Made by a program: the position numbers and the translations under genes. From Balanoglossus misakiensis (Eukaryota; Animalia; Hemichordata), in NCBI GenBank assembly GCA_040954595.2, contig CM082595.2:3519943-3583942 (forward strand): a DNA stretch of 64,000 bases, written 5' to 3'. Shown here piece after piece: positions 1 to 64,000 of the stretch; positions within the stretch are counted from its first letter, which is position 1; each line of letters starts with the position of its first letter. Below the pieces are notes generated by a model. That model was not told the origin of the DNA. It saw nothing but the letters and a program-made list of their open reading frames with translations, and made no database searches.

Positions 1-175
1 CAAATTGTATATTTGGTTCAGTGAACAACTGTGCTAGACGTAACAAATTGCAACAAGATGGATGCCCAACAGCCCTCTTGGATCTTATCACAAAACAAGT
101 GTATTCAACATACATGGGAAGGGGCTATGACTGCATGTTAAATGCACACAGTGTACTATTGAAGTGGATACATAC

Positions 176-319
176 TTTTGGCATCAGCTTTCCTGGATGG
201 TTTCCACCGTATGGCGCAGCGATCCTGATCCAAGTAGAATGTCCTGGTGATGGTGTGACTTGGTCCTTTGACTTTCATCATGGTCACCCCTTGTTGCATG
301 CTACCGATGCATGAGTGAA
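176..319 (-). CDS. Internal coding exon, start of PH domain of a phospholipase C eta-like (PLCH1/2-like) protein; gene continues beyond the left edge
   Basis: Acceptor ttttttcacttctgtAG at 320-321, donor GTATG at 175, phase 1/1, 144 bp. Translation (V)HSCIGSMQQGVTMMKVKGPSHTITRTFYLDQDRCAIRWKPSRKADAK resembles the PLC-eta PH start (C..MQ.G..M.K...R.FYLD..R..RW.PSRK). Confidence 0.8.
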
Positions 320-3300
320 CTACAGAAGTGAAAAAAAGAAATAAGTGATAAATATTTGCGATCATACCCATCCATATTCAGAAATCCTGATGTCATAGTT
401 TCACTGAAACAAAATCTAGAGCCAATGATGAATCCGAAAAACAAGGCCCCATGTACAAACCAACTGCCCAAATGGTTAAGATTGCATTATCAAATACAAG
501 TCATCATATTTGCAACACTGCCCCTTAATGGAAAACTCGAAATATGCATCCAATCCAATGAAAAGAAACTTCAATTCACAGCTCTCGAATTTCTAAGGTG
601 AGGAAAGCCAATTCTGTTGCAGTCGTTTCGTTTTTTAACATCTCTGATCATATTCTCAATTATTCCAGCTATGAGATTTGGAAAATAATTTGGTTTACTC
701 ACGTAACTACGCTAATAAAAATCAAATGAGGTTATTTTTCATGATTTAATTTCATACTGAGAAAGTGGCTTTGCCCAATCCAATTTTCTTGTCACACGTC
801 TTGTCTCACACGTCTACTTCTCGAGGAAACGCTAACTTTGATAGTACATGTATATAACTCAATTTGTTCATGATGGAAGTGCTAAAAAGTACACATAAAG
901 CTACATTATTCTGCAATCGTTAACTGAATTTTGGATTGAAAAGGTCGACAGACCACTCATTAACTTGCCTGCAAGAGAATTTTGCATTTTGGGGGAAGAA
1001 ATCCAGTTTACATATTTCATAAATCGACACCCGAAATGACCTATAGCAGGATGCTAGTTAAACAGGAGCACACCAACCAGATCACTGTTAACAGAAACTG
1101 CACCAGTTTTATACACACTCAATTAAAGAACACACACCACTATTCTGTCTATCCCACAATACCATTTTTGCTGCGACTAAAGGCGACACAACGCATACAC
1201 ATCCCTTCGGGTTCAAACTTGTTTCATTACACATTGCAACCCAGGAGACACTCTGTTTAACACAATGACATGTTTGTGATTGGGGTCAGTCTATCTATTG
1301 GCTAACAGCCATCATCTGGACAATACACGTCCGCTGTTTAGTCAGTAACAAATACGTAACTCCCAACTGAGCCCTGAGCCCATTTTATTCCACATGTACT
1401 CAACACAATATATTTTCAATCATTAATTCAGAGCTCCCAGTGGAAAAGAAATGAGCTGGTACTGAAGCAAAAATGAAAATGTTTTTTGGGACATCTGCCT
1501 TCCTCGGGATAGAATTTAGATTCTCTCAAAGCCAGAACATGCAGAGAGAATTGGTTGTACTGAAGCATTTTTGTGACTTCTTCCAATTATTTTTCATTCT
1601 CATGCATTTCTCAGAGTGTACCTTGCAGCATTGAAATAATTTCCAGCAACCCAATCTGTTTCAGAAATTATTTAAATGCCTTGAATAACCAATATGAAGC
1701 AAACCTGAGTCAGGCATACATATACAATTACAGAGTAAGTACACATATATAACATCTGTTCTAATTCCTCTGAGAACATATAATAAAATTGCCATGAACC
1801 AGATCGAGTTCTTGCAGTCAAAGGTTTAGTATGACTTCAGTTAAACAAGATTTACAGCATAGTCCCTGTGAATCAATGTCCGATCTTGCACATAAAATCA
1901 CGCATCATGGGAATAAACTTGCCCACTATCGCTGAGGGACACTACATATACCATACTGGTATATTGGTCACCAAGGAACAATACACATATAACTACAATT
2001 TGATTCATTAACTTTTCAGAGATATCACACACAGCATTTGAAAATACGGGTACATTGTATGTTCAAGTTTGCAGAAGCATATAAATCTTAAAGGGCGAGT
2101 GTCATCTGAACTGCACATGTGCAACTTTGCCTACTGTGAGTCTTTCCCTACAAAGAAGATTGCAGATTTGTGAAAAGTGTCACGTTTAACTTCACGATAC
2201 CTCATATAACGGCATGGCGAATAAACGTGCTTGAACACGAAACATGTCGGAAGTACAGGCAGTCGTTTGTGAAAAATTGGGTGCAAAAGATACAAGGGGA
2301 ATGATTTCCCCAACAACTGATCCTCATAAAATAATATCATGCCTGCTGCCCAGGGCTGTCTTGAATATTTCTCTGCATGCAAAGTGTGCTTTTTCCTTCC
2401 AGGAAGTAATCTCTGCATTGCAACTTATCCGAACCATCAAAAGTGATGATGCGGCCATTTTGTTTTTGCTTTCTAGTCACATAGCAGGGATAGAATGCTT
2501 CCTGTATTTGCTTGATTGATTGAATGGTTGTTTAGAGTGTGTTACTGACCACATCAAGCAGTAACCACAGTCACACATTTTGCTCAAACCATCAAATATA
2601 CAGTCATTCTATGAACTAGGTTACGGCAATCCACAACAAGCAAGTCGTCAAATGATATTGACACCTTGAGGGACGACTGCTACCAAGCAGCCACTAATTA
2701 TGCAAGCGGACATTAAAAACTAGAAAAGTGGTTTCTAAATTACAAAACATCTGGAGTCAACCCATAGTTAATGGCAACCCCCATCTGTATGCATCAGACA
2801 CTGGGTACTTATAATGCAAGCAGTCTGGTCTGTAAATCTTTGATTATGAGACAGTTACTGCCCTGTTTATTAATCACTCATCAGCTCGTATATTGGTTTT
2901 GTAATTCTGGAAGAAGTTTCGCGAGGCTGATGAGTTCTTGTGCGGGGAATGAGCATTTCAAGAGCATTCACCCGTTCTTCAGTACGGCCATCATGCACAT
3001 AATAGAGCTATATTCGCTCCAGGGCTTTCCATTACGTTTAGTGATTTTCATAACCTAGGTTATACTTAATAGATAAACCTAAAGGCATCTAGAATAATAC
3101 TATATATGATAGATTATCTAGTGATGAGATTATTTTTTCTCGTTTGATAGTATGACCAAGTAGCATAATGATGGCACTGTAATTATTTGTAAGCCCCATC
3201 CAATGTTTTGTTTCACTAATTATCACTGGAGCACATACAACATTCAGCTTGACAGACTCTCAGAATCGTCTACTTTAATCATTTTCTAGCGTTTTCTGAT

Positions 3301-6300
3301 AACAAAAATGCATGTTTTGTCTTCGTCACCGAGCATAATACTACGGTAATTCCAGCCAGATGTTCTCACTGAGTAGCAGGTGAGTTCAGAGTGGGACCTT
3401 CATCAAATAGTATTTAACACAGACGATAAATCAAATTTATCACATTAATTAAAAATACATTCCACACACTCCCATCTGTCAGTTTTATAAAATTTTTAAA
3501 AGACAAGATCGGAAGTTGAGTTTGCACAGGTGGTATTCGCCTCTGTTGATTATGGGACAGTACATCGCTGGGGATCGGGGCAGATGTGTTTGCCCATGCA
3601 GAAAAGATGAAGTCGGAGCAGAGATGGCATTACCTGATGTACAAATATAGATTACCGGACTGAAGTGATGAATCATTGACCTGAGTCACATATGGGATAG
3701 CGTTCGAATGTCCGGCCCTGTCTGATTGCAACACACTACCTACACCATTTCATAATTTTAAGCCCTTTCTCTCAGAGGTGAAAAAAATAAGTCGTGTAAC
3801 GGAAGCAAAGATGTACAAATCAATACTGAATGACCTTCGGAGAACGTGTGAACTGCATATATGCATGACACTAGAAAGGTTCATGCATACATGTACACAT
3901 TTGACACCTCTGGTCTGTTTTGTACAACTTCTGAAACAGTGCCGAGGAAACACAAAATCACACCACGGAGAACTCCTTAATATGACGTTAATATTTCAGT
4001 ACATATCACTGCATTCAAAATGAGTCATATACCAATCAATAAACCAGCATTTCCTAACAACTATTGGACCTGCATAGAATTATACGTTTCCTCTTTTACA
4101 CCATCTACCGTATACCGGTATAACAGGATTTACTCTGGATGCTGGTAATTATGTAACTGAAGTACATGTAATTAAAGGTCTTTAATCAGGTACATTTAAT
4201 ATGAGGTGAGAGAATCGACTAATGACCAGTCTCGCCCTGTGTCAGTATAATTGGCAATGTAGATTTTGCTGCTGTTACTATCTCTCTCTCTCTCTTGTCT
4301 GTGTCAGATAAACACATTGTATGTACCATGCAAAGTTTGTATGTGTTCTACATATGGACATAACAAAGTGCCATGCAACCAGCTGTAAACGATACAGAAC
4401 TACATTGATTGGTTAATTGACCATAACAAATGACAAATTACTATTGGGGGAGCCAGACTATAATTATAGCTGGTCATTGTGATAATCGACTGCCATGGTG
4501 AATAAACCCTGTATTTCTGATGAAGCCTGGTTGCACAATGACCATAAGGAACTCCCTGACATGTATCAAGACCAGTTTTCAAAGGCTGTGATATTGTTCT
4601 GGCTTGGGGGATAAATGTACGAGAAAAAGTGAAATTTTGTAATTCTCTGCTTTTCCTTCTGCTTGAAATCATCTTGAAAACTCTGGACTGCACATTTATC
4701 TCACTGCTATGACATAAATCTGCAGTTAGTGTCAGTAATATGGAACACATCGTGATGTAAGTCAACTGAATATGAAATTATATGTGATGGGCAACTTGAG
4801 AATACACACACTCAAGTGAGCTGGACAACTTGCGAATTCTACATGCACATAGATTACGCGCACAGAAAAGATGAATGGGAACCTTAGAATAAGTGTTATT
4901 TTAAGTATTCTGTTTATGCGACTGTTTGCACTCTCTGTTAAAAGGTTTATTTTTCAATTTTTGCTCCGCTGAGAGAAGTGGAAAGCGTTTTACCCGTCGC
5001 TGACAGATCAAGTGCTCCTTGACAACGAGCGATGTTTTAATAGAATTATTCTCTGACTTGCCAGGGAAGCAAAAACCATGATATAACACATCAGTCTCAT
5101 TATCAACAACAAAAAACATTTTCTCTTCCTCTATGTATTGTCAAAATCAATACCCACTCACCATCTGTTCACCTGTCTCTATTTTATTGATCTCATGCAA
5201 TCACTAAGCCCTCACAACTTCAACTCTTAAATAAAGCTTTGAATAACAGCCGAGCTAAATGTTTAGGGTCAATTCCTGTTTTCTGTAACGAGGGTTAATT
5301 TTCCTTCTTCTTCTACATTCAGTATAACCATTATAGACATTACGGGCACATTAAAACAGATTGAATGAAAGTTACCACAACTGAACTTAATACTCATGGA
5401 AACTCCATTATATGGGGTAAATTAAATCAAATATTTTTTTCTTCGAAGTGGACGGCAATGTATTGATTTCCAGTTTCTCGCAATGCAAGTACACTTTAGA
5501 TTAACACATGGATGTGCCACGCCTGAGGTTAAACCTGCGAAGGTGTGATTCAATGCTTATACAGGATGTGACTGTTAATATGCATTGTGGGTAAGTAGAA
5601 TGGGGTAATGGTAACACTCTGCCCAACAGAAACAGGTCAACCTATTCATTTATATCTCTATTTATTTTATCAAAAGATTCTACGGTATAAAACTACTTTC
5701 ATTCACATCTGGATATTTCACAGGATGCATAATGAACCGAATAACTTGATTGGTCCAATTGTGTTGTATTAGCATATAGAGTCGCGGCCACCTGACAGGA
5801 CATATTTCAGCGAGGGGTGAATGATTAGGTCAAAGGGATACTGTGGAAACATTTTTTACTGCCACTAGATCTCAAGAATGTCAAGTCAGGTGGAAGGAGC
5901 GAGGTGATTATTATGTTCCCACCAGACCTGTCAGTGATTAGAGATCTAGTCCAAGTACAAGTCTCGCACACTTGATGCATCGTACATCACTGCACAGGTG
6001 ACAGCTGACTCTGATCTCCAAGTCTGTACATGGCAACAATCATAATGCATTATTCATGCATCGTTGCGATGATTTGCAAATGTGCGCATCTGACATTCAT
6101 TTCACATAGTGCACATCGCAACAACCAATCAAGATGTCAAAAGAGTTTCAGTTTTCCTCTTCACATAGAATCAAACTGCATTGTGGGTAATACCTGAGGA
6201 AACACACACATGAACACGGAAAATAAACACTTTAAAATATACAATAATCGCAATTCACGAACCCGATTCGATCAACTTTACAATCACACGCCATCGATCA

Positions 6301-6333
6301 TGCACTAAGTTTTTTTATCCATATTCAACTTAC

Positions 6334-6490
6334 CATGTGGCATTTCCATCTGGTCTTCATCGAAGACAAGGCTTTTACTCCTGGGTAAGCCTCCGCTGGG
6401 GTTTCTCCTGTTGCCCACGGCAACCTGATCCGACGGTACCGATGCCAGAGGCGAGGTGACTTGCCGGGTCATCATGTTAGTGTCCATCAT
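6334..6490 (-). CDS. Candidate upstream coding exon of the PLC-eta-like gene
   Basis: ATG at 6490 (the frame is open further, to an ATG at 6634) gives MMDTNMMTRQVTSPLASVPSDQVAVGNRRNPSGGLPRSKSLVFDEDQMEMPH. It ends at a strong donor G|GTAAGT (6333) in phase 1, matching the phase-1 acceptor at 319. CpG-rich relative to flanks. Confidence 0.6.
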
Positions 6491-9400
6491 CCTCGCCCGA
6501 AACGGGAGTAATAGTTCGACCGGAGCTAGCGACGCTGGAAATGAAATCGTAACGTACGGTGTGTCAGCAGCGTAATGTGAAGAGCGGGAATTTCGATGAA
6601 CATTTCCGTGAGGGACCTCCTCAAAATGGCACATCAATTGTTGCTACACATTAGCAACAAATTCACACGCTTCACAGAAAGCATCCATCTAGTTTGCATA
6701 AGAAGCTGACCAGTAAATTTGACTATACCTGTATCTCTTTTTATAGTAGATGTTAATTGGGATTATTCAAACCACAGTCTGCTAAATTTTGAACCCCAAA
6801 ACAATCCACTGTCTGAGATCCCCAGCAAAGCTCTTCAATCAGAATCTCCTAGGTAAAAATTCTCACTATATGATGCAGCAAACATTTAATAGTCTGAGCA
6901 GTGGGTCATAATGCAATTCAGAAACTCAGACAGCCAACAATAATGTATTTTGTTATTAAAATCACTACCAGTATCTCTGACTTCTCATGTGCCTGCACAC
7001 TGATGCATGCTATGCTGCCTTACGGATCATTTTATTACCTCTATATAAAATAAATAATATATATATTATAATATATTATTCCCTATTCGTTATCAATATT
7101 TCAACAGCTATAGTTTGAAAATCAAAGATTAATAAATGTGTGTATGAACTGCCGTCCCAAGCTCTTTCTGTGGCTACATTTGTATCAAGCTGATTTTAAC
7201 ATCACAATGCGCTCAATTGCTAGTAATTAACAGATCTGATACATGAATCAACAGGTTGTTTCAGCAGACAATGTTTCTGATCCAACCAAAATGAAAATAT
7301 AAAAAACATGCTAAAATGTTATGCGAAAAACTAATTATATAGGACACAGCAACCCCCATGCCAGTTAACTGTGAAACATGCAGTGATGGATGTATTTTTA
7401 CCAGAACACGTTTTAGCTATGAAATCTAATTGGATTCCAGATTACATGTACATGTTCATGTTTGCACATTCTGTCAGACCTAAATATGTCTTGAAACTTA
7501 TACTGTCTCACAGTAAATCTACACATAGCAAAAGAATTCTCATTATACCCATCCATACTCCATTTAACCTAGACTTTCATGGAGTTCTCGACTGTAGACG
7601 TGTGAGTCGTTCCCTAATTAGAGTGCACTTTTGTGATTAATGCTAGTAATTTGCAGTGTCGTTCAATTGCTACTGATGGACTCACTTTGAAAACCTTGAT
7701 TGTTTCGGACGGTGACACCTTTTCATCACTGCGATCGAGCGAACCATTGGCTCGCCTCATACCCATTCATTAACGATTGACTTCCCGTGTTTGATGTGGA
7801 GAGGGAACCCTCTGGCAGATCTAGAACCCAGGGCACATTAATCCTGGTCTTTGCTGCAGAAAAAGTGTGCGTGTCACATTGTTGCTTTCCGTGCGAGGGC
7901 TAAAGCTCAGGGGAAGTGCCAGAAGTACCGGTTGCATGTTGCCATGGTGACAGGGCTCCGGGGCGGGATAAATGCTGATTTATTTTTCACAGTGACAACG
8001 GAGTGATCATGAGGGAAATGCAAACCTCCTCATGCACAATACAAATTCTGAAGTGAGTTTAAAAGACAGGTAGATACATGGATCTAGCACAGTACATCCA
8101 AGGTTCTCCCTACACTGGTCGGTGGTGGTCAGACCCAACTAGAATGCAATATTCAGATGAAGAACACACACATGTGTCATTGCTTTATGCATTATCAGTG
8201 AGAACTGCCTTCTTGCGAAAACCCACAAGAACGACCCTGGGCCCAAGGTTATAAATCTTACATCTACTTCTGGGAAAAGCCAAACAATTTGCTATGACTA
8301 AATCATCTATATTAAAAATGAATTTTGTCCGTCTCTAACAGCTAGTGACTCTGGGTAATTAAATTTATGATCTCAGTGTGTTTTCTCTGCAGTAGACATC
8401 AATATTAATGTATCTGGGCTTTTCTGGACAGCATAATTGCATTTGGTTATAAGCCCAGAAACAATTCATGTACCAATTTAGTATGTGGGTAATTTGCCAT
8501 TGCTGGCAACATTATGCGCAAGTGTTGTACATTATCTACATTCATACTGTTGATACCTTGTAAATAATTACACTGCAAATTGAATAACCAGCTCATCATC
8601 AATTTTTGACTGAACCCTAACTGCTATCAATGGTGTGGTTGGACTTATGAACAGGTAAATGGGGGTGACAGCATATACAATCAGATGTGTTGAATTTATA
8701 TTAGTCTGTTTAATTGAATGTTAATTAGCAACACATTCACCACATAAAAATTAATTAATTTATCCTGAATATCAAACAAACTTTTCCCCAAAATATTGTT
8801 TTTCTAATTACAGCCTGCTGTGCAGTACTGCATCTGAGAAAACAACAGCAAAGAACCAGCAAATGTAAAGATCCAGCCAACTCCACATTTGATACTCCAC
8901 ACTATACTTTATGCATGTACCTGTCAGCACTATTAGAAATTGATAATATCAGCTTAAATTACGTATAAATCACGATTGAAAAACCCATTTAATCAAAAGA
9001 ATCTCCTCTGGGTAAGTGTTCCTGTCTAGAATGTTTGGAGCCGATGAATAGTTGAAAATAAACACCACGTGCATGATGAAAGCACAGAAAAATATCAGTT
9101 GTTTTTGCGTGTGGTTGATGACAGCTAAACTACCACACTCATCCACACAGAAACAATTATGTTTATTTATAAATACTAATGATTGCTGTAGACACTTATT
9201 ATTAAAGTCAATCAGATGTTGACATTTAAGATATCTTATGGTAGAATCCTAATAAAACACTCTCGATAAATCAAGCTTCTATTTCCTTTCTTTTTGTTAT
9301 ATGGCTGCTTATGATAGGGGAGAAGTGGGCATGAAATCAATGCTGATTGAGCCTTTACACAATCAGACAGTGAACGATGTACCAGGATGTATTACTTTGT

Positions 9401-12400
9401 ATGGACGGCTTCAGTTTACACTGAATTAATTTACATCCAATTCTGATCAATTAAAACCCTTATGTATAACAGTTCAAATGTATTTTTACTATCTTATCAA
9501 TTTTCTCTCATGCCATGTATATCTAAACAGGTATTTGATTCCTATGATAAGCTGCCAATTTCCGTTTAATAAATCACATTTTCTCTGGCAGACAAGAGCC
9601 GTATGATAACAAATGCTGTAGTTGTATATGCTCACAAGCAGAGAAACCATTAGACTAGTCTTACCTGTTTTTTATGATCAAAGTTTCCCTAACAACGGCC
9701 GCATCTCTTCACACCTTACAACGTTCTTGATCTAAGTCCAACTTGTCGTCGGGTTGCAGACGTGTGTCTCTGGTTCTGACGTGCAAGGATCTTCGCAGAA
9801 GTGTTTTTTAACTCCTTTGGAACGACGACTGATGCTGCAGCAGCGACGGTGGCTGCAACTGCGACGGAACGATCGCAGCAGTCGAAAATCCTCCAACGGA
9901 ATGCCTCCCTTGGTAACGGCCGCTGAGTGGCTGCAGCGTCGTGACTGCTTAATAATGCAGCGGATCCGGGCAGACAGACGTCCTTGGGAAAAAGGAGCGT
10001 GTAATACCTGGAGACTCTTAAGTTGAGCGTGTCCTTTGTGAGTTGCACGATGACTGGCGATCCTCAGCAGGATTTCAGGATGGTCCCCTCCGATGATAAT
10101 GAAGTTTCCCTCACTGAAAACTGCGGCCTCTGGGCGCAAAAGTGGCACGTGCTAGTGTTTTCTCTCTCCGTGTTTTCTGTATCTCAGTCACCCTCCGGGC
10201 ATCATCGTCGTGTTACCACGGAGATGCTCAGTTCGCCACCACGAGTGAGACGGAATCCCGGATCGTGGCACGGGAGGTGAGAGTAAAAGGGTCGTGGCGG
10301 AAGCGATAATCCGCTAATGTCGACAACTCAGGAAAGAATCAAGTTTCACGGCTGAAGCACATGTTTTCACGATTTATTTCCGGGGCTCGTTTTATAATAT
10401 CACTTTCTCTCATTCAATTTTCCACAATGATTCTCAGTGATAAAGATACAATGATACACTCACAGTTCTCCAAAATGTGTGCGACTCAGTAAATGTTCTT
10501 TAAGCAGTATGTCTTTAAAGACTGGGTTCTGCACATGGCATGCATCAACTTATCATAAATAATGATTTCTCTTAAATCTGAAAATCCAATTAGATGTTTT
10601 GACAATGCAGTTGCTGATGATTCAAATTTTCACTCAGCTCACTCCTCGTATCCGTGTCTCGAAATCTCCTCTTTCAGATCTAACAAGTTTTCTTGACTCC
10701 TAATTCCGCGACATACACAGTCTCGTCAAAAGGATAGTTGAAAGAAAAGCGAAATCATGATTCTGTGCTTGTCGGGGGAAAGAAAGACACAATTCTCGTG
10801 GATGCGTGCGTTGAATGCAAGAGGGGTTCTCACTGTTGAGTCTGTTCAACCATGCGTGCAGTGGGCTTCTTCTGTAACAAGTCAGGATTTTTTTGTCTGG
10901 CTTGAAAGTAAAGATTCGCTTTTCAATGAAAGGGTACGCACAGTTCACTTGATTAGAAACACCAACAGTTCCGACCACTGACTTTACACGACGTGCCTTA
11001 ACACAGGCTGAAATCAACCGATTTTTTTTTCTCTGTCTTCAGTGAAAGAGATGTCTCGAAACAACTGGTGAAGTCGTACCTCAAAAATCAATAACTATGG
11101 CTGGTAACTTTTCACAAATGAGCGATTTACAAACCCGTCATCCAGTTATGGGATAGACCTCTTAACCACACATCTGACTTTTGACGGTTTCACATGTCTC
11201 TATCGAAATTGTCACATACTTGATTTCTCAAAATTAGGCTTCAAGACGACTTCGAACTTGGCCTTTACACACACAATGCCAACATCAGTGAGTGTTCACA
11301 TGGAATCTGTATGCAGCACATCGAAATTTTGACTTCAATCGCGCAACAACACAACACAGTATCTGTAATGGTCGTTCGCACGAAAGATTACTTTGCCCAG
11401 AGATTGCAAAGCTGAGTACTTACTTAGTTTTTGATTAACACACACATTCTGGTTTGCTCAGTAGTGATTTATCTGCATGGATAACAGGTTACTTGCTTCT
11501 TGACAAATTTCTTCTTCAGCGTAAATCCTCTCGTAAGCGAGTCTTGACCCCGGGACAGGGTCAACAATTCACATTCAGTAAAGTGGTAGCTTTCTTGAAG
11601 ATCTCCTGATGTGGTATTATTTAAACATCAATTCTGGTGTAGGTGTAGTGGTGCTTCCTTGCAGGTCAAACTGTTTATTGTACACAGAACCGGGACTTGT
11701 TCGATGATAAATTATTGTAATTCCTTTTTTCGCTCAATCTAACTTCACTTCAATGATGAACACTATGATCTGTAGGTAGATAGAAAATAAACAATACCGG
11801 TAATTCAACAACGAATACATAATAATTATTTTTGGAGGTTAATTTATCGTATTGTTCATGAAAATTTCCTGTTTTACATTATCACAGACTTGAGCACATT
11901 CAAGTGACCTGCAGTGTTCTCCCAAGAATGTCATTAAATTTCTGAATGAAGAGCCAAGCTTCTCAATCTATGAACTGACTACATGTACGTTCACATCATA
12001 GTTTCTGAACTTCAATTTCACCTTGATACCTTGTTACTACTTCTACACGACATACCACTCTGCACTCAGCAGGGACCAATCAGTAACGAATTTAAAATCT
12101 AAAAGCTATATACACAATTGCCAAATAACCACACGCTTGATTTAATCCCCCGACTACGATCAACCAATGAAAGTCTGCACATCCCTGGGGCAGGGGGATA
12201 TGCCTGATTTGCCAACCTCAAGGTCCGTACAATTACTTTGTAAATTGGAAGGAATCGGCACATGTTGTCAAGGTATTGTATGCTGGTCACGCCATAAAAA
12301 CTAGAATTTCTGTGCAACAGTACTATTCTAAAGTTGTTTATTTTTAGTCAAGTGCCAAGTTCAAGCAGGCAAATCTCCTTGGGCTTACATGTTCCATCTA

Positions 12401-15400
12401 CATTGTGGTAATCGCACCATCTGGGCAGGACTGAAACATGAATCATTTTCGAGCACAGAAACTATCAAACCACTCTCTAACCCCACTTTCTGCAATACTT
12501 GACATCAAACTGTGCATTTCATTTTTCTCCAGACTTAAAAGCAATCCCATTAACCCTAACTTAAGATGGTATACTGTATTACTCCCGTGTTGAATGACAG
12601 TTACATTAAGTTATAAGACTCTTTTGCACGGACAAAAATATCACCTGAAGCAAAGATGTCGTTGTCCTGTGCAGCAGGTTTAAGCTGGCATGTATCTGAC
12701 ACACAGAGAGTGTGTAAACGGTGAGATACATTTACATCAAACTACCAGACAGCTTTCACAAATAAAGTAATTGCGCACAAAGGCACCATGTCTACTTCTC
12801 TGCCACACTGGGAACCTACACAACATTAACCACTCTACGTTTTGGGTTTCAGGCAAAATTCAGTTTCAGCGGGGATCCAATCTAGTCATAAGTTAAAACA
12901 ATTCAGTGTCTCCCGCTGGTCATATGGAGCTAAGGAATATACGTTTACATGTATATGTTCATGTACCATCGGAAACATTACTGGGAACTGTTTTCTCGCT
13001 ACTGTTGTTCCAGAGTCAGAAAGTAAACTTTGCACTTGTTTTTTCAGGGACATGTACAAATACTGAACTGTAGTTCACACAAAACTGGTTGGTCCCATCT
13101 TATCATGGCCACCCGTACAAACAGATCTACCATTGACATGTTTCACACACAAATCCAATCACTGTTTCTTAGTTCGAACGACAGAAACTACAAGAATTCA
13201 ACAGCCTCTGACTCTTGGCATTAGTCATGTCATATATATTCCATTCCACTCACTACTTGCGTTTCCTTGAGAGAATACACCAACTAACGCGGACAGCAGA
13301 CAGGATGTGTCCCGAATATGATCACTTAACTAATTCACAGAGATTGATTTGATTTTCCCCAATTTCCTCTAATCCCCTCTCAATTGAAAGAAAACACACC
13401 TCAACCTTAATCTTGTCAGGATGGTTTTAAAGATACAGTCGGATGTGCTAAACCAATCTCGATGATTGCAAATGAAAGTCTTGTTAGATGGTTATGCTTT
13501 AAGTAACTACAGAGCACCTTAATTGAGCAATTTTACATTCCTTGCATGCTGTCATCATCACAGTGGACAAAACGACCAACACTGCAGAAAGATTATGCAT
13601 ATTCTCATGGCACATGGAACTCTTTGGTTGCAACTGCGACTTTGGAAATCCAGGCAAGCACCACGAAGAAATCAGTGTCTAAAAGAGTCTAGAAAGTAGA
13701 GGATGTCTGCAACTACTCTCTGTACTTTGAACAATTCACAGCGTACATGGTACCTGTACATGTCAAAAGATCAAGCAGTTCAAGTCAGGTACTCGCATCG
13801 CATTACATTAGGTAATGCATCTTTGCTAGCTGAGAATATCTATTTATAGATCTCCATCAGCGAGACAGAGAGACACCCCTGCGACTCTCTCTCTCTCTCT
13901 CTCCCTCTTCAATTTTCTCAATAATTGATGCATCACGTTCTTCCCCCTTCCTTGGCTGATTCTTATCTTCTGATATGTAATGAATGATGGGTTTTTTAGG
14001 AAGGAAAATTTGCTCTTCTTGCTGGTAGTGTTTGCTCAAAATGATTACTGACAGACAAGGTGGACAAGGTACGCTTGGTTTGACAGTGTGCAGTGGAAAT
14101 AGCGAGTCGTGATTCATATGAACTGAAAGGGTGCGAAATCTATATGCACATACAGAATGCAGAATAATATAATACAACTTTGGGTTTTTATGGTTTATAT
14201 CACTCAAAACCACAAGTCTGTCCTTAAGTTTTCCCAGTAGTTTACCATGAGTAATTTCAGTCAAAAATGCTGTCTTTTAGGAGCAATTCAGAAGCATGAA
14301 TCTGTATCCAATGGCAAGTAACTGTACATTTTTATCAAATTACATTTCCTGTAAAGGACACCGTTTACCCAGAATCCATCATTTCCACCATAAAACATGC
14401 ATTGCTCTGGAATTAAAAGTTGCAATTGCCAATCCTTGCAAATGAATTATTAAGAATATGTTATCGAGAATAATGTTACTAAAAATAATATCATTGAGAA
14501 TATAATCGTTATCAAGTTATTGTCACTCGGCGCAGGTCTGGAGTTCTTTGATGCCAAAACACAAATATCTCTAGGGTATAATTTTAAAGATAGGATGCAG
14601 ACTTGTTAATACTTGTTCGAAATTCAGAAGAAAACAGAAATCAGTTGATTGAAGACCGAATCGGAAATCCATTTTTTTAATTTGCTTGCCACACAGAGCA
14701 GCAAAGTGTCAGTGTCCAGGTGTTGAAGTTCTTAGCATCAGAATGAGATTTCATTTCCGTGACAAACGGAATATTCTTAATTCTTTCCTGTGGTTACTGG
14801 ACTCATGAAAAATCTAATTTTAATTATATCATCAGGGCTGTCTTTCATCAAAGTTTAAAGGTCGAATTTTTGCTGACAGCCAGCTGTTTTTGCCAGCTGT
14901 TGGGTATTTTTTACATCCCTGAAGTTGAGCAGTGAGTCACTGACATAGTACTCGCAGTGGAATTTCCTGAACCTTGCTCCTCCCATCTGACTGAATGTGT
15001 GGATTAAGAAGTCAATGACCCTGATCCGAAAAGCTGGCTAACAGCCTATGCAAGAAAAGTCAAGGCAAATAGCTAAGTAGATTCAGACGTCCTGGGACAT
15101 CGTTAACACCACTCGAAGCTTTTCGCAAATTATTCCATATTGCGATTACTTAAAGTGGTGACGTTAGGGATCTATGAAACACACGGAATTCTCCAAATCC
15201 TTGTAGTTCTCCTGGTAATGTCAAACTTTCCCAGTGGAAATGACCCTGAATGTGACCAGAGGGCGTGGAAATAAAACCGTCCATTATCGGGTACACTTGG
15301 CTAATGCAATTGACATTGAGACTTCAACAACTTGGAATAAAGCTTTAAATGGACTCAGTAATATGACATGTGAACCAGCTATGAATAGCTATGAATATAT

Positions 15401-17016
15401 CTACACGCCGATTATGAGACGAATACAAAACAGTCGATTGAATCTGGTGACAAGGGATTATTGCAGATGCTTTCACGGCATGACTGGTGTTTTATTGCAA
15501 CATCTCTGGCCTCTGTACTTTTACTGTACATTGTAGCAAAGCAATTTGTGTGAGTTACAGAACAGATGTGAACCAAGTTTCAAAAATATCAAGTAAACCT
15601 GACCCTAGGCTTGAATACATGGGTATCTGTTTCACCATTAAATTGTTCAACACATAAAATGGAGGTTCCAGCTATTGTTACCCATTTACATCTTAGAAAC
15701 ACGATAAGGAGGGTTTGCTTTAAATCCTTCATATACACACCTGCTTTCTCTGTGCACTAACGACCTGATGATGTACCGGTACATGTAATGTGCTGATAGT
15801 TTTACTCTGTTTAGAGTGACTCAACATATATTGTACTGCTAACAAATGTCAACACTTGTATTTCAAATCATATGCAGCCTGCATTGGCATAGACGCCGAT
15901 ATACTTGATTACTCACGAGGACACTTCTGACAAAATCATCAAAAGTTACAGCTAATGCAATTATTTTTTTAAAAAATAACACCCGATTGAAGATAAATGC
16001 CGACACAAAGATAACATCAGTCTCCAATCTAATTGAAACAAAACCTTATTACTCCGCAAGGTAAGTGGCATAATGTATATTAATTGATTCACGGTCAGAG
16101 GGCTTAAGTGCTTTCAATTTCTACCCGCAGACTCTAAGGTGGGCTGTGTTTTTGTCAATAATCCATCAATAAATTCCTTATCTAGGAGAGGAAATTTGAT
16201 TCAAAGCGGAGGTGAAAAAATCTGTGCTGGTGTGAAAATGTCGAATTAGGTCTGAGTTCGTTGTGCACCAGTTTTTGTGAACATTTTCTTCCGCTTCAGG
16301 GGGGTGTAAAACATATAATTTTACTACTATGGCTTAATAGAAGAGGTAAATTTAGAGTTTATTGAACTGAATATTGAATCGTCTGATGACCTTTTTAAAC
16401 TCTGAAGGAAGATTAATGCTTGCTATTTGGAAGACCATTTTATCACTTACATTGATCAGTGAAATTGATAAGATGATCAGATGGTGACCAGACACTACTG
16501 GATTAAGTGGTTTCTGATTAATGGAACGACTTCTTGCGAAGATAAAATTGAGAACAAAACAAAGATAGGTTGGAGTGGCTGACGAGGCGTTTTAAAATTG
16601 AAAAAAAATTATATGAACAGCTGCAAGTATAGTGGCAGAATTTGCAGTGACAGTGATATCCTAGGAGAACGGACCCATTACGTCCGATAAATTTCTATTT
16701 CACATAATCGAAGAGAGAATCACTGTGTTACCATGGTCACCCCCTGCTGTCAGAAAAACTATTCTACAACTTCCAGTAAAAACTCTTGACAATGTGTACC
16801 GAAATCAAAACTGTTCAATTGTACCGTAGTTGTCATGGCAATGAGTTAACAGCAGGTAGAATTTCCAGCGCTGTCATGTGCACTGAATGTTGTCAGAAAC
16901 ACAAGATAACAGTGAGTGCTTTGTTATTGGTATCGTATTCTACTTGGACTTAAATGTCTTCGTTTTATCACACTGATACTCGAAGATGTCAAACTAGGTT
17001 TTCTCTTTATCTTCAT

Positions 17017-17101
17017 CTCTGTCTCTCTCTCTCTCTGTCTCTCTCTTCTCTGTCTCTCTCTCTCTCTCTCCTTCCGTCCATCCATCTCTCCCTCTCTCTC
17101 A
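17017..17101. repeat. Imperfect (CT)n microsatellite
   Basis: Directly visible ctctct/ctgtct run. Confidence 0.85.
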
Positions 17102-18979
17102 CTCATATTAAACTGCAGTTTTTCACATCATCCAATAGAAACCATAACTTAAGTCGTGGCCAATATCACACGTCGAACATCTCTGGCTTATGTCTATCAA
17201 ATCAATCAGCAGTTTCTGTATTTCCTTTCTGGGGAGTATTCATGTTTAATACTGAAAATTAATTTCCTGTCTGTGACAAGAATTTATCTCTTTTATCCCA
17301 TGAGATTGATACAAAATACAAAACATGTTCACTTTTGTCGGGTTTCCTTGTTTTCCGAGAACTGTATTCAGACAGACTGACAAGGTCTCACGTACACATA
17401 CATGAAATATAAAGACACCCAACAAACCTTCATGTTATTGCATCTGACCTTTGCTGTCCAGCGCACTATTGATTACGTCCATAATGGACACTACTTACCT
17501 CGTTTTCTTTATCAAATCTGATACATACACAGACAAAAATCAATACTGTTTTGTACACAGTTATTCAAAAACACATAACAAGTACTTGACAGGTTTGGAT
17601 ACATTTGTCTAGAATAGATAAGCACTTCCTGATATCGTAGAAAGCGTGACATATTCCTTTTATTTGAATTGTTCAGTGAATCACTGAATAAAATTAATAT
17701 TTAGTAAGTACTCACAATGTGTCAATATTTTTTTCCAAGATCACGATTTTTAGCGATTTTTCCATGACTTGTCAAATTTTTGAAAATATAATGCATATGG
17801 GTGACTCATCATTTGCATAATGCTACCTACCTAGAAAATAAAACCCTAGGCTCATGACTAATTAATGATATAGCCCTACAGATGTGCCAAGAGAGGTACA
17901 TACATGTACATGTAGTTTAATTACTGTGGCTGAAGTCATGACGAAGTAGCTCAGCACGTCGCACGATCACGATCAACTGTCGTTTTATGGTCGACAGTTT
18001 TCCGCGATCCAAAGTTCCATCCTAATTGTTCTGATGTCCTTCGGAATGCAAGGTCCCTGTAGCGCCATTTGCCAGGCATTGTGTATGCATGACAATCTCA
18101 GCAGATTGTCTGTCATAAATCCTCGCAATCCCCACAGGTATTAAAGCGGCATTACCCGCATTTGCGTTCAACTACAATATACCCTAGTTACATACCAGAA
18201 GCCATGAATCTGAACTCTCTTTCGAAACTGCCCCACATCGCAGAAACTTATCGATACATTTTCAAACTATATCTGATATATTAGAGTGATCTGTCTGTAA
18301 ATCCCTGGTTAATTTTCTGTGAGAAATTTACTCCTGTGTATTTGCTCCATTGGCGGCCATATTTTGTGGTCCACCCCTTAATTCTGATGCCCGTATTTGG
18401 AGATATGTTTCTCACCATTTTAGCAAACGAAAAGCGCTTTGTTCGCACAAAAGCAAAGTGACATTTACAGTGAAACTACACATACAATCATAAATATGCT
18501 TCGGGGGTGGGGGGGGGGCTTTAACGGCAAGTGGGAGGGGAACAAGTGATTACCTGTTGAGTAACATCTCCCAAGCGAACGAAAACAACCTTGCGTCTTG
18601 GACACAGTTCATTAAACCGGCTCGTCCCATATTTTACCCGGTAATCTCCATTGTACTGCCTCCGTAATGGCTACAATGACAGACCCTGGACGCTAAAATA
18701 TCAAGCCCGACCGACGACAAAAAAATGGACAAAGCTATCCGTAAGGAGTATTAGGGAACAAAAGCGTCTCTCAATTTGTTTGGATAGAGTTGTTCGAGAA
18801 CAGAAAAAAACAACTTTTACTCTGCAATGCATTGTGAAGATCCAGAAATAAAATACACATGGGACTCTGTTGTCTGTCTCTTCCAAATCTGTTTTGACAT
18901 GTGAGGTTTCCACACAAATGGAAGGTTTCTTTGGAAAAAAATTGATCTTTGATGGATTAATGAACCAGTGCAAAATCTG

Positions 18980-19092
18980 CTATATATAAGAGGTTTAACT
19001 TCTCAAAATGTACCAGTCTATTACAAACCCTACAACGTTACAACATGACGTCAATCAGGGGATATACACTTGAAATGTCGCCATCTAGTCGC
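18980..19092. promoter_or_regulatory. Candidate promoter cluster (TATA-like, CRE, CTCF-like)
   Basis: TATATA near 18981-18987, palindromic TGACGTCA at 19046-19053, CTCF-like ACTAGATGGCGA on the minus strand at about 19078-19089, and a minus-strand donor CAG|GTAATC at 18553. Confidence 0.3.
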
Positions 19093-19741
19093 TACTGTCA
19101 CAAAAACGAAATAAAGTCGCGGTGCGTAAAATGGAAGACAACAAAAAACAACCCGCGACTGTCCAACAATAGCGAAGTATCACATGGTCATTGTGCATTC
19201 AAGCTAAAAGTAACAGCATCTCTGTCCAATGAACCACAGAAAGCAAGTTGGCGTGATCTCCTCTGTTGTGTAATTCCCCGACGTTTCACCTTGAGATGTA
19301 GTGGATATCGCCGCGGGAGACGAGGTGGCTGGGTCGAACTGGTGAAAACAACATGTTTGGGTGAAATTCTAGCCATTTGTTTGTTTATTTTGATGTCACA
19401 TATGTTTACTATATGAAGCAGAGGTCCGTGACAATACAAAGTACACAAACAGTGTGACTTGTCAGGAGTAACACACGGTGACTGTCTTGTATGTAAGGAT
19501 GGTTTGAAAGGGGTAACCCCACAATAATCACAATATTAAATTCACATGTAGAGTGTGACACTGCCAAACTATAGCATCCAAATAATCGACATGTACCTGT
19601 AACTCAAGCCAGCAGGGTACAATAGGTCTAATATACAATGTACATGTACATGTAACAATGAAACATGCATGTGTTGTTTGGTACAGATCAAATAACAAGC
19701 AGGGTTTAAATGCCCAAAATGACTTTCAATGGTTGGTTTAA

Positions 19742-20035
19742 CCCTTTCACTGATTGTCTGGCCGAAATCTATTAAACTCGGACCAGAAATTATCTCCTAA
19801 TTACCTGTTTTAGTGCATGTTTGGGTAACATGCAAATCTCAAAAATTAGGTGTTGGCAACATGTGGGTTGCCTATGTATAAAGAACAATGCAATTATAAC
19901 AATTAAGAGTAATTACAATGGAAATGTCACAAAGCTGAGGAAGTTTTAACTGACAGTGAAGAGTTTCTCTGGCAATTCAAGATGTTTCTTTTGTGAAATG
20001 GTTAACCCTATTTAGAGACAAAATGTGTAAAAGGG
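19742..20035. mobile_element. Non-autonomous piggyBac-like element (TTAA-flanked, CCC...GGG ends)
   Basis: TTAA|CCCTTTCAC at 19738-19750 and GTAAAAGGG|TTAA at 20027-20039. Confidence 0.5.
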
Positions 20036-22099
20036 TTAAGTGGACAATGAAGTCTCACAAATTTTTATCACTGCATTTTCTGTGCTCATTTTTTTTAAAT
20101 TACAGATCATTGACAATTAAATTAAATTCTTGAGTTGAAGAAAACCAAATAATGCCTTGCATGAGGGATATTTCTGTGTGAAATGTGACAGGTATGGCAC
20201 AAAATATGAAAATTTGTGCAATGATATTCCACTAATGGTTTTAATATGACAAAAACTGACTTGAGACATTTCACTCTGTTGATAAGGTTGAAGAAATTTA
20301 ACCTGCTCGGAAATTAACATGCTAGGAGTCTGTCGACTGAGCAAACAGACTCGTTTCCATTGAAGAGAGTGTGTTTATAGCTTGGAAATGTGAGAAAAGG
20401 GTCGACTCTTCCGCACTGCGCATCCTCAAAATGACAAGAAAGCTTTCAACAGGGATGTATCAACTTTTATAGCAACCATTACAAAATAATCTCCTCTCTC
20501 TCTGACGACGTGGAAAAAATATACAAAAACACACAAAAGGAAAACTTCCACGAAGGCTTCAGAATTCTACGAAATCGGACATGTAAACCAGTGTTCTGTC
20601 GGCAAGAAGCACAAGCAAAGATAACCTTGGAATTTCTATGATATTAAGACCTTGGTCAAGTCACTGCAGATTGCAAGTATCGAAGTATTTGAATTCAATC
20701 ATAGCTCAGGTGTGAACCAATGAACCATTCAATTAAGGAACTCTCTGAAATTCTAACACATCAAAGCAGAACTAGAAATATAACTATATCACCAGTCGAA
20801 ATCAGGTTGTATGAAAAAATCATTCCAAGAGAATTTAATGGATATGCACATATAAAAATGCAATCAGAGAAATGCGGTTAAACTCACCAGGCAATACGAT
20901 TTAAGTACTGCGCAATATTTTTCTACATCATAAATCATGTTGAGGTGATTACAAAAATGTTTCAGCATAACCAAACTTTTTCTGGAATATTCGGTATCCT
21001 CTAAAACAATTTAAATTCGCTGTATGCTGTTTTTCAGCAAAATTTAATTTTCAGTACGATTGGCAGGTTGACAGTAAAAATATATAAGGAGTCTGTGGTC
21101 GGCAACGAGCAAAAGATCTTCTCAGACTGCCATGCTTTTAAGAATCACCCCATTACGCCATAACTTAAACACCAGGGAAATTTCACTGCCTTGTGGCACG
21201 ACCCCCAAGTACGCAAACACACACTTTATAACCACTACAAAAACTTCATATCCAGACACATCGCACAACAATAGAGGCTCTTGTTACCGACAGAGAAGCA
21301 CCGCTATTCAAACGCCACGAACGACACGCTCATTCAAATTTCAGACCCTTTTTCTCGTCAATATTTAAAATCGCACATTAAGATTTCACAGTCCGATGTA
21401 AATGCTGTCAGACATTTCTGCTTGACGCACCAACCCCCCCCCCCCTTAAAAAAATTGGGACCTGTCAATGCCATGCGTAAATACTGTTCTATTTATAGCA
21501 CAGCACGCTCTTTCCGTAACTTGATACCCTTCTATAGTTTTGTGGGATAAAAGCCTGGGGCAGTCTTGAGTGCATTGCGGTGGCCATCTGATCGCCTTAC
21601 CCAGTTTGCGCAAATAGACACACTGCAAGATTTATATAGTTGAGCGCAGTCAGTAGGAGATGAAAAAATTATCTTACGAAACTCTAGCTGCCTCGGAGAG
21701 TCAGACCGCCCAGTTGAGAATCACTGACAATGAGTGTTATCGCTCAGATCTTGCGTGTCAGTGACAGTTACAATGTAGCGAAGGACAGATAGATAACTGT
21801 GGGGTTGTAAATCACCCCCCCCCCCCCTCAGAACGACTGTCCGTCCCAAGGCCTCGGGTTCTAACCTTTACAAATAAGGGAATGCAAAAGTGGGTGCTCT
21901 GCACAACACAAAGCAAACACACACACTAGTTTACTTGTTATCATCAGCGCATATTGTCACTGCTCACCGTTGCGATCAGGATCACCATAAAAGTTGCAAC
22001 GGCCGGTATAAAAATATCACCCCCAGCTCACGCCTCAGTGCGTTGCGCTCTGGCATGGTGGTGGTGGTGTGTGTGTGTGTGGGGGGGGGGGGGGGTTAC

Positions 22100-22106
22100 T
22101 TGCCAT
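22100..22106 (-). CDS. Candidate alternative first coding mini-exon (ATG GCA A) of the PLC-eta-like gene
   Basis: ACCATGG Kozak context, then donor A|GTAACC in phase 1, compatible with the exon at 319. CCAAT, GC-box-like and octamer (ATTTGCAT) motifs lie around 22660-22695. Confidence 0.35.
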
Positions 22107-25100
22107 GGTCTGTCCGAATGACAAGACAGTGTGGGCTTCAGAATCTCAAGTTGACAGTCAGCAGTGTTGCGGCGCTGAGAAAAATCAAAGCTAGTTTTGC
22201 GTCTTCAGTCAGTCAGCGTTGATAGAAAGTAAACGTAATACACACAGTGGCATATACAGCTGGGTGGGTGGAACGCACTACACACAGAGACACGCACAAT
22301 TCACAGGATGAACAAAACTGCCAACTTTCTCACCTGTCTTCTGCTGACAATACACCGCACTGAAGATTTAACGCACAGTAGCCACCTAGCCTGTGTCGTG
22401 ACACATACGAACGATTCCACCGGGGAGCCAGTCGACAACTTCCCCCGACCAAAGTGCAACACAATCTTTATGCCTGCTAGGTAATTGCCAATTCACCGGA
22501 TCAATAGAGGAATCTCACTCTAATGTATTCACCGCAGCGACGGTGAAAGAGAGAGAGTCTCTGTGTGTGAATGGGTTCTCTGGCACTCAATCACTAGTCA
22601 AGCATAGGTAAGTAGCGCGCTCATTAGCATCACAACGGGCTCAAGTTGGCCGGCTTTAACCAATCAAAGGCTGGGCAGGGGGCAGATTTGCATAACAGTA
22701 GCGAAGGGGGCACATGTGCGAGAAGGGAAAATGACAGACGTGTTGACTTTAACACATTATCCCAATAGGAAACAAGAAAATGAACATAGGTTCACTACAC
22801 AACAAGAATGGTACAGACAGGGTCTGTAAATCGGCACCATATAGTCATAATTCCCAAGCACAACCCTAACAACACCGATATTTTTCCAGCGCAAATCACA
22901 AGGTGACTGCATGGATTTTTCTGTACCCTGGTTAATCAGATTACTGAGCCACTGGAGGTATTTGTCAGCAATGGACTGGGACACATTCCTTCGCTTATTT
23001 AATGTTTTGTTTGCCAATTCAGACGTTAGCGGTTCCAAGGACAATGGCTGGTTTGCCTTGAAACACTCCAAGTTGGTCCTTAAACGCACATGCATCATTG
23101 AACTGCAGACTGTGGCCATGTATTCAATCAGCCGACGGTTAAACTGCAGTAACCTTCTTTTGAAGAACGGTGCCCTAAGAACTAAACCTGTTTGATTTTC
23201 AAATCAGGACTTAATACAAAGATAAACTGGCATGTGCTAAGACAAACAAGTCACTGGCAGCTATGCGGAGCTTCGGAACATATTATCAACTCCAGAATGA
23301 CCAGAAAATACTGAATTATGGGAATGCAACAAGAACTGGTTCCACAGACAGGAAGTACAAGACATCCAGCACCTGATTAAAATAAAGCAATGCCTCTTTC
23401 TGTTTTCCATTTTTTACTTGACAGAACCAGAAGGCCATCCTACCTGGCCTTTTTACGATAACATTCTCAGACAGAAAATCCCTGGAGGGAGTGTGCACAC
23501 ATCCTGGGAATACCCATACTCTGGCACTTAGCATTATCAGGGGCTGATCTCATCATAAATTCAACATCCCCCGCTAACCATGACGATATCTATCTTATCA
23601 AACTGCCTTTGCAAAAAAAATGATGATACTGCTGTTATCTGCAATTGGATAAAATTTCCCTCTAGAGTATCTTCATTTCAAATTGCAAAATAAATATTTC
23701 AAAGTTTCTGTATTTTTAGTACCGTACGGTGTGTACGATCATTTTCAGTGAGAACTCATCTTCAAAACTCTATTAGCAAAGATGTATAATACTGATAAAA
23801 TTTAAACATTAAAACTTCATATAATTTCAGTGAAGCCAGCATCTGTATACAGTCATATCATAAAAATTGCCATATAACTTCATGTGGGCAAGATAACTTT
23901 GCAAATATATTGGAAGAAAAAACATTGTTATGAGAAAGAGGCATAGCATATCAAACAGACTGCAAACATTTTCTCAATGAACTGACAGGAAACACCAGAG
24001 CATAGTAAATCAAAAATATACATGTTTATAAATAGGACCATATGCATACTACTTCATAAGAACGTGATCTTATAACACAAGTCTATTATTACTTAAACTT
24101 TATCTGCCTGCCATACAAATCTCCCTGATAACGGTTGTGTAAACAGATGCCAAATGAAATTCTAAACCCATGCTACAATACACGAGGTTGTGCGGTCAAA
24201 CAGGCACACACGATGCAATTACAACTCTGGGGGGGGGGGGTCGAAGTACACCCATTTGCGATCCCCAGGAAAAGTCGGGAACACATTTCACCATACATCA
24301 CACTTGTTGTCAGCAATGTGATGCTAGGAACATACAATTTTAAATAAACAATATGTCCTCGTAAAATTATATTGATTGGAGATGTCAGCTCTTGCTATGA
24401 TGAGATCTTGAATTCAAATCCCCAAACACAAGATAAATAAACTGAAATTCAGACTATTAAAACCGTTTCCGCTAATAAATTGAGTCTTTTTTCAGTTATA
24501 AACCATTACAAATAATTCATGTTATAGGGAAAGCTACAGGAATTATTAATAACTCATATATCACATTAATTCTAGTCTGACAAGATTAACTCAAAAAAAT
24601 TACATTCAAGAAACAAGGGAAATTACTGAAGCTCCTTGACATCAAAAACAATGTTGCTTTTTGGCCTGTATGATTTCTCACAAGACTCAAGAAACAATCT
24701 GTTTTCATCAAGTAATCAGTTTTGACAGTATGTTAGAATTTTTTCATGTCTGTTCATTTTAAAACATGGTGTTGTTTTTATCACCAGAGATACAATCGAT
24801 TCATCAGTGCCATCGAACATCCCATATCCTCTCTGCTGACGTACAGCTCTACAGACATGAACGCCAATCTGTACTGAGACTGCCATATCAGCTATGCTAA
24901 AAAAAGTTATGTATCTTACTTCTTGGTAAATTCTTATTGATATAGATGAATAAACCAGTCGCTGAGTGTAAATAACACAATTTCTCAAACACTGAATGTC
25001 ATTCTGACAGCAACAGCTTCCAATATAATGTGCTAATCACAAAAAGAGTTAATGTAACTGAAGGTGTGCTCGATCACGCCTCATAAAGCATTAAATTTAT

Positions 25101-25189
25101 GGAAAATATTTGACTACGGATGGTACGGAATAAGAATAAACACTGCACATTGATAAATCACATGGTTAGAAGAGATCAGAATTCTGATT

Positions 25190-25594
25190 CAGTGTTCGAA
25201 ATTCATAGGAAATATCAACCAGTCACCAGGACTGGCAACTTCAAAAAGTTGCCAGTCCTGCCAAAAACTTACCAGTCCTGATATTATGCCTTACAATTAA
25301 ATGTAATCAAATACAACTGAGAAGCTATTACCTTATCTGTGAACAATTGAAGATGGGATGAAATCATCTTTCTCTTTACATTACTTTGATTTGATAATTT
25401 TCAAGCTTTTACATCATTGTTTCTTTTATTTGCAATACATGAACTGGGGAAAGTCTAAAAGATGTCATGACACCACTGGTTAACTCCCATGCTAAATTCA
25501 ACCTGTCTGTCGGACTGGTAACATTTTATTTTTACCAGTCCTACTGAAAAACAACCAGTCTCGGACTGTCGGACAGGCTTTATTTCGTACACTG
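25190..25594. mobile_element. MITE, P-element or hAT-like, 405 bp
   Basis: TIRs CAGTGTTCGAAAT / ATTTCGTACACTG (12 of 13 match), 7-bp direct repeat TCTGATT on both sides (25183-25189, 25595-25601), multiple subterminal ACCAGTC/GACTGG motifs at both ends. Confidence 0.8.
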
Positions 25595-28500
25595 TCTGAT
25601 TTCATGTCTGAGTCACATCGCAGTAATAAAACTTCATAATCTGCTAAGACACATACAATTGAGCACTAACGACTTTTGAGTGCAACACAGTCAATGATAA
25701 ATTGAAACTAAGAACACTTCAAGCTCTTACAACTATGAGATATCTCCTGGTGCTAAAGGTTATGACCTGTGATCGAAAAACACCTTCAAATGACACATTA
25801 TTCCACATTACTTCCTTGCAGTACGTGTTTTCCTGTTCATGGAAATCACAGAGAGAGATTATTCTTGTAAATGCAGTCAGCTCATTGGTACTATAAAATT
25901 AACTAGGAAAAATCATCTAATGTACACTAACGAACATCAATCACTGTCCTCAAATTTTACCAGAACATGCATGTAAAAGTATCATCTATGTTTCGCAAGA
26001 GTAAAGCAAGTTGAATTGATCAGAAGTATCGAAGGAATTACTGATCTAGATTCCGAGCAAATTAGAGGAAGGGCAGTTTTATTTCCCCCAGTAAAATGTC
26101 AATTATCGCAAACATAAACTTTAACGACTGACTGATTGTCCTAAATCGCGGCCCAAGTTGCCTCAGTGTGACGGTTCTGCCTGATGTCCTAATAACGTAC
26201 TGACACATTCCAGCAAACGCCTACCCCTCGCTGACTCTCTTCTTGAAATATTCATGACCATCAGGCACACTTGGAAATGGCAATCTCAAATAAAACGCAT
26301 CAACTCATCCACACTCTAATGCACATGATAGTGCCACTTCTGTTCCGCCCCAAAAGACGCCAGTCAGAATAAAGTCACATCTAACCAAAATGTCAAATTC
26401 TCTATTTGAATAACGACACTGTTAGCTCAATCAATAGCCAGCTCAGATTTCCTTCCGCACTTGAAATCAGGTCAAGCGTAAGTTTTTTTTACCAAATACA
26501 TGAAATCTCTAGAGGAGAATGAATATCAGACCACTTGCTCTTTCTTCTTCAAGAATTCATCATTATAGATGACATAGGCTTATGGGATGGAACTCAGAGA
26601 ATCATATTTTATTTGCAGCTAAACTAGCTGCATGAGACAGATAAGAGCTTTCATAATACATGATGTATGATATGAGACTGCGTGAGTACACGGAAAACTG
26701 GATTGGAAATTCTATATCTTCTGATATTACATAATTATAGTATTATATATTACATAAGCTGCATTAAGTGTGATAAATGTACATGATAAAGAAATGTACA
26801 TGAAACTGGATTATACTTAATCTGTACCGTAATAACATTCTCTATGATGAATGGTTTCAGATGGTGCAGATACTGTCTGGACAGGATACTTAAAGTCATA
26901 CTTTATCTTCGGAAAATCATTTACATAGTTTTTGTATTTTTGTCTGTCAGTTTCAGCATTCTGAAAACCAACTTTTAAAAGTGTTTTTTACATCTTTCAT
27001 TCGTGATTTTGGCTGAAAACTACGCCCTTTCTGTTAAGCTACATCTTATCCGAAAGCAGTTATTTATTGAGTCACTATCTCTATTGCAGTACCTCTGTTA
27101 CGTTCATGTTTGAAAAGCATATGTTTCACTCACATTGGGAAAGTCTGCTAGACAAATAACCAGCTAGGTTCAATACTGCAAGCTGTATGCAAAGCAGCCA
27201 TTTTGTATTCACTCCGAGCGAGCCCATTTGATTGATAACTTGAACACAGGAAGTAACTTACACATCATAAACATTAGCCTGATGTGTAATCTGATGGTGA
27301 ATCACTGTTCGTATGTGTAAACACATCTAGTTCGAATTTCCCCTCCAGCTGACATGACAGGCTACAGATGATATGGCGTCCATCTATCATGTACGGGTCA
27401 CGAGAGATGACAGGGTCAATCACATCCCAAGTTCAAGGAGGATAAATGCAAAAATATCCTCACCCTCGCAGAGATAAAAACAACAGCCCTTGTAGACAGG
27501 TGATAATAATGACCTTGCATGATACAGGACTGATCTTGTGGGAGGGGACAATTAGTTTAAATATAATGACAAGTTCAAGGAGCCTAAATGCTGTCAATGC
27601 ACTGTAGCAATTACTTGGTAGCTAAGCAACAACTGTGATCGTATGTGTCAATGCTTGGTATACAAAAATACATATACTAGCTGAAAGGGAACTTCCATTT
27701 ATGTATTGACGTTTCACAAGGCAGACACAGTGACTGCCTCTTATATCCACTCAATTTCTGTCTTTATTGTTTCTCATTACAAGTAGCGAGCCACTGGATT
27801 AAAATATATACTTGGACATGTGATCAGTGTTTTGCATTGAACCTAAAGCAAGAAAATCTCCTCCTAGAGGCTGGTGAAGCTCAAGTTCTAGATTATATAA
27901 CATATATTGCATCGCTGATTGACGGATTTTCATTAACTTTTTACTGCACTGTCAAGGTTCCACTTGACTGTTAACATTAATAATGTACTACACTGGATCA
28001 AGGGTAATCTGCCTCTGATGTGAATGGCATGTAATTTTAACATTCTGTCACAGTTTTTTCCTGAATGTTAATAAACCATATATTTACATGGCGACATCTG
28101 TTGGATTACTTCAATGCATGCATGCTATGGACCCACTCCAAAACCTTGGAACTGCAATGTTTTGAATTGATTATAAAAACATCAAACAGGCCTGGATTTC
28201 AGCAATAGGGAATGTTAAACGCAGAGAGCATGTTTTATTAAAGTTGAGAAGCATTGCTGACACTTATTTTCTGTACGTGAGGGAAAAGATATTTAAGTTC
28301 CAAAAGGGGATGAAAAGACAGCTGATTTCAGGAAAATATATAAATTGCTCCTTTGTTGGGGGAAATACAAACGGACGTCTTGATTCTGTCTTGCATGGAC
28401 TCTGATTTAACGTCAAATAATGGCCGACGAAGGCACTACAATGGAATCTATACATTTTCTGTTGAAAGTGCCAGACCAACAGCAAGTGACGTTCTCTGCA

Positions 28501-29929
28501 ACTATCACAAAATCCATTCAGTCTGAGAGGAACTTTGCAATTTTCTGCTCGGACTTTAAAAAGCTTTTGAGAATTCAGTTAATATTGTTCTTTTTACATT
28601 TGAGGTCTTGATTAAAAGTAAATGTTCCACTCTAAGCTCTCTGCTTTCTGTTTCCATGGATACGACACGCTTGTTGAATCCAGACAAATATTTCAAAACA
28701 AGGGACCTGAATTCAATATATATAAATCAACCCAGAACACAAATCATGGCCGTCCAAAGGTTTTCAAACGCGATTGTGTATTCTGAATCCAAAATGACAG
28801 AAATTTAAATTGTGGTACACTAACTTCTTATTCAAATGGTCTTTTGTGCCCACAGAACCTTAATTTCAACAGAACTAATGATAGTTATTCATATGTGGAT
28901 GTAATATTTCCATCATCTTCTTCTTATTTAATTTCTTTCAAGTAAAATGGGTTTATCATACAGACAGACGATATAAATGTATTATTGTGTGTGTGTGTGT
29001 GTCAGCTTACACTCAGTGAAGCCTATAGGGGACCTGACCACAAAAACAAGAAAGCTTTTTGGTGAAATATCGCCAAAGACACAAATTGCCGACACTGCAT
29101 TTTTCTGTGTCAGCTAATTGCATTGTTCTAGTTCAACATCAAGGTCAGAAGGATAACATTCACCTCTGTGGAACTTAACACACCCTTGATGATGTACCTA
29201 GCGATGAGATTCACGAATTATTCATGGCAGCATGAAATAAATGACCTATACACCCATTAACAGTCTGCACCAATATCTACAATTACAATCTTGACATGAT
29301 GTACGGACTTGCTATGCATACCAGTGGTGTCATTCAAGGCTTCTGTCAATAAGCCTTTGCATGATTACAATTTTTAAATGTTTAAAGGCCTGCAGTTGTC
29401 TGTTTAAGGTTGTCACGGATACAGTCGCTGTCGTTTAATCGGGACACCATGGGTGCAGACAAACTATCCCGGCTGTCCCGATTAAACGGCATTTGTAAAT
29501 AGTCGATCCCACCCATACATGTTCACCATACAAGCTATTGACTACTTCAAACTTTAAAGATTCCTGGCACTGTGTGAAAATACATTCAAATTGGCTGTCA
29601 TAAAACCTGGCACTTTTCATCTATACCCTGATCTCCTCAACATATCTTCAATCATCTGGAAAATGCAATGTGACACATCTCAAGACACCGCTCTGCCCTT
29701 CTCTGCTTCATGCGCGCATCAGTAACTGTTTTATGGACGCATTAGCATCTCGGAAGATTGAGCGCGCTGATCGAGAGCCATCAACGTAATCAGATTACAT
29801 CATGCAACCTCAGTACTCATCCTCGATCACCCCGCCAGGAATTTTGACGCTTTTTGCAGCTCTTGCCGAAAACATCCTTAGAATACTTTATTTGTTCCCG
29901 GACTTATATGCTACTGAAAGATACAGTAA

Positions 29930-30125
29930 CTGTAAAACAATTTATTTTCGCGAGTTAAAATTTTCACGTTATCGAGAGAGGCCAGTTTCGCGAGTATTAA
30001 TTTTCATTTCATTCACTACATCGTTATCTTCAAAAAAAATGTACACGACTTTTTATTTTCACGCTTTTTTGGCTCTCGTGTATTTTGCGAAAATTTATTG
30101 CTCGCGAAAATAAAGTGTTTTACAG
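29930..30125. mobile_element. MITE with CTGT...ACAG termini (Tc1/mariner-like)
   Basis: About 25-bp imperfect TIR CTGTAAAACAATTTATTTTCGCGAG / CTCGCGAAAATAAAGTGTTTTACAG, followed by TA on the right. Confidence 0.8.
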
Positions 30126-30210
30126 TAGTTTGAGTTAGCTGATATCTCTGTGTACAGACCTGGATGGTCCAAAGATGGCAGCATGATTCGACACTCACCT
30201 TCCTGACTAC

Positions 30211-39647
<9,437 letters not shown>

Positions 39648-39655
<8 letters not shown>

Positions 39656-40470
39656 TTTGATTGTTTACAGGAAGTGTTGGTTTGATTCATTACACGAAAG
39701 GGGTGAGTGCACCATGGCATTGCGGGGACTATCTTGTGTTGACCGATATCAGATATTTCTCTGATATTTACTGCTTTTCAGTGCCTAGAGTTTCACACGA
39801 ACCTTCTGACTCAGAATTATGATGTTAGTTTCACGGAGAGAGTGAGAAAAAGCAAACAGAAACGTAAAAGTGTACCCCCTAGCATACCAGCTCAAAAGTA
39901 GCATAGCCGCATCACGGTGATGTAATCCCTGTCCCCAGGGGGGACATGACCTGAGCAGGGCCTGAACTTTGGGGACACTGGGGGTCCTCCAAACAGCCTG
40001 GGTCTGATCCCATCATGTGCTCGCTTGGCCATTTTGTCATAAATAAGTGTTGAGCTTGATATATTATCATGAAATATCATTTAATAGACATAATTAAAAG
40101 CATATATGAGATTATATAAAACTTTAATTGTTTTATCCAGTCGCAGCTCATGTATCTTTAAACTTCGTACAGAGAAAGTAGACATTTTAGTTCAGTGCAA
40201 TTTCAGACTGATTTACAGGTGGACTGTTTAGTTTACACACCATTTAATATCCACGTTATCTTATCCGGCCCAAGCGTTTATCCTATGTTCATTTCATGTC
40301 TATTTCACCACCTGGATGGAACAAACACAATACCCAGCGCATGCGCGATTGCAATATGACGACTTGATTCTTGGAATTTCCCTTATTCGTTGGAAATGCA
40401 CAGTGGCCTGAGTAGTCCTATTTCCTGCTAAGCCTAAGACTAAAGAGTTTGTTTCTTTCGCTTTTGACAG
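39648..40470. promoter_or_regulatory. Divergent promoter region between SMG8 and the ZAP/PARP12-like gene
   Basis: YY1-like AAAATGGCGG over the SMG8 ATG, ETS-like ACAGGAAGTG at 39667-39676, NRF1-like GCGCATGCGC at 40337-40346, kB site GGAATTTCCC at 40373-40382, IRF-E-like AAAAGCGAAAG (minus) at 40455-40465. Confidence 0.6.
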
Positions 40471-40672
40471 CTTGAGAGAAAGAATCCAGGCTTTACTGTA
40501 TCTCTGAGGGACGAAAAAAGCGTGCAGAAAAGTTCTGAAGCGCAGAGACTAGACACGATCGCACCTGTCGACCGATTGTGGTGGCCTGATGACGGGGTGT
40601 TGAACTGTCTGGCACAAAATGGGTGGAGGCAACCAGTAGAAACTTCAGGTCAACTCCCAGCACACATATGGA

Positions 40673-41211
40673 ATGATGGAAAGACAATACTTCTCCGACA
40701 AAGAAGGTAATTCGCTTCTTAATGCGCGCGTGAAATTGTGCTATTATTACCAGACAACAAAAGGATGCGACAGAACCCACAATTGTCCTCGATTGCACGT
40801 CTGCAGAAATTTTCTGAGCGGCGTGTGCGAAAACGAAAGAAGATGTCAGAAACGACATGCTATCAAAACAGAGCAAAATTCCCGCATTCTAAAGAGATTA
40901 AAATTAACAAGAGTGAGTGAGACAAAACTGCAAACACTTTTGAAGGATTCTCTGCCGAGTATATGCACCGACTACAACGCATCGAGGTGCGACGGACACC
41001 AGTGCGGGCGTTTGCATCTGTGCACTGGTTACATTTTGGGAGAGTGCTCGTCTGATCTGTTTTGTTGTTTGTCACATAACCAAAATAATGGGCGCAACAA
41101 GAAGATTTTGGAGAAATATGGTTTTGCCAATTCCATTGACAATTCAAACAAGTGGATGTCTACCAAGTACTTACTTGTTAATTTTCTTCTTGATGATGAT
41201 GATGATGATTG

Positions 41212-41273
<62 letters not shown>

Positions 41274-44200
41274 ATGGCAGTGAAGGTGACGATTATGGCA
41301 GTGAAGATGATGATGATGGCAGTGAAGAAAGCAGTGAAGATGGTGGTGATGCCATCATCAGTACTATCCAATTATGTCAGGAGAAGGCATGCCCGAATTC
41401 CAACAAATGTGGTGGTGTCCACATTTGCAGGGATTTTGTGAGTGGACTGTGTAAGTCCCAACGCATCTGTGGGAAATCGCACACGTTTGACACTTCACAG
41501 AACAAGAGATTTCTGCAGGCAAACCCGCAGTTGACTTACTTTAAAGACAGCGAACTGTTGGAATTTGTGAAGAATTCTCTACCCAAAGTTTGTGGAAAAT
41601 ACAACCGCCGTGTATGTCAGAAAGATGATTGCAAGTACCTGCATCTTTGTCAGAAGTATGTCCAGGGCGACTGCGAAACCGTCTTTCCGTGCGGCTTCTC
41701 ACACAAACTCAACAAACCATGCAACAAGAAGATCTTTGAGGATCGAGGTATTAATATCCACGTTACCGACCAAAGACCCATTCTGGATTCCATCATCCTG
41801 GATGACTGGATGGAGGATGCGGAAACTGAGACTCCCAAGAATAAGTCAGCCACAGCCCCAAACAAGAAAGTGTCTGGTAACCAAACAGACCAACAGAGAG
41901 GGCCGGCCTCAGACGGGCAGAAAATCACAGGATTGAAGCTCTGCCATTTCTACATCAAGTCGACATGTAATAATGCCCCTCACTGCAGGCAAATTCACAT
42001 CTGTAGGGATTTCCTCAGCGGACTGTGCAAAAGTTACAAAGAGTGTGGCAAATCGCACACATTTAACTTTCCTCACAACAGGAACGTTTTGAAAACACTG
42101 AATCTGCACGGGTTCAGGGAAAAGGAATTGCTAGAAGTTGCAAGAAGCTCTTTGCCCAAAGTATGCGGCAAGTACAACAGGAAACAGTGCTATCAGAAGG
42201 ACTGCCAGTTGCTTCATCTGTGCCAAAGCTATGTTCAGAGGAAATGCACATCGAAGGAGATCTGTGGCCTGTCCCACAACGTGAAAGACCCGCACAACAA
42301 AAATGTCTGTGATGTGTTTGACATCAGCTTGTCTGCCCCTCACTTCCTTCTGACAACTGTTCTCCTTGATGATCAACTTGAAAGCGAGCTTGGTGATGAC
42401 AGAGATGACGTGGGGTCGACTCCAGACAGTTGGGATATTGCACTGGGTGTGGCAGATAATGAAGACATGCATAGGCAGCCATTGAAGGGAGCAAGAAAAC
42501 AGTGGGATAGAGGTGGGTATGGACAGAGAGAGGCTCCCCTCTGGAGACGTGGGAGGGGCCGTGGGAGGGGCAGTGACATCTCGCGAGGAGGAGATTGGTA
42601 TCATGTAACAGACATTGGACAAAGAATCTGGGAAAAGAGTGATCCTCAACCAGACTATGCTTGTGATTTTACACGCAACAAGATGGAGTCCAACAGTGAA
42701 GACGATGACATGTCGTCTGTTTGTTCCAAGTCATCATTTGTTTCTGACACGTCCTCAAAGTTTAATGAGGGAAGAGGCAGAGGGCGACGCAGAAGACAAA
42801 GAAATAGAAGACCAGGCAGAGGAAGAGAGAGGCCAGCTGAAGCAGTGCGGTACTGGCCTAAGGATATGTACTTTGATGAAGACATACACGGTAATACAGT
42901 GCCGGTCATTCCGCCAGCCGAGAGCGCTACCCCGGCGGTCCCTGAACCGAATGCAGCAGGCGTTTTCAAGCTGGTCTTGCAGAAATATCAAGGAAAAGTC
43001 ACCATGGATGAACTGGGGACCAACCAGGATCTGTTTCCTGCTGGAGTCGATGTCGAGAAATGGCTGAGAAGACACGACAGCAAGTTCAACACCGTGGTTG
43101 ATGGTGATGGCCGAACCCAAGTGTCGGTGTTTGAATCAAGGAGTCGCTTGTGCTTCAGTTACAATTCCGACAGAAAGTGCGACAAGGTCTCGTGTGGGTT
43201 TCTGCACATCTGCAAAAACCACGTGGCTGGATTCTGCCGATTTAGAAAAGAATGTAAATTTGCGCACAACTTCGACGAAAAGGTCACCAGGGACAACCTG
43301 AAGAAATTCGGTTTCGACTGTTACAGTGACGAGGAGGTCCTCACCATAATGCGTCTGTCCGTGCCGTTTGTTTGCAAAGATTATGGAAAGAATGGGTCAT
43401 GTAGCAAGGGAAATAGCTGTGAGAACCTGCATCTGTGCAAAGGATACATCACTAACAGCAAGTCGTTCTGTAAACTGCAAGATGGCGAAAACTGCGACCT
43501 ATGCCACAACCTTGACTCAGACCACACGAAGAGCATTCTCAAAAGGTACAAGCTTTCTCATCTGGAAGACCGTCCGGTGCTGAAAACCATTCTGGTTCCC
43601 ACTGATGAGAAAGAGTTTAGGGCGAGAAGACCAAACGCGAGACCTCAGACTGAAGACGCCAGAAACAAGTCCGTGGCTTCGTACGCCGACATTAAGCCGG
43701 CGATAAGTACCGACAGCTCGCACAGAAATCCCGATTCAGAAGTCAGAGAGCCAAGTGTTCGTATCGTCAACAGCAGTGCTCCAATCTGTGTCGACAACTT
43801 ACATGGAAAGTGTAAGAAGGGGGAGAGCTGCATGAATAATCATTGCACAATGCCGTACCAGTGGATCCTGGACCTCGTTTCACCGCTTATCTTTACCGAG
43901 GAGATGAACGAAGCCATCGAGAAAAATTTCTGTGATGTTGCCGTGAGAAAAGTGAAAGCGCCAGGAAGGTACGACAAACATGTCACTGTTTTGTTTGCTT
44001 GATAGAGAAAGGGTTAAAAAAATGCATCCCAGGTAGAAATATATAGACATCCATAGAGATTCTATGATCTTCAAAACTCTGTAGGCTGTAGAATTTTATA
44101 GATATCAATGAAATGTTGTGGGGCAACAGGTTTGTTGTGAAATTCCAGCCTTTCCTGCATCAGATTCTTTGAATTGGTTTATGCAAAACAAACCAAGGTG

Positions 44201-46412
44201 GGCATGATTTATTATGTTATTCTTTTATCCTACCATTTCAGTTTTCATGGTACAACTGTGCATTATGGTAAGCTCACTATTGATTTTGATGACATGCGTG
44301 CCCAAACTGAGCAGCAAAACTCATACAAGATATCTCGACTATCAACTCCCCATGAGAGTAGTATGGCTACCAGTACCACGCCTAGTGCCCTATCTACCAA
44401 ATGGCAGTGGTATTTCAAAGATACTGGTGATGTTTGGACTGAGTATGGTCTTTCTAGTACTGGTCTGGTAAGTTGATTAGCATTCTATAGGCTAGCTGAA
44501 GTAAAAATACACTAATTTATTTCGTAAAAATCACTTGTTAGGCACAATGTTATGTCCAAAGGACAGCCATACATATACCGGTATGTTTTGCACACACAAC
44601 TCATTTTTTGTTTTTATACACAGGCACTGGAAAACATCTTTGAATCAGCATATCTTGCTGACGAAGACAGCTGTACGTTCAAGACTGGCCGTTTTGACTA
44701 TTTGTTGACATTCCGTCACATGAGGCAGACAAACCTGCAGACTTTTACAGAGAGGGACGTTAGACGACGGCCTGTGTTTGTATCACTGAATGATGTGAAA
44801 AGTGCCTTAGCAAGGTAAGTACGACTTATATTTAATTGGCACGAATACTCATGATAAATAAAGAGAAAAATACCTTATATCTGTCTTTCATATGTACCCT
44901 GACTTTTGTTGCATCCTCTTCATATTTCAGCTTGAAAACACAATCTGCAAACCCTGGTCCAAACTTCCCATCCATGTGGACGCGTATATTACCTCCAGAT
45001 AAAGAGTTCATCCGTCACATATTGCCAAGAGGATCACAAGACTTTAGACGTATCGGCGAGCTCTTCAAGAAGACTATGAGTTCAACCAATCAAATTGTCA
45101 GAATAGAAGATATACAAAATCCTCACCTGTGGAGGAAATACCAAAGGTAATCCTGCTCAAATTAACCCCTCTCACCAACATGGTTTAGTCCAGCTCCACT
45201 ATCCCAGTGGTAATTATGGAACACTGAACAGGGAAAAGGGGTAAACTTTAGTTGTAACTCAGAAGACTTGCACATTATGCAAATTTTCAACCACATACAT
45301 GTGTATTGGCATGAGCTGGTGATAACATTCAGGCTTACCCTTTCACCACCATGGTTTGGTCCAAATCCATTGTTTTCTGTGGCAAAGTTTGTCCTCTAAA
45401 GAGGTAAATGGGGGTGAAAGGGTTAAAGAGAACTGTAGTAATGTTCTAGTAAACAAAATCTTTTGAATGTTTTCAATTCCGTAGCCAAAAGGATTACATG
45501 ATGAAGAAAAGGCTGCCAAACCTGGAGAAGTCTCTCTTCCACGGCACTGATGAAGACACGGTACCAAAGATCTGTAAGCAGAATTTTGACTTCCGGGTCC
45601 ATGGAAAGAACGCGACTGTCTACGGGAAAGGATCGTACTTCGCACGCGATGCAAGCTACAGTGATAACTACAGTAGCAGTGGCGGGACAGGGCAACGGTA
45701 CATGTTTGTAGCACATGTTTTGGTCGGCAGGTACACCACAGGAGACAGCTCGTACACGCGACCGCCGGAGATCAGCTCTGAAACGCACGAGCTGTACGAT
45801 TTGTGCGTGGACAGGGCATCCAATCCGAGCATCTATATCGTGTTTTCGCAGGATCAGCATTACCCCAGATATCTGATCACGTACAAGAAAGAAAGCGACA
45901 CGTCTAGTGGTTCCAGCTACGGATTTGGTGCAAGCAGTTACGCCACACCCCGGGCTGTACCTTCGTCAACACGAGTCACGAGTGGTTATAGTTCAGGCAG
46001 TAACACCACATCTTGGGGCGTGCCTTCGTCTACTCAAGTCACGAGTGGTTCCAGTTCAAGCAGTAACACCACATCTTATGGCGTGCCTTCGTCAACTCAA
46101 GTCTCGAGCGGATACGCGCGGGCCAGTAATCCCTACTCTGGCAGCCAAGCTACGAATACCGCTTCAGTCCATCGCACGACACCCTCCGTCTCCTACAGTT
46201 CATACTCTGGAAGTGCCAGTACTTCGACCTCTCGAAACCCATATACCGGTAACGTGCAGTCATCCAGTTCGGGGTATTCGGGAACCGCCGCCAGTTCGCA
46301 ATCCCGAAGCGCATACAGTGCTCAGTCAAGCCAGTATCGTTCGTCATCGGGTTCACGTTCTACACAAGCAACTCCAGTGAAAACAGATAAAAGTGGCTGT
46401 CTGGTAATGTAA
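40673..46412 (+). CDS. ZAP (ZC3HAV1)/PARP12-like CCCH zinc-finger, WWE, mono-ADP-ribosyltransferase; 5 coding exons, about 1618 aa, C-terminal CaaX
   Basis: Exons 40673-43968, 44242-44467, 44624-44814, 44931-45146, 45485-46412, all GT-AG with consistent phases (2,0,2,2). 17 CCCH fingers, an HTH-like segment before module 4, WWE motifs (PYQW; KWQWYFKD...WTEYG; RDVRRRP), PARP motifs IQNPHLW, LFHGT, YGKGSYFARDASYS, NPSIYIVF, YPRYLITY. Ends KSGCLVM*. Confidence 0.93.
41192..41272 (+). repeat. Coding (GAT)n microsatellite giving a poly-Asp linker
   Basis: In frame in exon 1 of the ZAP/PARP12-like gene, between zinc-finger modules 1 and 2. Confidence 0.9.
45162..45426. mobile_element. Two short piggyBac-like mini-elements in intron 4 of the PARP gene (about 45166-45241, degenerate, and 45338-45422)
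   Basis: CCC...GGG ends with TTAA-like flanks; shared core CACCA.CATGGTTT.GTCCA; same family as 36448-36532. Confidence 0.65.
45957..46113 (+). repeat. 63-bp (21-aa) coding tandem repeat, about 2.5 copies, in the Ser/Thr-rich tail
   Basis: VPSSTRVTSGYSSGSNTTSWG / VPSSTQVTSGSSSSSNTTSYG / VPSSTQVSSGY. Confidence 0.85.
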
Positions 46413-49203
46413 CTCATCTGTTGCCACGGTTCCAGTAATGTACAGATCAGAAGGATAGGAGATGTAACTTTGCCAGCTAAACATTTATGCATTACGAGTT
46501 CAAAATGTAATTTTTTGTGAATTTTCAGTGTTTAAAGGTGAAGCTGTAGTGATGATGATATTATAAATAGCTATTACTGCAGTGAAGTAATCAAAGTGAA
46601 CTTTATTTACATGGAAATTATACGAGAAGAATTTATGCACTTTTTGCTGTTCTGTTCTTGATACTTTGAACACTTCAATTTCCATTGTTAGTCAGTGGCT
46701 ATTTCGAATTACTTAAAATAAAAAAAGAAACCAGAGTTGAAACAAATACTGAAAAAAATTGCCAAAAATATGAGTGATTGGGGCTTTATTGATATTGACG
46801 TATTAAAAAAAAACATTGATTTGTGTTTCTTCCTGTAGAGTTTTACTCAATATATTGGGTTTATTTTCAGGCTATCTAGTATATCATGCACTTATCCCCA
46901 TCCTTGCATGGCCATATTTTGTGAATAACCATGTAGCAATAAAATTAAATAAATAACAATTGATTCAAATATAACTTCGAAAGATTTTGTTTGGATTAAA
47001 CCACTAGGTAGATTATTGTTTCTTTAAACATTTGAAATCCTAACTTGATTATTCTGATACATGTATTCTGATTAGCTGTTGTGAAGTTTTGGCTTGTGTT
47101 TGCCCCAATGAGCACAGACAAGACAAAACTCCTTGGTTGATGGTCACCGCCATTCATTTACCTAACGGCAAATCTGATTGGTTGAACAGACAATTATACA
47201 GGTTCTTTTAACATGAAAGGGACTGAAAACAGTATTCGGTATAGACAGGTTTCCAGATAAGACAGGGTTTAGTTTAGACTGGTTTTGCTGCACTTCTTGA
47301 TGTTACATGTAGATCTCAATATTGTGTTTACTAGTTTGTGAAAATCTTGTTGTGTAAGTCATTTAGCCATGGATTTGAAAAAAAAAAACACATTGAACTG
47401 CATAGAAATCTTGAGAACTGGCTGTTGGACACATACATACACACACATGCGTATTCTGCAGATTCCAGAACAAGTTTTTGAACAGCTTATAAATCAGAGT
47501 GGTCTATGACCTTTCAAGTCATATACTTGTCACACAGAAATCAGCGAACTTTGCATTTTTCACAAAGGGCATTTGTTTCTGTCAAGGTTAAAGGGTGGAA
47601 AATACCTAAAACCAAGAACACTTTACCTGGGCTATGACCCAAATCAAAAAGACACAAAAACACACTGATATCTATTAAGGACACCTTTGGGAACACAAAA
47701 TCTGTCCTCAATAGAGAGATGTCCTTAGCAGATAGGTACATGGGGCATTCTATTCAAATTGTAACTGTTGTTTTGAAACAGTGTCCTGATAAAGGAGAGA
47801 TATCTGTAATGGCAGGTTACAGCAAGAATTGTTAATTAACAACATACATACATAAAGCTGATGGTTCAATTTTCTGTAAGCAGGACATCAACCAACAACT
47901 CAGTTAAACGAAAATGGGTGAAATGTAATGTCAAAGATGGAGCTTTGCTCCTTTTGAGATAAATTCGTTTCATTTAAAAATATGTGGTGAATGAAGTGCG
48001 GTTTAATGTGAAATAAAATATGATGTTAATCACCAACCAGTGTTTGAAGTTATTTTTATCGCATCACAAATGAAAATTATTTCAACATTGTTAGAACAAA
48101 CAAAAATGTACATTTATAAACAACCTCAATATAAACTGAAATCCAGTACAGGTCTCAGTGTTAGGATACAGTCCCATAATGGTTGTTGCTTGGAGAGTGA
48201 CAACATTGATTCGAAACATAAATAGATCTTGGCCAAATCAACCAGTCATGGACACATCAAATACTTAACAAGTGTCATGACAGATTACTGACGGTTTACT
48301 ATCTATACTCTGATAACAAATATTTCGAAGGCTACAAGTTGTGACGGCTTCCAACAGGCACTGCAGGTGAGTAGGCCCTAATATATTTTTTTTCCATCCT
48401 CAAAATCTGTCGACTCTCAAATGCGAGTACACATAGTATACGTAATTGTTCGTCCACCATCAATACGTCAAATGAACACCTAGCTGCATTCGCCAGTTTG
48501 TCCAAAGAAAGGATCCCCAGACGAAATGCAACTGAACAGAACGAATAAAATCTCCTGTAGACGAGAGTGATTATTGTCATAGATAAAGAACAGGTGCATG
48601 GAAATATATCATTGTTTGATTTACGTCTATCCTGATCATAAAACTTGCCTTTATTGTAACGTTTCTAACTGGCGTGAAAGTTTAAATGTACATACACATG
48701 TACATGTACAATCACATACACACGCACATGCATATAATACATATACACACATATACAGTTTTCCATCCTTCATCATGTTGCAATTTTGGTACCGTGTGTA
48801 CTTTTTTCATTGTTCTTATCCGCCTGCCTTTAAACTCAATCTGGACTTTAAACAATATGCTTTTTTAATCAGAATCAGATTACCCTTATATTAATTGTAT
48901 ATCTCCGGACATCTTGTTCACATGCACTCAACGAACCCTTAACATGTCATGGTGATGTGACGTAACAAACACTTGTCTCGTCCATAGCAACGTCGATTAA
49001 TATGAGAGACAGCCAGACACAAGGGGAGAAAGAAACAAAGAGGATCGGAGGGAGGGAAGGAAGATGGGCGGACGGGCAGACAGACGCTCAGATAGATAGA
49101 ATAGATAGAGGAGAGAGATAGAAGACAAAAGGAAAGAAAATTTACACCATGTGATGGCCATGAGTGTCTTACTGTGACAATTTTAATTTTTTGAATCTAG
49201 AAA

Positions 49204-50325
49204 ATGGAAATGTCCAAGAGGTGTGTCCTAATCTTCTTCATTCCATTTCACATCGGGTTGTACGTAACTCTCACCGTATTGGTGGCCATCTGTTGTGGAC
49301 TGAAACAGTTTGCCATCTGCGCTACGGTCGGTCTGCTGGGTGAGTAACCAGGTATTGCCATGGTAACCGTTTCTTGGTTAAAGGGGCGTGTGTTCTGTGC
49401 AGTTATGTACAGGTTTCGCCAATTCCAAACTTCAAGTTTCAAAAGTGACCCGCGATGCTGTATAATTACATGTACATGAAGATAAGCTTATCATTTGATG
49501 CTCAATTATAATTATTTGATTTTCCTTCTAGCGCTTTTAATTGGAGATTTCACCGCTGCTAGGGGGGTTTTGGGTACTGGAGGTAATACAAGGGTAAGAC
49601 CAGTCATTGCCACAAAAATATCCTCAATGTCAGCAACAGTAATTCAGATGAACACAAGATTTCTGTTCTGTTTAATTTCCAAACTACAGTTTTTGCCCAA
49701 GTTTCGTCTATTTTTCTTGTCATCGTGGACTGTATAAACGTAACCGAATCAACCAATGACAGTTCTCGGAACCTCAAATGGATTTTTGCTGCTTTGGTCA
49801 GTTTTAACAATAACCAACAGTCCTTCATCTTTTCAGCTACGCTGCATCTTGGCCGCAGAGGTTTCATTTCTTATCTTAGTGATCATTCTGGCCACCACCC
49901 TCGCCAAGGTCAGCGTGACATTATTTCTCCGTGACGAGATGGAGTGTGGGTCTGCCGGGGAGGCAGTGTTCAGCTTCGCTCTCATCAATCTACTCTTTGC
50001 TTTCCTGGTTATCCCAAGTCTCTTCCTCTTTGTAAGTATAACTGTCACTACGAGCAAATTGTCGGTTTTAATATTTTCAAGTAAAAGTCAATATTATATG
50101 GAAATTCCGAATGCAGAAGGATGAGAGGCAGAATACCTGTAGACGTTGCAGTGAAATCCTCCGCGATAGGAAAATATAAACTCACAGTTATGTTGATGAA
50201 GCTGATCGTCATTTATCAGAACTTAACGCTAGCTTCTTGTCATCTTACCCTAGCTGCGCAACGTACCAGACAGACGCATTGCTGACACCACCAGCGGCTA
50301 CTCCGCAGACGACGAGAAACTCTGA
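49204..50325 (+). CDS. Uncharacterised 154-aa four-transmembrane protein, 4 coding exons
   Basis: Exons 49204-49339, 49532-49593, 49837-50031, 50254-50325. Strong donors (GTGAGT, GTAAGA, GTAAGT), pyrimidine-rich acceptors, phases 1,0,0 consistent. AAAATGG start, four hydrophobic segments, AATAAA near 50414 and 50558. Confidence 0.8.
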
Positions 50326-51220
50326 TCACTTCTGGATAATTTTTATCATCTGTTGAAACGTCCACTGGCTTTGAAGAGAACCGAAAGACATTTACAATAA
50401 TTTACATTAAGAAAATAAAGCATAGTCGGTCTGCAGAATTCAGAGATGGGAACTACCTCACCACGCATAATATATGTAGGCTCCGAATTGACATAGAAGC
50501 GACAACTGATAAAGGAATTCACCAGTGACAGACATATATATTTAATCTGGACACCTGAATAAAACGCAATGCTCGGTGACTGCAGTGTACATGCTATACA
50601 AGAATGTAAAGAAGAAAATTCACAAAAAAGAATTCACAAAAGTAAAAAACAACTAAACTATTCGACTTCATTGCGAATTCGAATATCCATTTCTAGTGAG
50701 AAAACGTAAGTTGAAAGATCAAAATGATTAAAAACCTACATTTAGGCGTATTTGTTGTTCTGTTTTATACTTAATTAATTAAATTGACGAGTACCATAAT
50801 TTAATCACGTAGTCAGACATACACTACATATGCAACAGCGACAGGCATTACACAATAAAATGAAAGATGAAACTTAATAATTAAAATTTGTCAATTTTCT
50901 ATGCAAGCTGTCATGTAGTTACGGGGTACAAAATACAAATTTAAGTGTTTTCATATGCATATACAAGTAACAAATAAATATTTCATATCGGTAATCCTCT
51001 TAAAAGACCAAATTCAATAATTCAGTTAACACTGTTACACTCAGGCTATGAGACCAGAATTGGTGTGATGAGACACAAAAATAAATCTTACATATGAATA
51101 TTACATACAAGTAATAATCGTAAAAGGTGGCAATTAATAATTCAAAGTATGACTGAGCTTAAGTACATACCAGGTATTAACCAATGGCTGCAATGTGAAA
51201 CAGCGCCTTGTACAATTTTC

Positions 51221-53448
51221 TATGACCCATGAAAAATGTCCAAAACTGACGAAATCACCAAAATTCGCAAAATCACGAATTTGTCACTTTTCAGGAATTT
51301 TCATGGGCTATAACCCATGAAAAATGTCCAAAACCGACGAAATCACCAAAATTCGCAAATTCACGAATTTGTCACTTTTCGGGAATTTCATTGGCTATAA
51401 CCCATGAAAAATGTCCAAAACCGACGAAATCACCAAAATTCGCACAATCACGAATTTGTCACTTTTCGGGAATTTTCATGGGCTATAACCCATGAAAAAT
51501 GTCCAAAACCGACGAAAACACCAAAATTCGCAAAATCACGAATTTGTCACTTTTCGGGAATTTTCATGGGCTATATCCCATGAAAAATGTCCAAAACCGA
51601 CGAAATCACAAAAATCCGCAAAATCACGAATTTGTCACTTTTCGGGAATTTTCATGGGCTATAACCCGTGAAAAATGTCCAAAACCGACGAAATCACCAA
51701 AATTCGCAAAATCACGAATTTGTCACTTTTCGGGAATTTCATGGGCTATAACCCATGAAAAATGTCCAAAACCGACGAAATCACCAACATTCGCAAAATC
51801 ACGAATTCGTCACTTTTCGGAAATTTTCATGGGCTTTAACCCATGAAAAATGTCCAAAACCGACGAAATCACCAAAATTCGCAAAATCACGAATTTGTCA
51901 CTTTTCGAGAATTTTCATGGGCTATAACAAATGAAAAATGTCCAAAACCGACGAAATCACAAAAATTCGCAAAATCACGAATTTGTCACTTTTCGAGAAT
52001 TTTCATGGGCTATAACCCATGAAAAATGTCCTAAACCGACGAAATCACCAAAATTCGCACAATCACGAATTTGTCACTTTTCGAGAACGTTCGTGGGCTA
52101 TAACCCATGAAAAATGTCCAAAACCGAGGAACTCACCATAATTCGCAAAATCACTAATTTGTCACTTTTCGGGAACTTTCATGGGCTATAACCCATGAAA
52201 AATGTCCAAAACCGACGAAATCACCAAAATTCGCAAAATCACGAATTTGTCACTTTTCGGGAATTTTCATGGGCTATAACCCATGAAAAATGTCCAAAAC
52301 CGACGAAATCACCAAAATTCGCACAATCCCGAATTTGTCACTTTTCGGGAATTTTCATGGGCTATAACCTATGAAAAATGTCCAAAACCGACGAAATCAC
52401 CAAAATTCGCAAAATCACGAATTTGTCACTTTTCGGGAAATTTCATGGGCTATAACCCATGAAAAATGTCCAAAACCGACGAAATCACCAAAATTCGCAA
52501 AATCACGAATTTGTCACTTTTCGGGAATTTTCATGGGCTATAACCCATGAAAAATGTCCAAAACCGACGAAATCACCAAAATTCGCAAAATCACGAATTT
52601 GTCACTTTTCGGGAATTTTCATGGGCTATAACCCATGAAAAATGTCCAAATCCGACGAAATCACCAAAATTCGCAAAATCACGAATTTGTCACTTTTCGG
52701 GAATTTTCATGGGCTATAACCCATGAAAAATGTCCAAATCCGACGAAATCACCAAAATTCGCAAAATCACGAATTTGTCACTTTTCGGGAATTTTCATGG
52801 GCTATAACCCATGAAAAATGTCCAAAACCGACGAAATCACCAAAATTCGCAAAATCACGAATTTGTCACTTTTCGGGAATTTTCATGGGCTATAACCCAT
52901 GAAAAATGTCCAAAACCGACGAAATCACCAAAATTCGCAAAATCACGAATTTGTCACTTTTCGGGAATTTTCATGGGCTATAACCCATGAAAAATGTCCA
53001 AATCCGACGAAATCACCAAAATTCGCAAAATCACGAATTTGTCACTTTTCGGGAATTTTCATGGGCTATAACCCATGAAAAATGTCCAAATCCGACGAAA
53101 TCACCAAAATTCGCAAAATCACGAATTTGTCACTTTTCGGGAATTTTCATGGGCTATAACCCATGAAAAATGTCCAAAACCGACGAAATCACCAAAATTC
53201 GCAAAATCACGAATTTGTCACTTTTCGGGAATTTTCATGAGCTATAACCCATGAAAAAGGTCCAAAACCGACGAAATCACCAAAATTCGCAAAATCAGGA
53301 ATTTGTCATTTTTTGAGAATTTTCATGAGCTTTAACCCATGAAAAATGTCCAAAACTGACAACATCACCAAAATTCGCAAAGTCGGGAATCTGATATTTT
53401 TTGAGAATTTTCATGAGCTCTAGCCCATGAAAAATGTCCGAAAATGAC
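51221..53448 (+). repeat. 88-bp satellite array, about 25 units
   Basis: Unit CCCATGAAAAATGTCCAAAACCGACGAAATCACCAAAATTCGCAAAATCACGAATTTGTCACTTTTCGGGAATTTTCATGGGCTATAA; period measured from 52201 to 52289; degenerates at the right end. Confidence 0.97.
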
Positions 53449-53677
53449 TTTTAGAGTTTAAATGAGAAAAAATCTGATATATTTTTTTGAAAGATAATAC
53501 CTGAGACATCCTAACCAATTCGAACAACATTTATATGTGGGTTCATGAAAATAGAATAATAATAAAAGTGGTATAATTTTGTGGGGAGAAAGAAATTTAT
53601 TACAATTTGATCTATGAACGATTTGTAACCGCCACCGGCCATGAATAACAACCAGGTTTTCACTCTTCAGCCAATAT

Positions 53678-54649
53678 TCATATATTGTCTGCGGATTTCG
53701 ACATCGCTTTCCAGTGCAAGATCTTACCATACGCGCGGCGGAAATCTTTCTTGTAAGCGTAGATCAGCGGGTTGATGGCCGAGTTCGCAAAGCCCAGCCA
53801 GTGAGTGATTTCGACGTTCTCGGGCGATGCGCAGTTGCAGAAATAGTTGAAGAGCAGCGCTATGTAGACAGGCATCCACAGGATGAGAAAGACTACGGCT
53901 ACTATGAAAATGGTCTTGATTTGCTTGGTTTCTCCAGCAGAGAAGGTTTGCATCTGCGGATCGGCAGGGTTACTGTTTCCATTCGGCTCGCTTCTCAGAG
54001 TTGGCGGTTGCGCGTTGATCTGTCGCATCTGCTTTCTCAAGACTTTAAAGATGTAATGATTTGCATATATGATCACTATGAGAGGCAGCAAGGCGGGGAA
54101 TAGGTTGAATATAACGTGGCCGTGCTTGAAGGGGTAGCAGAGAGGGTAATAGATGATATCTACGCTGAGGTCGTGATTCCAGCGCGGCAGGGCGGGGACC
54201 AAGCAGATGCCGACCGAGATCACCCAGGTGATGCCGATGACGATGCACAAACGCCGTGGTGTCACCAGGACGTTGTAACGCAAGGGATACTTGATGGATA
54301 TGTACTTGTCAACGACCAGTATCATGGCGCTGAAAATCGACTCATGGCATACAGTTCCCATGATACCCTGATGGAAACTGCACGCCAGGTCCCCGAAGGC
54401 CCACGTGCCCTTGATCCGATAGACCAGGTGCACAGGACACACGACGGTCCCCAGAACAAAATCTGTGATCGCCAAGTTGATGATCGGGTAGTTGCTCTTG
54501 ACTTGCCGGATGCCGGGAAACGAGATGATGGCGATCATGACCACGGTGTTGAAGACAACTATACAAAGAGTGATCAAAGTCTCGAATGATATCCCTATTA
54601 TGACAGGGATTGTGAAGTACGTCGAATCTAATGAAGTGGTGTTATTCAT
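53678..54649 (-). CDS. Class A (rhodopsin-like) GPCR, aminergic-receptor-like orphan, single coding exon, 323 aa
   Basis: Seven hydrophobic helices; NLAITD (TM2), WAFG..AC, DKY in place of DRY, YPLRY, TM4 W, FLILWMP (TM6), WLGFANSAINPLIY (TM7), DFRRAY helix 8; N-terminal glycosylation sequons. Confidence 0.93.
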   Translation of the reverse strand: MNNTTSLDSTYFTIPVIIGISFETLITLCIVVFNTVVMIAIISFPGIRQVKSNYPIINLAITDFVLGTVVCPVHLVYRIKGTWAFGDLACSFHQGIMGTVCHESIFSAMILVVDKYISIKYPLRYNVLVTPRRLCIVIGITWVISVGICLVPALPRWNHDLSVDIIYYPLCYPFKHGHVIFNLFPALLPLIVIIYANHYIFKVLRKQMRQINAQPPTLRSEPNGNSNPADPQMQTFSAGETKQIKTIFIVAVVFLILWMPVYIALLFNYFCNCASPENVEITHWLGFANSAINPLIYAYKKDFRRAYGKILHWKAMSKSADNI

Positions 54650-55128
54650 TGTCCCCTCAATCTATATAACCAAAAAACACTATTCCCTCACTAATTCCCC
54701 TTCAATTTGACAATGTCTTCTGTAAATACCAACAGATCACCAACTTCTGACAAGAGGATTTGTCCGCGTTCTTTTGAGCTTAGGGTGAAAGCAGAAAATT
54801 CAGAGTCGGTATATCACCAAAACCATAATCCTCTAAGTCTATTCCACGCGACCTCTATCAACATTCTGTGTTAATTGTATCTTGCCGATATTGTGACTTT
54901 CGTCGTTTAGTCTTCGCCTGCGTCTTAACACGCTTTTCAAGGGAATGTCCAGTTGATGTAAAGATCCGACATCGATCTATGTCATGAATCAGAAATACAA
55001 ACATACATATTAAAGTATTTGCGGTATTTCAGGGAGAACTACGAAATCTCAACTTTAAATAGCAATCGGAGAATGCAATGAACGTGATAAAAGGGAAAAA
55101 AACTCTGGATGAATACTCGGCGACTTAC

Positions 55129-55290
55129 CGACACTTCGTCTTCTATTCTCTGGCGAAATCTTCGAAATCAAGTTGGTTTTACGGTCCACGCGAAGAATTT
55201 CTGTTCTTGTGCACCTTAACACAAAATCTGCAAGAGCATTCGATTGTTTTTCAATGCAACTAGTCCTAAAATACTGTGACTTATAAAACC
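55129..55290 (-). promoter_or_regulatory. Candidate TATA box and non-coding first exon of the GPCR
   Basis: TTATAA at about 55281-55286, donor CG|GTAAGT at 55128, acceptor gtatttacAG at 54720, poly(A) signal AATAAA (minus) at 53596-53601. Confidence 0.45.
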
Positions 55291-55828
55291 TTCAAAAGGA
55301 TTCGAGCGTTTCTAATTCATTAAAATGTATACCCAGAAAATTAATTATGGAAGGTAATTCATAATTAAAAAGCATTCTCACCAACGATCGTGTAAAACAA
55401 GATATTTTAAAATGTTTGGAAACACCATCATATCTGATGGGTAAATTACGCGGTTGCTTTGATCTGTAATTGTGCTGTACTGCTACCAGGGTAATTAAAA
55501 CATTTATTGTTTATCTGTTTTCAGGCTATAAATACATGCATATGATTGCTCTGCGGTCCAAAGATGATCCAAACACTCCACCAAGTTTCATTCCGCGACC
55601 CTGAAACTTTACCAGAAGAAAGAAACAGCAATCATATTTTACCAGTTTCGCCTGCATACAAATCTTTAAAAGATGAGTCGACTCCATTATCAAATTGCAA
55701 TAATTGCTTACAGTTGAATGAATACTAGTAGTTTTGCCTGCAACCTCCCAGCCTTCTTGTTTTTTCGCTCTCCCCCCCCCCCTTCTCTCTCTTCAACAAA
55801 CACACTCACTCTCTCCCTCGTTCGCCGC

Positions 55829-58800
55829 ACATTCTCAAAAAGTGACAAATTCGTGATTTTGCGAATTTTGGTGATTTCGTCGGTTTTGGACATTTTTCAT
55901 GGGTTATAGCCCATGAACATTCTCAAAAAGTGACAAATTCGTGATTTTGCGAATTTTGGTGATTTCGACGGTTTTGGACATTTTACATGGGTTATAGCCC
56001 ATGAAAGTTCTCAAGAAGTGACAAATTCGTGATTTTGCGAATTTTGGTGATTTCGTCGGTTTTGGACATTTTTCATGGGTTATAGCCCATGAAAGTTCTC
56101 AAGAAGTGACAAATTCGTGATTTTGCGAATTTTGGTGATTTCGTCGGTTTTGGACATTTTTCATGGGTTATAGCCCATGAAAGTTCTCAAAAAGTGAGAA
56201 ATTCGTGATTTTGCTAATTTTGGTGATTTCGTCGGTTTTGGACATTTTTCATGGGTTATAGCCCATGAACATTCTCAAGAAGTGACAAATTCGTGATTTT
56301 GCGAATTTTGGTGATTTCGACGGTTTTGGACATTTTTCATGGGTTATAGCCCATGAACATTCTCAAAATGTGACAAATTCGTGATTTTGCGAATTTTGGT
56401 GATTTCGACGGTTTTGGACATTTTTCATGGGTTATAGCCCATGAACATTCTCAAGAAGTGACAAATTCGTGATTTTGCGAATTTTGGTGATTTCGTCGGT
56501 TTAGGACATTTTTCATGGGTTATAGGCCATGAAAGTTCTCAAAAAGTGACAAATTCGTGATTTTGCGAATTTTGGTGATTTCGACGGTTTTGGACATTTT
56601 TCATGGGTTATAGCCCATGAACATTCTCAAGAAGTGACAAATTCGTGATTTTGCGAATTTTGGTGATTTCGACGGTTTTGGACATTTTTCATGGGTTATA
56701 GCCCATGAACATTCTCAAGAAGTGACAAATTCGCGATTTTGCGAATTTTGGTGATTTCGTCGGTTTAGGACATTTTTCATGGGTTATAGCCCATGAACAT
56801 TCTCAAGAAGTGACAAATTCGCGATTTTGCGAATTTTGGTGATTTCGACGGTTTTGGACATTTTTCATGGGTTATAGCCCATGAACATTCTCAAGAAGTG
56901 ACAAATTCGTGATTTTGCGAATTTTGGTGATTTCGTCGGTTTAGGACATTTTTCATGGGTTATAGCCCATGAACATTCTCAAGAAGTGACAAATTCGCGA
57001 TTTTGCGAATTTTGGTGATTTCGTCGGTTTAGGACATTTTTCATGGGTTATAGCCCATGAACATTCTCAAGAAGTGACAAATTCGCGATTTTGCGAATTT
57101 TGGTGATTTCGACGGTTTTGGACATTTTTCATGGGTTATAGCCCATGAACATTCTCAAGAAGTGACAAATTCGTGATTTTGCGAATTTTGGTGATTTCGT
57201 CGGTTTAGGACATTTTTCATGGGTTATAGCCCATGAACATTCTCAAGAAGTGACAAATTCGTGATTTTGCGAATTTTGGTGATTTCGTCGGTTTAGGACA
57301 TTTTTCATGGGTTATAGCCCATGAAAGTTCTCAAAAAGTGAGAAATTCGTGATTTTGCTAATTTTGGTGATTTCGTCGGTTTAGGACATTTTTCATGGGT
57401 TATAGCCCATGAAAGTTCTCAAGAAGTGACAAATTCGTGATTTTGCGAATTTTGGTGATTTCGTCGGTTTTGGACATTTTTCATGGGTTATAGCCCATGA
57501 AAGTTCTCAAGAAGTGACAAATTCGTGATTTTGCGAATTTTGGTGATTTCGTCGGTTTTGGACATTTTTCATGGGTTATAGCCCATGAAAGTTCTCAAAA
57601 AGTGAGAAATTCGTGATTTTGCTAATTTTGGTGATTTCGTCGGTTTTGGACATTTTTCATGGGTTATAGCCCATGAACATTCTCAAGAAGTGACAAATTC
57701 GTGATTTTGCGAATTTTGGTGATTTCGACGGTTTTGGACATTTTTCATGGGTTATAGCCCATGAACATTCTCAAGAAGTGACAAATTCGTGATTTTGCGA
57801 ATTTTGGTGATTTCGACGGTTTTGGACATTTTACATGGGTTATAGCCCATGAAAGTTCTCAAGAAGTGACAAATTCGTGATTTTGCGAATTTTGGTGATT
57901 TCGTCGGTTTTGGACATTTTTCATGGGTTATAGCCCATGAACATTCTCAAGAAGTGACAAATTCGTGATTTTGCGAATTTTGGTGATTTCGTCGGTTTAG
58001 GACATTTTTCATGGGTTATAGCCCATGAAAGTTCTCAAAAAGTGAGAAATTCGTGATTTTGCTAATTTTGGTGATTTCGTCGGTTTAGGACATTTTTCAT
58101 GGGTTATAGCCCATGAAAGTTCTCAAGAAGTGACAAATTCGTGATTTTGCGAATTTTGGTGATTTCGTCGGTTTTGGACATTTTTCATGGGTTATAGCCC
58201 ATGAAAGTTCTCAAGAAGTGACAAATTCGTGATTTTGCGAATTTTGGTGATTTCGTCGGTTTTGGACATTTTTCATGGGTTATAGCCCATGAAAGTTCTC
58301 AAAAAGTGAGAAATTCGTGATTTTGCTAATTTTGGTGATTTCGTCGGTTTTGGACATTTTTCATGGGTTATAGCCCATGAACATTCTCAAGAAGTGACAA
58401 ATTCGTGATTTTGCGAATTTTGGTGATTTCGACGGTTTTGGACATTTTTCATGGGTTATAGCCCATGAACATTCTCAAGAAGTGACAAATTCGTGATTTT
58501 GCGAATTTTGGTGATTTCGACGGTTTTGGACATTTTACATGGGTTATAGCCCATGAAAGTTCTCAAGAAGTGACAAATTCGTGATTTTGCGAATTTTGGT
58601 GATTTCGTCGGTTTTGGACATTTTTCATGGGTTATAGCCCATGAAAGTTCTCAAGAAGTGACAAATTCGTGATTTTGCGAATTTTGGTGATTTCGTCGGT
58701 TTTGGACATTTTTCATGGGTTATAGCCCATGAAAGTTCTCAAAAAGTGAGAAATTCGTGATTTTGCTAATTTTGGTGATTTCGTCGGTTTTGGACATTTT

Positions 58801-60000
58801 TCATGGGTTATAGCCCATGAACATTCTCAAGAAGTGACAAATTCGTGATTTTGCGAATTTTGGTGATTTCGACGGTTTTGGACATTTTTCATGGGTTATA
58901 GCCCATGAACATTCTCAAAATGTGACAAATTCGTGATTTTGCGAATTTTGGTGATTTCGACGGTTTTGGACATTTTTCATGGGTTATAGCCCATGAACAT
59001 TCTCAAGAAGTGACAAATTCGTGATTTTGCGAATTTTGGTGATTTCGACGGTTTTGGACATTTTTCATGGGTTATAGCCCATGAACATTCTCAAAATGTG
59101 ACAAATTCGTGATTTTGCGAATTTTGGTGATTTCGACGGTTTTGGACATTTTTCATGGGTTATAGCCCATGAACATTCTCAAGAAGTGACAAATTCGTGA
59201 TTTTGCGAATTTTGGTGATTTCGTCGGTTTAGGACATTTTTCATGGGTTATAGGCCATGAAAGTTCTCAAAAAGTGACAAATTCGTGATTTTGCGAATTT
59301 TGGTGATTTCGACGGTTTTGGACATTTTTCATGGGTTATAGCCCATGAACATTCTCAAGAAGTGACAAATTCGTGATTTTGCGAATTTTGGTGATTTCGA
59401 CGGTTTTGGACATTTTTCATGGGTTATAGCCCATGAACATTCTCAAGAAGTGACAAATTCGCGATTTTGCGAATTTTGGTGATTTCGTCGGTTTAGGACA
59501 TTTTTCATGGGTTATAGCCCATGAACATTCTCAAGAAGTGACAAATTCGCGATTTTGCGAATTTTGGTGATTTCGTCGGTTTAGGACATTTTTCATGGGT
59601 TATAGCCCATGAAAGTTCTCAAAAAGTGAGAAATTCGCGATTTTGCTAATTTTGGTGATTTCGTCGGTTTAGGACATTTTTCATGGGTTATAGCCCATGA
59701 AAGTTCTCAAGAAGTGACAAATTCGTGATTTTGCGAATTTTGGTGATTTCGTCGGTTTTGGACATTTTTCATGGGTTATAGCCCATGAAAGTTCTCAAGA
59801 AGTGACAAATTCGTGATTTTGCGAATTTTGGTGATTTCGTCGGTTTTGGACATTTTTCATGGGTTATAGCCCATGAACATTCTCAAGAAGTGACAAATTC
59901 GTGATTTTGCGAATTTTGGTGATTTCGTCTGTTTTGGACATTTTTCATGGGTTATAGCCCATGAAAGTTCTCAAAAAGTGACAAATTCGTGATTTTGCGA
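55829..60000 (-). repeat. 88-bp satellite array, about 47 units, inverted relative to 51221-53448
   Basis: Reverse complement of the same unit with array-specific variants (CTTCTTGAGAATGTTC or CTTCTTGAGAACTTTC instead of CTTTTCGGGAATTTTC); abrupt ends. Confidence 0.97.
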
Positions 60001-60481
60001 GACAGGGACACAGTTGAAGTTTCAAGATGCATGTTTTATTTTCACTCAATAAAATTATCTATCATACAGTTTCATTTGTACAATTAAAATTAGCCTGTAC
60101 ATCCATAATTGTACTGTACTGTAGTAAATTACTTTCAAAAACAAATACAAATAAAAGTAAATCGAGGTAGACAAAATATACTGTATGTTACACAATTTAA
60201 AAATCTTACTGGAATACTGCCAAGTTCAAACAACTAAGTTCAAAAACTTGTTAAGAAAAAAAAATCAAATTTTCAAAGTACATGCATAAATGCCTTGGTT
60301 TGATAAACCTCTCTAGTGCATTTTTACAAAATCAACTAAGTGTCTGGTTCTTTAAAAAACGTCCCCAAATCCAAGAAAACGTTTTCAAATTAAAGGGACA
60401 AAGTCTCTCTTTCACTCTTCTTTTCCCATTTATTATGTTTGATTCACTACATTGTCTATGCTAATGCACATGTGGATATAT

Positions 60482-60953
60482 ACTGAATCAGCATTCAACC
60501 ATCACGTTTGTAGGATATGAGAGTAAAAATCTCGCCAAATGAATAAATGGTAAACACCGAATATTCATTTTGCTCTCGCGTCTACAAGTGGGATGGAAGG
60601 TGTGTGTGATTGAACTATGAGTAAAATTTCTACATAATGTTTACCATAGAGATTTTCAAAGTCACTAAATTTGGCGGCCATTTTGAATGCCATAGACTAA
60701 GCACAGATATAGGCGGCCATTTTGAACCTCAAATTTGGCGGCCATTTTGAAAGTCTTAATTTTAAGACAATTTTGAAAAGACCTCCCCCCCCTCCCCCCG
60801 AATTTAATGAGTAAATGAAAAATTATTTTCGGCAAGAAATGAATAATCTAAAGTAGCAGTGTTTACCATTTATTCATTTTGACGAGATTTTTACTCTCAC
60901 ATCTATATGCAGGATGGAAGTTGTTTGTGGTAGAACGTTAACGTTGATTCACT
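60482..60953. mobile_element. Degenerate MITE with long inverted arms and three internal GGCGGCCATTTTGAA motifs
   Basis: GAGAGTAAAAATCTCGCCAAATGAATAAATGGTAAACAC (about 60519-60557) is inverted at about 60859-60898; outer ends (T)ACTGAATCA / TGATTCACTA in TA-rich flanks. Confidence 0.7.
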
Positions 60954-61486
60954 ATATACATGTATTCACATGTACTTAACATCAATGGTGTCTTGTATCA
61001 AACATACTTTATGGGAAAAGGGCAGCAAGAGAGAGACTTTGTCCTTTTAATTTTACATGCACAGATTAGACAGAGCAGATCATCAGCACCTATCAGAGGT
61101 TGGGTAATGACTAGCGCCCCCAACAATCCTCAACAAGAATTCTGTTGTTATTTTTACCAATGACTTGTACAAACTTTCCAAATACATTCTATCTCTTCAC
61201 TAACAACGTCTCATGATTTAGAAGGACAGCCTAAGTTACATATGAAATGTGGGATGAATAATATTAATTTGACAATAACCATGCTCATTACACACATCGA
61301 GTTAGACAGACAACTACCGTAGACTGGAGTTTCATCACGGTTCATAAAGTATCTACCATTCTCCCCTCGCCTGATTTCAGAATCTCATAATGGTCATTTC
61401 AATCAAAGATACACCCAACCATGTCAATAAAACAATAGGACTGTTCCTATTCAATGTTGAGAGGGGTAGTACATGTACTACAGATG

Positions 61487-63466
61487 CTATCTTTGGCTTC
61501 CCCGAGCACTTCTCCTGAACACACTCCCGTTACTCTGCCCGCTGATGCTCGGCCGCGATTCCATGGAGCGTTGGGAAGACAGGGTCTGTCGGGAAGACAC
61601 TGACTCCGTATCCGGGGGTTCCATGAAGACGTGATGCGGCAGAGTCAGCGTGCAGCATCCGGTCCTGAGGATGGGCTCCGGCAGTTCACCGACAACGTCC
61701 CATTCGTCTTCATGCGCGCTGTAACACTGGATGTCCTTCTCGCGCTGTCGGCTGCGACCATTGTACCCACCCATGACGTAAATCTTGTTGTCCAGAACGG
61801 CCACTCCGGACATACTGAGCCCGGTCAGCATCGGCGACAGACTCGTCCACTCGTTGGAGTCCGGGTTGTAGCTCTCGCAGCTCATGACATCCACACGGTC
61901 ACCATACGCGTTGACGTGGTTACCACCCATGACGTAGATGCGATTTCTCATCGCCACCATCATGTGGAAGCCACGAGGAACCTGCATTGACTGCAGGGGC
62001 TGCCAGGAGTTGGAGCCCTGGTTGAAGGTGAAGAGGGAACTGGAAAACATCCTGTTGCTAAACCCACCCGAGATGTAGAGTTTATCCTTGAGGGTGCATC
62101 CAGCCAAGGCGTACGTCGGGTCCGGGAAGGACGGCACGTATTTCCACTCGTTCACTTCTGGTTTATAACATTCCACGGAAGAGAGAGGACCCTGTTCGTT
62201 CTTCCCAGCCACGGCAAACAGGCACCCACCTAAGGCCTGCAGAGTGAAGAACGCCCTCCTCTGCTGCATCGGGCAGATCTGAAGCCAGGTGTTGAATCGC
62301 GGATCGTACCGGTGCACCGTCCCGATGCTGTCCTTCCCGTTGGAGTTCAAGCTGACCTGCCCGCCGACGATGTACAGAAAATGGTTCAGGACGGTGACGC
62401 AGTGATCCACGCGCTTCAGCGGCATCGTGGTCAGACGCTTCCACTTTCCGTAGCACTCGTCGAAGATCAGCACGAGGTTACTCACTTGCTGGTCGCCGCG
62501 CTCGCCTCCGATCGCCAAGATGACGTCGTTCGTGGATCGCAGCTTCGTCCGGGGCGACTGCAAGGAGTGCTGTCTGTGCGGCACCAGGTGGTAGTTCAAT
62601 GCCTCCATCAGCAACTTGTGACAATCCGGATCGCGCATCATAAACTCGTGAGACTGTACATGGTCGACCAAATCACTGGACGAGATCAGCGGGAAGCGTA
62701 TATTCCGCATCAGTCTGCTCGAAAACTGCTGACGCGCCTCCTCATCATCCAAGATCCACCTCGCCGCAATTTTGAAGAGCTGAAGTTCAGACTGCACCGC
62801 CAACCGATCTTGCCGCAAGAACCATGCAAGCTGATCTGCATTGAGAGACTGGTAGCTTAGCGTCTGGGCAACTTCGACAAAATTATCAATTATGTATTCC
62901 TGAGATACCTTCAGTAAACTCGTGAATTTGAGTCGGTCGGCTAAGAAGAGTATATGAATGGCGTTGTCAGTGCAGATGGCTGTTTGGAGGTACTCTACAC
63001 AGAGTTTAGTGATGGTTTTCATGTCCAGCTGGATTGATGCGTTCAGGACCGCTTCCACGTTCTCCAGCATCAAGGTGATCTTGGACGTGTAGCAGTATTC
63101 CAGGATGGCTTCCAGTCCCTCGGCGGCGATCTGGGGCAGCTCGATCTCCCGGATGCCGTTGCCGGCGGTGAAGATGGTCTTGAAGTAGTCGCTGCAGGAG
63201 GCCAGCACCGCCCGGTGGATCATGTAGTGCGTGCCGCTGGCGATGACCGTGCCGTCGCAGAGAAGCTTCTCGACCCGCAGCGAGTTCAGACACCCCAGAA
63301 GCTCGTTCGAGTGGCTCTCCGACGTAAACGTCTTGTTCGGCGGCGGGAACTCCAAGTTGTGCAACCGCTGCCGTGGCGACCGGGGACTGGCTGATGCCAC
63401 CGACCGCGGGGAGTGGTGCGCGGAACCCCTGCTTCGGTTGGAGTTGTTCAGTTCTGGAGATGCCAT
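61487..63466 (-). CDS. Kelch-like BTB-BACK-Kelch protein, KLHL9/13/14-like, single coding exon, 659 aa
   Basis: BTB (LCDGTV...HRAVLASCSDYF), BACK (SELQLF...IRFPLI), six kelch repeats (GG...YDPRFNTW, VECYKP..NEW). GCCATGG start at 63466 with an in-frame stop upstream; splice acceptor at 63496 implies an upstream 5'UTR exon. Confidence 0.93.
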   Translation of the reverse strand: MASPELNNSNRSRGSAHHSPRSVASASPRSPRQRLHNLEFPPPNKTFTSESHSNELLGCLNSLRVEKLLCDGTVIASGTHYMIHRAVLASCSDYFKTIFTAGNGIREIELPQIAAEGLEAILEYCYTSKITLMLENVEAVLNASIQLDMKTITKLCVEYLQTAICTDNAIHILFLADRLKFTSLLKVSQEYIIDNFVEVAQTLSYQSLNADQLAWFLRQDRLAVQSELQLFKIAARWILDDEEARQQFSSRLMRNIRFPLISSSDLVDHVQSHEFMMRDPDCHKLLMEALNYHLVPHRQHSLQSPRTKLRSTNDVILAIGGERGDQQVSNLVLIFDECYGKWKRLTTMPLKRVDHCVTVLNHFLYIVGGQVSLNSNGKDSIGTVHRYDPRFNTWLQICPMQQRRAFFTLQALGGCLFAVAGKNEQGPLSSVECYKPEVNEWKYVPSFPDPTYALAGCTLKDKLYISGGFSNRMFSSSLFTFNQGSNSWQPLQSMQVPRGFHMMVAMRNRIYVMGGNHVNAYGDRVDVMSCESYNPDSNEWTSLSPMLTGLSMSGVAVLDNKIYVMGGYNGRSRQREKDIQCYSAHEDEWDVVGELPEPILRTGCCTLTLPHHVFMEPPDTESVSSRQTLSSQRSMESRPSISGQSNGSVFRRSARGSQR

Positions 63467-64000
63467 GGCAACCAAATCAATGTGGAATGTTCATTCTGAA
63501 AGTACACAAATGAAATGAGAAAATAATGAAGAGACAGAACACAAAGTTCACATAAGGTCATGAAATAAATTATTAATATACATGTAGCTGATCACTGTGG
63601 TAGCTTATTTCCTAATGCATCAGCATTTCAACATATCTCTATATTTTTATTGACATATGTGATGTACAACAGCCAGAACGTCATGTTTCAACTAAAATCA
63701 CCATTTTGCATCATGAATAGGCTCTGGATAGAAACGTTTAAATTCAAGGTCTTTAAAATGAAATTTGTCTTCAAATGTGAAAAGGAAAACCAAAGAAAAT
63801 CCCTCCTGTTGCCTCCCTTCTTTCCATAAAAGAAATCTACTTAGCCATTTTCCAACTGACTGCTTCAGTTTCCTGTTACATTCATAACAACACACAGACC
63901 ATATTGAGAGTAACGCTACCCTGCAGCCATTGCTGATATGGGTACATTATTACATTTATTAAATAAAGAAACTGTGTTATCCAAATCAATAGTTCTTTGC

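What the first reader, a model, noticed from the sequence alone, without database searches (positions are those of the whole stretch)
40673..43968. ZAP/PARP12-like protein with a quadruplicated RNA-binding module (17 CCCH fingers in one 3.3-kb exon)
Seen: four complete 4xCCCH modules (about 40739-41076, 41375-41703, 41942-42277, 43151-43506) plus one finger before the WWE pair. Only module 4 is preceded by the HTH-like segment. Modules 2 and 3 are still similar at DNA level, pointing to intra-exonic duplication. Known: human ZAP and PARP12 have one such module, and ZAP uses it to bind CpG-containing viral RNA, with activity scaling with the number of sites. Inference: a covalently multimerised invertebrate RNA sensor. 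Finger 2 of module 4 ends CKFAH (compare ZAP CKYSH, part of the CpG pocket) while modules 1-3 have CQKRH or CGKSH, suggesting diversified specificity.
Basis: partly seen in the sequence, partly recalled or inferred. Interest (0 to 1): 0.8.

Follow-up and report, generated by a model that had tools for sequence, protein, structure and literature searches.

The report
Four-headed PARP12/ZAP-like antiviral gene
This gene, likely from an acorn worm, encodes a relative of the antiviral proteins PARP12 and ZAP with four copies of the zinc-finger module that humans have once; such repeats recur across invertebrates and would likely grip RNA by avidity rather than by reading CpG.

Summary
In detail: 17 CCCH fingers (four 4xCCCH modules plus one) lie in one 3,296-nt reading frame. 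It continues through four GT-AG exons into a 1,618-aa protein with finger-WWE-WWE, an H-Y-I PARP domain and a C-terminal CaaX box. Closest relatives are Ptychodera flava paralogs: one carries modules 1-3, another two copies of module 4. The duplications are old, not recent. The layout is not unique: 86 of 153 fetched proteins (a set ranked in favour of repeats) have at least 2 modules and 10 have at least 4. Named examples include corals, Nematostella, amphioxus, a nemertean, a snail and crustaceans, with lineage-specific duplications on the module tree. I found no paper describing this repetition. [quoted passage not shown] Best reading: a likely membrane-anchored, mono-ADP-ribosylating antiviral factor with multivalent, non-CpG nucleic-acid-binding heads. 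By-product: CaaX and the winged helix, published as tetrapod ZAP innovations, occur in invertebrates. No RNA data or binding test was available. New variant of a known kind.

The parts
40673..43968 (+). First coding exon (3,296 nt): four 4xCCCH modules, linkers, winged helix, finger 17, start of WWE1
   Evidence: Open frame and GT donor; N-terminal length before finger 1 matches Ptychodera flava P0001
40727..41143 (+). Module 1 (4 CCCH fingers, no winged helix), net charge +12
   Evidence: 53% identical to P0001 module 1; mostly high pLDDT
41180..41356 (+). Acidic poly-Asp linker on a GAT repeat
   Evidence: an acidic tract sits at the same place in P0001; low pLDDT
41372..41770 (+). Module 2 (finger 1 has short C-x4-C spacing), net charge +9
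   Evidence: 57% to P0001 module 2; sister to it, 100/99
41933..42328 (+). Module 3, net charge +12
   Evidence: 48% to P0001 module 3
42470..42847 (+). Low-complexity linker with RG/Arg-rich patches and an acidic-Ser motif shared with P. flava P0012
42947..43138 (+). Winged helix-turn-helix like the ZAP N-terminus
   Evidence: model pLDDT 93.8; VIA Z 13.7, 2.9 A over 129 residues to human ZAP 6uei
43139..43570 (+). Module 4 (finger 2 ends CKFAH), net charge +6
   Evidence: phmmer to ZAP structures E 3e-10; 60-63% to P. flava P0012 and P0067
43787..43843 (+). Finger 17 (the single CCCH finger before the WWE pair)
44242..44467 (+). Coding exon: WWE1 end and WWE2 start; Phe at the place of ZAP W611
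   Evidence: best PDB match ZAP central domain E 6e-5
44624..44814 (+). Coding exon: WWE2 with Gln at the place of ZAP Q668
   Evidence: best PDB match ZAP central domain E 4e-6
44931..45146 (+). Coding exon: start of the PARP domain
45485..46412 (+). Last coding exon: PARP catalytic core (H-Y-I), Ser/Thr-rich tail, CaaX box CLVM and stop
   Evidence: Pfam PARP E 2e-21; best PDB match human PARP12 E 5e-35

Best explanation
This is a five-coding-exon gene, likely of an acorn worm, for a predicted 1,618-aa PARP12/ZAP-family protein with four zinc-finger modules, and it likely works as a membrane-anchored antiviral enzyme whose repeated basic modules would grip RNA by avidity without reading CpG. 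Shown from sequence: four complete modules, finger-WWE-WWE, H-Y-I PARP domain, CaaX box. Inferred steps: (1) the CaaX box is prenylated and places the protein on internal membranes, as for ZAP-L; (2) the modules, predicted to fold separately on flexible linkers, bind several sites on one RNA, so that several weak contacts add up; module 4, with the winged helix and aromatic finger-2 pocket, is the ancestral-type reader and modules 1-3 are added, electrostatic or differently tuned contacts; (3) WWE2 binds ADP-ribose chains and clusters the protein; (4) the PARP domain mono-ADP-ribosylates proteins on the bound RNA, as human PARP12 does to alphavirus proteins. The repetition is an old and recurrent feature of invertebrate members, reached by separate duplications in several lineages.
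For: Gene model in frame with GT-AG introns. Modules 1-3 fold with high confidence but no fixed mutual packing (mean pLDDT 79.8, pTM 0.40, linkers under 50) and match ZAP structures best (E 5e-6). All modules are basic (+6 to +12). Allelic differences in modules 2-4 are 10 synonymous to 2 replacement versus 1 to 6 in two linkers (p 0.006). H-Y-I triad and best match PARP12. WWE pocket residues kept. CaaX in 13 of 30 PARP-bearing homologs versus 1 of 123 others. A three-module relative, Nematostella XP_001636351.2, is named as among the genes most induced by 2'3'-cGAMP (PMC11784840). ZAP needs several molecules on one RNA (PMC8853533). PARP12 ADP-ribosylates viral proteins (PMC11784840 abstract).
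Against: No RNA binding, enzyme activity, prenylation or expression was measured for this gene. Human PARP12, whose PARP domain this one resembles more than ZAP's, gave no detectable RNA adducts (PMC8102003). Modules 1-3 lack both finger-2 aromatics. The whole module 4 model does not superpose on ZAP as one body (TM 0.48, rmsd about 10.7 A). The cGAMP-induced Nematostella protein has an R-Y-V triad, so induction and catalysis need not go together, and I found no PARP mention in the main text of the cGAMP paper itself. Avidity is an inference from architecture alone.
Confidence: 0.5

Rival explanations
1. The modules are protein-binding or localisation units rather than RNA readers, as may hold for human PARP12; repetition multiplies docking sites for substrates or cofactors of the ADP-ribosyltransferase.
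For: Human PARP12 gave no RNA adducts and lacks ZAP's CpG residues (PMC8568172). Modules 1-3 lack the finger-2 aromatics. ZAP's module also binds proteins: a structure with KHNYN exists (9bgl) and its helices set TRIM25 compatibility.
Against: All four modules are strongly basic, and module 4 keeps a K/F/K/F finger-2 set found in only 14 of 244 parsed modules and kept in all three P. flava orthologous modules.
Confidence: 0.25
2. One reading: a covalently multimerised, CpG-reading sensor like ZAP, module 4 reading CpG and modules 1-3 other motifs.
For: Module 4 matches ZAP K89/Y98/K107/Y108 by class; winged helix plus fingers 1-2 superpose on ZAP at 2.9 A over 129 residues; CaaX present; the window overall is mildly CpG-poor (0.67-0.74).
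Against: Phe stands at Y108, and Y108A/F is reported to abolish CpG discrimination (PMC9253567). Two neighbouring genes have CpG o/e 0.97 and 1.01, so host mRNA offers little CpG contrast (only two genes). Invertebrate viruses show minimal CpG suppression (PMC12204182). CpG specificity is placed at or after the ZAP/PARP12 split.
Confidence: 0.1
3. The protein regulates host RNA (stress granules, transposon or germline transcripts) and is not mainly antiviral; repeats tune affinity for long host RNAs.
For: RG-rich linker (9 RG); the winged helix also resembles LOTUS domains, though only at Z 7.3-7.5 among many winged helices; allelic data show purifying constraint in modules rather than rapid change.
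Against: Family members are tied to antiviral responses from anemone to human; module number changes even between neighbouring P. flava paralogs, as is common in immune genes (inference).
Confidence: 0.1
4. The 5' modules are not part of the expressed protein (read-through frame, fused neighbours or assembly error).
Against: 1,100 stop-free codons; P. flava RefSeq model XP_070560794 joins the same three modules and acidic linker to WWE-PARP; DNA contigs of run X1 tile modules 2-4 without differences; coding indel alleles are in frame (45 and 6 nt); spliced three-module coral proteins stand on ~6-kb Logan contigs.
Confidence: 0.05

Closest known systems
Ptychodera flava XP_070560794.1, XP_070560801.1 and XP_070534777.1 (RefSeq; first two named ZAP-like, third uncharacterized)
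   Same: Same C-terminal block (49-54% identity; one starred clade with the window), H-Y-I, CaaX. 794 has modules 1-3 and the acidic linker; 801 has two winged-helix-plus-module-4 units; 777 has one.
   Different: None of the three models carries all four module types; the window gene does.
Human PARP12 (ARTD12)
   Same: 4xCCCH module, finger-WWE-WWE, H-Y-I mono-ART domain (best PDB match, E 5e-35).
   Different: One module; no CaaX (PMC8568172); no RNA binding detected.
Human ZAP-L (PARP13, ZC3HAV1)
   Same: Winged helix plus 4xCCCH fold, WWE pocket residues, C-terminal CaaX.
   Different: One module; inactive Y-Y-V PARP versus H-Y-I here; Tyr98/Tyr108 versus Phe/Phe in module 4 and no aromatics in modules 1-3; fingers 3-4 predicted in a different orientation.
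Nematostella vectensis XP_001636351.2 and Montipora ZAP-like proteins
   Same: Three modules, WWE pair, PARP, CaaX; in corals the modules also appear to sit in one large exon.
   Different: Their modules form cnidarian clades apart from the window's; winged helices precede several modules; the Nematostella triad is R-Y-V.

Membership tests
CCCH zinc-finger PARP subfamily (PARP7/12/13) | [quoted passage not shown] | tested here: met
   definition from PMC11784840
PARP12/ZAP-like proteins | N-terminal 4xCCCH module in ZAP/PARP12 configuration | tested here: met
   Present four times; PF25261 E 1.6e-38; ZAP structures are the only matches at E<=0.001 by fold
PARP12-type active mono-ART | H-Y-I catalytic triad | tested here: met
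   Aligned to PARP12 2pqf
PARP12-type active mono-ART | Measured mono-ADP-ribosylation | not testable with these tools
   Needs an NAD+ assay
ZAP (PARP13) proper | CpG pocket K89/Y98/K107/Y108 in finger 2 | tested here: not met
   Module 4 K/F/K/F (class match, but Y108F is reported to lose CpG discrimination); modules 1-3 R/N/Q/K, R/S/G/K, R/S/G/K. F144 alignment ambiguous next to a 4-residue gap
ZAP (PARP13) proper | [quoted passage not shown] | tested here: not met
   H-Y-I; 124 bits to PARP12 versus 96 to ZAP. Bird and alligator ZAP may be active, so this is not decisive for all ZAPs
ZAP (PARP13) proper | C-terminal CaaX box | tested here: met
   CLVM before the stop; prenylation itself untested
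ZAP (PARP13) proper | N-terminal winged helix before the fingers | tested here: met
   Module 4 only; Z 13.7, 2.9 A, 129 residues; absent before modules 1-3
ZAP (PARP13) proper | Whole RNA-binding domain superposes on ZAP | tested here: inconclusive
   First two thirds superpose; full-length alignments give rmsd 7.5-10.7 A; model built without zinc or RNA
ZAP (PARP13) proper | Falls in the lungfish-tetrapod ZAP clade | tested here: inconclusive
   The protein groups with hemichordate sequences (97/96), but no confirmed ZAP, PARP7 or PARP11 sequence was in the tree
ZAP (PARP13) proper | Direct RNA binding and TRIM25/KHNYN-dependent decay | not testable with these tools
   Needs CLIP and cofactor assays; cofactor genes not sought, no genome held

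The most novel reading that the evidence does not exclude
Invertebrate PARP12/ZAP proteins form an undescribed 'accordion' family of antiviral RNA sensors: the four-finger module was amplified separately in cnidarians, hemichordates, nemerteans, snails and barnacles (2 to 5 copies), giving hard-wired avidity and diversified RNA readers in one chain. The ancestral animal protein already had the winged helix, the CaaX anchor and an active PARP, so ZAP's published stepwise 'gains' in tetrapods are largely retentions. This gene, holding both an ancestral-type module 4 and three derived modules, is a natural test case for how RNA specificity arose.
Probability: 0.3. Interest if true: 0.7.

Novelty: new variant of a known kind. 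Interest (0 to 1): 0.45.

Why it matters
ZAP needs several molecules on one RNA to act; proteins that carry 2-5 modules in one chain would let one test directly how valency and spacing set self/non-self RNA discrimination in animals without strong CpG depletion. Surveys of the family have treated invertebrate members as single-module PARP12 look-alikes. The CaaX box and winged helix in cnidarian, spiralian and hemichordate members conflict with a 2025 account that places both gains in tetrapod ZAP.

Tried and rejected
Whole-genome look-up: none held. Sequencing runs: no RNA holder listed; the three listed runs are DNA-type contigs of one sample and show no splice joints; this says nothing on expression. 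Recent duplication of modules 2/3: rejected, third codon positions at 34% like all other pairs. All four modules duplicated within this lineage alone: rejected (p-AU 4e-5). All hemichordate modules as one clade: not rejected (p-AU 0.157), and not shown. Promoter motifs: NF-kB consensus 3 found versus 3.4 expected, ISRE core 5 versus 5.8; no support for inducibility. The 80-codon frame at 40468-40710 has no Pfam match and was not treated as a lost winged helix. Word-indexed searches with modules 2-3 and with module 4 each returned only one P. flava protein; they were limited to 603-1922 aa. Dallia P0082 (two modules with WWE-PARP after the first) is probably a fused gene model and is not counted as evidence. 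Earlier scan notes held no look-alike stretch. The cGAMP paper's main text has no PARP mention; its supplements were not read. No complex prediction was run.

Full report
Observation. The + strand holds one stop-free frame from 40640 to 44002. It contains exactly 17 CCCH fingers; the four modules begin at 40739, 41375, 41942 and 43151 and the last finger at 43787. All zinc ligands are kept in all four modules and Pfam zf-CCCH_PARP12 matches at E 1.6e-38. Four further exons with GT-AG borders (44242-44467, 44624-44814, 44931-45146, 45485-46412) continue the frame to a 1,618-aa protein that ends in CLVM. The splicing is predicted from sequence and homology; no RNA was available. The start at 40673 is supported by a near-equal N-terminal length in the closest relative.

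Domains. The two middle exons match the ZAP central domain best among solved structures. Using the 57-residue distance between W611 and Q668 to fix the numbering, Q668 is kept and W611 is Phe; both residues are needed for poly(ADP-ribose) binding in ZAP (PMC8853533, passages). The PARP domain matches human PARP12 best (E 5e-35, 124 bits; ZAP 96 bits) and has the H-Y-I triad. AlphaFold2 models the winged helix plus module 4 at pLDDT 93.8; ZAP structures are the top fold matches (E 3e-11). The winged helix and fingers 1-2 superpose at 2.9 A over 129 residues (Z 13.7), but whole-length alignments have rmsd 7.5-10.7 A. Modules 1-3 each fold with mostly high confidence, with disordered linkers and pTM 0.40, which indicates no confident mutual packing; their best fold match is again ZAP.

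Origin. The best relatives are Ptychodera flava proteins, an enteropneust hemichordate, and the finger-WWE-PARP block groups with three P. flava proteins (96/93) and Glandiceps (97/96) (19 of 26 named proteins had enough of that block to enter). The organism is therefore likely a hemichordate. Modules 1, 2 and 3 match modules 1, 2 and 3 of XP_070560794 (53, 57, 48%; module 3 is almost equally close to its module 2), acidic linker included, while module 4 matches XP_070560801 and XP_070534777 (60-63%). The start of 801 is 82% identical to residues 779-829 of 794, so the two look like duplicates that kept different modules, or 801 is an incomplete model. Holding the window's four modules together as one clade is rejected (p-AU 4e-5); holding all hemichordate modules together is not (0.157). 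Modules 2 and 3 are the closest pair (47%), but third codon positions agree at 34%, as in every other pair. The duplications predate the split from P. flava.

Constraint. Contigs of three coded DNA runs, one sample, were laid on 41400-46500. Of 48 listed differences 40 were shown; I set aside 3 in an intronic repeat, and 1 was intronic. The other 36 fall in 35 codons, 19 synonymous and 16 replacement. Modules 2-4 show 10 synonymous and 2 replacement, the two linkers around module 4 show 1 and 6 (p 0.006; modules 2-3 alone 5 and 1, p 0.03). Coding indels were 45 and 6 nt. This supports selection on the extra modules as protein. It is not independent of the assembly and does not cover module 1.

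How common. A profile of the four modules found 1,039 cluster representatives at E<=0.001, of which the best were listed. Among all 153 proteins then held, 62 have one full module, 47 two, 29 three, 8 four, 2 five and 5 none. Ranking by total score favours repeats, so this is a lower bound on numbers, not a frequency. Named multi-module proteins come from Montipora (3), Nematostella (3), Tubulanus (3), Branchiostoma (2), Pomacea (2), Hyalella (2) and the barnacle Amphibalanus (4-5, without WWE or PARP) (30 proteins looked up). Fourteen of the 153 join 2-3 modules to a PARP domain; none joins four. However, three unnamed 4-5-module proteins end at the same motif where a coral genomic frame leaves its spliced three-module protein, so they are probably first exons of longer genes. 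On a tree of 61 modules from 26 proteins, starred clades unite modules within barnacles, cnidarians, Tubulanus, gastropods and hemichordates, while the backbone is unresolved. Separate amplifications are the simplest reading; concerted evolution of older repeats and a two-module ancestor are not excluded.

CpG question. ZAP's key contacts are K89, Y98, K107 and Y108 (PMC8102003, passages). Module 4 has K, F, K, F; only 14 of 244 parsed modules (of 289) match all four by class, and the three P. flava orthologous modules are among them. Modules 1-3 have no aromatic at either place. But Y108A/F is reported to abolish CpG discrimination (PMC9253567, passages), aromatics at these places are the general CCCH base-stacking pattern (recalled), human PARP12 showed no RNA adducts and no CpG effect (PMC8102003 section 7), and invertebrate viruses show minimal CpG suppression (PMC12204182, parts 1-2 of 3). 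CpG o/e is 0.67-0.74 for the window, 0.77 for this coding sequence and 0.97-1.01 for two neighbouring genes. A CpG-specific sensor is unlikely.

Mechanism. Shown: architecture, ligands, triad, CaaX, conservation. Inferred: prenylation and membrane anchoring, by analogy with ZAP-L (PMC8568172, passages); multivalent RNA binding by four basic modules (+12, +9, +12, +6), by analogy with the need for several ZAP molecules per RNA; ADP-ribose-driven clustering through WWE2; and mono-ADP-ribosylation of viral or host proteins, as for PARP12 (PMC11784840 abstract). An immune role is supported at family level: that paper names Nematostella XP_001636351.2 among the genes most induced by 2'3'-cGAMP (section 10), and that protein has three modules. 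I could not confirm the induction in the cited paper's main text (PMC8713801, zero hits for PARP), and this Nematostella protein has an R-Y-V triad. The strongest rival is that the modules bind proteins rather than RNA.

What is in print. Six searches (listings only, apart from the papers named) gave no description of repeated four-finger modules. PMC8102003 selected proteins with five fingers and reports usually one gene per invertebrate. PMC11784840 says invertebrate members often have additional zinc fingers like vertebrate PARP12/13; its figures and supplements were not seen and may show module counts. The library lacks most subscription papers. PMC12204182 places the gain of the winged helix and CaaX in tetrapod ZAP from a vertebrate-only sample. 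Here 13 of 30 PARP-bearing homologs end in a CaaX-like motif against 1 of 123 others (many of the latter are truncated), spanning cnidarians, molluscs, a brachiopod, amphioxus and hemichordates, and the winged helix superposes on ZAP's. Retention from an early animal ancestor is more economical than a tetrapod gain, though no rooted tree with ZAP was built.

Verdict. A real, well-conserved four-module PARP12/ZAP-like gene; a new variant of a known family rather than a new system. The gene is near the upper end of a recurrent invertebrate pattern that I did not find described. Interest 0.45.

Noticed in passing
window 35850-39655 (-): SMG8 (nonsense-mediated decay factor) lies head to head with the PARP12-like gene: four exons hit Pfam Smg8_Smg9; a likely first exon starts near 39655, about 1 kb from the PARP12-like start.
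   Followed up: partly
window 46398-46409 and proteins P0004, P0022, P0041, P0132, P0133, P0150: CaaX boxes are widespread in invertebrate PARP12-like proteins (13 of 30 PARP-bearing homologs), against a published tetrapod origin.
   Followed up: partly
   Followed up: partly
proteins P0011, P0016, P0159: Barnacle proteins made of 4-5 modules with no WWE or PARP match; crustaceans thus keep the module although one paper reported arthropods lack the family.
   Followed up: no
window 51220-60000: Two arrays of an 88-bp satellite in opposite orientation (25 and 47 copies) flank an intronless rhodopsin-family GPCR gene at 53678-54661 (-).
   Followed up: no
window 61487-63490 (-): Single-frame BTB-BACK-Kelch gene.
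   Followed up: no
window 40373-40382 (-): A perfect NF-kB consensus site 300 bp upstream of the start; the window-wide count is at chance level.
   Followed up: yes
window 45337-45427: A short, very high-copy interspersed element in the last intron.
   Followed up: no
window 45931-46115 and 43686-43730: A 63-bp tandem repeat (2.9 copies) builds part of the Ser/Thr tail; a 45-nt in-frame deletion allele lies in the linker after module 4.
   Followed up: no
window 156-377 (-): An exon that looks like the N-terminal PH region of a phospholipase C (recalled; Pfam gave no match).
   Followed up: no
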